Positions 1 to 64,000 of a stretch of 64,000 nucleotides of DNA are shown here, piece after piece. The notes under the pieces are model-generated. The model had not been told where the DNA came from. It worked only from the letters and a program-made list of their open reading frames with translations, and did not search any database. This DNA comes from Bacilli bacterium (lineage in GTDB: Bacteria > Bacillota_I > Bacilli_A > ML615J-28 > CAG-698). A program made the translations under genes and the position numbers. The stretch lies in contig JBMNLY010000001.1 in assembly GCA_050953045.1 (NCBI GenBank), positions 156,534-220,533 on the forward strand, given 5' to 3'. The first letter of the stretch is position 1. The number at the start of each line of letters is the position of its first letter.

Positions 1-694
1 CCCCAAAATAGTGCTTATTTTCGAGTTCTTTTCGTTTTGAAGCTAATGTACTAGGAGAATGTCCTGTATGAAGTAAAGCTAGATTGGCGATTATGTTTTT
101 GCTTGGTTTACTTTTAACTTCTTTTTCTTGCAAATTGCAATGAGCTTCATCAAGTTCAATGTAAATTGTTTCTTTTGACTCATTAAATTTTTCAATGATT
201 TCATCCATTCTAGGAAGATCATTTTCAACTATTGTATAGTTTTCTAAGATATTAGAAACAGTTTGACGAGAAACCTCTGTATCGGTTAATGCTTTTCTAG
301 CAGCATAGGAAGCATTAACTTCAGTAGCCATTTTGGTTAACTCAACAATTGCATTCATTGAAAGTCTTGAATATTTGATTATCCCTAAGAAACTATCTAC
401 GAAGAAGAAGTTTTCAATATCTTGTGATTTATTAAGTGCAACATAATAACGTCTTTTAAAAGTAATAACACCAATAGATGTAATAAGAGTACGTTCTTTA
501 AAACCGTGATTTCTATGAGTAGCTTTCCAAAGTTTGCTTTTAAAATATCTGTTATCAATTGTTTCTAGACATTCAATAATAGCTTGTCTAGTAAGTTCTT
601 TAGAATATTCTTTAAATCTAAAAACAACATCACTAAAAGAATAATTTTTAGGATTGCTCTTTAAAACTGGATTAGAATTTGATATAATATTCAT
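1..694 (-). CDS. ISLre2-family transposase, N-terminal portion (gene continues beyond window start)
   Basis: ATG (rc) at 692-694 corresponds to start of 478-aa transposase ORF 12425..13861. Confidence 0.75.
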   Translation of the reverse strand, partial: MNIISNSNPVLKSNPKNYSFSDVVFRFKEYSKELTRQAIIECLETIDNRYFKSKLWKATHRNHGFKERTLITSIGVITFKRRYYVALNKSQDIENFFFVDSFLGIIKYSRLSMNAIVELTKMATEVNASYAARKALTDTEVSRQTVSNILENYTIVENDLPRMDEIIEKFNESKETIYIELDEAHCNLQEKEVKSKPSKNIIANLALLHTGHSPSTLASKRKELENKHYFG

Positions 695-847
695 GGGTGG
701 GTCTCCTCTCTATGTTTGGTTTTGTCACTTAAATTATAGCGAAGACTCACCTCATTGTAAAGATGAATATTATTAACTAATACAGTTATGGTGATTTTCA
801 CCATATTTTTTATTTTTTTGATTTACCCACAACAAGTTGACACTATC
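1..847 (-). mobile_element. ISLre2-family (UPF0236) insertion sequence, partial copy truncated by window start; near-identical to full copy at 12342..14014
   Basis: 1..847 aligns base-for-base with 13168..14014 (one mismatch, 355 T vs 13522 C); homology stops at identical point in both copies; terminal sequence GATTTACCCACAACAAGTTGACACTATC. Confidence 0.8.
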
Positions 848-863
848 ATTTTTTCAGAAATAT

Positions 864-892
864 TTGAATTCTTTAAAACTGTATGGTATAAT
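864..892 (+). promoter_or_regulatory. sigma-A type promoter for cmk-rpsA (TTGAAT -17- TGgTATAAT)
   Basis: -35 TTGAAT 864-869, 17-nt spacer, extended -10 TGGTATAAT ending 892; RBS AGAGGT before ATG 919. Confidence 0.5.
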
Positions 893-918
893 AGGGAAGT
901 AATATTTAGAGGTATAAT

Positions 919-3306
919 ATGAATTGGCGTATTGCTATTGATGGCCCTGCTGGTGCAGGTAAAAGTACAATTTCAAAAAGAGTCGCAAAAATTCTCGGTT
1001 TCGAATACATCGATACCGGAGCAATGTATCGTGCTGTTACTTTAAAGGCATTAGACTTAAAAATTAACTTGCATAACGAAGATGATTATAAGTTTCTTGA
1101 AGAAACAAAAATTGATTTTCGAAATCAACGTTTGTTTTTAGATGATAAAGATGTTTCTGATAAAATCAGAAGCTTGGAGGTCTCGAACAATGTCTCGTTA
1201 GTTTCTAGTTTCGGTTATGTCCGCGAGAAACTCGTGCAGCTTCAGAGGAAACTCGCCGAGAATAAAAATGTGATAATGGATGGACGCGATATCGGAACAG
1301 TGGTCCTGCCGGATGCTGAACTCAAGGTCTTTCTTAATGCTGATATTAAGGAACGGGCGAAGCGGAGGTTGAATGAACGCTTAGAAAAAAATCAACCTGT
1401 CCAAAGTCTAGCAGCGACGATCGAGGAAATCAGAGAACGCGACCTCAAGGATAGCCAACGCGCGATCAGTCCTTTACAAAAGGCGGTTGATGCGTTTGAG
1501 ATTGATACATCTAAATTAAATGTTGATGAAGTGGTTGAAGAAATAATTAAGTTAGTGTTGAAAAGAGGTTACAAAATGGAGAATTTAGAAAAAAACAAGA
1601 TGCTTCAAAATGAAGAAACAACTGCTGAAGAAATGCAAGCGAAAGAAGAACAAATGCCCGAAACAGCCGATGTTTTAGAGGCAAAAACCGAAGAAGTTCC
1701 GACTGAAAATGCGGAAGCTTTAGAAGAAAAAGTTCAAGAAGAACCTGCTGAACAAGCAGAAGAAACTGCGGCACCTGCTGAAGAAGCAGAGGAAGAAGTT
1801 TCTGATGAAGATGATGATCTTGACGAAGACGATGTAGATCAAGAATCTCACGAAACAGAAGCACCGGAAGATGCTGACGATGAAGACGAAGCGACCCCTG
1901 AAAAACCTAAGTATCGTGAATTACAGGTTGTAGAAGGAACGGTTGTAGAAGTAATCGAAGCACGTCCGGAAGAACGTCGCGGAAACAAAGTTATCAAAGC
2001 GAAGAAAGAAAGAGTCTTAATTCAGCTTGATGACGGGCAGGAAGGTTATCTGTTCCGCAGAGACACTGCCGATATTCGTGAAGATGAAGATTTATTTGAT
2101 TTATTCCTTGAAGGCGACCGCGTACAGGTTGTCATCAAGAAAATATATCCTGACGGAGGAAAATTCATATTCTCAACCGTGCTTTTAAAGATGCGGAACG
2201 AATTGAAGCAATTTGATGAAGTGATTAAAAATCACGGCATCATCACAGCAAAGGTTGTAAAAGAGTTAAGCGTTGGCTATCTCTTAAAACACAATGAATT
2301 TTCATGTCTCCTTCCGTCAACGCAAGTTGCGGTTCCGGAAGATGAAAGAGAAAACTTCATCGGTTCGGAAATCGAAGTTGCACCGATTAGAATTGATTAC
2401 GGACGCATTCGTTTAATCGTCTCGCAAACTGTTGCTAACGCCATTAAGAAGCGTCAAGAAAAACGCGAATTCTTGGAAACTGTTGAAGTCGGACAAGTAT
2501 TTGATGGCGTTGTTAAGAACATTGAATCTTATGGGGCGTTTGTTGAAATTGCGCCGGGAGTTGAAGGTCTCCTGCATATTTCCGAACTAGATCATAAGCG
2601 TGTTTACAAAGTTGAAAAAGTCTTAAATGTCGGAGATCCTGTTAAAGTTCAAGTTATCAAAGTTGATGATGAACGTGTCGGACTCTCTCGCAAAGCTCTG
2701 CTTCCGAATCATTGGTCGGATTATGTTGCTGACAAAGAAGTCGGTATGGTTATCGAAGCTGAAATTATTGAAATCAATAATTCCGGCGTTGTCTTGCAAC
2801 TTGCGGAAGAAGTTACCGGTTTCTTGCCGAAGAGTGAATTTGCTTATGAACGCAATACTTATATAACTGACTTTGTAGAAGTCGGCGAAAAAATTTCCGC
2901 AAAAATAATTGAAATTGATCCTCATAAGAAGAGAATTATTCTTTCCAGAAAACAACTTACCGAAAATCCTTGGGAAAACTTAGATTGCAAAGTTAACGAT
3001 ACAGTCGAAGTAACCATCTTCAAGGAATTGAAGGAAGGATATAAAGTCTCGCTTGGTGGCGCAATCGGGTATCTTCCGAAGAGAAGCGTTCCTGCACAGG
3101 AAACTGTTTCTGAAGGTGATGTCGTTAAGGCTAAAGTTCGCGTCTTCGATCCACAAAAAACTCGTTTGGTTGTCAGCATGAGAGCCGAACAAGAAAGACA
3201 AGAACGCGAAGCTTACGGCAAGTTTATGAAAACTCAAACTCAAGAAAAACTTTCCGATACCTTTGGCGACCTTATAGAAGATCAATTGAAAGGACTTAAA
3301 AAATAA
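919..3306 (+). CDS. cmk: cytidylate kinase fused to ribosomal protein S1 (four S1 domains) via ~100-aa acidic low-complexity linker
   Basis: N-term GPAGAGKST P-loop Cmk; E/D-rich linker aa ~230-330; C-terminal repeated S1 folds (GxV.G.V..I..G.FV). Confidence 0.85.
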   Translation: MNWRIAIDGPAGAGKSTISKRVAKILGFEYIDTGAMYRAVTLKALDLKINLHNEDDYKFLEETKIDFRNQRLFLDDKDVSDKIRSLEVSNNVSLVSSFGYVREKLVQLQRKLAENKNVIMDGRDIGTVVLPDAELKVFLNADIKERAKRRLNERLEKNQPVQSLAATIEEIRERDLKDSQRAISPLQKAVDAFEIDTSKLNVDEVVEEIIKLVLKRGYKMENLEKNKMLQNEETTAEEMQAKEEQMPETADVLEAKTEEVPTENAEALEEKVQEEPAEQAEETAAPAEEAEEEVSDEDDDLDEDDVDQESHETEAPEDADDEDEATPEKPKYRELQVVEGTVVEVIEARPEERRGNKVIKAKKERVLIQLDDGQEGYLFRRDTADIREDEDLFDLFLEGDRVQVVIKKIYPDGGKFIFSTVLLKMRNELKQFDEVIKNHGIITAKVVKELSVGYLLKHNEFSCLLPSTQVAVPEDERENFIGSEIEVAPIRIDYGRIRLIVSQTVANAIKKRQEKREFLETVEVGQVFDGVVKNIESYGAFVEIAPGVEGLLHISELDHKRVYKVEKVLNVGDPVKVQVIKVDDERVGLSRKALLPNHWSDYVADKEVGMVIEAEIIEINNSGVVLQLAEEVTGFLPKSEFAYERNTYITDFVEVGEKISAKIIEIDPHKKRIILSRKQLTENPWENLDCKVNDTVEVTIFKELKEGYKVSLGGAIGYLPKRSVPAQETVSEGDVVKAKVRVFDPQKTRLVVSMRAEQERQEREAYGKFMKTQTQEKLSDTFGDLIEDQLKGLKK

Positions 3307-3313
3307 GATATAT

Positions 3314-4621
3314 ATGCGTGGAGTAGTTGCTATAGTTGGTCGGCCAAATGTTGGCAAGTCCAGCTTGTTCAATCGGATAGTGGGAGAAAGAATCTCAATT
3401 ACAGATGATGCCAGCGGGATCACCAGGGATCGAATCTATAGTAAAACTTCATGGTTGAATCAAGAATTCAGAATTATTGATACCGGAGGGATCATCTTAA
3501 AAGATGAGCCCTTTTCTAAAGAAATTAGGGCCCAAGCTGAACTTGCAATGAACGAAGCTGATGTCATTATTATGGTTGTTGATGTCAGAACCGGTATTAC
3601 CACCGAAGATGAAGATGTCGCTTTGATTCTTCAAAAAAGCGGGAAACCAGTTTTGGTTGCTGCTAATAAGGTGGATGATAATAGTTTTGTACCTTTGATT
3701 TATGAGTTCTATAATCTCGGTCTTGGCGATGTGTTTCCGGTTTCCTCGCTCCATGGTATCGGTGTTGGGGACCTCTTAGACAAAGTTATTTCGCTTTTGC
3801 CTGAAACTCGGAAGAAAACTCCTGACGATGCTTCGATTCGTTTTTGTTTAATCGGACAGCCCAATGTCGGAAAGTCAACCCTTGCGAATGCCATCATCGG
3901 AGAAGACCGCGTTATCGTTAGCGAAATCCCGGGCACGACACGGGATGCTGTCGATACACTTTTTTCCAGAGACGGCAAAAAATTTGTTGTTATCGATACA
4001 GCGGGAATTAGAAAACAAGGGAAGATTTATGAGAATGCGGAAAAATATTCTGTTTTAAGAGCAATGGCCGCCTTAGAACGATCCGAGATTGCAGTTTTAC
4101 TACTTGACGGAACCAGTGACATTACTGAGCAGGATAAAAGAATTGCAGGTTATGCTCGCGATTATAATCGGGCGATAATTATTGTCGTTAATAAATGGGA
4201 TTTAGTCGAAAAGGATGAAAAAACAATGCGGGAATTCGAGAGGAAAATCCGAAACGAGTTTGTCTTTTTGGATTTCGCGCCGATTGTTTTCCTTTCCGCA
4301 AAAAACAAACAAAGAGTTCAAACGCTTTTTGCAGAGCTAAACCATGTTTACGAAGCCTTTACAAGAAGAATCTCGACCAGCCTTTTAAATGAAGTCTTAA
4401 CGGATGCATTCTTGCTTAATCAGCCGCCGATTTTTAACGGTAATCGCCTAAAACTGAGTTATGCAACCCAGGAAGATACAAAACCGCCTTCCTTTGTGCT
4501 TTTCGTTAATAATGAAAAACATATGCATTTTTCTTACTTGCGATACCTGGAAAATCGAATTCGAGAAAACTTTGATTTTACTGGTACGCCGCTAAAATTT
4601 ATTTTGAGGAAAAAGGAGTAA
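3314..4621 (+). CDS. der: GTPase Der (EngA), two tandem GTP-binding domains + KH-like C-term
   Basis: GRPNVGKSSLFN and GQPNVGKSTLAN G1 motifs, DTAG G3 motifs twice. Confidence 0.9.
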   Translation: MRGVVAIVGRPNVGKSSLFNRIVGERISITDDASGITRDRIYSKTSWLNQEFRIIDTGGIILKDEPFSKEIRAQAELAMNEADVIIMVVDVRTGITTEDEDVALILQKSGKPVLVAANKVDDNSFVPLIYEFYNLGLGDVFPVSSLHGIGVGDLLDKVISLLPETRKKTPDDASIRFCLIGQPNVGKSTLANAIIGEDRVIVSEIPGTTRDAVDTLFSRDGKKFVVIDTAGIRKQGKIYENAEKYSVLRAMAALERSEIAVLLLDGTSDITEQDKRIAGYARDYNRAIIIVVNKWDLVEKDEKTMREFERKIRNEFVFLDFAPIVFLSAKNKQRVQTLFAELNHVYEAFTRRISTSLLNEVLTDAFLLNQPPIFNGNRLKLSYATQEDTKPPSFVLFVNNEKHMHFSYLRYLENRIRENFDFTGTPLKFILRKKE

Positions 4622-4624
4622 GGT

Positions 4625-5608
4625 ATGGAAAGACTTGCCATCATTGGTGCCGGAAGTTGGGGAAGCGCCCTTGGAAAAATTGCCTATGATAACGGTCATG
4701 CGGTGCTTTTGTATGATAATTCTAAAGAAGCAATTGCAAGATTTAATTCTAAAACAACCGCTTCTTCAAGAATATTTCAAGCAACCACAGATCTTAAAGA
4801 AGCAGTTGCTTTCGGTGATATTATCTTGCTTGCGGTTCCGACTTCGGTAATTAGGAGTGTCTTAAAGGAAATTAATTTGGTAATCGAATCAGAAAAGGTG
4901 TTTGTAAACGCAAGCAAAGGTTTGGAACCAAAAACCTTTAAAAGAGTTTCGGAGATTGTTGAAGAGGAAATCAAGAGTAAGTTTGTAAAAGGATTTGTTG
5001 CGTTAAGTGGTCCCAGTCATGCAGAAGAAGTCATTTTAGAAATGCTGACGCTTGTAACAGCAACCAGTCCCGATTTGAAGCAAGCTCAATTGATTCAAAG
5101 AGTTTTTTCCAATCAAACTTACTTTCGCGTTTATACATTAACTGATTTAATCGGTGTAGAAATTTGTTCCGCTTTAAAAAATATTATTGCACTAGCTTCC
5201 GGCATTATTGCCGGTCTTGGTTATGGTGATAATACCCGAGCGGCCTTGATTACCCGTGGTCTAGTTGAAATCAAAAGAATTGCCTGTATGTTTGGGGCAG
5301 AAGAGAAGACCGTTTTTGGGCTTGCCGGCCTCGGAGATTTGGTCGTAACCTGTACTAGCACCCATAGCCGTAACTTTCAAGCAGGTTATAAAATCGGCAG
5401 CGGCAAAGACCTTGAACAAGCCTTAGCGGAAATGACGATGGTTGTTGAAGGAGCAAGAAGTGCAATTGCTGCTCATGAGATGATTGTAGAAAATAATATT
5501 TATGCTCCGATAATTGAAGCGGTTTATGATATAATTTACCATAAATTCGATCCGCGAGAAAGAATTATGCTTCTGATGCAAAATGATCTTAAAGAAGAAA
5601 TATTATAG
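4625..5608 (+). CDS. gpsA: NAD(P)H-dependent glycerol-3-phosphate dehydrogenase
   Basis: N-term IGAGSWGSALG Rossmann; conserved GpsA core; synteny der-gpsA. Confidence 0.9.
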   Translation: MERLAIIGAGSWGSALGKIAYDNGHAVLLYDNSKEAIARFNSKTTASSRIFQATTDLKEAVAFGDIILLAVPTSVIRSVLKEINLVIESEKVFVNASKGLEPKTFKRVSEIVEEEIKSKFVKGFVALSGPSHAEEVILEMLTLVTATSPDLKQAQLIQRVFSNQTYFRVYTLTDLIGVEICSALKNIIALASGIIAGLGYGDNTRAALITRGLVEIKRIACMFGAEEKTVFGLAGLGDLVVTCTSTHSRNFQAGYKIGSGKDLEQALAEMTMVVEGARSAIAAHEMIVENNIYAPIIEAVYDIIYHKFDPRERIMLLMQNDLKEEIL

Positions 5609-5630
5609 CAAGCTTCGGCTTGCTTTTTAT
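5608..5630 (+). terminator. rho-independent terminator after gpsA
   Basis: GCAAGCTTCGGCTTGC hairpin followed by TTTTTAT. Confidence 0.6.
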
Positions 5631-5679
5631 TTGCATTTAAGTTCAAATATGTTATAATTTTCTATATACGGAGGAAAGT

Positions 5680-6276
5680 ATGAGTAAAAACGACTTAAAC
5701 ATTGAAATCAATGATGTTGTTGTCCTAGCCAATAATGAATCGGTGTTAGAAACTTTTACCGGTTTTGAAATTATTGAACCGATTGGAAAAGGCTATTTTA
5801 CAATCACCAATCGGCGGTTGATTTACTATGCGACTTTTCGCGATAAATTATCGAATTCGATAGCAGTCCGAGAATGTTCCTTAGAAGATGTCGGCGTTAT
5901 CTCAAGCGAATACGGGAAAAGAACCAACAAACTTCAAAAAACTATTGGTTTTATCATTTTCCTGCTTGGTTTAGCTCTCGTCTTATATGGGGTTTCTAAT
6001 TTTGTAATAAAAAAAGTCCCGTATGGATTAGAGGCTTTAATTGCTGGCGGAGTCTTTTTCCTCGCTGGTTTAATTGTTGTTGTGACTTCAAAAAGAAAGA
6101 TGTTTTCCTTAGAAGTCTTTACTAATACTTCACAATCGAATTTTGTGTCGCTTACCAGTGATTATTTTCAGTCGCCGAGTCGCGGTCGGATTAAAATAAA
6201 ACCGAATCGTGAAACTGGCTCTATGATTAAAGCGCTCGGAAAATATGTTTTGGAAGCTAAAGCACGAAAGTATTAA
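5680..6276 (+). CDS. hypothetical membrane protein (N-terminal soluble domain, two TM helices)
   Basis: ORF with RBS GGAGGAAAG; hydrophobic segments IIFLLGLALVLYGV and LIAGGVFFLAGLIVVV; occupies yphE/yphF position between gpsA and spoIVA. Confidence 0.5.
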   Translation: MSKNDLNIEINDVVVLANNESVLETFTGFEIIEPIGKGYFTITNRRLIYYATFRDKLSNSIAVRECSLEDVGVISSEYGKRTNKLQKTIGFIIFLLGLALVLYGVSNFVIKKVPYGLEALIAGGVFFLAGLIVVVTSKRKMFSLEVFTNTSQSNFVSLTSDYFQSPSRGRIKIKPNRETGSMIKALGKYVLEAKARKY

Positions 6277-6302
6277 TGCGGATAACCGCATTTTTCTTTT
6301 TT
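6277..6302 (+). terminator. rho-independent terminator
   Basis: TGCGGATAACCGCA hairpin + T-run. Confidence 0.55.
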
Positions 6303-6350
6303 AGGAAATAAAATTAGTTTTTGTCATATACTTTTATGAGGGGTGAAATG

Positions 6351-6587
6351 ATGAATTTTGGAAAAATTTTTAATCTACTTGCTCAAAACAATATTAATCC
6401 AGAACAAATTTTCGCTTTGGTCGAAAGAATTAAAAATTCTGACCTAAAAGATGAAACAAATATTAGAGAAATTATCCATGAAGTCAGCAAAATTGCTGGA
6501 AAAAAACTCGATAAACAGAAGGAAGAACAGCTTGTTAAAAAAATTATGAACGAAGGTGTCGCCGAAGACTTGTTTGAAATGCTGTAA
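6351..6587 (+). CDS. small sporulation protein, SpoVIF-like (tentative)
   Basis: 78-aa ORF with RBS GAGGGG; pattern ..LAQNNINPEQIFALVE..SDLKDETNIREIIHEVSKIAGK resembles SpoVIF/YjcC family; directly upstream of spoIVA. Listed ORF starts earlier at TTG 6321. Confidence 0.4.
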   Translation: MNFGKIFNLLAQNNINPEQIFALVERIKNSDLKDETNIREIIHEVSKIAGKKLDKQKEEQLVKKIMNEGVAEDLFEML

Positions 6588-6652
6588 ATAAGGTTATATT
6601 TTGGCCTGTTTCCGAATATTATTTATTAGAAATTAGAGAAGGTGAGGAAAAT

Positions 6653-8128
6653 ATGAGCGATAGTATTATCCGTAATGTTGTTTATAGAACTAATGGGGAA
6701 ATGTTTATCGGAGTTGTTGGTTCCGTCAGAAGCGGAAAATCGCTTTTCATCCGGAGGTTTATTGAGAAAAAAGTCTTACCATATGTTTCAGCGGAGTTTA
6801 AAAACGAAATTATCGATGATATGCCTCAAAGTGCCGAAGGAAGAACGATTATGACGGTGGAACCGAAATTTGTTCCCGCAAATCCCGCTAATATCACCGT
6901 CGATAAAGACCTCAACTTAAGTATCCGTTTGGTCGATTGCGTCGGATACATTATTCCCAGTGCAAAAGGATATATGAACGAAGATCAAAGTCCCCGACTT
7001 GTCCGCACGCCCTGGTTCAGCGAAAACATCCCCTTTGAGGAAGCTGCCAGCATCGGCACAAAAAAGGTTATTGAGAATCATACAAATATCGGCATCTTGG
7101 TTACAAGCGACGGTAGTTTCGGCGAATTTAATCGGGCTGATTATGAAAATGTTGAAGAGCGGCTTGTTTCAGAACTGAAAAATTATGATAAGCCTTTTGT
7201 TGTGCTACTTAATACAACCGAGGCGGGCAGCAATCGGACGAAAAGAATGGTTGATGAACTTTCCGCAAAATACGAAGTCGGCGTAATTCCCGTCGATGTA
7301 ATGAATATGACTGATTCCGATATCGACCGGATTTTAAAAGAAGCGCTGAACGAATTCGACATTTCGAAACTCGATATTCGCATCCCCAATTGGCTTTCCG
7401 TGCTTGACGACGAACATTATGTGAAGAAAGAATTTAACGATGTAATCGGAAATGTAACCGGCGAATTTCGGAAGTTTAAGCATGCGGAAACAATCAGAGC
7501 GAAACTTGCTGAATGTCCTTTATTTGACTCCGTCAATATTACGACCTTAGATAGCGGTACCGGCGAAGTTGTGATGGAGATTAATTGCAGCGATGATTTA
7601 TATAATGGGGTTGTAGAAGAGATTATCGGCGATGCCATTAATGATCGCGGTAAATTTATTGAACTCTTGCAGTCTTCAAAGGTTGCGAAAAGAGCATTCG
7701 ATCAATATAAAGCCGCGCTTGATCAAGTTAAAACCACGGGTTACGGAATCGCTTGCCCGACAATCGAAGAAATGGTCTTAGATACCCCACAAATCATCCG
7801 TCAGGGAAGCCGTTACGGCATTAAAATGAGAGCGATCGCACCGTCAATTCACATGATTAAAGTCGAGGTTGAATCAAGCTTTGAACCGATTATCGGCTCT
7901 GAAGAACAATCAAAACAATTACTTGATAAAATCATGACCGATTATGATACGAATCCGACTGAAATCTGGAATTCGGAAATTTTCGGAAGAAAACTGAGCG
8001 AAGTGGTTAATGACGGAATCCGAGCTAAACTATACCTGCTTCCGGAAAATATTCAATATAAATTCCGAGAAAGTTTGGAAAAAGTCGTTAATAAAGGCCG
8101 CGGCGGAATCATCGCGTTTATACTTTAA
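6653..8128 (+). CDS. spoIVA: stage IV sporulation protein A (spore coat morphogenetic ATPase)
   Basis: 491 aa; N-term GVVGSVRSGKSLFIRRF Walker A as in B. subtilis SpoIVA (492 aa); synteny gpsA-spoIVA-hbs. Confidence 0.85.
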   Translation: MSDSIIRNVVYRTNGEMFIGVVGSVRSGKSLFIRRFIEKKVLPYVSAEFKNEIIDDMPQSAEGRTIMTVEPKFVPANPANITVDKDLNLSIRLVDCVGYIIPSAKGYMNEDQSPRLVRTPWFSENIPFEEAASIGTKKVIENHTNIGILVTSDGSFGEFNRADYENVEERLVSELKNYDKPFVVLLNTTEAGSNRTKRMVDELSAKYEVGVIPVDVMNMTDSDIDRILKEALNEFDISKLDIRIPNWLSVLDDEHYVKKEFNDVIGNVTGEFRKFKHAETIRAKLAECPLFDSVNITTLDSGTGEVVMEINCSDDLYNGVVEEIIGDAINDRGKFIELLQSSKVAKRAFDQYKAALDQVKTTGYGIACPTIEEMVLDTPQIIRQGSRYGIKMRAIAPSIHMIKVEVESSFEPIIGSEEQSKQLLDKIMTDYDTNPTEIWNSEIFGRKLSEVVNDGIRAKLYLLPENIQYKFRESLEKVVNKGRGGIIAFIL

Positions 8129-8136
8129 AAACAAAA

Positions 8137-8167
8137 AGTATTTTCTTCATGAAGATACTTTTTTTTA
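8137..8167 (+). terminator. rho-independent terminator after spoIVA
   Basis: AAGTATTTTCTTCATGAAGATACTT hairpin + TTTTTTT. Confidence 0.55.
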
Positions 8168-8231
8168 CATTTTTTTGATTCTGTCTTGAGAAAAGCGCTC
8201 TTAAATGTTATACTAACAACGGGGCGAAAGT

Positions 8232-8525
8232 ATGAAAAAAAAATTCTATCTTGAAGAAATCAAAGCAAGAACCGGGATTTCGAAAATTGTAAGTGAAAAG
8301 GTGCTTGAAGAGTTTTTTAAGATTCTTAAAAGCGAACTTCAAGCCAAAGGCAAAGTTAACTTACATAAATTCGGTACTTTTACAGCCAAAAAAACCAAAC
8401 CTCATTCTTTTTTTAGTCCCGTAGACGGCAAAACAATTAAAACAAAAGGCATAACTAAAGTATATTTTTCTTCCAGCAAAGATCTATTGAATATGTTAAC
8501 GGGGGCGGACTATGGAAACAATTAG
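8232..8525 (+). CDS. HU-family histone-like DNA-binding protein (divergent)
   Basis: 97 aa; ...FGTFTAKKTKPHSFFSPVDGKTIKTKGITKVYFSSSKDL matches HU arm pattern; B. subtilis hbs lies next to spoIVA. Confidence 0.55.
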   Translation: MKKKFYLEEIKARTGISKIVSEKVLEEFFKILKSELQAKGKVNLHKFGTFTAKKTKPHSFFSPVDGKTIKTKGITKVYFSSSKDLLNMLTGADYGNN

Positions 8526-9822
8526 AAGACTTTACTCAGAAACCGGCAATAATGATTCCGGAAACATCTTAGAAGCGGTTATGAAAAATGACTGTAAATA
8601 CATTATTAATTTTCTGGAGTCCGATGGCGATTTAAATATTATCGATGAAAAAAAGGAAACTTTGTTACATAAGGCTTCCCGGAACAACCACTTTGAAGTC
8701 GTTGATATTTTAATTAAATTTGGTTTGGATATAAATGCGAAAAACAGATATGGAGATACGCCTTTGCATCTTGCAGTTCAATTTCGAAACGCTTATGTTG
8801 CTGACAAATTGGTGTTTGAAGGCGCCGATGTTAATGCGAAAAATAAGAAACATGTAACCCCCTTACATCTTGCTGCGGCGAGAGGTGATCAAGAAATATT
8901 AAATATCTTGCTTGATAACAAGGCAAAGTTAAATCTTTCTGATGAGAACGGAGCCAAACCGATTCATTATGCCGTAAAATCCGGGAAAGCTCCGATTATT
9001 CGCCACCTTTTAAACAATGGTAGCAGTCTCAATGATTGCGATGACCGGAAAAATACGGTGCTTCATTATGCCTGTGATAAAGGCGATAATGAACTTGTTG
9101 CTTTTATCTTAAGACATCTGACGGTCAATGATTCTCGAAACCTTTACCAAGAAACCCCTTTACATTTAGCTGCCGAAAGATGCTCCCTTGAAACCGTGAA
9201 ATTGCTTTTAAATAATGGCTACAATCCTTTAGCTATCAATCTCAATAAACAAACACCAGCGGAGGTTGCGGAAGCGAAAAGGCGACCGGAAATTGCAGAA
9301 TATTTAGCTGAATATCTGCGCAGTGAAGATTACAAAGAAAAGTTTGCGAAATATCCTTTGCATCGCGCTGCCTGCAATGATCAATATGAAGTTCTTGTCC
9401 AGATGCTTGATTCATCTCAAATCAATGAATTTGATTATTTTGGAAAATCCTTAATGTATTATGCAGTCAATATCGGTTCTTTAAAAATGGTTGATTATCT
9501 TTGGAAAAGAGGCGCCAGAATTAATGTCGTCGATGAATTCGGTCAATCGGCATTGCTCATTGCCGTTTATACAGAAGATTTAAAAATGATTGAGTATTTT
9601 TTGAAAAAGAACGTAAATGTTGATGAAATCTACTATGGTAGGAGTTATTTATTCCGAGCAATTTTAAGAAATAATTATGACTTAGCAAAACTCTTAATCG
9701 ATTATGGAGCCGATGTAAATTATATCGATTCAAGGCATCGAACCATTTATTCTTATGCGTTGGAATATGCGAGCGAAGACATCATTGAACTCCTTGTTGA
9801 AAAGAAGGCCTCATTAGTTTGA
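8512..9822 (+). CDS. ankyrin-repeat protein (about 11 ANK repeats)
   Basis: repeated ..G.TPLH.A...G....V..LL..GA..N motif (TPLHLAV, TPLHLAAARGD, PIHYAV, VLHYAC, TPLHLAAE...); start overlaps HU gene by 14 nt. Confidence 0.8.
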   Translation: METIRRLYSETGNNDSGNILEAVMKNDCKYIINFLESDGDLNIIDEKKETLLHKASRNNHFEVVDILIKFGLDINAKNRYGDTPLHLAVQFRNAYVADKLVFEGADVNAKNKKHVTPLHLAAARGDQEILNILLDNKAKLNLSDENGAKPIHYAVKSGKAPIIRHLLNNGSSLNDCDDRKNTVLHYACDKGDNELVAFILRHLTVNDSRNLYQETPLHLAAERCSLETVKLLLNNGYNPLAINLNKQTPAEVAEAKRRPEIAEYLAEYLRSEDYKEKFAKYPLHRAACNDQYEVLVQMLDSSQINEFDYFGKSLMYYAVNIGSLKMVDYLWKRGARINVVDEFGQSALLIAVYTEDLKMIEYFLKKNVNVDEIYYGRSYLFRAILRNNYDLAKLLIDYGADVNYIDSRHRTIYSYALEYASEDIIELLVEKKASLV

Positions 9823-9870
9823 GGTTTTTTTCAAGGTTATAAATTAAAAAAATTACTCATAAAATGAGAT

Positions 9871-10662
9871 ATGAAAAAAATACTTTTGGTCGGCAGTCTT
9901 TATCTTTTCATCTTTTTGGTAATTTATATTGTTGCGAAACCGCGACCGAGTAATCTTGAAATTGAGTTTGTTAATGAATTAGAAACTAAAGAACCGGAAA
10001 AGTTTAAAGCTTGTGTTCTTCGTAAAGATGGAAATTTAGTTCTTTTGGATCTTGAAAAGAAGAGTGATGAAAACATTTATCTTTATGCATTAAAAATCTA
10101 CGACCATTATCGCAACAGCTTACCCAATACTTATCAAACGCCTTTAAAAGGTAATTTTGAAATTAAAAAGTTAGAAAAAAAAGGAACGATATTGGAAATC
10201 GAGTTAGAATTTTTATATCTTGAAGAAAACTTTAAACTCTTTTTAACTGCGCTTATGTGGACGTATCAAAGTTTAGGAATCGAAAGTGTCACAATCAAAG
10301 CCGGAAGGGAAAACATTCATTTAAAAAAGAACGAAATCATCAATCCGGAAATTGAGGCTATCACCCCCGAAAATGCAATCGAACAAATTATCTATTTTCA
10401 CCAAGATGAAGAAATCTTACCGGTTACTTTCATCCATCAAGAAGATAGTACATATTTTGTAATAAAGAAAATCACCGAAAATTTTTCGGGAACAACTTTT
10501 ACTTACGAAACCCAAGCCGGAATATTTATTGTCTATTTAAGTGATCCCTATTATCAAATTACAAGAGCAACAATTGAAACTCTCGCTTATAATTTGACCA
10601 CTCTTTCTTTATATGAAGATATCGTGATTGTAAAAAATGGCCAATTAGTTTATAATAATTAA
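9871..10662 (+). CDS. membrane-anchored protein, GerM-like (two GerMN-type domains, tentative)
   Basis: N-terminal TM anchor LLVGSLYLFIFLVIYIV; domain pattern similar to GerMN; adjacent to rdgB as gerM is near ysnA/rph in B. subtilis. Confidence 0.35.
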   Translation: MKKILLVGSLYLFIFLVIYIVAKPRPSNLEIEFVNELETKEPEKFKACVLRKDGNLVLLDLEKKSDENIYLYALKIYDHYRNSLPNTYQTPLKGNFEIKKLEKKGTILEIELEFLYLEENFKLFLTALMWTYQSLGIESVTIKAGRENIHLKKNEIINPEIEAITPENAIEQIIYFHQDEEILPVTFIHQEDSTYFVIKKITENFSGTTFTYETQAGIFIVYLSDPYYQITRATIETLAYNLTTLSLYEDIVIVKNGQLVYNN

Positions 10663-10727
10663 TGTAATAATTATTGCAAAAAAACGCAACTTGTAATATT
10701 ATATGTATTAGTAGAGGTTTTTAGCTT

Positions 10728-11315
10728 ATGGAACTCATTTTCGCATCCCATAATCCGCATAAACTTTCGGAAGTTCGGGCAATCCTCTCCGACCTTCCGG
10801 TTGTAGTAACCGACCTTAAAGAAATCGGTGCTGATTCTGAGGTTGAAGAAACCGGTACTACCTTTCGTGAAAACGCTCGAATCAAAGCCGAGTTTTTCTA
10901 CAAAAAATTCAAAAAACCAGTGTTTGCGGATGATTCGGGTTTGATCGTTACTGCCTTAGGGGGCGAACCGGGAGTTCATTCTGCACGTTATGCGGGCGAA
11001 CACGGAAACCACTACAAAAACAATCTTTATCTCTTAGAAAAAATGCAAGGGATCACAGAACGCGATGCATACTTTTTGACCGTAATCTGTTTCTTTGATA
11101 ATACTGGACAAGCTCATTTTTTCGAAGGCAGGCTTAATGGCGAAATTGCTTATGAATTAAAAGGAAGCGGTGGTTTTGGTTATGACCCCGTCTTTTATCT
11201 GCCGGAGTACAACAGTACGCTTGCGGAAATGGGAGTTTTGAAGAAAAACCAACTCTCGCACCGCTATTTGGCTTTAAAAGAATTTGCTAAATATTTAAAG
11301 AAAGAAGTTGGATGA
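10728..11315 (+). CDS. rdgB: non-canonical purine NTP pyrophosphatase (RdgB/HAM1 family)
   Basis: FASHNPHKL...FADDSGL...GGEPGVHSARYAG...FGYDP motifs. Confidence 0.9.
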   Translation: MELIFASHNPHKLSEVRAILSDLPVVVTDLKEIGADSEVEETGTTFRENARIKAEFFYKKFKKPVFADDSGLIVTALGGEPGVHSARYAGEHGNHYKNNLYLLEKMQGITERDAYFLTVICFFDNTGQAHFFEGRLNGEIAYELKGSGGFGYDPVFYLPEYNSTLAEMGVLKKNQLSHRYLALKEFAKYLKKEVG

Positions 11316-12176
11316 ATGGAAAAGGTAGTTGTAAATGATCTTATCAGAATAATGAAGACTGAAAATGTTAAAGTCATTGAAAGACTGATGGGTGGTATGA
11401 GTAATTATACTTATGCCGTTTCCGTAAACGGGAAGAAGTATACTTACCGTATTCCCGGTGAAAATTCAGACTTCTTTGTTGATCGGCTTGAAGAAAGAGA
11501 AAATATTCGTAAAGTTGAAACTTTAGGAATTACCAATAAAACCATTTATTTTAATTTAAAAGACGGATGTAAGCTTGCGGAGTATGTTGAAGGAAACCCG
11601 CTTTCTACGCTTTCAGAATATCCTTACGAGAAAGTAGTAGAAATCTTAAAAATAATCCATAACTCCGGCCTTAAGGCTGCAAACGATTATCAACCTTTCC
11701 AAAGGCTTAAGAATTATGAATTGATTTTAAAAGAACTGGGTTTTGTTCATTCCTTTCATTATTTAAAACTGAGAGCCAGTTTCAATAATTTTAAAACTTA
11801 TTTGGAAGGTCAAGAAAAGGTTTTTACGCATGGTGATGCCCAACCTTCAAATTTTGTTTATGACGGCAAAAATTTAATTGTTGTCGATTTTGAATTTACC
11901 GGAAATAATGATCCGATTTACGATATAGCTTGCTTTGCTAACATTCGTTATGAAGAAGGCTTAAAGTTATTACAAGTCTATTATGAAAACCCTTCGGACG
12001 ATGAAATGAAAAGATTCAATCTTTGGCGTTGTTTCCAATGTTTACAATGGTATAACGTTGCAATGATTAAAGAGAAGAAGGGAATGAGCAAGAGTTTGAA
12101 AATTGATTTCGCAAAAGTTGCAGAAAATTACTTAGAACTTGCAGAAATGCTCTTAAACAAAGTTTTAGATTCCTAG
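11316..12176 (+). CDS. phosphotransferase family kinase (APH/choline-ethanolamine kinase-like)
   Basis: Brenner motif HGDAQPSNFVY and VVDFEF (DFE) catalytic loop; ATG overlaps rdgB stop (TGAATGG). Confidence 0.7.
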   Translation: MEKVVVNDLIRIMKTENVKVIERLMGGMSNYTYAVSVNGKKYTYRIPGENSDFFVDRLEERENIRKVETLGITNKTIYFNLKDGCKLAEYVEGNPLSTLSEYPYEKVVEILKIIHNSGLKAANDYQPFQRLKNYELILKELGFVHSFHYLKLRASFNNFKTYLEGQEKVFTHGDAQPSNFVYDGKNLIVVDFEFTGNNDPIYDIACFANIRYEEGLKLLQVYYENPSDDEMKRFNLWRCFQCLQWYNVAMIKEKKGMSKSLKIDFAKVAENYLELAEMLLNKVLDS

Positions 12177-12211
12177 CAATCCATCCTCTATATTTTCATA
12201 CAGTATCGTAG

Positions 12212-12256
12212 GCAGCCCTTTATTGTTCTTTTTAGAGCGACAAAGGGCTGCTTTTA
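12212..12256 (+). terminator. terminator-like inverted repeat downstream of kinase gene
   Basis: GCAGCCCTTT...AAAGGGCTGC + TTTT. Confidence 0.45.
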
Positions 12257-12341
12257 ATATACAGTTTTTAATATAAATTACTCACAATTATAAATAAAAT
12301 ATGGGACTTAGGAGCAGGTGTGCTTTTTACTTTTTAAAAAA

Positions 12342-14014
12342 GGTAGTGTAAAGTTTTAGTGGGTAAATATAGATATATTAGTTATATAGCTATATTTAAG
12401 CATTTTGAAAACTGAAGAAATTTTCTAACTATAAAGCCACTTTGGTGACACAAGATTATGAATGTAGTTTTTCATATTTGTGTTATTAGATTCCATTATT
12501 GCTAACTCAATATTGTAATCATAAAACTTCTTATACATCTTATTTGCTGCTAAACTTCTGACATTCTTTTGTTCTTGAATTGGTTTCTTCCATTCAAGGA
12601 TATCTTGAATTGTTAATTCGTAAAGATTAGCATTCATTACTATTAGTTGAATTAGGTTTTCTAAAACAGTTCTTTTAAAACCTTTTGGTCTAGATGTTAA
12701 TCTAGATGCAAGTACATGTGATATATGTCCTTCCATACTACATGAGGTTTTATATTCAGGATGTAGTTGGTTTTTAATGTATATCCAGTTGTTGCAGATG
12801 TAGCGCACATGGGAGTTAAAGGCATCAATGTTTAGTTTGTGATCCGGATTATTTTCATAGAAGTACATTGCTATTAATTTAAACTGATTTTTATCTAATG
12901 TTTTTAAATTACTAAAGAAAAAATTAATCATTTCTTTATTTCCAGAAAAGATAGAATTTAATCTTTTCCTTAAGTGAAACTTATCTAGAACTTGAATAAT
13001 CTGAATTTTATATCCACTAAAACAGTATCTTAGTTTTGAGGTGAAACTGTTAATCCATTTAGCGCCATCACCACTAACAAATATATATTGGATATCTTCT
13101 ACATTAAACCTCTTAGGGATATAATCGAAGATTCTATCAGCAAAAATGCTTGTGTCAACGTTTAAACCCCCAAAATAGTGCTTATTTTCGAGTTCTTTTC
13201 GTTTTGAAGCTAATGTACTAGGAGAATGTCCTGTATGAAGTAAAGCTAGATTGGCGATTATGTTTTTGCTTGGTTTACTTTTAACTTCTTTTTCTTGCAA
13301 ATTGCAATGAGCTTCATCAAGTTCAATGTAAATTGTTTCTTTTGACTCATTAAATTTTTCAATGATTTCATCCATTCTAGGAAGATCATTTTCAACTATT
13401 GTATAGTTTTCTAAGATATTAGAAACAGTTTGACGAGAAACCTCTGTATCGGTTAATGCTTTTCTAGCAGCATAGGAAGCATTAACTTCAGTAGCCATTT
13501 TGGTTAACTCAACAATTGCATCCATTGAAAGTCTTGAATATTTGATTATCCCTAAGAAACTATCTACGAAGAAGAAGTTTTCAATATCTTGTGATTTATT
13601 AAGTGCAACATAATAACGTCTTTTAAAAGTAATAACACCAATAGATGTAATAAGAGTACGTTCTTTAAAACCGTGATTTCTATGAGTAGCTTTCCAAAGT
13701 TTGCTTTTAAAATATCTGTTATCAATTGTTTCTAGACATTCAATAATAGCTTGTCTAGTAAGTTCTTTAGAATATTCTTTAAATCTAAAAACAACATCAC
13801 TAAAAGAATAATTTTTAGGATTGCTCTTTAAAACTGGATTAGAATTTGATATAATATTCATGGGTGGGTCTCCTCTCTATGTTTGGTTTTGTCACTTAAA
13901 TTATAGCGAAGACTCACCTCATTGTAAAGATGAATATTATTAACTAATACAGTTATGGTGATTTTCACCATATTTTTTATTTTTTTGATTTACCCACAAC
14001 AAGTTGACACTATC
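12342..14014 (-). mobile_element. ISLre2-family (UPF0236) insertion sequence, complete copy with imperfect terminal inverted repeats and probable 8-9 bp TSD
   Basis: left end GGTAGTGTAAAGTTTTAGTGGGTAAAT vs rc of right end GATAGTGTCAACTTGTTGTGGGTAAAT; flanks TTTTTAAAAAA | IS | TTTAAAAAAAAAA. Confidence 0.75.
12425..13861 (-). CDS. ISLre2-family transposase (UPF0236), 478 aa
   Basis: size, motif GDGAKWI and overall similarity pattern to ISLre2/UPF0236 transposases of clostridia; second identical 5' part at window start. Confidence 0.7.
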   Translation of the reverse strand: MNIISNSNPVLKSNPKNYSFSDVVFRFKEYSKELTRQAIIECLETIDNRYFKSKLWKATHRNHGFKERTLITSIGVITFKRRYYVALNKSQDIENFFFVDSFLGIIKYSRLSMDAIVELTKMATEVNASYAARKALTDTEVSRQTVSNILENYTIVENDLPRMDEIIEKFNESKETIYIELDEAHCNLQEKEVKSKPSKNIIANLALLHTGHSPSTLASKRKELENKHYFGGLNVDTSIFADRIFDYIPKRFNVEDIQYIFVSGDGAKWINSFTSKLRYCFSGYKIQIIQVLDKFHLRKRLNSIFSGNKEMINFFFSNLKTLDKNQFKLIAMYFYENNPDHKLNIDAFNSHVRYICNNWIYIKNQLHPEYKTSCSMEGHISHVLASRLTSRPKGFKRTVLENLIQLIVMNANLYELTIQDILEWKKPIQEQKNVRSLAANKMYKKFYDYNIELAIMESNNTNMKNYIHNLVSPKWLYS

Positions 14015-14106
14015 TTTAAAAAAAAAAGACTAGACAAGGCTAGTCTGCTATGTTATAATAAACTCAGAAAAACAAACAAAGTACGCATATTCGAACGAGG
14101 TAAGAA

Positions 14107-14883
14107 ATGGCTCCAAACAAATCTGTTGAAAAAAGTTTAAAAATTTTAGAATTAATTTCAAAATACCCTGAAGGAATTACACTTGCCGATATTTACAAAA
14201 CTTTAAAATTACCGAAAGCAAGTGTTTTTGATATTCTTCAAGCCTTATATAAGGAAGATGCAATTTATTATAAAGATCCGAATTTGAAAACTTATGTAAT
14301 TGGTTCGAAAATCTTTTCCATCGGTCAAGCTTATACAAAAAACTCTAACTTTATTAACTTTGCAAGCCAAGGTTTGAAAGATTTCGCCAACAAATATGAA
14401 ATGACTGCCTTTGCTGCCAAACGATTGGGCGACAAAGTTATTTATATATATAAATATGAATCCCCAAAAACCAAGATTATTACAAATGACGTCGGAATCC
14501 AAATGCCCTTGCATCAAAATCCTGCCGGCATTGCTTTTCTCAGTTTTCTACATGAAGAAAAACGAAATTCTTTGCTTTCGGAAATTAAAGAAAAAGAATA
14601 TAAAAATTTAGACACATTAGAATTCAAAAAGTTGCTTGCAGATATCGAACGCTATCGCGAGTTGGGCTATGTCTTTGATGACGGCGAAACTGAAGGATAT
14701 ATCCGTTATCTTGCTGCTCCCGTATATAACTTTGAAAATAAAGCGACGGGAGTAATTTGTGTCTGCGGACTAATCAACGGCTTCGATGAAGAACAAATCC
14801 AAATTCAAATTAATGAGTTTTTAGAAATCGCAGATTATATTTCGGAAAGACAAGGTTTTAAGAAACCGAAAAAATATATTTAA
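14107..14883 (+). CDS. IclR-family transcriptional regulator (KdgR-like)
   Basis: N-terminal HTH SLKILELISKYPEGITLADIYKTLKLPKASVFDILQAL; heads pectin/hexuronate gene cluster. Confidence 0.8.
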   Translation: MAPNKSVEKSLKILELISKYPEGITLADIYKTLKLPKASVFDILQALYKEDAIYYKDPNLKTYVIGSKIFSIGQAYTKNSNFINFASQGLKDFANKYEMTAFAAKRLGDKVIYIYKYESPKTKIITNDVGIQMPLHQNPAGIAFLSFLHEEKRNSLLSEIKEKEYKNLDTLEFKKLLADIERYRELGYVFDDGETEGYIRYLAAPVYNFENKATGVICVCGLINGFDEEQIQIQINEFLEIADYISERQGFKKPKKYI

Positions 14884-14931
14884 GCAGGAAGGATCAGATT
14901 ATCCGACTCTTCCAAAACAGAGGAGAAAAGT

Positions 14932-16323
14932 ATGAAGAAGTTTAACGATGAAAATTTTCAACTTTATACAAAAACAGCCCAAGAACTTTATTTTAAATAC
15001 GCCAAGGATTTGCCGATAATTGATTATCACTGTCATTTAAATCCCCGAGAAATTTATGAGGATATAAAATTTCAAGATCTCACCGAAGTGTGGTTAAAAG
15101 GCGATCATTATAAATGGCGAGCCCTCCGAACTTATGGAATTGAAGAAAAATACATCACTGGTTCCGCTACCAATGAAGAAAAGTTTCAAGCTTGGGCGGA
15201 AGTGGTTCCTTATACAATCGGAAATCCGCTATACCATTGGACCCATATGGAATTAAAAACCTTCTTTGGTATCGAAGAAGTTCTTAATCCTAAAACTGCC
15301 AAAGATATTTATCAAAAAGCAAACAAAGCCTTAGAAACCCTAACCGCTCGGAAGATGATTGAGCGCTGTAATGTTGAAGTAATTTGTACGACCGATGATC
15401 CGACGGATTCCCTTGAATTTCATCAAGCCCTCCAACAAAACAAAGATTTTAAAGTAAAGGTTTATCCGGCTTTTCGTCCCGATAAAGCCTTAAATATCGA
15501 ACTTCCTTGGTTTATCTCTTGGACTGAAGACTTAAGCAAGGTTGTCGGTTATCCGATTCGGGAATTAAACGACCTCTTAAAAGCATTGGCTGAGAGAATT
15601 GAATATTTCGATCAGTTTGGGTGTAAAATATCCGATCATGCTTTAGATGTGGTACTCTATGCAAAGACCTCATATGCAGAAGCGGCTTTAATCTTTGAAA
15701 AAGCGCTGAATAAAGAAAATTTAACCGATGAAGAAATTTCAAAATACAAAACTTATCTTTTAAAATATCTCGGTAAAAAATATCACGAAAAAGATTGGGT
15801 TCAACAATATCATATCGGGGCCTTAAGAGATGTTAATACAAAAATGTTAAACAGGCTCGGACCTAACACTGGCTATGATGCGATTGACGATCGGTATTTC
15901 GCAGCAAATCTTGCAAGATTACTTGATGCTCTTGCGGAAGAAGACTCGCTTCCGAAAACTATAGTCTATACCTTAAACCCTGCTGCCGATGATGTTGTTG
16001 CAGCTATAGTAAATTCTTTCCAAGAAAAAATTCCTGGTAAGATGCAATTCGGATCAGCTTGGTGGTTTAATGACCATGCTTTGGGAATGTTGAAGCAGAT
16101 GACGGCCTTAAGCAGCATTGGCTTAATCAGCCAATTTGTCGGTATGTTAACCGACTCCAGAAGCTTCCTTTCCTATCCCCGCCATGATTATTTCCGAAGA
16201 ATCCTATGCAATTATTTCGGTGATTTAATCGAAAACGGCGAGTATCCAGCCGATTTTGAATTTGTCGGTAAGGTTATTCAAGATATTTGTTATTATAATG
16301 CGAAAAGATATTTTAACCTCTAA
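14932..16323 (+). CDS. uxaC: glucuronate (uronate) isomerase
   Basis: N-term ...DLPIIDYHCHL... hallmark of UxaC; 463 aa. Confidence 0.9.
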   Translation: MKKFNDENFQLYTKTAQELYFKYAKDLPIIDYHCHLNPREIYEDIKFQDLTEVWLKGDHYKWRALRTYGIEEKYITGSATNEEKFQAWAEVVPYTIGNPLYHWTHMELKTFFGIEEVLNPKTAKDIYQKANKALETLTARKMIERCNVEVICTTDDPTDSLEFHQALQQNKDFKVKVYPAFRPDKALNIELPWFISWTEDLSKVVGYPIRELNDLLKALAERIEYFDQFGCKISDHALDVVLYAKTSYAEAALIFEKALNKENLTDEEISKYKTYLLKYLGKKYHEKDWVQQYHIGALRDVNTKMLNRLGPNTGYDAIDDRYFAANLARLLDALAEEDSLPKTIVYTLNPAADDVVAAIVNSFQEKIPGKMQFGSAWWFNDHALGMLKQMTALSSIGLISQFVGMLTDSRSFLSYPRHDYFRRILCNYFGDLIENGEYPADFEFVGKVIQDICYYNAKRYFNL

Positions 16324-16330
16324 AAAATTT

Positions 16331-16360
16331 GAGAGGGTAGCTCTCTACCCTCTTTATTTT
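16331..16360. terminator. bidirectional terminator between uxaC and pectinesterase
   Basis: AGAGGGTAGCTCTCTACCCTCT hairpin flanked by A-run/T-run. Confidence 0.55.
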
Positions 16361-17268
16361 AATATATTTTCAACTGTATATTTTTCTTTTTCTTCATCTG
16401 AAAGCGTTTTAAGGAAATCCACCCGTTTATATTCAAAATCGCCTTTGTAACGGCAATCAGTTTCATAGAAGCGGCAGGTTTTTTCTCTACCTTCCACCCA
16501 GTTGTGGAAACCTTCTTTTTTAATGTGTTTTTCATAAACGCAATCAATGAATACCGCTTTTCCGTTATTACGCCAAGGGCGAGCAAGATAAGTGTTATTT
16601 TCGCCTGCTCCTGTAAAGGTGCAATTTAAGAATGTGAAACCGTATTCCTGGTTTTCTGGTGTCGACGGTGCCGCCACATAGCCTGAGCTCAAAGAAATAA
16701 TCTGGCAATTTGTGAAGACAGCGTTTGCGGAGCCGAAGATAAAGTCGACATCGCCGATGATAGTTGAAGATTTAATTAAAACGCGTGCATTTTCGATTGT
16801 AATTAATTCATCAGCAGGTAAGAAATTTTCATATCTTACAGTTAAATCTTCCGGTAAGGGTCCTAAGAAAATTGTGTCCTGATACGATTTGATTAAGCAA
16901 TTGTTAATTTTTATCTTATCTCCCAATGTGTGTAAGGCGACCGCTTGACCATAGATAGCTCCGGGACCGCTTCCGTTTTCAATCGTTATATTTTTCAGTT
17001 CGATATTATCGGCCGCGAGCATTAAAGTATAGGTTCGAAAAGTATTGTATTCCAATCCGTCCTTATGGATTTTCTTTGCATAATCATTATTGGTTATGAT
17101 TGTTTTTTTCGGATTGAAACCATAGATTTTTAAGTTAGGTTTTTTGATTTTGAGTTTTTCTTCATATCGGCCCGGAAAAACTATAATCGTTCCTCCGGCC
17201 TCTACTAAATTTACAGCCTTACCTATACTATCAATGTTTGTGCCTTTTTTAACTACTATAGTTTTCAT
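16354..17268 (-). CDS. pectinesterase (pectin methylesterase, CE8)
   Basis: GQAVAL, QDTIFLG, DFIFG, LARPW motifs. Confidence 0.85.
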   Translation of the reverse strand: MKTIVVKKGTNIDSIGKAVNLVEAGGTIIVFPGRYEEKLKIKKPNLKIYGFNPKKTIITNNDYAKKIHKDGLEYNTFRTYTLMLAADNIELKNITIENGSGPGAIYGQAVALHTLGDKIKINNCLIKSYQDTIFLGPLPEDLTVRYENFLPADELITIENARVLIKSSTIIGDVDFIFGSANAVFTNCQIISLSSGYVAAPSTPENQEYGFTFLNCTFTGAGENNTYLARPWRNNGKAVFIDCVYEKHIKKEGFHNWVEGREKTCRFYETDCRYKGDFEYKRVDFLKTLSDEEKEKYTVENILK

Positions 17269-17394
17269 CCTCTCACCTCACAATATTATAACACAAAAAT
17301 AAAATTCCTTCAAAGGTCTTTTAAAGGTCTTAAAATTTGAGATTTTTAAAATAATTTTGAAACAAAATAACTTAACTAAGAAGAGGTTGATTCA

Positions 17395-18942
17395 ATGAAA
17401 TTAAAAATTCTTTTCCTTTCTGCTTTTAATATTACCATCGAAATCGAAAACAACACTCCTTTTTATACAAAAGAAACATACGAAGTTTTCTTAAATGGTG
17501 AGGTTTTAATTGCAGGCGGAAACAAAAATGTTTTTTCCCTTGCGGAATTAAAACCTAATAAAAACTATCATTTGCTTTTAAAAACGGATAATCAAGAAGC
17601 CGAGCTTTCTTTTCAAACTCCGGAAGTTAAATATTTATTAAGCGTCAAGGCTTTTAAAGCGAAAGGAGACGGCATAACCGACGATACGCTTTCTATTCAG
17701 GCAGCGATTGCTGCTTGTCCCAAAGACGGCATCATTTATGTTCCGGAAGGTAAATATCTTGTCAAGAGTTTGTTTTTAAAATCAAACCTCAAGATTTATC
17801 TTTCCAAAGATGCAAAACTTATCGGCTCAATTAACCGGGATGATTATGCGATTTTACCCGGGGTAATAAAAAGCCGGGATGATGAACTGGTTCTTGGTTC
17901 CTGGGAAGGCAATCCTTTAGATATTTACACCAGTTTGATTACCGGTATCAACGTGGAAAATGTCATGATTTTTGGAGAAGGAGAAATTGACTGTTCCGGT
18001 AATTTAGGGCCTTGGTGGCTTGAACCGAAGAAAAAATTCGGAGCCTACAGACCACGGGGAATTTTCTTGAATGCTTGTAAACGGGTTTTGGTTCAAGGAA
18101 TAAGTTTAAGAAATAGTCCCAGTTGGTCAATTCATCCTTTCTATTCCGATGATTTAAGTTTCTATGATCTAAAAATATTAAATCCGGAAGATGCCGCCAA
18201 TACTGACGGCCTTAATCCCGAGTCTTGTCGGAATGTTGAAATAATCGGTGTTCATTTTTCCGTCGGTGATGATTGCATTGCGATTAAATCTGGGAAGATT
18301 TACATGGCTAAAAAGCATTATCGACCCACTTCAAACCTGGTAATCCGGAATTGTTTAATGGAGAAAGGGCATGGTGCGGTTGTCTTTGGAAGCGAAATCA
18401 GCGGCGGAGCCGAGAATGTAACTGTGTCTAAGTGTGCTTTTATTGAAACCGACCGCGGACTTAGAATTAAAACTCGCCGTGGTCGCGGCAATAAGGAAAT
18501 TAATAATGTTAAGTTTGATAATATTTACATGCGGGGCGTAAAAAATGCTTTTGTAATCAATATGTTTTATTTCTGTGATCCCGATGGTAAAACCGAATAT
18601 GTTTATTCAAAAAAACCTTTGCCGGTTGATGAAAGAACACCTGCGCTCGGGAGTTTCCATTTTAGAAATATAGTTGCGGAAGAGACGAAGATTTCGGCCG
18701 GATTCTTTTATGGTTTACCGGAATCAGCAATTGCTGAGGTTGTCTTAGAAGACATTAAGATGAGTTTCTCAGAAGAAGCAGAATCAGGCAAACCGGCAAT
18801 GATGAGTTTTATTGAAGATTATTCGAAACTAGGATTTTATTTCAATAATGTTCAAAAGGTTAGAGTCAAAAATGTTACAATTACAGGTCAAAATGGTGAG
18901 AAATTCTGTTTTGAAAATGTAACTGAAATAATAAAAGAATAA
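17395..18942 (+). CDS. glycoside hydrolase family 28 (polygalacturonase/exo-polygalacturonosidase) with N-terminal beta-sandwich domain
   Basis: NTDGLNPE, GDDCIAIKSG, GHG, RIKT motifs. Confidence 0.85.
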   Translation: MKLKILFLSAFNITIEIENNTPFYTKETYEVFLNGEVLIAGGNKNVFSLAELKPNKNYHLLLKTDNQEAELSFQTPEVKYLLSVKAFKAKGDGITDDTLSIQAAIAACPKDGIIYVPEGKYLVKSLFLKSNLKIYLSKDAKLIGSINRDDYAILPGVIKSRDDELVLGSWEGNPLDIYTSLITGINVENVMIFGEGEIDCSGNLGPWWLEPKKKFGAYRPRGIFLNACKRVLVQGISLRNSPSWSIHPFYSDDLSFYDLKILNPEDAANTDGLNPESCRNVEIIGVHFSVGDDCIAIKSGKIYMAKKHYRPTSNLVIRNCLMEKGHGAVVFGSEISGGAENVTVSKCAFIETDRGLRIKTRRGRGNKEINNVKFDNIYMRGVKNAFVINMFYFCDPDGKTEYVYSKKPLPVDERTPALGSFHFRNIVAEETKISAGFFYGLPESAIAEVVLEDIKMSFSEEAESGKPAMMSFIEDYSKLGFYFNNVQKVRVKNVTITGQNGEKFCFENVTEIIKE

Positions 18943-18956
18943 TATGGAGGTATAGT

Positions 18957-19757
18957 ATGGTATTAGAAAACTTTAGACTTGATAATAAAATTGCTTTGAT
19001 AACCGGAGCTTCTTATGGCATCGGTTTCGCGATTGCAAAAGGTTTATCTGAAGCCGGAGCAAAAATTGCTTTTAATGACATTAATCAAGATCTTGTTGAC
19101 AAGGGTTTAAAAGCTTATAAAGAAGCGGGAATTTCCGTGAAAGGTTATGTTTGCGATATCACTGATGAAAAACAAGTTCAAGAACTTATAAAGAAAATCG
19201 AAGCTGACCTAGGCACGATCGACATTTTGGTAAATAATGCAGGTATTATTAAAAGAATCCCGATGATCGAAATGAGTGCCGAGGATTTTAGGAAAGTAAT
19301 CGATATTGATTTGACCGGCCAGTTTATTTGTGCGAAAGCTGTTATTCCGGGAATGATAAAAAAAGGCGGCGGTAAAATCATTAATATTTGTTCGATGATG
19401 AGCGAACTGGGTCGGGAAACTGTCTCCGCTTATGCCTCTGCCAAAGGTGGCTTGAAGATGTTAACTAGAAATATTGCCTCCGAATATGGCGAATATAATA
19501 TTCAATGCAACGGGCTTGGACCCGGATATATTGCGACTCCGCAAACAGCGCCTTTACGGGAAAGGCAAGCTGACGGAAGTCGCCATCCCTTTGATGCTTT
19601 TATAATTGCCAAAACACCTGCAGGCAGATGGGGAACTCCGGAAGACTTGACCGGACCCGCGGTTTTCCTTGCTTCTGAAGCTTCTAATTTTGTAAACGGT
19701 CATATTCTTTATGTTGACGGCGGTATTTTAGCCTATATCGGTAAACAACCATCATAA
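18957..19757 (+). CDS. kduD: SDR oxidoreductase, KduD/gluconate 5-dehydrogenase family
   Basis: TGASYGIGFAIA...NNAGI...YASAKGG motifs; pectin context. Confidence 0.7.
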   Translation: MVLENFRLDNKIALITGASYGIGFAIAKGLSEAGAKIAFNDINQDLVDKGLKAYKEAGISVKGYVCDITDEKQVQELIKKIEADLGTIDILVNNAGIIKRIPMIEMSAEDFRKVIDIDLTGQFICAKAVIPGMIKKGGGKIINICSMMSELGRETVSAYASAKGGLKMLTRNIASEYGEYNIQCNGLGPGYIATPQTAPLRERQADGSRHPFDAFIIAKTPAGRWGTPEDLTGPAVFLASEASNFVNGHILYVDGGILAYIGKQPS

Positions 19758-19762
19758 AAAGT

Positions 19763-19795
19763 AAAGGGGTCTTTAGATAACTAAAGCCCCTTTTA
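19763..19795. terminator. bidirectional terminator
   Basis: AAGGGGTCTTTAGATAACTAAAGCCCCTTTT. Confidence 0.55.
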
Positions 19796-19796
19796 A

Positions 19797-20030
19797 TTAA
19801 CATCGTCTACGATTGTCACTTAAGAAGATAACAAAGGCAGCAACAACAGCAATGATGACGAAGAGGACAAAGATGACAACTAAAGCGATAACAAAGATGC
19901 TACCAGCGCCTAAGCCTAGGCTAAAAGGAATCAACAGCGAGAGCCCAATAACTCCACTTAAAAGTAAAAATCCGAAGAAAAGAATTGCTGATCTGATAGT
20001 TTCACCCCCTTTCATCCTGTTTGCATTCAA
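19797..20030 (-). CDS. small hydrophobic membrane protein (hypothetical)
   Basis: 77-aa ORF, two predicted TM helices, abuts terminator; no recognisable family. Confidence 0.25.
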   Translation of the reverse strand: MNANRMKGGETIRSAILFFGFLLLSGVIGLSLLIPFSLGLGAGSIFVIALVVIFVLFVIIAVVAAFVIFLSDNRRRC

Positions 20031-20202
20031 ACACCAGGGGTATTATTAATATATTCTTTAAAGGAAATAATGAAGTGGTATTCGTACAATAATTAAAAAT
20101 TGCACCTAATATATATCAAAATTGTAAAATGACTTATATTTACCCAAAAAGAAAAACCCAGTGCTTAAACCGGGTTTAGTTAGTTTTGTTGTTATAAATT
20201 AT

Positions 20203-21249
20203 TTATAAAATTTCGCTATAGGCGAGGATAAACGGAGCGACGCCTTTTACTTCATCGCTTTTTATTTTTTCTGATAAATAATAAGCAATCGAACCGTCGC
20301 GTCTTTCGTTGTCAAGACCGGCAACTTCGCAAATACCGCCTAAGTGATAACCATTTTCATCTTGATAGAAATAACGCTTTATTGTTGCATTAAATATTTC
20401 ATTGCCTTTCTCAAAATATTCTTTCTCAAGTAAGCCTAAACGAGCTCCTTTTAAATAGGCATAGCATAACATCATAGTTCCGCTTGTTTCATGGTAATTA
20501 CCTTCAACATCGGGGCGGTCAATGATTTGTAACCACATACCGTCCTGTTTGTATTGATCGATGCCTTTTACTAATTCCTGAAACATTTTTAATATATTCG
20601 CATCCGCTCTAAGGATTAGCATCTCAAGTAAAGCCATAGCCAGCCAGCCAACCGAGCGCGACCAAACAATTGGACTTTTACCTGTTTCCTTATCTGCCCA
20701 TTGCATGACTTTTTGTTCGTCATAAGCGTGTAAATATAATTCTTTTTCTTCATCAAAGAGATATTTTCTAACATTCGCAAGCTGGTTGTCAATGTCGGCT
20801 AAGATTTCTTCTTGTTTGTTTTTAAGTGCAAATTTTGTTAAGAAGACCTGGCCCATATAAATCCCGTCCAGCCAAACTTGATAGGGATAGCGTTTTTTAT
20901 GCCAGAAATTCCCTTCCTTAGTTCGAGGATGATGTTTTAACTGTTCAAATAATTCAAGAATTGCATGGTGATATTTTTCTTTTTTTGTTTTTTCAAACAT
21001 ATCAAAAAGAGCAATACCGGGAGCGATATTATCAATATTATACTCGCTCTGTGTAAAACCTTTTATCTTTCCTTCTGAATCAATCATCTCATCATAGTAT
21101 TTTTCTACAAAATCAAAATAAGTTCGATTATTTGTTTTTTCGTATAAACAAAGTAAAGCATGCATTAAGATGCCGTCTTCATAGCACCAAGTGCCGCTTT
21201 TATAGGGACGGAAACTATCCATGTATTGTTTGATATAGGTTTTAATCAT
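20203..21249 (-). CDS. glycoside hydrolase family 88/105 (unsaturated glucuronyl/rhamnogalacturonyl hydrolase, YteR-like)
   Basis: 348 aa, SRSVGWLAMAL and ETSGTMMLCYAYLKGARLG motifs typical of Glyco_hydro_88 fold. Confidence 0.7.
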   Translation of the reverse strand: MIKTYIKQYMDSFRPYKSGTWCYEDGILMHALLCLYEKTNNRTYFDFVEKYYDEMIDSEGKIKGFTQSEYNIDNIAPGIALFDMFEKTKKEKYHHAILELFEQLKHHPRTKEGNFWHKKRYPYQVWLDGIYMGQVFLTKFALKNKQEEILADIDNQLANVRKYLFDEEKELYLHAYDEQKVMQWADKETGKSPIVWSRSVGWLAMALLEMLILRADANILKMFQELVKGIDQYKQDGMWLQIIDRPDVEGNYHETSGTMMLCYAYLKGARLGLLEKEYFEKGNEIFNATIKRYFYQDENGYHLGGICEVAGLDNERRDGSIAYYLSEKIKSDEVKGVAPFILAYSEIL

Positions 21250-21770
21250 AACGGATACCTTTCTTTCACTTTAGCTTTAAATCTTAAATATAAATCATTA
21301 TCATAATCATCTTTTGGAATGAAATCTAAAAATTCGGGACCAAGATAGTCATAGGTTAAGGAAGCTAAGAGCAGAAGCGCTTTTTCTAAATCAAGTCCTT
21401 CCCTCAGCAAGTTCTTCATTACCTCAGAAAAATCAGTGCAGAGGCTCTGATATTCGTCATAAAGCATTTCATCCATCATTTGCAGAGCGAGAAAACCTGC
21501 TTGTCCATAAGCTAAGGAATTTTCCTTTTTTGCTTTAAACTCATTTAAAAGCCGATGAAGGTTTTCCATTTTTTGAAAATGGCGGTCATAACCGATTAAG
21601 AAAGGATATTTGATGATACTTCGAGATTCTAAGAGAATGGGATAAAATTCAACTAAGGATTGTTTCAACTCACTTTTTGGTTCTTTTTCATATTTCTTCA
21701 ACATCATAAAAGCGCAGGGAGGAAGGTCTTTACCCAAACAAAAATCAAGATATTTATGGAAGATATTCAT
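21246..21770 (-). CDS. hypothetical protein (174 aa), translationally coupled to neighbours
   Basis: ORF overlaps upstream stop and downstream start by 4 nt. Confidence 0.45.
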   Translation of the reverse strand: MNIFHKYLDFCLGKDLPPCAFMMLKKYEKEPKSELKQSLVEFYPILLESRSIIKYPFLIGYDRHFQKMENLHRLLNEFKAKKENSLAYGQAGFLALQMMDEMLYDEYQSLCTDFSEVMKNLLREGLDLEKALLLLASLTYDYLGPEFLDFIPKDDYDNDLYLRFKAKVKERYPL

Positions 21771-22597
21771 ATATTAGCCTCCAATTCTTTGACATATTCA
21801 CGGCTAGTTTTAATATCATCACCGGTAACACCTTCAAAAACTAAAACGGCATCAGGAATATTTTCTTTGATTGTCCTAATCAGATAGGGATAATCCATCA
21901 AGCCTTGGCCGAGTCCCACTTGTTTTAATGTTCCTTCCGAAACAATAAAATCTTTCAAGTGAATGACGGTGATCTTATCTTTTAAAAGTTCAATTGCGGT
22001 CTTAAAAATCTCCCGTTGGTTTTGGTAATTATTGATATTCAAGTAATTATATAAATCAATAATTACGCGAAGGTTTTGGGAGGGAATCTCATCGACCAAA
22101 CGTTTTAAGAGTTCAGGATTATAAATTAAATGGTTATAGGCCCCTTCAATTAATACACAGGCATCCACCATTTCCGCATAACCCACCAAATCACGGATGA
22201 TTTCCCGAACTTCCAAATAGGATTCTTCGAGATGATTGCGGGGATGATAAGTCCAGGGTGAATCCTGGTAGGAACCGGTTTCGGTTCCGACATAGGGAGT
22301 ACCAAAGAATTTTGAAAATTCTAAATGTTTTTTAAAGCGAGCAATATTATTGTTTCGAAATACGAGATCGCTATGGACGGGGTTGAAATAAGAACCGAGC
22401 AAAGCAATTTTTACTTTTTGTTTTTGAAAAGGTTCCAGCAGTTTTTCAATATTGAAAGGACTTAATTCTTCAATATTGATTCCGAAAGCTTTATTAAGCA
22501 CTAACTGTAAATAATCGAACTCAAAATGGCGGGCTAGAGCCGCTAGTTCTTCAGAAGTATTTACCTTTAAATCGTGAGCACGAATTCCTATTTTCAT
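21767..22597 (-). CDS. sugar phosphate isomerase/epimerase (xylose isomerase-like TIM barrel)
   Basis: 276 aa, MKIGIRAHDL... TIM-barrel AP-endonuclease/xylose-isomerase-like pattern. Confidence 0.6.
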   Translation of the reverse strand: MKIGIRAHDLKVNTSEELAALARHFEFDYLQLVLNKAFGINIEELSPFNIEKLLEPFQKQKVKIALLGSYFNPVHSDLVFRNNNIARFKKHLEFSKFFGTPYVGTETGSYQDSPWTYHPRNHLEESYLEVREIIRDLVGYAEMVDACVLIEGAYNHLIYNPELLKRLVDEIPSQNLRVIIDLYNYLNINNYQNQREIFKTAIELLKDKITVIHLKDFIVSEGTLKQVGLGQGLMDYPYLIRTIKENIPDAVLVFEGVTGDDIKTSREYVKELEANI

Positions 22598-22794
22598 TAT
22601 ACCTCCTCATAAATTTGCATCTTTTTTCAAAACATGTTATAATTTGAGAGTAAAGGGTTTTTCTTTCTCTATATTTGGAAATGGCTATTTATACCTATTA
22701 TATCAAATTTAGGTTTGATAGTAAATCCCATTTCAAGCTTGGGTTGATAATTTTCCGAAAATCGACTTTTTTTCCGAGAAAAACAAGAAATTGC

Positions 22795-22823
22795 TTTACA
22801 TTTAATCATATCTATGTTATAAT
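22795..22823 (+). promoter_or_regulatory. promoter for rpsU (TTTACA -17- TGtTATAAT)
   Basis: consensus spacing, extended -10. Confidence 0.5.
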
Positions 22824-22864
22824 ACTTGAGTAAATTACGTGGTGGAAGGAGGGACGAAGAAGAA

Positions 22865-23050
22865 ATGCCAAAAACCGTAGTTCGCGAAAATGAAACAATT
22901 GAAGAAGCTCTTAAACGTTTTAAAAGAGATGTATCTAGAAACGGCGTCCTTGCAGAAGCACGTAAGAGAGAGCACTATCTGAAACCGAGCGACATTAAAA
23001 AAATGAAAAAGCGCGCAGCAAGAAAGCACGCTTATCGTCGTTCGCGCTAA
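22865..23050 (+). CDS. rpsU: 30S ribosomal protein S21
   Basis: [21 protein letters not shown]...; RBS GGTGGAAGGAGGG; ORF list start 22826 is upstream in-frame extension. Confidence 0.9.
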
Positions 23051-23062
23051 GTGAAATAAAGA

Positions 23063-23090
23063 GAACTTGATGATATTAAGTTCTTTTTTT
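23063..23090 (+). terminator. rho-independent terminator after rpsU
   Basis: GAACTTGATGATATTAAGTTC + TTTTTTT. Confidence 0.6.
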
Positions 23091-23133
23091 CATTTGATTA
23101 TTTTATTTGCTCTTTTTTCATATAATTCTTTAG

Positions 23134-23349
23134 GTGATGTATATGAGAAAAGGATCGGATCTTAAATTGACGATTTACCACAATGAACGGATCGTGATTG
23201 AAAATTACACTCAGCTTCTTGATTTAAATGAGGAATTGATTAGGGTCGATTTTTATACGATTGTCGGAAAATTTTTAAAATTAACTCAGATGGACAGTTA
23301 CATGATTGAAGTGCTTGGCTCCATCCACCAGGTGTTAATCGAAGGTTAA
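23134..23349 (+). CDS. yqfC: sporulation protein YqfC (YabP family)
   Basis: 71 aa; YabP-like pattern; B. subtilis order rpsU...yqfC-yqfD-phoH. Confidence 0.6.
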   Translation: MMYMRKGSDLKLTIYHNERIVIENYTQLLDLNEELIRVDFYTIVGKFLKLTQMDSYMIEVLGSIHQVLIEG

Positions 23350-23350
23350 A

Positions 23351-24445
23351 ATGAAAAAATATGCCGTTTCGACCGCAAAATCCAATCTGATCCATCTTAA
23401 CCGCTTTCGAATTAAAAACCTGAGAGTAGTGGAAGAAAAGCTGGAATTCATTACCGACAAACGGAATTTGGAAGAAATCTCAAAAATAATTCCTTTGGAA
23501 TATCTTGATTTAACAACATCCAAATTAAAAACTGTAGTCAAGAAACATTTAATTACGATCATTGGTACTTTAATAATCATTTTTGCTTTGATTATTCAAA
23601 GCAAATCAATCCGCGAAGTTATTTTTACTGACCCTGATACTTATAATCCGGAAGTTCTTTCCTATCTTGACAAATATTTCGATCGCTTTGGTCCTCTTGG
23701 CTTTCTAAAAGAAAACTTAACCACAATTAATACCGATCTCCGCAGTGAATTCTATCATTATGAATGGATTGGAATCAGAAGAAACGGCGCGACTCTTTAC
23801 ATTGACATTAGAGAGATAAAAAACGCTCCGATAGTGGAAGATAAAACCCCAGGTTCGATTTATGCGAAAGAATCGGGGATAGTGAAAAAGTATCATGTTG
23901 AAAGAGGTTTGGTGCTGGTACAAGAAGAAGTTTATGTTGAAAAGGGGACTCTTCTTATCAGCGGCGAACTGATTCATTTAGATAGCACTGTCGAAAATAT
24001 CCGTGCCAAAGGTTATGTGATTGCGGAAGTGTTGAGGTATCACGATTATACGATTCGGAAAGTAAAAGTCGAAACTGTTAGGACCGGAAGGATGGAAATC
24101 AAAAAAAATTATTATTTTTTTTCTAAGAAATTAAATAAACATAAAGTTAGTTTTCAGGAATATGAATCTGAAACTGGCGAATTAAAAACACTTGGTCTTA
24201 TAAAAATTGAGAAGGAATACTTCTATGAAATCAAAGAAGTCAAGACAGTTTATTCTGAAGAAGAAGCTATTGCTTATGCGAAATCGCAAGTTGTAAAAGC
24301 GTTTCGGAAAAACAAAGTCAGTCCACTTGAAAAAATAATCTATAATAAATTGGTAAAAATAGAATTTGACGGCACCTATTATCGCGTCAGATTGATTGTA
24401 AAAACATATCAGAATATAGCTGAATTTATTCCGCTGATAAACTAG
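23351..24445 (+). CDS. yqfD: sporulation protein YqfD (stage IV-like, single TM)
   Basis: 364 aa, TM LITIIGTLIIIFALII; synteny. Confidence 0.6.
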   Translation: MKKYAVSTAKSNLIHLNRFRIKNLRVVEEKLEFITDKRNLEEISKIIPLEYLDLTTSKLKTVVKKHLITIIGTLIIIFALIIQSKSIREVIFTDPDTYNPEVLSYLDKYFDRFGPLGFLKENLTTINTDLRSEFYHYEWIGIRRNGATLYIDIREIKNAPIVEDKTPGSIYAKESGIVKKYHVERGLVLVQEEVYVEKGTLLISGELIHLDSTVENIRAKGYVIAEVLRYHDYTIRKVKVETVRTGRMEIKKNYYFFSKKLNKHKVSFQEYESETGELKTLGLIKIEKEYFYEIKEVKTVYSEEEAIAYAKSQVVKAFRKNKVSPLEKIIYNKLVKIEFDGTYYRVRLIVKTYQNIAEFIPLIN

Positions 24446-24497
24446 ATGACATATATTTTTTGCTGTGATATAATAATAAAGAGGATGGTAATTATTA

Positions 24498-25454
24498 GTG
24501 AGTTTTAAAAGTATTTATCGTTTAAGAAATGCTCTGAACGAAGCAAAAATTGCAGGCCCGAATAATAAATATCTCTATTTGATAGAAGATTATTTTCAAG
24601 AAGAAATATTATTGCGACTTGCGGAAATTAAAATTAGAGAAGATTCCAAAAATGAAAAGCTCCTGACTGAATTATTTTCGATGCTTGAATTTATTTTAGA
24701 GCATAATAATCTTACAGAAATTGATTTAGTCACAATCTTGAATAACTTTAACGGCGATAATGGGGAAGAAATTATTGACCTTTATTTGAATAGAAACATT
24801 CTGATAACTACCGCTTCCGGTAAAACCATTTATCCGAAAACGGTCAACCAAAAATATTATTTGAATTCTTTGGAAAAGAATGATGTTATCTTTGCAGTTG
24901 GTCCTGCTGGTACCGGCAAAACTTACCTAGGTGTCCTTTATGCTGTAAGCAAACTAAAAGCGGGAGAAATCAGAAAAATTGTTTTGGTTCGTCCGGTTGT
25001 TGAAGCGGGCGAAAAATTGGGTTATCTTCCGGGCGACCTAAAAGAAAAAATCGATCCTTACTTGGTTCCATTATACGATAGTTTAAACGAAGCTTTGGGC
25101 AAAGAAAATGTCGATAGGATGATTGAAAAAGGTATCGTTGAAATTGCGCCCCTAGCTTATATGCGCGGACGCACCATCGATGGAGCAATTATTATATTAG
25201 ACGAAGCCCAAAATAGTTCGCAAATACAAATGAAGATGTTTTTAACTAGACTTGGATACGGATCGAAAATGATTATTACCGGAGACATTACCCAAATTGA
25301 TTTACCGAATCGAAGTTCTTCAGGCTTGATTCAAGCCTTGAATATTCTCGATAATATTAAAAATATCCAAATCTGCCATTTTACACGCAATGATGTCATG
25401 CGTCATCCTTTGGTTCAAAAAATCATAGAAAGATATGAAAACTATGGTGATTAA
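24498..25454 (+). CDS. phoH: PhoH-like ATPase
   Basis: Walker A GPAGTGKTYL; synteny. Confidence 0.85.
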   Translation: MSFKSIYRLRNALNEAKIAGPNNKYLYLIEDYFQEEILLRLAEIKIREDSKNEKLLTELFSMLEFILEHNNLTEIDLVTILNNFNGDNGEEIIDLYLNRNILITTASGKTIYPKTVNQKYYLNSLEKNDVIFAVGPAGTGKTYLGVLYAVSKLKAGEIRKIVLVRPVVEAGEKLGYLPGDLKEKIDPYLVPLYDSLNEALGKENVDRMIEKGIVEIAPLAYMRGRTIDGAIIILDEAQNSSQIQMKMFLTRLGYGSKMIITGDITQIDLPNRSSSGLIQALNILDNIKNIQICHFTRNDVMRHPLVQKIIERYENYGD

Positions 25455-25857
25455 TCTCTTCAATAATTACGGAGATCTTGACTTTGATTTTAATAAAATC
25501 ATTACCGCTACTGAAAACTATTTTAAAGGCGATGAAGAAGTTAGTTTAATCTTGGTAAATGAAGAAGAAATCCGGCGCTTAAATCGTGACTATCGAAAAA
25601 TAGATCGGGCAACAGATGTTATTTCTTTTCCGGATGCGGAAGATAATTATCGTGGCGATATATTTATCTGTATCGAAAAAGTTAACGAGCAAGCAAAAGA
25701 ATATGGTCATAGCCGGGAACGCGAATTTGCCTTCTTATTGGTCCATGGCCTCTTACATCTTCAAGGATTTGATCACATGAATCCAGAAGATGAAAAAGTA
25801 ATGATTCAAAAACAAGAAGAAATCTTAACAGCTTTAGGTTATCGGAGGACAAAATGA
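25435..25857 (+). CDS. ybeY: rRNA maturation endoribonuclease YbeY
   Basis: HGLLHLQGFDH metal-binding motif. Confidence 0.85.
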   Translation: MKTMVINLFNNYGDLDFDFNKIITATENYFKGDEEVSLILVNEEEIRRLNRDYRKIDRATDVISFPDAEDNYRGDIFICIEKVNEQAKEYGHSREREFAFLLVHGLLHLQGFDHMNPEDEKVMIQKQEEILTALGYRRTK

Positions 25858-26270
25858 ATACTAACGAGAAACTATATGAAAAGGTAATAATTGCCTATCA
25901 GAATGCTTATACACCTTACTCAAAATTTAATGTCGGGGCCGCTCTATTAATGAAAGACGGTTCCATCATTACCGGTAGCAACATTGAAAATGCCTCTTAC
26001 GGACTTTCGAATTGTGCAGAAAGATCGGCACTTTTTGCTGCCTATTCCCAAGGTTATCGAAAAGAAGATATTGTAAAAATGATGGTTATCGGTGCTACGG
26101 ATAGACCGATTTCGCCTTGCGGTGCTTGCCGTCAAGTGATGAGTGAATTAATTGATGCGGAAGTTGAAGTGGTTCTTACCAATTTAAATAAGGATTTTAA
26201 AAGCTTAAAGGTAAAAGATTTATTACCTTATAGCTTTTCGGACGGAGACTTACATGGAAAAGGATTTTAA
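25854..26270 (+). CDS. cdd: cytidine deaminase
   Basis: CAERSALF and PCGACRQ zinc motifs. Confidence 0.85.
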   Translation: MNTNEKLYEKVIIAYQNAYTPYSKFNVGAALLMKDGSIITGSNIENASYGLSNCAERSALFAAYSQGYRKEDIVKMMVIGATDRPISPCGACRQVMSELIDAEVEVVLTNLNKDFKSLKVKDLLPYSFSDGDLHGKGF

Positions 26271-27162
26271 ATCAGGTTTTGTAGCAATAATCGGCCGTCC
26301 TAATGTCGGCAAATCAACCTTTTTAAATTATGTTTTAGGCGAAAAGATTTCAATCATCAGCCAAAAACCGCAAACAACACGCAATCGAATTCAAGGTATA
26401 TATACTAGCGAAAGCGAACAAATTATCTTTATTGATACCCCTGGAATCCATAAACCCTTGCATGGGCTTGGAGAATTTATGAATAAGGAAGCTTTTGTAA
26501 CACTTAGAGATGTTGAGATTATTCTCTATCTCGTTTCCGCAAACCTTCCCTTTGGCCGCGGTGATGAGTTTGTTATTTCGCTCCTAAAAAAAGTTGATAC
26601 ACCGGTGTTTTTAGTTTTCAATAAAATCGATCTTATCCAAGATAAAGGCGCCTTAATGGAAAATGTCGTGAAGTTTACCGAAAGCTTTGATTTTTCCGAA
26701 GTTTTTTATATTAGTGCTTTAACCGGTGAAAACACTGAAAAAGTGATGAACGGTATTATTTCTTATTTAGAACCGGGGCCGATGTATTATCCGAAAAACC
26801 AAAAAAGCAATTATCCGGAAAAGTTTATTGTTGGAGAAATTATCCGAGAAAAAGTCTTAACCTTAACTGCAGAAGAAGTACCGCATTCGGTAGCGGTGGT
26901 GATAGAAGCGATGGAAGCTGATGATGAAAATCCTGAACTTTTGAATATCCGAGCTGTAATTTATGTAGAACGTCCATCCCAGAAGAAGATTATTATTGGT
27001 TCCGGCGGAAAAATGATTAAAAAGATTGGGACTTTAGCTCGGCAAGAAATAGTTATGCTGCTTGGTCAAAAGGTCTTTCTTGACTTATGGGTAAAGGTTG
27101 AAAAGGACTGGCGGAACAAACAAAATGTCTTAAGGAGACTCGGTTATATAGCTGAAATTTAA
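26254..27162 (+). CDS. era: GTPase Era
   Basis: GRPNVGKSTFLN, DTPG, KH domain C-term. Confidence 0.9.
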   Translation: MEKDFKSGFVAIIGRPNVGKSTFLNYVLGEKISIISQKPQTTRNRIQGIYTSESEQIIFIDTPGIHKPLHGLGEFMNKEAFVTLRDVEIILYLVSANLPFGRGDEFVISLLKKVDTPVFLVFNKIDLIQDKGALMENVVKFTESFDFSEVFYISALTGENTEKVMNGIISYLEPGPMYYPKNQKSNYPEKFIVGEIIREKVLTLTAEEVPHSVAVVIEAMEADDENPELLNIRAVIYVERPSQKKIIIGSGGKMIKKIGTLARQEIVMLLGQKVFLDLWVKVEKDWRNKQNVLRRLGYIAEI

Positions 27163-27221
27163 TTATTATTTTTGTATAAATGTATAAATTTTTGTCAAGA
27201 TATTATTAAAGGAGGAATAAT

Positions 27222-27371
27222 ATGATTGACAAAAATTTAAAGAAATTCATCGAAACTGGAAAAGTTAAGGATTACCTTAATTACAAAAAACATCAACGTG
27301 AAAAAACGGAAATAGCAAAAGAGCTAGTGAACGGAGTGAAAAATGCAACTAAGAGAGGGGATAATAGTTAA
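27222..27371 (+). CDS. yqzL: YqzL-family small protein (49 aa), not in ORF track
   Basis: RBS AAAGGAGG 8 nt upstream; ..FIETGKVKDYLNYK.. pattern; sits between era and recO as in B. subtilis; overlaps recO start by 29 nt. Confidence 0.45.
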   Translation: MIDKNLKKFIETGKVKDYLNYKKHQREKTEIAKELVNGVKNATKRGDNS

Positions 27372-28086
27372 ATCCCAAAAATACCAAGAAAATTCAAAAA
27401 TTATTACCCTGGTCAATACCGAAGGCCTCGCCACATTTTTGGTACGCGGAGCCGGACTTCATAAAAGCCGGAATTTCAGTTATTCCCAAGCTTTAACAAA
27501 AATCGGCTATGATTATCATGAAGGGCGTAATTCTTTTAATATCCTAACAACCGGCAAAGTTATTGAAAGTTACGCCGGAATTAAATCCGATTTAAACAAA
27601 ATGAATGACGCTTTACTAATCATTGAAGCGACCAACCAACTTGGTATTCATCTTTCCGATTTTCCTACTTTCTATCAGTTTTTAGATGAAATTTTGTTTC
27701 TCCTCAATCAAAACCCCTATCATCCCTATTATTTGTTAATCTTTAGGGCCAAACTTTTATACTTGCTCGGTATTGGCCCAATCTTTTCCAAATGTGTGGA
27801 TTGTGGAAGCAGGGAACATCTGGTTGGTTTTGATTTTCTTAAAGGGGGAATGAAATGCAGTGAATGTAATTTTGATTCTACCATTTATCATAATCAAGAA
27901 GTAATTCAACTTCTGAGATTGCTTTATCTCATAAAACTAGAAAACTTGAATTACGAAGTTCTAAGTGAGCTTCCGGATTTATATCCCGAAGCAGCCAAGT
28001 TTTTGGATCGTTATTACGAACATTTCCTTGGTTATCAAAGCCGAGCTTCGAAAATTATTAAAAAGATGAAAACATCTGAGAATTGA
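27343..28086 (+). CDS. recO: DNA repair protein RecO
   Basis: N-term MQLREGIIVKSQKYQENSKIITL and C4 zinc finger CVDCGS...CSEC. Confidence 0.85.
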   Translation: MQLREGIIVKSQKYQENSKIITLVNTEGLATFLVRGAGLHKSRNFSYSQALTKIGYDYHEGRNSFNILTTGKVIESYAGIKSDLNKMNDALLIIEATNQLGIHLSDFPTFYQFLDEILFLLNQNPYHPYYLLIFRAKLLYLLGIGPIFSKCVDCGSREHLVGFDFLKGGMKCSECNFDSTIYHNQEVIQLLRLLYLIKLENLNYEVLSELPDLYPEAAKFLDRYYEHFLGYQSRASKIIKKMKTSEN

Positions 28087-28113
28087 TTGGGTTGCCGTCA
28101 ATTCTCTTTTTTT
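28078..28113 (+). terminator. rho-independent terminator after recO
   Basis: GAGAATTGATTGGGTTGCCGTCAATTCTC + TTTTTTT. Confidence 0.6.
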
Positions 28114-28152
28114 AAACAAGATATGAAAATGATATCATTTCAAAAAGGCTAT

Positions 28153-28180
28153 TCACAATTTCCAAGTTTTATGTTATAAT
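28153..28180 (+). promoter_or_regulatory. promoter for rnf operon (TTCACA -17- TGtTATAAT)
   Basis: spacing and extended -10; RBS AAAGGAGG before GTG 28219. Confidence 0.45.
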
Positions 28181-28218
28181 ACAAATGTTTGAAAGCATCG
28201 TAACAAAGGAGGTAAACT

Positions 28219-29517
28219 GTGTTTATTAAGAGTAAAGGAACACATATTTCGGAACACAAAGGCCATAAGGAACTCTCTTCAACAGCACCGGTCTTTGAAT
28301 ATTTAAAACCGGAATATGTCTATATTCCTTTAGTAGAATCCAATGCACCCTGCGAAGCATTAGTTAAAGTCGGAGACACCGTCAAAATAGGACAAGTTGT
28401 TGCAAAAAAGACAGGCCGTTTCCCGATTAATTTGCATGCATCGGTTAGCGGTGAGGTTGTTTCCATTAATCAAAGAATGTGGCATTGTTCGGGAAAAATG
28501 GTTCCGACAATTCAAATTAAAAACGATTATAAGGAAACAAAAGTTGAGACAAAGCCTAATGATGTCGATTCTTTAACTAAAGAAGAAATAATCGAAATCA
28601 TCAAGGATTGCGGCATTGTCGGTCTTGGGGGCGGAAGTTTTCCGGCTTATGCGAAATATCAAACAGATCACAAAATTGATTATGTGATTTTGAATGCGGC
28701 TGAATGTGAACCTTATCTTACTGCTGATTATACATTGCTTAATCATAATTTAGATACGGTTTTGCGTGGATTAAGATATATCATGAAAGCCGTTTCTTCA
28801 GAACGTGGCGTTATCGCCATCAAAGCAAACAAAAAAGCTTTAATTGAAAAAATCAGGCTGGCGATAGCCGATCAAAATGATTTGAGTTTGTTTCTTTTGA
28901 AAGACGTTTACCCCGCAGGTTGGGAGAAATATATAGTTCAAAGAGTAACTAAAAAGGATTATCACGGACTTCCGAGCGAAGCTGGAGCCGTTGTCAACAA
29001 TGTCGGCACAGCGCATGCGGTTTGCCGCGCAGTCGAAGAAAATCAACCGCTTGTTGATAAAATCCTTACTATTACCGGCGAAGGTATTAAAAATCCCCAA
29101 AATGTTCATGTAAAAGTAGGAACAAATTTGAAAGAAGTTATTCAAGTCATCGGCGGTTATCAACCTGATTTAGGCGACGCTTATCTGATAGCCGGCGGTC
29201 CGATGACAGGAAAATCTGTTGTCTTTGATAACCTGATTGCGAATCGTGCTTTAACAAGTGTTGTTGTAATGCCGAAAGACATTCGCGAAGTCAATCCTGA
29301 ATGTATGGGTTGTGGAAAATGTAGCGATGTCTGCCCGGTCTTCCTGTCTCCGATTGTCATCAGAGATACACTGAAAGATAATGAAGTTGAAAAACTCGTC
29401 GAACTAAGACCGGAACTTTGTATGCAATGTGGATTATGCTCATATATCTGCCCGTCAAGAATCGAACTAACGGATGCAGTAGTCAGAGCTAAAAATAGAG
29501 TGTTGACAAGAAGGTGA
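28219..29517 (+). CDS. rnfC: Rnf complex subunit C (NADH/FMN-binding, two [4Fe-4S])
   Basis: CMGCGKCSDVCP and CMQCGLCSYICP; SLBB/NADH-binding core; GTG start. Confidence 0.85.
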   Translation: MFIKSKGTHISEHKGHKELSSTAPVFEYLKPEYVYIPLVESNAPCEALVKVGDTVKIGQVVAKKTGRFPINLHASVSGEVVSINQRMWHCSGKMVPTIQIKNDYKETKVETKPNDVDSLTKEEIIEIIKDCGIVGLGGGSFPAYAKYQTDHKIDYVILNAAECEPYLTADYTLLNHNLDTVLRGLRYIMKAVSSERGVIAIKANKKALIEKIRLAIADQNDLSLFLLKDVYPAGWEKYIVQRVTKKDYHGLPSEAGAVVNNVGTAHAVCRAVEENQPLVDKILTITGEGIKNPQNVHVKVGTNLKEVIQVIGGYQPDLGDAYLIAGGPMTGKSVVFDNLIANRALTSVVVMPKDIREVNPECMGCGKCSDVCPVFLSPIVIRDTLKDNEVEKLVELRPELCMQCGLCSYICPSRIELTDAVVRAKNRVLTRR

Positions 29518-30242
29518 GACATATGAGTGAAAATAAAAAATTTATCTTAAGCAAAGAACCTTTTATTAGAAAAGCCGACCATAACGAAAATACAACGGTG
29601 ATGATGCGCGATTTTATGATCGCCTTGTTTCCTTTGATTATTTTTGCTTGGGTTAAAAACGGCTTAATTCCATATCTTAACGATGCAACAAATTTCTTCG
29701 GAATGCTTTATCCGCTCCTTTTAGTTTTAGTGGGCGGCCTTTCCGCATTTCTGTTTGAATTTTTATGGTATAAATTTCTTATCAAAAAAGAAGATGTGAA
29801 GATTAGCTTATCTAAGAGCTATCCTTTGATACCGGGAATTCTCCTTGGGATGATCGTTCCCTTAGCAACGCCGTTATGGTTGGTTGTTATCGGTGTCTTC
29901 TTTGCGACGGTAATCGGAAAACTGCTCTTTGGCGGCTTTGGAAACAATATCTTTAACCCCGCCCTTATTGGTTATCTTTTCTTAACTTACGCTTATTTTA
30001 ATGTCATTACCGGAGACAATGCTTTAATCAATGCAAGTGGCTTTTTTAATGCGAAAGAAGTTGCTGATGCTATAACTACTGCCACTCCGATGACTATTTT
30101 CGCAAACGATCGTGCCGGTGCTGTTAACCAAATCCTTAGAAAACTACACTCTTTGGGATATGTTCCTTGGAATGAAACCGGGTTCGCTTGCGGAAACAAG
30201 TGTCTTACTCTGCTTAATTTCCTTAGTATATCTAATTGTTAG
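29514..30242 (+). CDS. rnfD: Rnf subunit D, N-terminal two thirds (frame interrupted around 30112-30142)
   Basis: MRDFMIALFPLIIF..., NqrB/RnfD family; reading frame ends in non-homologous tail while homology continues in +1 frame ORF 30112..31734. Confidence 0.75.
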   Translation: MRHMSENKKFILSKEPFIRKADHNENTTVMMRDFMIALFPLIIFAWVKNGLIPYLNDATNFFGMLYPLLLVLVGGLSAFLFEFLWYKFLIKKEDVKISLSKSYPLIPGILLGMIVPLATPLWLVVIGVFFATVIGKLLFGGFGNNIFNPALIGYLFLTYAYFNVITGDNALINASGFFNAKEVADAITTATPMTIFANDRAGAVNQILRKLHSLGYVPWNETGFACGNKCLTLLNFLSISNC

Positions 30243-31734
30243 AAAAACTATCAATTGGCGCATTCCCGTTATTTATCTTGGAACCGTATTTGTATTAACT
30301 TATATTATCGGTGCTTTTAACGGTTATGCAGGGACTCTAAACTATGCTCTCTTCGGGCTCTTAAACGGTGGTCTCGTGTTCGGGGCTGTCTTTATGGCAA
30401 CTGAACCGGTAACAAGTCCCAGAACTCCGAACGGGAAAATCATCTATGCCTTTGGCTTAGGTGTCTTGACCATTCTTTTCCGCTTCGCTAGCTCGATGCC
30501 TGAAGGTGTTGCTACTTCAATTTTAATTCTGAATATGTTTACAGCTTTAATTGAACGTATTTCCGCAAAACTCCGTGTTGAGCCGAATAAAATTAAAGTT
30601 GCTCTTAATTATGTTGTAATCGGACTTTTATTCTCCGGAATTAGTGTTTTTGCGGTTGTAAAAAATGTTCCGACGGAAATCGTTACTCCTGAGATTGTGG
30701 TAGAAGTGTCTGTTTACGAACAAGATTTTGATACTCTAAACTTTAAATATACATTAACTGTTGACGGCGAAGAAGTGATTGTTGAAACAGATCAAAGTTA
30801 CAAGATTTTAAATATCAGCAATCCTGAATTTAAAGCAAATGAATATAAAGATGCAATTTCAGAAGCTATCAGCAAGAAAAAAATGACGCTTTATATTCTT
30901 GAACATTTAGAAACAGATGATGAAATCATTCTTTATGTTAATACCAAAGGTTTTGCTGTGAATATGACAGCAACTATCACCTTCAACAATGATTTTGAAA
31001 TGACCTCTTATTCGGTTGATACTAGAAATGAATCTTACCAACATTATGGAGATTGGAATGGTAAACATCCTGATGAAGAAGTTCCAAATCAGATTATTGA
31101 AAATCAGACTGATTTAGGCCAAGTTCAGGTTGTAACCGGAGCAACAATTACTTCAAAAGCTTTGGTAGAAGCTGCTCGTTTAGCTTTAGATTATGTTGAA
31201 TATCTTGAAAACCTAACAACAATAAAGCTTGTAAATAGTTATCAAAACTTAGAAAACTTCAATTTTATTTATCTTTTCCGAAATGCTGACGGTAAATTTA
31301 AAGTCGAAGCCGATCAAGATGGCAACCTCTTAACTACGGTAAATGAAGATATTAAAGCTGAAGTAGAAGAAGCGGTTTCCGAAAATCTGCTTGAAGAATA
31401 CATCGTCGGTGCAGGTACTGAAGCAAATAGCATTGTTGTAAAAACAAAAGGCTATGGAAATAATCCTGCTTTAGAATCTACAATCACCTATGATCCTGAT
31501 ACCTTAAAAATTACCGGTTTTAAGACCAATACCGAATCAGAAACATATCAATATAGTCAAAGCTGGACCGGCGAAGAGCCTGGTCAAGTGATGCCGAATC
31601 GGATTGTTACCGGTCAGGATGATTTAGACAATGTTGATACAGTAACCGGTGCTACCGTCACCTCAAAATCTCTTATCAGAGCCGCTAAACTCGCTCTTGA
31701 GTATTTGGCTTACTTAGGAGGCAATAATGAATAG
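30112..31734 (+). CDS. rnfD: RnfD C-terminal third fused in-frame to an RnfG-like module (TM helix + two FMN_bind domains)
   Basis: ..LWDMFLGMKPGSLAETS..EPVTSP..ILILNMF (RnfD C-term) then TM YVVIGLLFSGISVFAVV and two FMN-binding motifs VVTGATITSKA / TVTGATVTSKS. Confidence 0.7.
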   Translation: MPVLLTKSLENYTLWDMFLGMKPGSLAETSVLLCLISLVYLIVRKTINWRIPVIYLGTVFVLTYIIGAFNGYAGTLNYALFGLLNGGLVFGAVFMATEPVTSPRTPNGKIIYAFGLGVLTILFRFASSMPEGVATSILILNMFTALIERISAKLRVEPNKIKVALNYVVIGLLFSGISVFAVVKNVPTEIVTPEIVVEVSVYEQDFDTLNFKYTLTVDGEEVIVETDQSYKILNISNPEFKANEYKDAISEAISKKKMTLYILEHLETDDEIILYVNTKGFAVNMTATITFNNDFEMTSYSVDTRNESYQHYGDWNGKHPDEEVPNQIIENQTDLGQVQVVTGATITSKALVEAARLALDYVEYLENLTTIKLVNSYQNLENFNFIYLFRNADGKFKVEADQDGNLLTTVNEDIKAEVEEAVSENLLEEYIVGAGTEANSIVVKTKGYGNNPALESTITYDPDTLKITGFKTNTESETYQYSQSWTGEEPGQVMPNRIVTGQDDLDNVDTVTGATVTSKSLIRAAKLALEYLAYLGGNNE

Positions 31735-32272
31735 AACTTTAAAATATACATTGTTTTTGCTGATAATGGGTATTGTCGCCGGAGGATTATTAGCGCTTGT
31801 AAATAGTTTTACAGCACCGATAATCGAGGAAAGACAAAGACAAGCTGTTATGGAAGTTTTAGGCGAACATTTCGATTATCAGGATTATTCGCTTGATAAA
31901 GCAAGCGAATATCCAGATCGAGATACTGCCATAATGGCCATCTATTTTGCCCGCAATTCCGAAGGAGAAGTTGCTGCCGTAATTTACCAAACATCTGCTA
32001 AAGGTTATGGAGGTCAGATTGTCTCCTTAATCGGAATCAAAGCTGACGGCAGTTTCGATAATGTTGCGGTTGTGGAAGCTAGCGGCGAGACAAAAGGACT
32101 AGGAACACAGGTGCTTGATTTCGACTTCGGTGTCAACAATGAAAGCGTGAATGATTATTCATATAATTCCATTTCGGGTGCCACCGTTTCATCGGCAGCA
32201 GTACACATCGGAATTGATGTTGCTGCGGCACATTTTAAGAGGCACTTTATAGGAGGAATAACTAATGAATAA
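31727..32272 (+). CDS. rnfG: Rnf subunit G (FMN-binding)
   Basis: N-term TM, SGATVSSAAV flavin-attachment motif. Confidence 0.8.
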   Translation: MNRTLKYTLFLLIMGIVAGGLLALVNSFTAPIIEERQRQAVMEVLGEHFDYQDYSLDKASEYPDRDTAIMAIYFARNSEGEVAAVIYQTSAKGYGGQIVSLIGIKADGSFDNVAVVEASGETKGLGTQVLDFDFGVNNESVNDYSYNSISGATVSSAAVHIGIDVAAAHFKRHFIGGITNE

Positions 32273-32798
32273 TAATAAAAATGAAGTACTCTTAAACGGA
32301 ATTTGGAAAGAAAATCCGGTACTTGTTTCCCTTTTAGGATTATGTTCCGTACTGGCGATTTCACTTACCATTGAAAATGCACTCGGAATGGGCATAGCCT
32401 TCTCATTTGTCTTAATTATGTCGAACGTGATTATCTCATTAATCAGAAACATCGTTCCTAGTGAAATTCGGATTCCTGTCTACATTGTCGTCGTTGCAAC
32501 TTTGGTTGTAATTGTCGAAATGTTAATGGCGGCATTTCTTCCCGCTCTTTATGAAAGTTTAGGAATATTCATTCCTTTGATTGTTGTTAACTGTATCATC
32601 TTAGGAAGAGCCGAAGCTTTTGCTTCCAAAAACGACGTTTTTGATTCGTTCTTAGATGCGATTGGCATGTCACTCGGATATACGATCGTTCTCATTGTTC
32701 TTTCTATGGTCAGAGAGTTTTTCGCTTCTGGAAATATTACAATCTGGGGAAATCTGCAACTTTCCCTTCCTGAAAAAGTGAAAGAAATCTTTTGCTGA
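32265..32798 (+). CDS. rnfE: Rnf subunit E, frameshifted near 32790 (true C-terminus continues in +1 frame to 32907)
   Basis: RnfE/NqrD pattern; +1 frame after T4 run encodes ..FFTDFFVKPPSAFILLGVFIGVANIINNSLKGAKK and ends TAATG overlapping rnfA start. Confidence 0.75.
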   Translation: MNNNKNEVLLNGIWKENPVLVSLLGLCSVLAISLTIENALGMGIAFSFVLIMSNVIISLIRNIVPSEIRIPVYIVVVATLVVIVEMLMAAFLPALYESLGIFIPLIVVNCIILGRAEAFASKNDVFDSFLDAIGMSLGYTIVLIVLSMVREFFASGNITIWGNLQLSLPEKVKEIFC

Positions 32799-32906
32799 TT
32801 TCTTCACCGATTTCTTTGTTAAACCACCTTCAGCATTTATCTTGCTCGGTGTCTTTATCGGTGTTGCTAATATTATAAATAATTCTTTGAAAGGAGCTAA
32901 GAAATA

Positions 32907-33485
32907 ATGGGTGAACTCATAACTTTAGCTTTTACTGCTATCGTCATTGAAAATGTTTTGTTAGCAAGATTCTTAGGGGTTTGCCCGTTCTTAGGCGTCT
33001 CGAAGAAACGTGATTCCGCGGTTGGAATGGGACTCGCAGTTATCTTTGTTATTACTCTTTCCAGCGTTGTCGCTTGGCTCCTTTATACTTATATTCTTGT
33101 TCCTTTTAAGATGGTTTACATGCGGACGATTATCTTCATTCTCGTAATCGCATCCCTTGTACAAATGATTGAAATGTTTATTAAGAAGATTTCACCGGCG
33201 CTCTATCGTTCGCTCGGAATTTATCTCCCGCTGATTACGACCAACTGTGCGGTTTTGGGTATGGCGACTCTTGTAGCCGATCCCTCCTACACATTTTTAA
33301 CCGCTTTAATCTTCTCGTTTGCTTCAGCGGTAGGCTTCTTATTCGTAATCTATCTATTTTCAACAATTAGGGAAAAGATTGCCCGTGGTGATGTTCCGAA
33401 AGCTTTCCAAGGCGTACCGATTGCTTTGATTACTGCCGGAATTATGGCGATGATCTTTTCTAGATTTGGAGTGTTGAATTTATGA
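32907..33485 (+). CDS. rnfA: Rnf subunit A
   Basis: 192 aa, MGELITLAFTAIVIENVLLARFLGVCPFLGVSKK. Confidence 0.85.
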   Translation: MGELITLAFTAIVIENVLLARFLGVCPFLGVSKKRDSAVGMGLAVIFVITLSSVVAWLLYTYILVPFKMVYMRTIIFILVIASLVQMIEMFIKKISPALYRSLGIYLPLITTNCAVLGMATLVADPSYTFLTALIFSFASAVGFLFVIYLFSTIREKIARGDVPKAFQGVPIALITAGIMAMIFSRFGVLNL

Positions 33486-33781
33486 TCTTAAATGTTTTCC
33501 AAACATATTTCTTGCCCGCAATCGTTCTTGCGGGTACAGGCGCCATTTTCGGTCTTTTGATCGGCGTTTTTTCCAAAATTTTTGCAGTCGAAGTTGACGA
33601 GAGACTTTCACAATTAATCGAAATGCTTCCCGGTTATAATTGCGGTGCTTGCGGTTATCCCGGTTGTGCCGGTATGGCTGAGGGTCTTTCGAAAGGTGAA
33701 GTTGAAGTAGCTTCATGCAAACCCGCAAAAGAAGAAGTTCGTGATAAAATTAGACAATTTTTGAAAGAAAATTACAATTAG
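33482..33781 (+). CDS. rnfB: Rnf subunit B, short form: TM + N-terminal Fe-S domain only, no ferredoxin-like domains
   Basis: CGACGYPGCAG...C four-Cys cluster motif; ORF stops at 99 aa; no downstream coding remnant. Confidence 0.65.
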   Translation: MILNVFQTYFLPAIVLAGTGAIFGLLIGVFSKIFAVEVDERLSQLIEMLPGYNCGACGYPGCAGMAEGLSKGEVEVASCKPAKEEVRDKIRQFLKENYN

Positions 33782-33807
33782 TAAAACATTTACATTTTAA
33801 AAGATGA

Positions 33808-33836
33808 TTGTATAATTAAAGCCTATATGGTATAAT
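33808..33836 (+). promoter_or_regulatory. promoter of the pre-insertion lipoprotein gene (TTGTAT -17- TGgTATAAT)
   Basis: followed by RBS AAGGAGGA and ATG 33875 now separated from its ORF by the transposon. Confidence 0.4.
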
Positions 33837-33876
33837 ACTTATGTCTTAAGTAATATTAAGGAGGAAAAGACGACAT

Positions 33877-33884
33877 GTTAAAAA
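33877..33884 (+). repeat. 8-bp target site duplication GTTAAAAA (left)
   Basis: identical 8-mer abuts the outer end of each IS copy; second at 38577..38584. Confidence 0.75.
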
Positions 33885-33979
33885 GATTAAGCCCTTATAA
33901 TTGTGTAAAAAGAAAATGAGCCACAAACTCATATCCTCGGTTAGAATATAAGTGACAAACAAATACCAAACCGAGGAGG

Positions 33980-35197
33980 ATGAAATCCATGGCTCAGTTT
34001 AATATTACCCTAACCGAAGAAGAATTGCACGGACTTTTTATAAGCAACGGACGAGATGTAGCCGTAGCAAAATTGCTAGAAAAGATCTTTAATGAGATCC
34101 TTCGAGGCCAGTCCACTGAACAGCTATGTGCTGAACCGTATGAGAGAACCGATCAGCGAAGAGCATACCGTAATGGCAGCTATAAGCGTGAACTGGTGAC
34201 CCGGGTTGGAACACTGACCTTACGCATTCCTCGCCACCGAAACGGCGAATTCAGCACCGAACTTTTTGAACGTTATCAGCGGAGCGAACAGGCACTGGTG
34301 CTGGCCATGATGGAAATGGTGGTTAATGGTGTCTCTACTCGGAAAGTAGAAACCATCACCGAAGAACTCTGTGGCAAGAAGTTTTCTAAATCAACCGTTT
34401 CAGCTCTTTGTCAGAAATTGGACCCGCTGGTTCATGACTTTCGAACAAGACCGCTGGAAAGCCACTATCCGTTTTTGATAGTCGATGCCCTTTATCTCAA
34501 AGCGCGCATTAATAACAGGGTACAATCCAGAGGCTTACTTGTCGCTATCGGTGTCAACGAAAAAGGAAATCGGGAAGTTATCGGCTTTCAAGTGGCCAAT
34601 AGCGAATCGGAAAGCAGCTGGAGCGATTTTTTTGAATCATTAAAAGAGCGAGGGCTGAAGGATGTGCACCTGGTGACTTCCGACAACCATAAAGGCCTGG
34701 TGAATGCCATTCAGAAACAATTCCAGGGAACCACTTGGCAAAGGTGTCAAACCCACTTTTCAAGGAACATGATTGATCAGACACCCAAATCGCTGCAGGT
34801 CGAAATGAAGGAAGATCTGCGCCGACTTTACGAAGCCGTAGACCTGGAAAGCGCCAAAGGTGTCCGGGATCAGATTATTGCCACATATGAATCCAAAGCG
34901 CCTAGAGCAACATCCTTACTGGATGAAGCCTTTGACGATATTACCGCCGTTTTAATCATGCCACTCAAATACCGCAAAAGACTGCGTACAACCAATGGGG
35001 TAGAACGGCTTAACCAGGAAATCCGGCGTCGTGAACGGGTTATACGTATTTTCCCTAACGAGGCATCAGTGATCCGGCTCATGGGTGCCCTGCTGATGGA
35101 ACAAAGCGAAAAATGGCAGACAGGGTGTAAATACTTTGAGATGGATCTGTATTACCAGGCTATGAAAAAAGATTCAAAAGATACGTTTGCTGCTTAG
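33980..35197 (+). CDS. IS256-family (MULE) transposase; probable true start ATG 33989
   Basis: YPFLIVDALYLKAR, WQRCQTHFSRN, RTTNGVERLNQEIRRRERV signature blocks. Confidence 0.85.
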   Translation: MKSMAQFNITLTEEELHGLFISNGRDVAVAKLLEKIFNEILRGQSTEQLCAEPYERTDQRRAYRNGSYKRELVTRVGTLTLRIPRHRNGEFSTELFERYQRSEQALVLAMMEMVVNGVSTRKVETITEELCGKKFSKSTVSALCQKLDPLVHDFRTRPLESHYPFLIVDALYLKARINNRVQSRGLLVAIGVNEKGNREVIGFQVANSESESSWSDFFESLKERGLKDVHLVTSDNHKGLVNAIQKQFQGTTWQRCQTHFSRNMIDQTPKSLQVEMKEDLRRLYEAVDLESAKGVRDQIIATYESKAPRATSLLDEAFDDITAVLIMPLKYRKRLRTTNGVERLNQEIRRRERVIRIFPNEASVIRLMGALLMEQSEKWQTGCKYFEMDLYYQAMKKDSKDTFAA

Positions 35198-35217
35198 AGT
35201 CGCATTTATTCCACGGT

Positions 35218-35401
35218 CCTGGTTGACAGTGAGCCTCTAGCCGCATGGCTTCTGGCACCACAGGCAGCCCCCTGTTCACAACTGCCTACCTGGTCCTAAT
35301 GGGTGATTTAAAGCTGCCGAGTATTGCCATAAAGGTTGTCCCGTGTTTGGGTGCTGCCAGGCTTTTAGCCTACCATGCGGCCTCTCACTGTTCAACCAGG
35401 C
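35218..35401 (+). other. GC-rich structured segment inside IS 3' region (long-range stem CCTGGTTGACAGTGAG...CTCACTGTTCAACCAGG, inner stem GCCGCATGG/CCATGCGGC); candidate IS-borne RNA element
   Basis: 314-bp non-coding tail after transposase stop, nested inverted repeats. Confidence 0.35.
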
Positions 35402-35505
35402 TTTCGCGGCATAAAAGCTCACGGTTTGTGATACTGAAAAAGTGAGCAGCCTTAACAACAAACTGATTAAAGTGTTACCGAGGAAATTTACACACTAATT
35501 GGGAC

Positions 35506-35534
35506 TTGACTTTGTAACGTTTGCATATTATCAT
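35506..35534 (+). promoter_or_regulatory. possible hybrid promoter: outward -35 TTGACT at IS end + flank -10 TATCAT (17-nt spacer) directed at SDR gene
   Basis: IS256 ends are known to create hybrid promoters; geometry fits. Confidence 0.35.
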
Positions 35535-35621
35535 ATTATTACAGTATTTGATTCGTGTGTTAACCAAATAGCGGAAATGTTAAACGAAAAGAAAGAGGTG
35601 ATGTGTAAGTAGAAACACCTG

Positions 35622-36059
35622 AAAGATAAAAATTTAGAAAGGTGGAATCTATAATGGGTAAATTAGATGGCAAAGTAGTAGTAGTGACAGGTTCAGTTTC
35701 AGCGATTCCTGGTTTTGACTCTATCGGTTCGGCAACAGTTCGTGAAGCATTGGCTGAAGGAGCAAAAAAAGATAAAAATTTAGAAAGGTGGAATCTATAA
35801 TGGGTAAATTAGATGGCAAAGTAGTAGTAGTGACAGGTTCAGTTTCAGCGATTCCTGGTTTTGACTCTATCGGTTCGGCAACAGTTCGTGAAGCATTGGC
35901 TGAAGGAGCAAAAAAAGATAAAAATTTAGAAAGGTGGAATCTATAATGGGTAAATTAGATGGCAAAGTAGTAGTAGTGACAGGTTCAGTTTCAGCGATTC
36001 CTGGTTTTGACTCTATCGGTTCGGCAACAGTTCGTGAAGCATTGGCTGAAGGAGCAAAA
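35622..36059 (+). repeat. tandem triplication (3 x 146 bp) of SDR gene leader + RBS + first 37 codons
   Basis: ATGs at 35654, 35800, 35946 each preceded by GGTGGAATCTATA; upstream minigenes end ..ERWNL TAA overlapping next ATG (TAATG). Confidence 0.9.
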
Positions 36060-36875
36060 GGGGTAGTTGTGTCCGACATTAACGACAAATTGGGTGAAGC
36101 TTTTGTTAAGGAATTAAATGAGAAATACGGTGAAGGACACGCAACTTTTGTTCACACTGACGTATCTAAACCTGAAGATGTTGAAAAATTATTTGAAACT
36201 ACAGAAAAGGTTTATGGAACTGTAGATGCAATAATGGCTAATGCCGGCGTGGTAACTGCAGAAGATGTCGATAAAGATCCGGAAGAAGTCTTGAAATCTC
36301 GTAAATTTATTCAAAGCATCAATGAAGATGGAGTATTCTATACAGCATTATATGGTTCTCGTTTAATGATCAAAAAAGGAACAAAAGGTTCAATCGTAAT
36401 GGTTTCCAGTATTCATGGTGTTGCAGGTCGTCCTAAAGTTGTAAATCAGGAAACAGGCGATGTTTTAATTGAGCGTTTCAATTTACTTCAATATACAATG
36501 GGTAAACATGGCGTAGTTGGTTTATCAAAAGCATTAGCCCTGCAATTAGCAGATTATGGTATACGCGTAAATACTGTAAATCCAGGTTATATTATGACAC
36601 CATTATTCCAAGCAGCTGTAGCTGCCGATAAAAACGATCTGGCAGATAAAGATTCATTGACAACAGAAGCATTTGACTTTGCTCAATTAGCAGCATTACA
36701 CCCATTATGCAATGACCCTGTAAAAGATAAAGATATCGTTCCTCGCGGCAAATTCGGCGGCCGGATGGGGGTTCCTGCTGAAATTGCTAAGCCTGCGGTA
36801 TTCTTAATGTCAGATGAAGCATCCTTTGTGACAGGTCAAAAATTAGTAATTGATGGGGGTTATACTGCAAGCTAA
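35946..36875 (+). CDS. short-chain dehydrogenase/reductase (SDR) family oxidoreductase, transposon passenger
   Basis: YTMGK (YxxxK), NTVNPGYIMTPL, atypical Gly-rich N-term TGSVSAIPGFDSIGSA; ORF-track start 35934 is an upstream GTG. Confidence 0.75.
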   Translation: MGKLDGKVVVVTGSVSAIPGFDSIGSATVREALAEGAKGVVVSDINDKLGEAFVKELNEKYGEGHATFVHTDVSKPEDVEKLFETTEKVYGTVDAIMANAGVVTAEDVDKDPEEVLKSRKFIQSINEDGVFYTALYGSRLMIKKGTKGSIVMVSSIHGVAGRPKVVNQETGDVLIERFNLLQYTMGKHGVVGLSKALALQLADYGIRVNTVNPGYIMTPLFQAAVAADKNDLADKDSLTTEAFDFAQLAALHPLCNDPVKDKDIVPRGKFGGRMGVPAEIAKPAVFLMSDEASFVTGQKLVIDGGYTAS

Positions 36876-36949
36876 AAGCAACCTAATAATCACTAAACCG
36901 TGTAAATGGAATAATGATCTAAAAATCTAGTTAGGGGCTGCTGAAAAAC

Positions 36950-38576
36950 GATTAAGCCCTTATAATTGTGTAAAAAGAAAATGAGCCACAAACTCATATC
37001 CTCGGTTAGAATATAAGTGACAAACAAATACCAAACCGAGGAGGATGAAATCCATGGCTCAGTTTAATATTACCCTAACCGAAGAAGAATTGCACGGACT
37101 TTTTATAAGCAACGGACGAGATGTAGCCGTAGCAAAATTGCTAGAAAAGATCTTTAATGAGATCCTTCGAGGCCAGTCCACTGAACAGCTATGTGCTGAA
37201 CCGTATGAGAGAACCGATCAGCGAAGAGCATACCGTAATGGCAGCTATAAGCGTGAACTGGTGACCCGGGTTGGAACACTGACCTTACGCATTCCTCGCC
37301 ACCGAAACGGCGAATTCAGCACCGAACTTTTTGAACGTTATCAGCGGAGCGAACAGGCACTGGTGCTGGCCATGATGGAAATGGTGGTTAATGGTGTCTC
37401 TACTCGGAAAGTAGAAACCATCACCGAAGAACTCTGTGGCAAGAAGTTTTCTAAATCAACCGTTTCAGCTCTTTGTCAGAAATTGGACCCGCTGGTTCAT
37501 GACTTTCGAACAAGACCGCTGGAAAGCCACTATCCGTTTTTGATAGTCGATGCCCTTTATCTCAAAGCGCGCATTAATAACAGGGTACAATCCAGAGGCT
37601 TACTTGTCGCTATCGGTGTCAACGAAAAAGGAAATCGGGAAGTTATCGGCTTTCAAGTGGCCAATAGCGAATCGGAAAGCAGCTGGAGCGATTTTTTTGA
37701 ATCATTAAAAGAGCGAGGGCTGAAGGATGTGCACCTGGTGACTTCCGACAACCATAAAGGCCTGGTGAATGCCATTCAGAAACAATTCCAGGGAACCACT
37801 TGGCAAAGGTGTCAAACCCACTTTTCAAGGAACATGATTGATCAGACACCCAAATCGCTGCAGGTCGAAATGAAGGAAGATCTGCGCCGACTTTACGAAG
37901 CCGTAGACCTGGAAAGCGCCAAAGGTGTCCGGGATCAGATTATTGCCACATATGAATCCAAAGCGCCTAGAGCAACATCCTTACTGGATGAAGCCTTTGA
38001 CGATATTACCGCCGTTTTAATCATGCCACTCAAATACCGCAAAAGACTGCGTACAACCAATGGGGTAGAACGGCTTAACCAGGAAATCCGGCGTCGTGAA
38101 CGGGTTATACGTATTTTCCCTAACGAGGCATCAGTGATCCGGCTCATGGGTGCCCTGCTGATGGAACAAAGCGAAAAATGGCAGACAGGGTGTAAATACT
38201 TTGAGATGGATCTGTATTACCAGGCTATGAAAAAAGATTCAAAAGATACGTTTGCTGCTTAGAGTCGCATTTATTCCACGGTCCTGGTTGACAGTGAGCC
38301 TCTAGCCGCATGGCTTCTGGCACCACAGGCAGCCCCCTGTTCACAACTGCCTACCTGGTCCTAATGGGTGATTTAAAGCTGCCGAGTATTGCCATAAAGG
38401 TTGTCCCGTGTTTGGGTGCTGCCAGGCTTTTAGCCTACCATGCGGCCTCTCACTGTTCAACCAGGCTTTCGCGGCATAAAAGCTCACGGTTTGTGATACT
38501 GAAAAAGTGAGCAGCCTTAACAACAAACTGATTAAAGTGTTACCGAGGAAATTTACACACTAATTGGGACTTGACT
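36950..38576 (+). mobile_element. IS256-family insertion sequence, copy 2 (identical to copy 1)
   Basis: identical sequence and ORF content. Confidence 0.8.
37045..38262 (+). CDS. IS256-family transposase (copy 2)
   Basis: identical to 33980..35197. Confidence 0.85.
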   Translation: MKSMAQFNITLTEEELHGLFISNGRDVAVAKLLEKIFNEILRGQSTEQLCAEPYERTDQRRAYRNGSYKRELVTRVGTLTLRIPRHRNGEFSTELFERYQRSEQALVLAMMEMVVNGVSTRKVETITEELCGKKFSKSTVSALCQKLDPLVHDFRTRPLESHYPFLIVDALYLKARINNRVQSRGLLVAIGVNEKGNREVIGFQVANSESESSWSDFFESLKERGLKDVHLVTSDNHKGLVNAIQKQFQGTTWQRCQTHFSRNMIDQTPKSLQVEMKEDLRRLYEAVDLESAKGVRDQIIATYESKAPRATSLLDEAFDDITAVLIMPLKYRKRLRTTNGVERLNQEIRRRERVIRIFPNEASVIRLMGALLMEQSEKWQTGCKYFEMDLYYQAMKKDSKDTFAA

Positions 38577-38584
38577 GTTAAAAA
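38577..38584 (+). repeat. 8-bp target site duplication GTTAAAAA (right)
   Basis: see 33877..33884. Confidence 0.75.
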
Positions 38585-38586
38585 GA

Positions 38587-39510
38587 ATGTTAATGGTTTT
38601 AGTAGCCGTATTTAGTCTCTTTGCTCTTACAGCTTGTGGAGAAAGAACTTATAAGGCTGACGGTGTTTATGCAGCATTTGCTGAAAGCACAAATTATGGA
38701 GCTCCTCAAATTACAGTTGTAACTGTCACAATTAAAAATGACAAGATTGAAAGCTTCTATATTGATTGCTTACAATCTACAGCTGTAAAAAATGAGGAAG
38801 ATGTTGTAACCGGTTATAATTTTAACGAAAAAACTAAAAAAGAATTACGTTATGATTACCGTATGCACGGACCGGGTATGGATGAAGAAGAATATTTAGA
38901 TTATCTTGAAGAAAATAACAAACTTGAATGGTTTGAACAAGCAGAACTTCTTGAAGCTTATTTCAAAGAAAACGGCACAGATTTAACTGTTGACAAAGAT
39001 GGCTATATTCAAAACGTTTCTGGTGTTTCCATTGTCGATAGCGATTATTCAAAATTAGCTAAAAAAGCAGTTGAAAATGCGAAAGCCGGAAAAGTTTATA
39101 GCTGGGTTGCAACAGGTGGCTCAACTACTAGTCTGATTTGGGCTGAAGGTACAGTTGATAAGAATGGCAAATTAACCAGCCTGAAACTTGATACTCGCCA
39201 AGGAAGAATAACCGACGGTACATTTGCTTGGGATGAAGAAACCAAACAAGAAAAGGGTTATGATTATCGTATGCATGGACCAGGCATGGAAGAAGAAGCA
39301 TATTTAGATTATCTTGAAGAAAATAACAAACTTGAATGGTTTGAACAAGCAGATCTCTTAGCTGCTTATGTTCTTGAAAACGGCTTGGCGAATGTAAAAT
39401 ATGATGATAACGGCAAACTTGATAATGCACCGGAAGCAATCGCTGAGGTCTCAGTTACCGTTAACCATTATGTAAAAGTTATGAAAGATTTAGTAGATAA
39501 CTGGAAATAA
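38587..39510 (+). CDS. lipoprotein with internal ~50-aa duplication; 5' end (first 4 codons, RBS, promoter) severed by transposon
   Basis: lipobox LFALTAC; repeat YDYRMHGPGM(D/E)EEEYLDYLEENNKLEWFEQA twice; residual ORF lacks SD and positively charged n-region. Confidence 0.7.
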   Translation: MLMVLVAVFSLFALTACGERTYKADGVYAAFAESTNYGAPQITVVTVTIKNDKIESFYIDCLQSTAVKNEEDVVTGYNFNEKTKKELRYDYRMHGPGMDEEEYLDYLEENNKLEWFEQAELLEAYFKENGTDLTVDKDGYIQNVSGVSIVDSDYSKLAKKAVENAKAGKVYSWVATGGSTTSLIWAEGTVDKNGKLTSLKLDTRQGRITDGTFAWDEETKQEKGYDYRMHGPGMEEEAYLDYLEENNKLEWFEQADLLAAYVLENGLANVKYDDNGKLDNAPEAIAEVSVTVNHYVKVMKDLVDNWK

Positions 39511-39520
39511 GAAAAATAAA

Positions 39521-39552
39521 TTGAGCGTTGTCCTTTCAACGCTCAATTTTCT
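39521..39552 (+). terminator. rho-independent terminator
   Basis: TTGAGCGTTGTCCTTTCAACGCTCAA + TTTTCTT. Confidence 0.6.
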
Positions 39553-39609
39553 TGTGTAATTCATTAGAAATCGTATATTAGCAGCTGAATTAATCAATAC
39601 TAAATTAGG

Positions 39610-40134
39610 GTGATTAAGATCAATAAAGCTGAAAACAGATACTTTCTTAAAGAAGTATTAATTAAATCGATGATTATCGGAATCAGTTTTTACTTTTTTC
39701 GGAGTCTAGTGCTTAGCAGTAATTCCAGATTTATTTCAATCGTCTTTAGGAATCCGAACAGTCTTTTCTCTTTATATAAATTCTTTTTTCTTGCAGTTAC
39801 GGTTTTGGTGATTGGAGAATACTTGATTATGTTTAAACTTCCGCCAAATTTCTTACTTTCCCGAGTTATCGGTTTAGTTGTTATGTTTCTTTTAACAACC
39901 ATTCTTTATAGCGGTTATTATTTTAGTTTTGGAGCAAGAATCCGCACCGCCTTTCTTTTGTTAACGACGGGAATTGCGATTATTTTCGGGCAAATTATTT
40001 CTTACCGGGTTCAAAAAAGGAAAAACTTAAGGTGGGGTCATTCATTAGGGTTCTTTAACTATTTTTTGATTGCAACAGTTTTGATGGGGCTTTCCCTTGC
40101 CAAGTTGGAAGGGTTTATTTTTCTAGACTCGTAG
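39610..40134 (+). CDS. hypothetical multi-pass membrane protein (GTG start; may be spurious in T-rich DNA)
   Basis: Phe/Leu-rich ORF, four hydrophobic stretches. Confidence 0.3.
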   Translation: MIKINKAENRYFLKEVLIKSMIIGISFYFFRSLVLSSNSRFISIVFRNPNSLFSLYKFFFLAVTVLVIGEYLIMFKLPPNFLLSRVIGLVVMFLLTTILYSGYYFSFGARIRTAFLLLTTGIAIIFGQIISYRVQKRKNLRWGHSLGFFNYFLIATVLMGLSLAKLEGFIFLDS

Positions 40135-40255
40135 GAGTCTTTTTTCAACTTTTATTGAAAAACCAGTTCTAATTAGATCAAGATATTTTTCTTTACAAAG
40201 AATCTAAATTATGTTAATATTAATAGAAAGTAGATATCAAGAGGAGTGTTTTTAG

Positions 40256-41631
40256 TGGAAAAAATCACGATGGAAAAGCTTGTTGCTTATTTAAAGCAAT
40301 ATGGCTTTGTTTATCAAGGAAGTGAAATTTACGGCGGCCTCGCAAACTCATGGGATTTTGGTCCGATGGGCGTCGAACTTAAGAATAATATTAAAAAAGC
40401 TTGGTGGAAGAAATTTATTCAAGAATCTCCCTATAATGTCGGTATCGATTCCGCAATTCTTATGAACCCAAAGGTTTGGGTTGCAAGCGGTCATGTCGGT
40501 AGTTTCTCCGACCCCTTAACCGATTGTAAAGAATGCGGTGTTCGTTATCGAGCGGACAAGCTGGTTGAAGAGCACACGCAGGGCGAAGTAACTGGCGACG
40601 GCATGACTAATGAAGAATTAATCGATTTTATCAGAAAAGAAAATGTTAAATGCCCGAGTTGCGGAAAAAGCGACTTTACGGATATCAGAAAATTCAATTT
40701 AATGTTTAAGACTAATCAAGGTGTAATTGATGATGAAAAGAACACCGTTTATTTGCGTCCGGAAACCGCCCAAGGCATCTTTGTGAATTTTAAAAATGTT
40801 CAAAGAAGTTCAAGGAAGAAGCTTCCTTTTGGAATCGGTCAAATCGGAAAGAGTTTTCGTAATGAAATCACGCCTGGAAACTTTATTTTTAGGACCCGTG
40901 AATTTGAACAAATGGAAATGCAATTCTTCTGCAAACCCGGAACTGATTTAGAATGGTTTGCTTATTGGAAAGAGTTCTGCAGGGATTTTCTAAATTATTT
41001 AGGTCTTTCCGAAGATAATCTTCGCTATCGCGACCATAGCGCCAAAGAACTATCCTTTTATTCGAAAGCGACAACCGATATCGAATATTTATTTCCATTC
41101 GGTTGGGGTGAATTATGGGGGATAGCTGACAGAACCGATTATGACCTTCGCGTTCATCAAGAACACTCCGGGGAAAATATGGAATATTTTGATCCTGATG
41201 ACAATACGCGTTATTTTCCGTTTGTCATTGAACCTTCAGTCGGTGTTGAACGCTTGCTGCTTGCGGTTTTGGCGGAAAGTTTAGAAAGAGAAGAACTCGC
41301 CGACGGTGAGTGTCGCGATCTTTTACGCTTGAAGCCCTACCTTGCACCGATTAAGGTTGCTGTTCTTCCCTTAGTCAATAAACTAACAGACAAAGCCCTT
41401 GAAGTTTATGGAGATTTGCGGAAAGAATTCATGTGTGAATTTGATACCAGCGGCAAAATTGGAAAAAGATATCGCCGTCAGGATGCTATCGGTACACCTT
41501 TCTGCGTCACAATTGATTACGATACTTTAGAAGACGAAAGCGTAACCGTCCGTGAACGCGATAGTATGGCCCAAGAAAGAATACCGATCAGAGAACTTGC
41601 TGACTATATCAATCAAAAAATAAAAGGATAG
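40256..41631 (+). CDS. glyQS: glycine--tRNA ligase (class II homodimeric GlyQS type); start GTG 40256 or ATG 40273
   Basis: [40 protein letters not shown]; anticodon-binding C-term. Confidence 0.85.
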
Positions 41632-41640
41632 TGATGAAGT

Positions 41641-43386
41641 TTGTTAATTCCTGAGGCTACAATTCAAAAAATCAGAGAAGAAGCGGACCTTGTTCAAATT
41701 ATTGGGGAATTTGTAAAACTGGAGAAGAAAGGAAATAATTATCTCGGTTTATGCCCCTTTCATCAAGATAACAATCCGTCTCTTACCGTTTCGCCGACCA
41801 AAAAAATTTATACTTGCTTCAGTTGCGGAGCGAAAGGAAATGTTTTTACCTTCCTCCAAAACTTTAATAATATTTCTTTTGTTGAAGCGGTCAAATATGT
41901 CGGCGAAAAAAGCGGAATTGCGGTTAATATTGCCACATATTACAGTAAAACACAATATTACGAGAAATATTACAAGATTCTCGAAACAGCAACAAAATTT
42001 TATGAGTTTTTCTTAAAAAATTCAGCCGAAGGAAAAAAAGCTTTAGATTATCTGCATAAAAGAAACTTAAATGATGAGATAATAAAGAGATTCCGAATCG
42101 GGCTAGCTCCGAAAGAAAATGATTTATTATATAAGTCTCTCTTACAAGAGAAGCATCAACCCCTGGATATGATTGAAGCCGGGGTTGTCCGCAGTTATCG
42201 GGACTCATATTTTGATATTTTTAAGAATCGAATCGTATTTCCGCTTGAAGACATAGACGGTCATATCGTCGGTTTCAGCGGTCGCCTTTATACAAAAATC
42301 GCCAATGAGCCCAAGTATGTAAACACCAGCGAAAACAAGATTTTTAAAAAAGGCAAACTCTTATATAATTTCTTCCGAAACATAAATGAGATCCGTCTTC
42401 AGGATGAAATCTATGTTTTTGAAGGCTTTTTGGATGTAATCGCCGCCTATCGTGTCGGCATTAATAATGCAGTTGCGATTATGGGAACGGCTTTAACTGA
42501 GGACCAGATTCAAGCGATTTCCAAAGCAACCAAGAACATAATAATTTGTTATGATGGCGATACAGCAGGAATTGAAGCAACCAAAAGAGCGATTCGTCTT
42601 TTAACGGGATCCGGTTTTAATGTCCGAGCAGTCTTAATGCCGGAAGACCTCGATCCCGATGATTATCTGAATCGATATGGGGCGAATAAACTTAAGGAAC
42701 TCTTAGAGAATTCAGAAAGCGGAATCGAATATCTTTATAAGGTTGCGAAAATTAAATTAAATTATGAAGATTTGGTTAGCGTTGAGGCTTTTAAAACCGA
42801 AATCTTTCAATATTTAAAAGCTTTCAATTCCTTTGTGCTCACGGAGAAGTTTCTCCAAAAACTTTCCGAAGATTTACAGGTCAGCGTAGATAGCTTAAAA
42901 GCTGATTTCGGCCGGATTGATTATCGCCCGCTTCCGAAAACCAAAACTCCGAGGCGATTAATCAAATGGGAGTCGAGTGAAACAAAGTTTTTGAAATCCG
43001 AAAAAGAGCTGGTCAGAAGATCATATCAGGATAAAAAATTTTGTCTTGAACTTTATAAGGATTTAGATTCGCATTATGTTGAATTTAAAAATTTCTGCCT
43101 TTTAGGCAAAATCTATGATTATTATCAAATAAATGATATAATTAATCACGATGAGTTTTTAAAAAATCTCAAAGAAGAAGAAAAAAAACTTTTTGAAGAT
43201 ATTATAAACTCAAAAGAAGCAATCTATCAAGATTTGCCAACTGCGGTTTTAATTAAAACCGTCAAACAATATGAAATTATAAAAAAATACGAAATAGAAA
43301 AAGAAGCGATAAAAGAAAATCTTAATGGCGAGAATTTAAAGAAATTTGCCGAATTAAGAAAAGAAACATTGTTTCATAAGGAGTAG
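41641..43386 (+). CDS. dnaG: DNA primase (TTG start)
   Basis: zinc ribbon [15 protein letters not shown]...[24 protein letters not shown]. Confidence 0.85.
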
Positions 43387-43390
43387 TTCT

Positions 43391-44653
43391 ATGATCTATG
43401 AAAATAAAGCTTTAATGGAATTAATCGAAGAAGGAAAAAAGAATGGATATATTGCAATCAGAGACATCTTAGCTATCGTTAATGAGGACAGCGAAGAATT
43501 TGATGAAGTTTCAAAACTTTTAGAAAATGAAAATATCGATTTAGTTCGAGATGATGACCTCGAAGCTTATGAGACCGGAATCGAAGAAGACAACGGAAAT
43601 CTGAGCGATGATTTCGAAGGTTTTATCGGAGAACTCGATAATGATCCCGAATTCAGTGAATTTACTAATGAAATCGAAAATGATTTAAAAACCAAAGATA
43701 TCGACGATATCGTTTCAACTTTTGCTGCACCGACACAAACCGATGATCCGGTTAAGATGTATCTGAAAGAAATAGGTCAGATCCCCCTCCTTACTACAAA
43801 CCGGGAGTTAGAACTTTCCCGGACCGTTCAACAAGGTCTTCTTGCAAGCGATATTTTAAAACAAGTTGAAAAAGGGAAGAAAGAAATCACAGCCGAAGAC
43901 AAAGAAAGATATAACCTTTATGTTCAAGAGGGCTTAGATGCTCGGGAAATTTTGATTGAATCCAATTTGCGTTTGGTTGTATCGATTGCGAAACGTTATC
44001 TTGGACGCGGCTTGCAATTTCAAGACCTAATTCAAGAAGGAAATATGGGTTTAATGAAAGCTGTCAATAAATTTGACCCTACTAAGGGTTTTAAATTCTC
44101 TACCTATGCAACCTGGTGGATCAGACAAGCGATTACCAGGGCGATTGCGGACCAAGCAAGAACAATCCGAATCCCAGTGCATATGGTCGAAACCATCAAT
44201 AAACTCGTCCGTACTCAAAGAAAGTTAACCCAGGAATTAAGACGGGAACCCACACCGGAAGAAATTGCTGCCGAAATGAAGATTTCGGTTGAAAAAGTCC
44301 AACAAATACAAAAGATTGCACAAGAACCGGTTTCACTTGAAACCCCGGTCGGCGAAGAGGACGATTCAACTTTAGGTGATTTTGTCCATGATACCGAGCT
44401 TCCCAATCCTCTCGATTATACAATTAACGAAAAATACAAAGAAGAAATCGATACTGTCTTAAAAACACTCACACCCCGCGAGGAAAAGGTTTTACGTTTG
44501 CGTTTCGGACTTACGGACGGAAAACCGCATACTCTCGAGGAAGTTGGAAAAGAATTTGGCGTAACCAGAGAAAGAATCCGCCAAATCGAAGCCAAGGCAA
44601 TCAGACGCCTCCGGCATCCGACCCGTCAGAAACGTCTCAGTCAGTATAAGTAA
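43391..44653 (+). CDS. sigA: RNA polymerase sigma factor SigA/RpoD
   Basis: regions 2-4: [28 protein letters not shown]-term HTH. Confidence 0.9.
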
Positions 44654-44682
44654 AGCCGATTCGCCAGAATTGGCTTTTTTCT
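44653..44682 (+). terminator. rho-independent terminator after sigA
   Basis: AGCCGATTCGCCAGAATTGGCT + TTTTTT. Confidence 0.55.
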
Positions 44683-44685
44683 GTG

Positions 44686-44800
44686 TGCCAGACGGTATGA
44701 AACTAGGGCATGATGCGTTAGACCGCTATCTAAATGTGGATACTGTAATATTGGACGTACCGCCGGATACAAGGCCCGTACGTCCAGTCTGTGAGAGGGA
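44686..44800 (+). ncRNA. candidate structured RNA / GC-rich intergenic island (about 50% GC) between sigA and trmK
   Basis: stems GGACGTAC...GTACGTCC and CCAGAC...GTCTG; no ORF; composition deviates from AT-rich intergenic norm. Confidence 0.2.
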
Positions 44801-44828
44801 TGAATTTTAAAAAAATATCTCTACTCGA

Positions 44829-44857
44829 TTGAAATAAACTAGGCTTTAAGATATAAT
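44829..44857 (+). promoter_or_regulatory. promoter for trmK (TTGAAA -17- TATAAT)
   Basis: consensus hexamers and spacing. Confidence 0.5.
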
Positions 44858-44881
44858 ACTTTTGAAAGACAGGTGCTTTTT

Positions 44882-45535
44882 ATGATTTCCGAAAGAATAA
44901 AAACCTTGGCCGCACTTGTTCCCCCAGCAAAAAGTTTGGCGGATGTCGGCTGTGATCATGGATATTTATTAGTCGAAGCCTTTCAAAAATATGGTTTGGA
45001 TTATGCCGTCGCCATCGACAACAAAGAACTCCCTTTAAAAAATGCTCGCGATAATTTAAAGCGCTACCCCTTTTTCTCACAAATCCGTTTCAGTCTTTCC
45101 GATGGACTCGAAGATTTAAAAGAAGAAGTGGAAGCAATCGTGATTGCCGGAATGGGAGGGATTTTAATAACTCAGATTTTAAAAGAAGGTTTAACTAAAC
45201 ACCGTGAAGCAAAATATATCTTCCAGGCTAACCGAAATCTCTACGAATTAAGAAGGTTTCTATATGAAGAAAAAATGGAGATCGCATCTGAGAAGATTAT
45301 CTTTGAAGACGGACAGTACTATGAGATAATCGTTTCTAAGGCTGCGAAAAAGCCTCTAGTTTATACGGAAGCGGACCTTATTTTCGGTCCAGTCTTAAGA
45401 CGGACAAAACCGCCTTTGTTTTTGGAGAAATTAAAAGCAGAAATACTAAGGATTTCTGAAATTGATCATCCGGATATAAAAATGAAAATCAAAAGAATCG
45501 AGGAAGAGTTATATGAAAATAAGCACAATCACTGA
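44882..45535 (+). CDS. trmK: tRNA (adenine22-N1)-methyltransferase
   Basis: MISERIKTLAALV...LADVGCDHGYL motif I. Confidence 0.8.
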   Translation: MISERIKTLAALVPPAKSLADVGCDHGYLLVEAFQKYGLDYAVAIDNKELPLKNARDNLKRYPFFSQIRFSLSDGLEDLKEEVEAIVIAGMGGILITQILKEGLTKHREAKYIFQANRNLYELRRFLYEEKMEIASEKIIFEDGQYYEIIVSKAAKKPLVYTEADLIFGPVLRRTKPPLFLEKLKAEILRISEIDHPDIKMKIKRIEEELYENKHNH

Positions 45536-46295
45536 TTATTTAGAGCGGAGATTCCCTCAAGACCTTGCCTCCGATATTGACTACGGTAAAGTCGGTTTTA
45601 TAATTGGAAACGAAGACTTAGAATTAAAGAACATCCTGCTTGCTTTGGATTTAAATCTTGCTGTTATCCATGAGGCGATTGACCGGGATGCGAATTTAAT
45701 CATCGTTCACCATCCCTTTATTTTTCATCCGCTTACAAAGATTCATTTTAATGATAAATATGGGAAAATCTTACGGTTGATGTTTGAAAACCAGATATCG
45801 CTTTACGTAACCCATACGGCGCTTGATGTCGGTAAAGGTGGAGTTAATGATACGCTCGCAAGACTTTTAGAAATTAAGGATTTAAATTATGAAATAGAAA
45901 AAGACCGCTTCCTCCGTTATGGGAAAATCGAAGCGATCTTCTTAAAAGACTTAGCTATCAAGGTTAAAGAAAAGTTTGCGCTCACGGGACTTAGATTGGC
46001 CGGAAACGGTGAACAAGTTATCCGCTATTTAGGAATTATCGGCGGGAGCGGAGGTCGCGAAAGCGATATTGATTTGGCTCTAACTTTAGGACTGGATTGT
46101 TATATTACTTCTGAAGTCAGTTTACATGCCGCTCAAAAGGCGGTTGAGAATAATCTTGCCATTATTGAAGTTAATCATGGCATTGAAAAGTTTGTTTTTA
46201 TTACCCTTGCGGAAGAATTAAAAGAAGAGTTTAGCTTAGAGGAACAAATCTTTATTTCCAAAATTGAAACAGATCCTTTTATAACCATTAAATGA
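45513..46295 (+). CDS. Nif3-family dinuclear metal centre protein (YqfO-like)
   Basis: HHP..FHPL and conserved His/Glu ligands; follows trmK as in B. subtilis. Confidence 0.8.
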   Translation: MKISTITDYLERRFPQDLASDIDYGKVGFIIGNEDLELKNILLALDLNLAVIHEAIDRDANLIIVHHPFIFHPLTKIHFNDKYGKILRLMFENQISLYVTHTALDVGKGGVNDTLARLLEIKDLNYEIEKDRFLRYGKIEAIFLKDLAIKVKEKFALTGLRLAGNGEQVIRYLGIIGGSGGRESDIDLALTLGLDCYITSEVSLHAAQKAVENNLAIIEVNHGIEKFVFITLAEELKEEFSLEEQIFISKIETDPFITIK

Positions 46296-46321
46296 AAAAG
46301 TCGGTAATTACTTACCGACAA

Positions 46322-46489
46322 TTATCTTTCAATAATAGCTTCTACAGGGCATACTTCCTGACATGCGCCGCAATCGATGCAAGCTTCTTCATCAATAACA
46401 TAAATATCGCCTTCACTGATGCAGTCGACGGGGCATTCTGCTTGGCAAGAACCACAAGCTATACATGAATCTAAAATAAATCTTGGCAT
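46322..46489 (-). CDS. 2x[4Fe-4S] ferredoxin (55 aa), not in ORF track
   Basis: rc translation MPRFILDSCIACGSCQAECPVDCI...CIDCGACQEVCPVEAI; RBS GAGGAGGA. Confidence 0.7.
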   Translation of the reverse strand: MPRFILDSCIACGSCQAECPVDCISEGDIYVIDEEACIDCGACQEVCPVEAIIER

Positions 46490-46623
46490 CTTAATCCTCC
46501 TCGTTAACTGTGTTAATTATATCATTTATTTAAAAAAAGGTAAACACTTTACAAACATTTTCATTGTCTTTTTATATATTTTGTAGTAAAATAGATATAG
46601 TTTATAATAAAGGAGTGAACATA

Positions 46624-46854
46624 ATGGTAGAATTAGCTTGGTGGTGGTTTGTTCTCATACTCTTAGGTGTGCTGATTGTTGGAGCTGTCATTGGTTTCTT
46701 TGTTGCAAGAAAGGTTTTCTCTTCTTATTTAGAAAAAAACCCGCCTGTAACTGAAAAAATGATCCGTGTGATGATGCAACAAATGGGCAGAACACCATCC
46801 GAAAAACAAGTCCGTCAAATCATGGCTTCTATGAATCAAGCTCGAAACAAGTAA
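46624..46854 (+). CDS. yneF: UPF0154 family small membrane protein (YneF-like); true start ATG 46624
   Basis: MVELAWWWFVLILLGVLIVGAVIGFFVARK...EKNPPVTEKMIRVMMQQMGRTPSEKQ matches YneF. Confidence 0.75.
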   Translation: MVELAWWWFVLILLGVLIVGAVIGFFVARKVFSSYLEKNPPVTEKMIRVMMQQMGRTPSEKQVRQIMASMNQARNK

Positions 46855-46860
46855 TAAACT

Positions 46861-46886
46861 AGGCCGTATGCTACGGCTTTTTTTAT
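46861..46886. terminator. bidirectional terminator between yneF and plsY
   Basis: AGCCGTATGCTACGGCT + T-run. Confidence 0.6.
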
Positions 46887-47536
46887 TTATTCTTATGAAT
46901 TAAAAAAGTAACTTTATTTTCCTTTTTATTTTTTAATCTGACAATATTTTCATAGTGGCGATAAAAGATGATTAGTACTATTAAAACGCAGAAAATCGGA
47001 AAATAATAATTTATTGGGTAACCAAAAACAGGATCATAACCGATAATATAAAGAATAAGGGCAGAAATTAAGGTGAAAATTGCACTCAAAAGCGAACCTA
47101 AGGAAACATAGCGAGTTAAGGCTACAATAATAAAGAAAAAGAGAATCAAAACCGGAAGTAGCCATGGACAAAAGCCCAAGATAACACCGCTGCTGGTAGC
47201 AACCGCTTTTCCGCCTTTAAATTTTAGAAAGACCGAACATGTATGACCGATAACAGCAAGCAAACCATAAAGAAGCGGAGAAATTACCATATAGGTAGCG
47301 GGGATGATTCCAAAACGGAAAAGAAAAACAAAGAGGCCACCCTTAGTTGCATCTAGTAAGTAAGCTAAAACAGCATATTTTTTACCAAGAACACGGCCGA
47401 CATTTGTAGAACCGATATTTTTACTTCCATGGTCACGAATATCGACGCCTTTAACCTTCCCGATAATAAATCCAAAAGGAATTGCGCCGAAAAAATATGC
47501 TAAAACAAGAATTATTATTTTAAGTGCTAGTACCAT
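46883..47536 (-). CDS. plsY: glycerol-3-phosphate acyltransferase PlsY
   Basis: ..GSKNIGSTNVGRVLGKK..; RBS AAGGTGA before ATG (MVLALK). Confidence 0.85.
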   Translation of the reverse strand: MVLALKIIILVLAYFFGAIPFGFIIGKVKGVDIRDHGSKNIGSTNVGRVLGKKYAVLAYLLDATKGGLFVFLFRFGIIPATYMVISPLLYGLLAVIGHTCSVFLKFKGGKAVATSSGVILGFCPWLLPVLILFFFIIVALTRYVSLGSLLSAIFTLISALILYIIGYDPVFGYPINYYFPIFCVLIVLIIFYRHYENIVRLKNKKENKVTFLIHKNK

Positions 47537-47713
47537 AAAAATCACCTTGTTCTATTATATTATATCCTTTATTCAAATGCAAGAAGAAAATATATTTCAA
47601 TAAAATACATTTTTCTACAGGTTTAACATACGCATTAATATAAAATGAGTATATTTATTTAATCGAAATAATGATTTACATTTCCTTAAATATATGCTAT
47701 AATATAGTCATGA

Positions 47714-52124
<4,411 letters not shown>

Positions 52125-52145
52125 AATTCTATAAAATAGGGCTCT

Positions 52146-52198
52146 TCAGAGAAGATTATCTTAATGATGGCGAATAGTTCATCATTAATCTTCTCTGA
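52146..52198. repeat. hairpin element carrying GAGAAGATTATCTT motif (TCAGAGAAGATTA[TCT]TAATGATG - loop - CATCATTAATCTTCTCTGA)
   Basis: 20-bp inverted repeat; prototype of motif family recurring 52.1-59.4 kb. Confidence 0.7.
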
Positions 52199-52218
52199 AT
52201 CTGGCAAAGGAGTTCATT

Positions 52219-53262
52219 ATGAGCACAGTACTTAATATCAATCGTTTCATCATCCCTAACGATGTTGTAGTTTCGCTTTCGACGGTTTACCGCTGGATCG
52301 GAAAAAATGGATTTTTTGAAGAAACGGTTAAAACTGATTTAAATAGGATTGTACAAGCAACAGTTGAAAGAGATGCTTATTTTCTTTTAAAAATCTTAGA
52401 TTTAAATGTAACCGATTCAAGAGCTCGTTTGATTATTACCAAGAATTCTAATCCTCGTACCAAGGATGAAACTGCACTCTTTCGGCTCAAGGAATTGCTG
52501 TTACAAATTCAAGAAAATTATCGCGAAATCCGCCACCAAAGCAATGATTTATTAGACTTGGCTAATTTTCTTTTCTCACATTATCATGAGATAAAATTTA
52601 CTTATGAAGAAACAGATAAGAAAACTGTTTTAAAAAGTCAAGCCAATCGCAGCAAACGCTTAATTTTGGATAAAATCAATGAACAGGCTGATGAAATTAA
52701 TGAAAAAAAGAGTTTTGAAAAACTCGTGCTTTACTTAAATCTTTTTATCGATTTTTATAATATTGCTCCCTTTACGGAGAGGAATAAAGAAGTATCTTTA
52801 ATCTTGTTATTGCTATTACTCTTAAAAGCGGATCTTGAAGCTTTTCGGTATGTCAGCTTTTTTGAACTCTTGAATAATAACTTATCTGAATTTAAAACTG
52901 AAGTCAAAAATGCCAGTTTTAACTGGAAAGAGGGTTTTGCTCAAACAATGGGCTTTATCCGTTTTATGTTGCGTTTAGTAATAAATGCTTATGAAAAAGC
53001 TTATGATATCATTAAAGATTATCAGTTTGATACTAATTTAAATAAGGGTTATAATATCAAAAACACAATACTTAAACTGCCGCAAATCTTTACAAAAGAT
53101 GAAATAAGAATCTTACATCCTTTTGTGAGTGATTCTACAATTAACCGGACCTTAATTAGAATGCGGGATGAGGGGTTGATTAAACCATTAGGAAAAGGAA
53201 GATCCGCAAAATGGATTCGGATCACTCAGGAAAAGGACTATGGCAAAAACCAACTATCATAA
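52219..53262 (+). CDS. hypothetical protein with C-terminal winged-helix DNA-binding domain (possibly degenerate Fic/DOC-like)
   Basis: C-term ..RTLIRMRDEGLIKPLGKGRSAKWIRI wHTH pattern; no intact HPFx[DE]GNGR motif. Confidence 0.45.
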   Translation: MSTVLNINRFIIPNDVVVSLSTVYRWIGKNGFFEETVKTDLNRIVQATVERDAYFLLKILDLNVTDSRARLIITKNSNPRTKDETALFRLKELLLQIQENYREIRHQSNDLLDLANFLFSHYHEIKFTYEETDKKTVLKSQANRSKRLILDKINEQADEINEKKSFEKLVLYLNLFIDFYNIAPFTERNKEVSLILLLLLLLKADLEAFRYVSFFELLNNNLSEFKTEVKNASFNWKEGFAQTMGFIRFMLRLVINAYEKAYDIIKDYQFDTNLNKGYNIKNTILKLPQIFTKDEIRILHPFVSDSTINRTLIRMRDEGLIKPLGKGRSAKWIRITQEKDYGKNQLS

Positions 53263-54019
53263 CCATACCTATTTATGTCAACATGCCCAAGGCTTACCCT
53301 ATGATTATATTAAGCGTGCTGTTGAACTTGACTACGATGAAATTGGAATGAGTGATCACGGACCAATATTATATGATCTTTTTGCCCGAATGACGCTTTC
53401 TGAATTTTATGATATTTATTTACCTGATATCGAGAAAGCCAAACAAGAATTTTTTAAGCAGATTAAAATCTACAAAGGACTCGAAATTGAATATTTCCAA
53501 AATCATCATCAACATTATGAAATGTTATTGAAAGACCTTGATTACTTAATTTTGGGTCAGCATGTCCTTATTCATCAAAGCAAGTTCATTGATGTCTTTC
53601 GGGATATGAATGATGAATATTTGGAACTATATAAAGATACTGTAATTGAAGCATTAGAAACCAAGTATTTTCGGATTTTGGCTCACCCCGACATTTATCT
53701 TTTTGGCTACCAAACATGGAATGAAAAAACCGAAAAAGTCGCTAGAGCTATCATTGAAGCAGCAATCCGAACCGATACGCTTCTGGAAATTAATGCAAAC
53801 GGCATCAGAAGAAGAAGGATTATCAATCAAGATGGAGAAGAGGTTTATCTTTATCCTCGGAAAGAATTCTGGACTCTTTTAAAAGCTTATCCGGAAGCAC
53901 AAATCATAATTAATGAAGACAATCATGCTTTAAAACAAATAGGAGATAAAGCTGTCTTCCGGGCACATGAGTTTGCTCAGGAGTTAAATTTAACGATAAG
54001 GGATTTTCTTTATGATTAG
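53240..54019 (+). CDS. PHP-family histidinol-phosphatase-like phosphoesterase (HisJ family)
   Basis: N-term YHNHTYLCQHA...DHGP metal-binding motifs. Confidence 0.7.
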   Translation: MAKTNYHNHTYLCQHAQGLPYDYIKRAVELDYDEIGMSDHGPILYDLFARMTLSEFYDIYLPDIEKAKQEFFKQIKIYKGLEIEYFQNHHQHYEMLLKDLDYLILGQHVLIHQSKFIDVFRDMNDEYLELYKDTVIEALETKYFRILAHPDIYLFGYQTWNEKTEKVARAIIEAAIRTDTLLEINANGIRRRRIINQDGEEVYLYPRKEFWTLLKAYPEAQIIINEDNHALKQIGDKAVFRAHEFAQELNLTIRDFLYD

Positions 54020-54812
54020 CATCTACAAATGGCGTTTATTCTATTTAATACTTTCATCAATTTTACTGCTTACACTTGCATATTTTGTCATCAAAGAACG
54101 TTTTTCTTATGATATTTTTTTTCTGTTAATTGTTTTTTTCCTCTTTTTACATTTCTTTTTCCAAAGATTTGAAAAGAAGAAAACGTTAAAAATCCATATG
54201 ATTTACCTGCAGGATTTAAATCCTTTAGCTTATCTGGAAGAATATCAGAAATTTAATAAAAAACGTTTCTTATCAAAAGCAGCAAAATCAATAAATAAAA
54301 TTAATAGTGCCCTTGTTTTGCTTACCGCAGATAAGATTGAAAAAGCTCATCAAATTCTAATTGGTCTTGTGGATCAAGAACCGAAATTTGGGCCTTATCT
54401 TCGTTTCTGGTATTATACAGCCTGGATTAATTACTATGACGAAGTTGATGATCTAACTAGGATGAAATTTCTGCTGGAGCAGAATAAAGCAATCTTAAAA
54501 GAAATACCTCCTAAATATCGCCAAAAATTAGTTGAAAATTTTGAGTTTTTTAAAGCAAAATGTTTTGTAAAGGAAGGCATTTTTCTCGACACTGCAGAAA
54601 ACTACTTCTATGACATCCTCCGCACTAACCTGCCTAAACTAACCATCTTAAATTGCGTTTACCAACTTGGAGTTATTGCTTATAAGAACGGAAAATATGA
54701 ACTTTCTAAAAGAAGGTTTCAGTCGGTAGTGATGAACGGAAAAGACTTAAACGAAGCCAAGAAAGCAAAAACATTCCTTGAGAAAATAGATGAACTTAAC
54801 CTAAATGCATAG
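54012..54812 (+). CDS. hypothetical membrane protein with two N-terminal TM helices and TPR-like helical C-terminal domain
   Basis: hydrophobic N-term LFYLILSSILLLTLAYFVI / IFFLLIVFFLFLHFFF. Confidence 0.45.
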   Translation: MISIYKWRLFYLILSSILLLTLAYFVIKERFSYDIFFLLIVFFLFLHFFFQRFEKKKTLKIHMIYLQDLNPLAYLEEYQKFNKKRFLSKAAKSINKINSALVLLTADKIEKAHQILIGLVDQEPKFGPYLRFWYYTAWINYYDEVDDLTRMKFLLEQNKAILKEIPPKYRQKLVENFEFFKAKCFVKEGIFLDTAENYFYDILRTNLPKLTILNCVYQLGVIAYKNGKYELSKRRFQSVVMNGKDLNEAKKAKTFLEKIDELNLNA

Positions 54813-54863
54813 ATTAAACCAACTCTCAATTTTGAGAGTTTTATTTTTTTAACCTTATTCTAA

Positions 54864-54875
54864 GAAGATTATCTT
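54864..54875 (+). repeat. GAAGATTATCTT motif copy (followed by TTCATCATTAA half, degenerate hairpin element)
   Basis: exact 10-mer AGATTATCTT. Confidence 0.6.
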
Positions 54876-54942
54876 TAATATTGTTTAGAGTTCATCATTA
54901 AACCTATTAAATAGCGCATATACTCTTATAAGCATGCTATAA

Positions 54943-54954
54943 GAAGATTATCTT
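54943..54954 (+). repeat. GAAGATTATCTT motif copy, about 90 bp upstream of PP-loop operon
   Basis: exact 10-mer. Confidence 0.6.
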
Positions 54955-55041
54955 TTCTTTGTTTAACAATTATAGTATAATTTTATTACATGTCGATTCT
55001 TAGCAGCTTTGTGCTATTATTGAAGAAGAAAGGAAATTGGT

Positions 55042-56436
55042 ATGGAATATTATCTACAAAAACGCTGGAAATTAGAAGAGCGAAGTTTAGTTTATTATGG
55101 CCTTCGAAACAAAGAAAATTTATTTAAGAACACTATAAAACTCTCTAAGAAACAAAGTAGGATTATAGGTAGTTTACCGAAGACGCTGGATGAAAAGGAA
55201 TGTGTAATCTTAAAGAAATTTATCGGTAAACAGGTTGTTTTGAAAAAAGATCTTAAAAAAATTCCTAAATCTTTAAAAGAAGCAAAATTCTGTAAGGAAT
55301 GCGTTGCAAATGATTATATGATACCTGGCTTAGAATTAAACGATTTCGGATTATGTCCCTTATGTCAAACCAAGGAACTTGCGGAAACTTTAAAAAGCGT
55401 CGTTCCGATTCTAAACGAGATTCCAAAATCAAAAAAATCCAGATTTGATGTCGGTCTTTTTTACACCGGTGGTAAAGATTCTACATATCTTTTGTATTAT
55501 TTATCAGAGGTCTTACAATTACGGGTACTCGCTATGACATGGGAAATCCCTTTTATCTCCTCTTCCGCAAAAGCCAGCATTGAGAATGCGAAAAGGAAAC
55601 TCGCAAATGTAGAATTTATTACTAAAAAGATAAACGATAATGATTTACGTAAAATCTATAATAAACTCTATTCTTTAAATGAAAACACCTGTGCCTGTCC
55701 TTCGCTAGCTTATATTCTTTTTTATCCTGATTTGGTAGAAAACAAAGTTCCATATTTTGTTGTTGGTAATGAACCCGTGCAAATGCTTGGCCTTTATTAT
55801 AATCAGATGGCACCAAAAATTGCTTACAGATTCTCCAATTATTTTCTTTTAAATCTTTTAATAAATATTTTTCGAATGCTTACCTTAAGACCACCTTTTA
55901 AAAAAGGTCAACTCCATACACTCATGACAATGAAGCAACTTGCTTATGGTGACAGTTTCGTAAAGAAAATTTCAAAATATAAAAATGAATTGGTTTCAAA
56001 TGTAGTAGCTTCCATCCATGAAGTCAAGTCAATCCTAATTCCCTTAAAAAGAAGTATCAGAAGATCAGCATGGACCGGAAGCATTCCCCGTTTTGTCCAT
56101 ATTGATTTAAATGACATCTCCGGCGGAATCTATGATTGGCAGAATGTAAAAGAAATTATAATTGATAAATGTGGTTGGGTGGCTCCGGAAGAGAAAGGAA
56201 AAGGACTTCATACCAGCTGCTCAATCGAAAAATGCAAAGAATATTCTCAATTCCAAAGATTCTATCATATGAGAAGCAAAATGATACCTTTCAGCGCCTT
56301 AGAAATAGCTCTTGCGAGTAGAAACAAAAACATTACGAGAGAAGAAGCAGTTTATGAATTAGAAAGAGTACTTGGCTTTTCTTTAACTGAAATTCCTGAA
56401 TGCAAGATTATGAAAGATTATTTAGGAGCAAAATAA
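55042..56436 (+). CDS. zinc-ribbon + PP-loop ATP pyrophosphatase of TtuA/Ncs6/TtcA-like type with ~250-aa C-terminal extension
   Basis: CKEC...CPLC zinc ribbon then FYTGGKDSTYLL (SGGxDS PP-loop); further Cys pairs CAC, C..C..KC. Confidence 0.55.
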   Translation: MEYYLQKRWKLEERSLVYYGLRNKENLFKNTIKLSKKQSRIIGSLPKTLDEKECVILKKFIGKQVVLKKDLKKIPKSLKEAKFCKECVANDYMIPGLELNDFGLCPLCQTKELAETLKSVVPILNEIPKSKKSRFDVGLFYTGGKDSTYLLYYLSEVLQLRVLAMTWEIPFISSSAKASIENAKRKLANVEFITKKINDNDLRKIYNKLYSLNENTCACPSLAYILFYPDLVENKVPYFVVGNEPVQMLGLYYNQMAPKIAYRFSNYFLLNLLINIFRMLTLRPPFKKGQLHTLMTMKQLAYGDSFVKKISKYKNELVSNVVASIHEVKSILIPLKRSIRRSAWTGSIPRFVHIDLNDISGGIYDWQNVKEIIIDKCGWVAPEEKGKGLHTSCSIEKCKEYSQFQRFYHMRSKMIPFSALEIALASRNKNITREEAVYELERVLGFSLTEIPECKIMKDYLGAK

Positions 56437-56437
56437 A

Positions 56438-57142
56438 ATGAATTTAGTTATTTGTTTTTCTCCGACTGGAGGAACAAAGAAAATCGCTGATTATGCAGCA
56501 AATTATCTAAATTTTCAATTGCTTGACTTAACAGCTTTTAAAGATCACAAAGATTTCAATTTCCAACAAGAATTCGATTATCTCGTTCTTTGTTTTCCGG
56601 TTTACTCACAAAACATTCCTAAACCAGTTAAAGAAATTATCAAAAAACTGAAAGCTAAATGTTATATTCTAATAGCTACCTACGGTAGAATGCATATGGG
56701 TAATGTTTTATGGGAAGCAAACAAACACTTACAGGGAAGATTGATCGGTGGTGCCTATATACCGACAAAACATACTTATCAAGAAGGAGATTATTTTAAA
56801 GATTATCAAAAACTTAATTCCCTGCTTTCTAGAGCAATAAAAAAAGAAACCAAGCAAATTGTAATTCCGAAACTAAAGAAGAATCCTTTTGCTGATTTCT
56901 TTCCAAATGGAAGAAGCCGGTATGCGATAAAAATAAAGAAGAACGCAAATTGCAATAAATGTAATCATTGTAACCGCGTTTGTCCACAAGAAGCTATTAA
57001 TTTTGGAACAATTACGAAGGACTGTATTAGATGCCTTAGCTGTTATTACAATTGTCCGAATAAAGCTTTGGAAGTAAAATATTCAATTTTCTTAAAAGCT
57101 TATTTAAAAAAGGATAAAATTAAAGATTTAATTATTTACTAA
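56438..57142 (+). CDS. flavodoxin-like domain fused to 2x[4Fe-4S] ferredoxin domain
   Basis: N-term CFSPTGGTKKIADY flavodoxin signature; C-term CNKCNHCNRVCP and CIRCLSCYYNCP; ATG 1 nt after upstream stop. Confidence 0.65.
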   Translation: MNLVICFSPTGGTKKIADYAANYLNFQLLDLTAFKDHKDFNFQQEFDYLVLCFPVYSQNIPKPVKEIIKKLKAKCYILIATYGRMHMGNVLWEANKHLQGRLIGGAYIPTKHTYQEGDYFKDYQKLNSLLSRAIKKETKQIVIPKLKKNPFADFFPNGRSRYAIKIKKNANCNKCNHCNRVCPQEAINFGTITKDCIRCLSCYYNCPNKALEVKYSIFLKAYLKKDKIKDLIIY

Positions 57143-57163
57143 TAATCAATACCCCTTTTTAGA

Positions 57164-57175
57164 GAAGATTATCTT
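57164..57175 (+). repeat. GAAGATTATCTT motif copy between convergent gene ends
   Basis: exact 10-mer. Confidence 0.6.
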
Positions 57176-57259
57176 TTATTAAGCGGGCAATTAACAATAA
57201 AGATTTTCTCAAGCCCTCTTTAGAAAATCTTTAATTTATTCTCTTATATAAATAGCGCT

Positions 57260-57748
57260 TTATTCGTCGCCTTTATCAATAAATTTCTTTATCAAACGAA
57301 CAAATTCAGCTATTTCCTGATGATCGATTGTAGGTGCAATAAAATTAGGATTTTTCATTAAGGCTTTAGTCATTAATTTGGCTAAACCTTTTTGTTTTTC
57401 TAGAATTAATACTCCTCCGAAAGTCTTCATGACAAGGGCATCGTTTCTGATGCTTTCTGTAAAATTTTGACTCATTACCTTAGTAAATGTTTCAGGTAAC
57501 CCTTGGCAAACAAAGATCGCAAAATTTTTTTCTTGAATTAAATTTTTGTATTTTTTCAAAAACCTCTTAATCTTAGGGTGAACCATTCCCATACGGATAG
57601 AAGAACCAATAATGATAATATCATAATCATTTAAATTTCCATTGTCAGCCTCTAAATTGATAAGAGAAGCATCCAGGGCTTTACTCAATATCCCTGCACA
57701 ATATTCAGTAGTACCTGTTTTTCCAGCATAGATTATCCCTATTTTCAT
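57260..57748 (-). CDS. flavodoxin family protein
   Basis: MKIGIIYAGKTGTTEYCAG flavodoxin-like N-term, 162 aa. Confidence 0.6.
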   Translation of the reverse strand: MKIGIIYAGKTGTTEYCAGILSKALDASLINLEADNGNLNDYDIIIIGSSIRMGMVHPKIKRFLKKYKNLIQEKNFAIFVCQGLPETFTKVMSQNFTESIRNDALVMKTFGGVLILEKQKGLAKLMTKALMKNPNFIAPTIDHQEIAEFVRLIKKFIDKGDE

Positions 57749-57836
57749 TCAAACCTCCTAAATTTAATTACCATAATAATACAAAAATCGAGTGAGATTG
57801 GCAAAGGATATTTTAATGTGTAAGAATCCTTGTTCT

Positions 57837-57850
57837 GAAAAGATTATCTT
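57837..57850 (+). repeat. GAAAAGATTATCTT motif copy + TTCATCATTAA half, about 95 bp upstream of flavodoxin start
   Basis: exact 10-mer; same composite architecture as 52146 and 54864 copies. Confidence 0.6.
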
Positions 57851-58177
57851 TATTAATGCCGGTTATTCATCATTAAGCTAATCAAATTTGGCCATAAATT
57901 ACCTTAGTTAAAGAAATATAGGAAGATGTTATAAGTAATCAAAAAGAATTTAATATATTTATTTTTGGATTTATAGATAAACAACTGACTTCCTATAATA
58001 TATATTATGTTAAGTAGATAATATATACGACCCTGCCTGAAAAAATAAAACGGTGTTTAGATGTTGAAATAAGCAATTCACTTAATAGATAACAATAAAG
58101 TAATTATCACCTAGATTGGAAAGGGCAACTCTCAGGCGCTTATTAAACAACTTTATTCATGATTCTCCATCTCAAAA

Positions 58178-58194
58178 AAGATAACCTTCTGAGA
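58178..58194 (-). repeat. motif copy (rc TCTCAGAAGGTTATCTT, 1 mismatch)
   Basis: within ORF-free 1.1-kb region. Confidence 0.45.
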
Positions 58195-58264
58195 GGCTCG
58201 GTTTAAATTGATTCTTTAATAAGATCTTTGATTTGATTAATTATGATTTTCTCTTAACCAAACA

Positions 58265-58277
58265 AAAGATAATCTCC
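58265..58277 (-). repeat. motif copy (rc GGAGATTATCTTT)
   Basis: exact 10-mer. Confidence 0.5.
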
Positions 58278-58441
58278 TTTAAAGCAGCTTCTTCTTTTTC
58301 TATATTTTTTTCATTAATCAAAACAATCATAAACTGATATTGGATAATACATCAGATCAATTTAGAAAGAGAAAATATTTCTGACTATTACGGATTAAAA
58401 AAATCTTATTAGAAGGTCAACGGATCATAACTTTACTAAAT

Positions 58442-58459
58442 TAAAGATAATCTTCTCTA
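58442..58459 (-). repeat. motif copy (rc CTAGAGAAGATTATCTTT)
   Basis: exact 10-mer with GAGAAG flank. Confidence 0.6.
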
Positions 58460-58845
58460 GTGAGGTCTTTTGAAGCATGATACAAATAAAAAAAGCTCCC
58501 TTTAAGAGAAAGCTTAATACAGAGTCTAAATTACTATTAAACAGGCCAAACTCCAAATTTCCCTTTACACCGTTTTTGGTTCAGGAGTGAGTATTTTATG
58601 GTCCTAATTGATAAAATGGAAATTGGGCGAAATTTAAGAGTGAATATCTACGCTTGAAGGCAAATTTATAAATAGATTAAATAAGCTATGAATAAAGGTA
58701 GATAATATTCGACTTTTTTCTACATTCTTCTACAAATAAATTAACTCATTATTGATTGCTGACTGCATTTAATGAAAATAATAGAGTAAAATGTCGAAAT
58801 AATTAGTATAATTTGTAAAAGGTTGTAATAATTAAATGAATTCTA

Positions 58846-59280
58846 TCAGAAAAACTTGATTATTGTAACAGCAAGAAGTCCCGACATTTCTAAAGCATTA
58901 ATAATCAGTCCAAAAGAATTTAAAACTAAACCGGTTGTTGCATAATAACCGGATTTTCTGATAATCCTTGCTTTTAGAAAGCCAATTGTTCCACAAATCA
59001 TCCCAATCAATGTGAAAACAAGAACCGAAAAGATCATTCCAATTTGAATGATTTTATCGTCTGTATCAGTTAAGATGATTGCTAAAATCAAAAACATTGA
59101 TACAAGAGAAAGAGCTAGACTTACGCAACCTAAAGCATTAAGTACCAACATATTCTTCTGCTTTTTTCTTTCGTATCTTTTTATTTCGTCAATACTTTTT
59201 TCAAACACTGGTTGTTCCATATCCGCCTCGTTTACAATTGGTTTAATAATATTATTTCTGAAATGATGAAATTTATACAA
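58846..59280 (-). CDS. hypothetical membrane protein (3-4 TM)
   Basis: 144 aa, hydrophobic C-terminal two thirds. Confidence 0.45.
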   Translation of the reverse strand: MYKFHHFRNNIIKPIVNEADMEQPVFEKSIDEIKRYERKKQKNMLVLNALGCVSLALSLVSMFLILAIILTDTDDKIIQIGMIFSVLVFTLIGMICGTIGFLKARIIRKSGYYATTGLVLNSFGLIINALEMSGLLAVTIIKFF

Positions 59281-59337
59281 ACTTGTATTATTGAGGCGGA
59301 TTTTGAGATGTTTTATAGAAGAATTCTACGTCACAAA

Positions 59338-59354
59338 AAGATAATCTACTCAGA
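59338..59354 (-). repeat. motif copy (rc TGAGTAGATTATCTTT), about 60 bp upstream of membrane protein start
   Basis: exact 10-mer. Confidence 0.5.
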
Positions 59355-59362
59355 AACGTGGT

Positions 59363-60292
59363 TTATTCAAGTTTTCCGAGACGGCTGTTTAACCAAGTAA
59401 AACAATCTTTCATTACTTCTTCTTTATTTGTTTCTAAAAGAAGTTCATGGCGAGCACCAGCATATAATTTAAATTCCAAATCCTTGATTTCCATGAATTT
59501 TAAAGTATTGTAAAGAGCGGTGATTAATTTAACCGGACCACCGACTGGATCTTCGGAACCGCTTAAGAGTAAAATCGGAAGTTTCTTGGGAACTAATTCA
59601 AAGTTATGATTGATTGCTCTTAAGCCTCTGAAGAAATCACGGAAAAAGGCAGCGGTGAAAATTCCTCCGCAGTATTCGTCATCAATATACTTCTTTACTT
59701 CATTTTCATCTCGGTTCAGCCAATCAAAATCAGATTTGGACGGACGGAAATATTTATTATAATTTCCGAAGGTTAAATTATTTAAGAGTTTGCTCCGGTG
59801 TCTTGCGCCTTTAAAGCGGATGATTAAACGAGCAAGCAAAATTCCTGCTCTAAGAGCTAGTCTAGGTTGTTTGGCTGATCCAGAAAGAATGATTCCGGAA
59901 ATTTTACTTCCATGTAATTGTACAAATCTTTGGGTAACAAAAGAACCCATGCTGTGGCCAAAGATAAATATAGGCAGTTTCGGGTTTTCTTCTTGAACAT
60001 ATTTGACCATTTCATAAAGATCGGAAACCAAAATCATAAAATTATCATCATCATGCATATAACCGTAATCGTCTTTATTTACGATTGTTCCTTTATGTCC
60101 GCGCTGATTATACCCATAGACGATAAAACCATCTTTACTTAATCTTTCCGCAAATCCCGCATATCTTTCGATGTGTTCGGCCATTCCATGAACAAGAATG
60201 ATTGCGGCTTTTGGTTCTTTAGTTTCATACCATTTATGAGTTTCTATTAAACCTTGGTGACTGAAGGTGAGTTTTTTTACCTCAGTTGCCAT
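59363..60292 (-). CDS. alpha/beta hydrolase (lysophospholipase/monoacylglycerol lipase-like)
   Basis: GHSMGS nucleophile elbow, HG oxyanion motif, C-term His. Confidence 0.7.
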   Translation of the reverse strand: MATEVKKLTFSHQGLIETHKWYETKEPKAAIILVHGMAEHIERYAGFAERLSKDGFIVYGYNQRGHKGTIVNKDDYGYMHDDDNFMILVSDLYEMVKYVQEENPKLPIFIFGHSMGSFVTQRFVQLHGSKISGIILSGSAKQPRLALRAGILLARLIIRFKGARHRSKLLNNLTFGNYNKYFRPSKSDFDWLNRDENEVKKYIDDEYCGGIFTAAFFRDFFRGLRAINHNFELVPKKLPILLLSGSEDPVGGPVKLITALYNTLKFMEIKDLEFKLYAGARHELLLETNKEEVMKDCFTWLNSRLGKLE

Positions 60293-60306
60293 ATTCTCCC
60301 TCCTCT

Positions 60307-61491
60307 TTATTGGATTTCTTTTAAAAAACTGGTGCCGATTTTCGGTTTTTTGATGCGGAAATTATCGGCAATCGTTGCTCCCACATCCGCAAAAGTCTTT
60401 CGAATTCCTAAATCTAAACCGTCAAGGGTATTATTATAGACCAGCAAAGGCGTATATTCACGCGTGTGATCGGTTCCGGTATGGGTTGGATCATTGCCAT
60501 GGTCCGCACAAACGATGAGAAGGTCTTCTTCTTTCAAGTATTCTAAGAGTTTGTCTAAATCACGATCAAATTCTTCAACGCATTCCGCATACCCGACCGG
60601 ATCGCGACGATGTCCGTAAAGAGCATCGAAGTCGACCAAATTAGCAAAGCAAAGTCCGTGGAAATCCTTTTGAGCTACTCGGGTAACTTCTTCCATACCC
60701 TGATGGTTGTTTTTAATTTTATAGGATTCGGTAAGACCTTCACCGTCAAAGATATCATAAATTTTACCGATGGAAATAACCTCAAAACCTTCATCTTCTA
60801 AGAAGTTGAGTACAGTTTTCTCAAACGGTTTGAGGGCATAATCATGCCGGTTCGCCGTTCTTGTAAATGTTTCTTTAGTTTTCCCAACAAAGGGCCGGGC
60901 GATAATTCTTCCAACCATCCATTCGGGATTATCGATTGTAAGTTTGCGCGCAATCTCACATACTCTGTATAGTTCTTCTAAAGGAATGATTTCTTCATTG
61001 GCAGCAATCTGTAAAACAGAATCCGCAGAAGTATAAATAATCAGTTCTTTGGTTTCTAAATGTCTTTCTCCGAGATCGGCAATAATCTTGGTTCCGCTTT
61101 CCGCATAATTTCCAATAAATTTATGTCCGCTTTCCTTCTCCAAAGCAGCAATCAACGCTTCCGGAAAACCGGTATCGGTAAATGAAGGAAAAGCCTTCGT
61201 TACATGGAGTCCCATCAACTCCCAATGCCCGGTTAAGGTGTCTTTGCCGACACTCATTTCTCGCATTTTACCGAAGGATGCAAGCGGGTTCGGGTTGTCG
61301 GGAGTATTATGAACCTTTGTGATATTTCCGATTCCAAGTTTCTGCAAGGTGGGAATTGAGAAATCTACTTTACTATAGCTTAAATGGCTGAGGGTATTAC
61401 TACCTTCATCGCCGTATTTTGCTGCATCTTCCATCGCGCCGACTCCGAGCGAATCGGCAACTATTACAAATATTCTTTTAAATTTTTTCAT
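60307..61491 (-). CDS. deoB: phosphopentomutase
   Basis: MKKFKRIFVIVADSLGVGAMEDA..; ORF-track 61527 start is upstream extension; RBS AAAGGAAGG. Confidence 0.85.
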   Translation of the reverse strand: MKKFKRIFVIVADSLGVGAMEDAAKYGDEGSNTLSHLSYSKVDFSIPTLQKLGIGNITKVHNTPDNPNPLASFGKMREMSVGKDTLTGHWELMGLHVTKAFPSFTDTGFPEALIAALEKESGHKFIGNYAESGTKIIADLGERHLETKELIIYTSADSVLQIAANEEIIPLEELYRVCEIARKLTIDNPEWMVGRIIARPFVGKTKETFTRTANRHDYALKPFEKTVLNFLEDEGFEVISIGKIYDIFDGEGLTESYKIKNNHQGMEEVTRVAQKDFHGLCFANLVDFDALYGHRRDPVGYAECVEEFDRDLDKLLEYLKEEDLLIVCADHGNDPTHTGTDHTREYTPLLVYNNTLDGLDLGIRKTFADVGATIADNFRIKKPKIGTSFLKEIQ

Positions 61492-62398
61492 ATAACCTTC
61501 CTTTTTTTCTTGCTCTAGGATGAGCATGCAAGTATGTTTCTTTCAGTTTTACATTTCTGATATGTGTGTATATTTCAGTTGTGGAAATATCTTCATGACC
61601 GAGAAGCTCTTGAATCAACCTTAAATCCAGTCCCTGTTCCAGCATATGAGAAGCAAAAGAATGCCTTAAGGTGTGTGGAGTGATGTTTTTATTGATGCCG
61701 GCATCCTTTGCTGCATCTTTTATAATTTTCCAAATCGATTCCCTGGTGATACTTGTCCCACGGGTATTTAAAAAAAGAAAATCGGTTTGTTTGTTTTTAA
61801 GTAAAACCGGTCTTGATTCGCGGAGATAAAACTTTAGAGCTTCAATTGCCGGTTCTCCAATCGGGATTATTCTTTCTTTTCTGCCTTTTCCGTATACCTG
61901 GAGAAAACCAATTTGTAAGCGAAGATCGCTTAACCGAAGGCTAATAAGCTCGCTTACGCGCATTCCAGATGAGTAAAGCACTTCAATAACAGCTTTATTC
62001 CGTATTTGGAGCGGATTATCTTTTTTTAAGGAGGCTAGTATACGTTCAACCTCTGCTATTGAAAGTATAATCGGCAATTTTTTTTCCTGTTTCGGAGCAT
62101 CCACCGCCTTAGTTACATTCTTGGTTACATATTTTTCCAAAAGCAGAAATTTATGAAAAGACTTGATGGCAGTTAAATTCCGCGCTTGGCTAGAAGATGC
62201 TATATGCCGCCGTTTTAAGGAGGCAAGATATGCTCTGACATCTTGGGTTTCGATATCCTCCGGATGGTTTTTACCACGATATTTGGTTAGAAAACCACAA
62301 TATTTTTCAATATCGTGAAGATAGCTTTTAACCGTATTAAGACTTAAAGCGAGCTCGCCGGTCAAATAATATTCATATTCTTTTTGATAACTCTGCAT
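61478..62398 (-). CDS. xerD: site-specific tyrosine recombinase XerD
   Basis: R..HTLRHSFASHMLEQG..LLGHEDISTTEIYTH catalytic motifs; overlaps deoB start as in B. subtilis ripX-drm. Confidence 0.85.
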   Translation of the reverse strand: MQSYQKEYEYYLTGELALSLNTVKSYLHDIEKYCGFLTKYRGKNHPEDIETQDVRAYLASLKRRHIASSSQARNLTAIKSFHKFLLLEKYVTKNVTKAVDAPKQEKKLPIILSIAEVERILASLKKDNPLQIRNKAVIEVLYSSGMRVSELISLRLSDLRLQIGFLQVYGKGRKERIIPIGEPAIEALKFYLRESRPVLLKNKQTDFLFLNTRGTSITRESIWKIIKDAAKDAGINKNITPHTLRHSFASHMLEQGLDLRLIQELLGHEDISTTEIYTHIRNVKLKETYLHAHPRARKKGRLYEKI

Positions 62399-62399
62399 T

Positions 62400-62888
62400 T
62401 TACACCTGATATACTATTATTATACTATAAATTACGATAATTATCGTCGCAATGATCATTATATTAAAGTAAACTTTTAAGTTCAGGTTCTGGTAAGAAA
62501 AAAGATTCATAAAGGAACGGAGCGAAAGCGCTAAGGAAAAATAGGAAACCAAGAGAAAAGCCGGAAGAAAAAGCACAATTTCCAGCAACAACAAAAAAAC
62601 AAGTTGCCGAAAGGCGTCCGGAAAAAGTACTGCTAGTAAAGCTCCGAAAAGAAAACCACGAAAAAAAATTATGAGTGATGAAAAAATTAAGCCGATTAGG
62701 GAAAAGCCCATAAGCCAGATTAAAAATATATACCAATAATTCGCAGCAAACACTTCAAGAAAGTTGCGATTGGATGAATGCGGCAAACTCACTCCACGAA
62801 TGAGAAAGATGCCGAAAACCAGACCGGCAAAATAAAGACTAATCGTATAGATGAATATTCGGTCTTTAGCCAGTCGGAACTTTTTCAT
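62400..62888 (-). CDS. multi-pass membrane protein, SpoIIM-like (tentative)
   Basis: 162 aa, 4 hydrophobic helices; sits immediately upstream of xerD where spoIIM is found in many endospore formers. Confidence 0.35.
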   Translation of the reverse strand: MKKFRLAKDRIFIYTISLYFAGLVFGIFLIRGVSLPHSSNRNFLEVFAANYWYIFLIWLMGFSLIGLIFSSLIIFFRGFLFGALLAVLFPDAFRQLVFLLLLEIVLFLPAFLLVSYFSLALSLRSFMNLFSYQNLNLKVYFNIMIIATIIIVIYSIIIVYQV

Positions 62889-62899
62889 ACTCTTCCCCT

Positions 62900-64000
62900 T
62901 TAAATAAAATTAATCAGCACTTCGTTGGACAGATATAAGCTTTTTTCGGGGATATAGAGGTTATCATTTTTTACTGCAAGCAGTTTTAGATTGATTAAAT
63001 TTCTGATAATTGGAAAGGCATCAATGGCGTCGATTCCATATTTCTCTCGAAAAACGGTAAGTTTGATTCCTTCAGTTTTCCTTAGCCCAAGAATCATCTC
63101 TTCGCTCATTTGTTCTTCCAAAGCAAGAACGTTTGCTTCCCTGTAGAGGGGGGTTCCGGAAGCAATGCCTTCACAATAGAGGTCGATATTATTGATATTT
63201 GTATAACGGGTATTTCCTAAATAATAGCTGCTGTTAGCGCCGATCCCTATATAATTCATATTATTCCAATAGGTCAAATTATGTTTGCATTGAAGGTTTT
63301 TCCGTGAGAAATTGCTTATTTCGTAATGGATGAAGCCCCTTTTTTTCAAATAAGAAGTAAGATTTTGGTAAAGTTTCGCTTCCTCATCTTCATCCATTCT
63401 TTCAAATTTTCCTTCATTGTGTAATTTCATTAAGATAGTTTTTTCTTCAAGGATTAATGAATAAGCAGAAATATGGGTTGCGCCATAATTGATTGCTTTT
63501 TTTAGGTCGTTTTTTACTTTTTTAAAATTATCGCCTTTAAGGCCATAGATAATATCCGCATTGATATTTGTAAACCCATATTTACGCAGAAGCGAAAAAG
63601 CTTTTTTAACGTCATGTTCCGTGTGTTTTCGACCCAAAGATTCCAGCTTTTCCGGATCAAAGCTTTGAATGCCGAGGCTGATCCGGTTAACTCCGTTAGT
63701 TTTTAATAGTTCAGCAAGTTCCGGAGTTATATCATTGGGATTTGCTTCAACGGTAAACTCTTCGATTTTATTAAAGTCAATTAATCTTTGCAGATTAGTA
63801 AGGAGAAAATCAAATAAGTTAAAAGGCAGAGAAGTCGGGGTCCCACCTCCGATGAAAATTGTCTTTAAAGCAGAAAAGTAGGACTTTTTCATTTCCGCTT
63901 CTTTTACCAGATGAGAAATATATTTTTGTTTTCTTTCACCCTTGGCGATTAGTTTATAGAAATCACAATAAGTACAAATCGACGAACAAAAGGGAATATG
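62900..64000 (-). CDS. hemW: radical SAM heme chaperone HemW (HemN-like), N-terminus beyond window end
   Basis: GGGTPT...GVNRISLGIQSF; CSSICTYCDFY radical-SAM motif encoded at 63940-63970 upstream of listed ORF start. Confidence 0.8.
   Translation of the reverse strand, partial: HIPFCSSICTYCDFYKLIAKGERKQKYISHLVKEAEMKKSYFSALKTIFIGGGTPTSLPFNLFDFLLTNLQRLIDFNKIEEFTVEANPNDITPELAELLKTNGVNRISLGIQSFDPEKLESLGRKHTEHDVKKAFSLLRKYGFTNINADIIYGLKGDNFKKVKNDLKKAINYGATHISAYSLILEEKTILMKLHNEGKFERMDEDEEAKLYQNLTSYLKKRGFIHYEISNFSRKNLQCKHNLTYWNNMNYIGIGANSSYYLGNTRYTNINNIDLYCEGIASGTPLYREANVLALEEQMSEEMILGLRKTEGIKLTVFREKYGIDAIDAFPIIRNLINLKLLAVKNDNLYIPEKSLYLSNEVLINFI

Follow-up and report, generated by a model that had tools for sequence, protein, structure and literature searches.

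The motif repeated in the 64-kb window (the whole stretch of DNA analysed, 64,000 nucleotides) is the conserved core of an element of about 60 bp located around dif, the XerC/XerD chromosome dimer-resolution site, and the copies form two opposed arrays that converge on dif. The original prediction had missed this organising principle, namely that the cluster is centred on dif and that the orientation flips there. The overall picture looks like a replication-terminus control system rather than the operators of a gene regulator, and the copies are tentatively taken, with a probability of roughly 40%, to be polar, protein-bound terminus sites forming a Ter-like fork trap. The visible DNA comprised 72 kb of the source species and about 20 kb of each relative. 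The host is an uncultured Acholeplasmatales-like member of the class Bacilli.

The window contains 12 occurrences of the exact 10-mer AGATTATCTT, where shuffled sequences predict 0.40 +/- 0.65, in agreement with the earlier claim of a non-random cluster. Within 52153-59347, it was found at 52153, 54866, 54945, 57166 and 57841 on the + strand and at 58266, 58444 and 59338 on the - strand, together with a 12-mer containing one mismatch (58178-58189, - strand); the eight exact copies and one near copy claimed earlier were thus recovered, with minus-strand coordinates that had been off by 0-3 nt. The match at 45292 had been described as the single additional one, which was found to be incorrect as 38898 and 39306 (+) and 41012 (-) also match, all four being internal to ORFs. 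The matches at 38898 and 39306 both lie within a 150-nt internal repeat of one ORF. A 19-nt matrix (TTCTGAGAAGATTATCTTT) was scanned over the 64 kb with strong sites defined at >=20 bits, and ten sites of 20-28 bits were obtained, located on the + strand at 45286, 52145, 54858, 54937, 57158 and 57833 and on the - strand at 58177, 58265, 58443 and 59337, whereas the runner-up reached only 14.6 bits. The same element copies were present in at least eight independent assemblies of the source species, and the cluster is therefore not an assembly artefact.

The element was found to be an asymmetric, imperfect palindrome containing conserved outer arms (GCCTTTTCTGAGAAG...CTTCTCAGAAAAGGC) and a core, box 1 (TTCTGAGAAGATTATCTTT), in which TTATC is invariant. 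Comparison of the copies revealed an invariant box 1 and variable partner arms, the best-conserved part of the element being AGATTATCTT and not GAGAAG. The hairpin predicted at 52146 was recovered, its 13 + 7 base pairs being interrupted by a bulge of 5 nt (-15.4 kcal/mol, z = -5.1), and this copy (M0) is the sole strongly hairpin-forming one in the window; a copy of species L016 forms a strong hairpin too (z = -4.0). As folding was better than that of shuffles in 3/14 copies, box 1 is invariant and the arms vary, the putative recognition would be as double-stranded DNA rather than as a hairpin. Judged from its conservation, box 1 is evidently under purifying selection across species.

The dif site (ACTTCCTATAATATATATTATGTTAAGT) was located at 57988..58015, where the 28-mer is identical to B. 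subtilis dif (comparison sequence from PMC3025954) at 25 of 28 positions, with three mismatches, and is unique in the window. It was found at the syntenic position in L015, L017, L048, L024, L016, L047 and L050, with identical orientation in 8/8 species. The cumulative GC skew peaks at 56-57 kb, and the genes lie on the + strand up to 57142 and on the - strand from 57260. The KOPS-like heptamer GAAGAAG, which is the validated KOPS of L. lactis (PMC3384302), was found at a frequency of about 1 per 1.1 kb. Its strand ratio within the window flips at dif, from 50:2 on the left to 0:4 on the right, and a ratio of 10:1 was counted in the extended right-hand sequence. The dif match, the GC-skew peak, the gene-strand switch and the GAAGAAG flip together identify the region as the replication terminus.

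Left of dif, all copies were found on the + strand. M0 (52138..52198, core box 52145-52163; 26.3 bits, sequence model E = 4.9e-13) lies between the parC stop codon and the pseudo-Fic/wHTH gene, and a copy at this position was also found in L048, L016, L018, L046, L047 and L049. The next copy (54851..54912, core box 54858-54876; 28.1 bits, E = 3.3e-10) lies past the intrinsic terminator (54821-54840) of the 266-aa gene, followed by a copy upstream of the 464-aa PP-loop-like gene (54930..54988, core box 54937-54955; 22.5 bits, E = 9.2e-07). As claimed earlier, a copy was found between convergent gene ends, those of the 234-aa gene (+) and the flavodoxin gene (-) (57151..57211, core box 57158-57176; 26.3 bits, E = 1.3e-13), and it is homologous to L015 13266-13332 (copy 13271), which is similarly placed. 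The innermost left copy (57826..57886, core box 57833-57851; 27.5 bits), 137 bp from dif, is on the + strand despite the neighbouring flavodoxin gene on the - strand.

Right of dif, all copies were found on the - strand. The innermost (58141..58202, core box 58177-58195; 23.2 bits, E = 3.6e-09), 162 bp from dif, is followed by two copies in ORF-free DNA, a degenerate one (58236..58287, core box 58265-58283; 20.1 bits, E = 1.5e-05) and another at 58409..58461 (core box 58443-58461; 20.6 bits, E = 3.9e-05). The last copy (59304..59362, core box 59337-59355; 27.6 bits, E = 1.4e-08) lies 8 nt past the stop codon of the hydrolase gene, about 115 nt upstream of the gene for the 124-aa membrane protein, and its orthologues were found at L015 16516, L017 15667, L048 13942 and L024 1857. 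A possible outlying copy in trmK, encoding SEKIIF (45285..45339, +; 27.9 bits, E = 2.3e-05), lies 12.7 kb left of dif in the orientation that the rule predicts. It is kept in L015 and L017 with codon conservation not clearly above background, an EKIIF-coding stretch in parC of L049 yields the same 15-mer, and the trmK copy may be a by-product of coding.

The strong matrix sites were thus found on the + strand in 6/6 cases left of dif and on the - strand in 4/4 cases right of it, and the interval in which they flip (57851-58177) contains dif but excludes the gene-strand switch (57142/57260). A copy was present in all five intergenic gaps of the variable region from parC to the hydrolase gene (52.1-59.4 kb), versus 0/24 other gaps of the window (Fisher p = 8e-6), and no further copy was found in the remainder of the window or in about 10 kb further right. 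The suggestion of a REP/MITE-like dispersed element therefore holds for the longer imperfect palindrome but not for the dispersal.

The dif-centred flip was also found in four further species (L015, L017, L048 and Acholeplasmatales bacterium DTU067), and the orientation rule was obeyed by 35/35 intergenic copies including those of L047 and L016 (left-side copies only), the number of independent events being well below 35 because many of the copies have orthologues in other species. Gene content between the copies varies among species that keep the rule: in L015, the 464/234-aa module between two conserved copies has given way to an unrelated 151-aa gene, decaying remnants of this module were found in L017 and DTU067, and L048 has lost the flavodoxin gene while the copies stay. 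A four-species alignment of the flavodoxin-dif spacer contained conserved blocks only at the box, at dif and in about 50 nt beside dif. In L016 and L050, dif is present without a flanking array, and the wider lineage can therefore do without the system; at the 3' end of its hydrolase gene, the distant L050 has a symmetric hairpin that lacks the box. Both element arms were found to change in parallel between L046 and L047. Family members were found elsewhere, flanked by a cvfB-like gene and hisS in L032 and on a phage contig in L034/L044, and the L015 copies at 13271 and 15278 are alike beyond the core, a same-genome similarity that suggests copy-and-paste spread.

Confining the meeting of forks is the role of Tus-Ter in E. 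coli and of RTP-Ter in B. subtilis. The known hallmarks of such traps are two opposed groups of asymmetric sites around dif, each site made of imperfect inverted repeats, and the location of one of them in the promoter region of the gene for the terminator protein (PMC13220808, PMC10331603). A fork trap is favoured here because of the terminus location, polarity, restriction, recurrence, selection, recognition of double-stranded type and analogy with the two known traps. The copies would be orientation-dependent sites for a putative sequence-specific DNA-binding protein, and the arrays would act as polar barriers such that forks meet only within a few kb around dif; we infer both fork arrest and the blocking face of the site. 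No Tus or RTP homologue was found among the proteins scanned. The sole local candidate for the binding protein is the conserved pseudo-Fic/wHTH protein of the parC-dif interval, a catalytically degenerate Fic-fold protein with a C-terminal wHTH, and this assignment is considered doubtful. Under RTP logic, a fork is blocked when the strong, conserved half-site is met first (PMC10331603), and box 1, which faces the origin side, would be the wrong way round. The start of many copies 5-30 nt past the stop codon of a co-oriented gene, like 3'-end elements, also counts against the trap, as do the copy-and-paste-like similarity, the family members in other contexts and the two relatives that have dif but no flanking array.

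In a possible though unlikely explanation, the copies would be palindromic elements at module boundaries (REPIN-, MITE- or attC-like) that are prone to recombination, either selfish or acting as att sites, and that bracket accessory modules accumulating beside dif. The polarity would arise via selection: direct repeats on opposite sides of dif would cause its deletion, and inverted repeats in the same replichore would cause gene inversions, so that the sole stable layout has directly repeated copies within each side and inverted ones across dif. The imperfect palindromy over about 60-70 bp, the conserved outer arms, the bounding of every variable module by copies (the L015 gene swap and the L017/DTU067 remnants), the extended similarity among paralogous copies, the phage and hisS contexts and the parallel arm change of L046 and L047 are all consistent with it. 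However, no locus-specific recombinase was found, the nearby XerD gene lying in conserved housekeeping synteny, the attC R''/R' cores are absent from the copies, and no excision, insertion or inversion polymorphism was found among about ten assemblies of the source species. The same dif orientation in 8/8 species indicates that no inversion across dif was ever fixed, tandem copies lie 88-178 bp apart without cargo, and in the orphan copies the arm that survives is invariably box 1 alone, whereas the decay of a palindrome should remove one arm or the other at random. The copies are improbably polar guide or unloading sites for DNA-tracking segregation machines, either FtsK/SpoIIIE-orienting (KOPS/SRS-like) or SMC stop/unload sites (MatP-matS/XerD-like). 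Like KOPS and SRS, they aim at dif from either side, the six bases GAGAAG that open box 1 also open the B. subtilis SRS GAGAAGGG (PMC3384302), and XerD of B. subtilis unloads SMC near the terminus, as cited in two reports (PMC8357415, PMC12322038). The generic role seems already filled by GAAGAAG, however, GAGAAG is not the best-conserved part, a core as long as about 19 bp and restricted to +/-6 kb is unlike dispersed 7-8-mers, and the XerD arm of dif contains TTATG where the box contains invariant TTATC, neither dif arm being matched (4 mismatches in 11).

Slightly less probable still is an action at the RNA level, in which genes transcribed toward dif would carry the copies as 3'-end hairpins (REP-like mRNA stabilisers, processing sites or unconventional terminators), with orphans as relics of lost genes. 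About half of the copies begin 5-30 nt past a co-oriented stop codon (parC, 234-aa and hydrolase genes, and several in L015, L048, L047 and L034), the folds at 52138-52198 and in L016 are strong, stem deviations are often G-T/G-U compatible, and the boxless hairpin of L050 lies at a gene 3' end. Against this, most copies fold no better than shuffles, no Rfam match was found even at E = 1, the 54858 copy sits past a canonical terminator, the 57833 copy has no co-oriented upstream gene yet its box is conserved in four species, and about 45 other genes of the window lack the element. Highly improbable is the view that the copies are operators of one transcription factor, with the wHTH protein as the regulator proposed in the original prediction, and that the genes for the flavodoxin, PP-loop/Fe-S, membrane and wHTH proteins form a co-regulated set, perhaps an iron- or redox-sparing regulon. 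In its favour, the core AAGAT-T-ATCTT has 5-1-5 palindromic symmetry, the flavodoxin, 124-aa, 464-aa and 347-aa genes of several species are preceded by copies at a distance of 50-130 nt, a GATAAT-type hexamer is found in both the box and box 2, and the C-terminal wHTH of the 347-aa protein is highly conserved. But no copy precedes the wHTH gene in L015, L017 and L050, where only about 20-36 nt separate the parC stop from its ATG, and operators would have nothing to regulate in ORF-free DNA (58177-58461) or where two genes converge (57158; L015 13271), positions at which copies were found. At flavodoxin, the best -35 hexamer is about 30 nt downstream of the box, which does not overlap the promoter, L048 keeps copies without the flavodoxin gene, a palindromic operator would not predict strict dif-centred orientation, and resemblances to the ARG-box and Fur-box were no better than background.

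Among known systems, integron attC/CALIN sites share imperfect palindromes with conserved ends and a variable centre placed just 3' of modules in a single array, but no RYYYAAC or GTTRRRY cores were found in the copies and no integron integrase was found here, the array inverts mid-way at dif, and several tandem sites have no cassette between them. REP/BIME/REPIN elements are likewise short imperfect intergenic palindromes, often just 3' of genes or between convergent genes, and are possible protein-binding sites (PMC2817692); they typically have >100 dispersed copies in alternating orientation within BIMEs, whereas the copies here are few, at one locus and uniformly polar toward dif, with no RAYT gene seen. 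The KOPS/SRS/AIMS words that orient FtsK and SpoIIIE resemble the copies in orientation to dif on both replichores and in the SRS-like GAGAAG, but KOPS are 7-8-mers dispersed chromosome-wide, coding DNA included, whereas the core here is 19 bp, almost exclusively intergenic and within +/-6 kb, with GAAGAAG already KOPS-like. The matS/MatP and XerD-binding sites are terminus-restricted and act on chromosome organisation through protein binding, which is putative for the copies; matS is a symmetric 13-mer spread across hundreds of kb, and the box lacks the TTATG of the XerD arm. In Tus-Ter of E. coli and relatives, the GTTGTAAC core is found in none of the copies here, no Tus homologue is among the proteins scanned and the scale is hundreds of kb against kb here, while two opposed clusters of polar sites around the terminus, sites inside genes and the position of TerB in the promoter region of the terminator gene are similar. 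RTP-Ter of B. subtilis differs in its Ter consensus, to which the copies have no sequence similarity (11 mismatches in 29), in site length (30-32 bp against about 60 bp), in extent (about 10% of the chromosome against about 7 kb), in the RTP gene, absent among the proteins scanned here, and in the B-site rule (PMC10331603), as the conserved half here faces the origin side. It is nevertheless alike in the opposed asymmetric site groups that bracket the dif region with the innermost sites close together, in imperfect inverted repeats with one well-conserved and one weaker half, in a site adjoining a candidate DNA-binding gene and in a host that also belongs to the Bacilli.

A dif site was found at 57988-58015 (ACTTCCTATAATATATATTATGTTAAGT), which was unique in the window and identical at 25 of 28 positions to the dif of B. 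subtilis (ACTTCCTAGAATATATATTATGTAAACT; PMC3025954). The region around it is the replication terminus, and besides the dif match four further lines of evidence were obtained. The cumulative GC skew was found to rise up to 56-57 kb and to fall thereafter. The genes were located on the + strand up to 57142 and on the - strand from 57260, and the - strand arrangement continued for at least 10 kb past the window. The genes parE and parC were found immediately left of dif, followed by a XerD-type recombinase gene immediately right of it. The most skewed 7-mer was GAAGAAG. Its counts (+:-) in the window were 50:2 on the left side of dif and 0:4 on the right, and the leading strand was favoured by 10:1 in the extended right arm and by 2:0 even within lagging-strand genes. 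GAAGAAG is the experimentally validated FtsK-orienting motif (KOPS) of Lactococcus lactis (PMC3384302), and it is probably the translocase-orienting motif of this organism as well.

A stretch of ~50 nt adjoining the XerD arm of dif (...AATATATACGACCCTGCCTGAAAAAATAAAACGGTGTTTAGATG) at 58016-58065 was conserved in four species and recognisable in the more distantly related loci L047, L050 and L016; it could be a dif accessory sequence, or a small transcript or promoter. The ~830 bp right of dif (58016-58845) contained no ORF of at least 50 aa and three copies of the repeated element. A terminator-like hairpin was present at 58493-58515 (-), with hairpins read by eye at similar positions in the related loci L015 and L017 and in Acholeplasmatales bacterium DTU067, and an unannotated small RNA or a 3′ UTR could lie in the sequence that separates it from the 124-aa gene.

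The element copies were found to point toward dif. Left of it, the strong copies at 45286, 52145, 54858, 54937, 57158 and 57833 were all in + orientation, whereas the copies right of it, at 58177, 58265, 58443 and 59337, were all in - orientation. Nine copies lay within 5.9 kb of dif, the innermost at 137 and 162 bp. The flip in orientation brackets dif and not the switch in gene strand, the 57833 copy being + beside the flavodoxin gene on the - strand. This centring on dif is the organising feature of the cluster, and the original prediction had missed it.

The window was found to contain 12 occurrences of the 10-mer AGATTATCTT, where 0.4 would be expected. The cluster of eight exact copies and one near copy was confirmed at 52153-59347, with minus-strand coordinates shifted by 0-3 nt from those first reported, but the match at 45292 in trmK, taken as the sole additional exact one, was accompanied by others at 38898, 39306 and 41012, all within ORFs. 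Two of the overlooked matches are explained by a 307-aa ORF (38587-39510, +), since each unit of its 150-nt internal direct repeat (38827-38976 and 39235-39384, 84% identical) carries the exact 10-mer. This ORF showed a weak match to the DUF6293 winged-helix domain. The trmK match was intragenic, with the correct orientation for its position 12.7 kb to the left of dif. Since the same 15-mer also arises from an EKIIF stretch in a relative's parC, this EKIIF-encoding site may be coincidental, and its codon-level conservation was not clearly above background.

When the copies were aligned, the conserved unit was found to be longer than the 10-mer, approximately TTCTGAGAAGATTATCTTT. A 19-nt matrix of this core (box 1) gave ten sites at 20-28 bits against a background maximum of 14.6 bits in the window, and a sequence-only covariance model recovered the same ten sites and no others at E <= 1. 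All five intergenic gaps from parC to the hydrolase gene contained at least one copy, against none of the other 24 gaps (5.7 kb of intergenic DNA; Fisher p = 8e-6), and no copy was found in the next 10 kb right of the window. With regard to the high, dispersed copy number of REP/REPIN elements, no copies were found in the ~65 kb of this species available away from the dif locus, or in flanking sequence from eight relatives. The same copies were present in assemblies of this species obtained independently from different samples, at least eight in number.

The 36 copies aligned to AAnnCCTTTTCTGAGAAGATTATCTTTTnTAAGnTGGATAATTnnnCATTAAnnTTTTTnAAAA, in which TTATC was invariant and A..AGA and TTT were nearly invariant. 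Box 1 was followed ~12 nt downstream by box 2, GRATAATT, an inverted repeat of GATTATC, and by box 3, (C)ATTAATCTTCTC, the mirror of GAGAAGATTA, and a long imperfect palindrome is completed by the outer arms GCCYTTTCT and AGAAAAGGC. Folding was better than that of shuffled sequences in 3 of the 14 copies folded (52138-52198, z = -5.1; one copy of the related locus L016, z = -4.0; L017 12622, z = -2.2), so the stable imperfect hairpin in most copies that marks REP/REPIN elements was not found. Most copies thus folded like shuffles, and box 1 showed no changes to compensate for the variation in boxes 2 and 3. What stays constant is therefore a linear, asymmetric stretch of double-stranded sequence, which speaks in favour of protein recognition and against an obligatory hairpin. 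Hairpin covariation may be present at the parC-proximal copy, where both arms changed in parallel across five species, in a shifted alignment and with numbers too small to carry the point. A reverse-strand promoter, with box 2 as the -35 and box 1 as the -10 element, was considered and rejected, as it would run antisense into the upstream genes at most copies. A strong, bidirectional-terminator-like hairpin (z = -3.7) was found at 57198-57233 between the convergent 234-aa and flavodoxin genes; one arm is the 3′ part of the element at 57151-57211 and the other resembles a degenerate box 1, so alternative pairings are possible.

Syntenic loci of related species were retrieved through homologues of the 347-aa protein encoded at 52219-53262, at 82 to 49% identity. 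The locus L015 (82%) was found to contain dif at 14867 with + copies at 12629, 13271 and 14475 and - copies at 15051, 15278, 15419 and 16516. L048 (79%) contained dif at 12656 with five + copies on the left and three - copies on the right, and L017 (76%) contained dif at 14285 with three + copies on the left and - copies on the right. The dif of DTU067 (GC 45%) lay between two + copies and one - copy. L047 (62%) and L016 (61%) showed + copies on the left only, and L039 retained one copy, on the hydrolase side and directed toward the expected dif. The dif-centred orientation rule held for 35 of 35 intergenic copies across species, many of which are orthologous and so represent fewer independent events. 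An array around dif was present in the window species, L015, L017, L048 and DTU067, whereas the more distant L016 and L050 contained dif without an array. In a four-species alignment of the spacer between the flavodoxin gene and dif, the only conserved blocks were box 1, dif and ~50 nt beside dif; purifying selection thus acts on box 1 to an extent comparable with dif.

The accessory modules beside dif are in flux. The module of the 464-aa PP-loop-like and 234-aa genes was intact in the window species and L048 and decaying in L017, where the 464-aa gene was reduced to a 550-nt remnant (12690-13242), and in the DTU067 assembly, where it was frameshifted and fused to a truncated flavodoxin gene (L024 1-553). 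L015 contained an unrelated 151-aa gene (12758-13213) in place of this module, between the same two element copies, and the flavodoxin gene was lost in L048.

Exact-pattern scans of public collections gave mostly chance matches, in addition to DTU067, L039, the metagenome contig L032 (GC 43%) and one phage contig. L032 contained a copy between a cvfB-like gene and the hisS T-box leader (4908-4969), and the IMG/VR phage contig L034/L044 contained a complete hairpin copy just 3′ of a DNA cytosine-methyltransferase gene (562-615). The most distant of the loci examined, L050 (49%), contained at the 3′ end of the hydrolase gene a symmetric 63-nt hairpin (12850-12912) with related outer arms and without the ATTATCTTT box, which may be the ancestral form of the element.

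The reading preferred here is that the copies form a Ter-like polar barrier system, at a probability of roughly 0.4; it rests on the window, its flanks and the loci of relatives. As in a fork trap, the sites flank the terminus and dif and form two opposed groups of asymmetric sites. Each site comprises a ~19-bp asymmetric sequence and a weaker inverted-repeat partner. The two opposed groups bracket dif and were found at no other place in the sequence covered, and their members, some 5′ of genes, some 3′ of genes and some in ORF-free DNA, were retained through gene turnover. That the array is a third, independently evolved bacterial fork trap, compact at +/-6 kb around dif, unrelated in sequence to Tus and RTP sites, present in an uncultured Acholeplasmatales-like lineage and served by a new terminator protein, is a tentative proposal and on balance somewhat doubtful. 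Several observations weigh against a trap: by the logic of RTP the conserved half is oriented the wrong way round, the similarity among paralogous copies extends beyond the core, and stray family members are present on the cvfB-like/hisS contig and on the phage contig.

The terminator protein could possibly be the catalytically dead Fic-fold/winged-helix protein of 347 aa, a candidate chosen by position only. Its gene was always found between parC and dif, with the gene end ~300 bp from dif in L050, and its usual companions were a PHP-domain gene and the 266-aa gene. An element copy was present directly upstream of it in 7 of 10 species examined; in the known systems each terminator gene has a ter site in its own promoter (PMC13220808; PMC10331603). 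More than 400 homologues were found, all in MAGs of uncultured 'Bacilli bacterium' or Acholeplasmataceae. The protein gave no Pfam match, and its confident structure model (pLDDT 90) showed a Fic fold with an invariant C-terminal winged helix (structure matches 8uqu and 3eqx). The catalytic motif was destroyed, with IAPFTERNKEVS in place of the canonical Fic motif HPFxDGNGRxxR. This pseudo-Fic protein is a candidate binder of the element. No Tus or RTP domain was found among the 20 window proteins scanned. The 124-aa product was considered as a DNA binder and judged unlikely, being small, with hydrophobic stretches and 3-4 membrane helices read by eye.

The copies might instead be recombination-prone palindromic elements at module boundaries, a reading that is unlikely although it accounts for the palindromic form, the boundaries of the modules, the 151-aa replacement and, since dif would be lost between direct repeats on its two sides, even the polarity. 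No dedicated recombinase was found, the only nearby tyrosine recombinase being the syntenic XerD, and attC cores were absent; furthermore, ~10 assemblies showed no structural polymorphism, the dif orientation was identical in eight species, and the same arm was kept in every orphan copy. Guides or unloaders for FtsK/SpoIIIE or SMC would fit the orientation and the GAGAAG start of the element and are quite unlikely, since KOPS behaviour is already shown by GAAGAAG, conservation within the element is best in a part other than GAGAAG, and the box is unlike the XerD arm. KOPS and SRS are short, frequent, skewed words of 7-8 bp that flip at dif, a description that applies here to GAAGAAG instead of the element, which is 19-60 bp long and absent from the 24 other intergenic gaps.

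Hairpins at RNA 3′ ends are very unlikely; many copies were found to start 5-30 nt past a co-oriented stop codon, a feature that counts against the fork trap. The original prediction of a regulator's operator is most improbable, since some copies are placed between convergent genes or in DNA free of ORFs, some species have no copy upstream of the winged-helix gene, and the polarity is centred on dif. In position, too, the copies differed from transcription factor operators, the flavodoxin copy lying upstream of the -35 element.

Putative mobile and rearranged sequences were also noted. Two 405-aa ORFs of Mutator/IS256-family transposases with identical Pfam scores (33980-35197 and 37045-38262, +) were GC-rich (~0.47 versus ~0.36) and flanked a short-chain dehydrogenase gene (35934-36875), the whole looking like a composite transposon. 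A UPF0236-family ORF was located at 12425-13861 (-), and the recurrence of sequences from ~209 and 569 at 13376 and 13736 points to another copy of this mobile element, an incomplete one, at the window start (209-600). The contig Ga0603712_0144 (L006) was 99.9% identical to the window up to 54702 (4255 of the contig), inside the 266-aa gene, followed by unrelated FeoAB and DtxR-family genes. It was rejected as a presence/absence polymorphism of the element, the breakpoint being within the 266-aa gene and not at a copy, and it is probably a chimeric assembly or a rearranged strain or contig.

A third trap, if true, would serve as an independent natural experiment on the purpose of traps, with the advantages of being compact, exactly centred on dif, in a small AT-rich genome and with sites readable from the sequence. 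A new polar barrier of DNA and protein would also become available as a tool. If the copies are instead recombination or segregation sites, they would still be an undescribed terminus-specific cis element, and they would show that metagenome-assembled genomes can be searched for such elements by their dif-centred polarity.

In comparison with known systems, the 30-32-bp Ter consensus of B. subtilis RTP (A and B sites) gave at best 11 mismatches in 29 to the element consensus and no match near the copies in the window. The core GTTGTAAC of the 23-bp Ter of E. coli Tus-Ter was present in no copy and occurred three times elsewhere in the window. The R″/R′ cores of integron attC (RYYYAAC ... GTTRRRY) were absent from the element consensus. 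A match to either the XerC or the XerD arm had at best 4 mismatches in 11, and likeness to the XerD arm was rejected on the invariant TTATC of the box versus TTATG of the arm. No match to Rfam 15 was obtained, either at the gathering threshold across the window or at E <= 1 within 51900-59500. The ARG box of ArgR, the Xer accessory factor at cer, was rejected: three copies matched well, but the family as a whole followed the background mismatch distribution. A resemblance to Fur and CodY boxes, seen by eye only, lay in less conserved parts of the element. In the literature searched, polar repeats that converge on dif were not described for Firmicutes or Mollicutes. Only two fork traps are known, and they are unrelated: Tus-Ter, from Enterobacterales and a small number of their relatives, and RTP-Ter, from certain Bacillus species; most bacteria are probably without one, and the reason for traps is debated (PMC10331603, PMC13220808). 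The element would work like the known polar terminus elements and stands outside any described family, and the layout of sites around dif is the signature that the present arrays share with the known fork traps (PMC13220808; PMC10331603).
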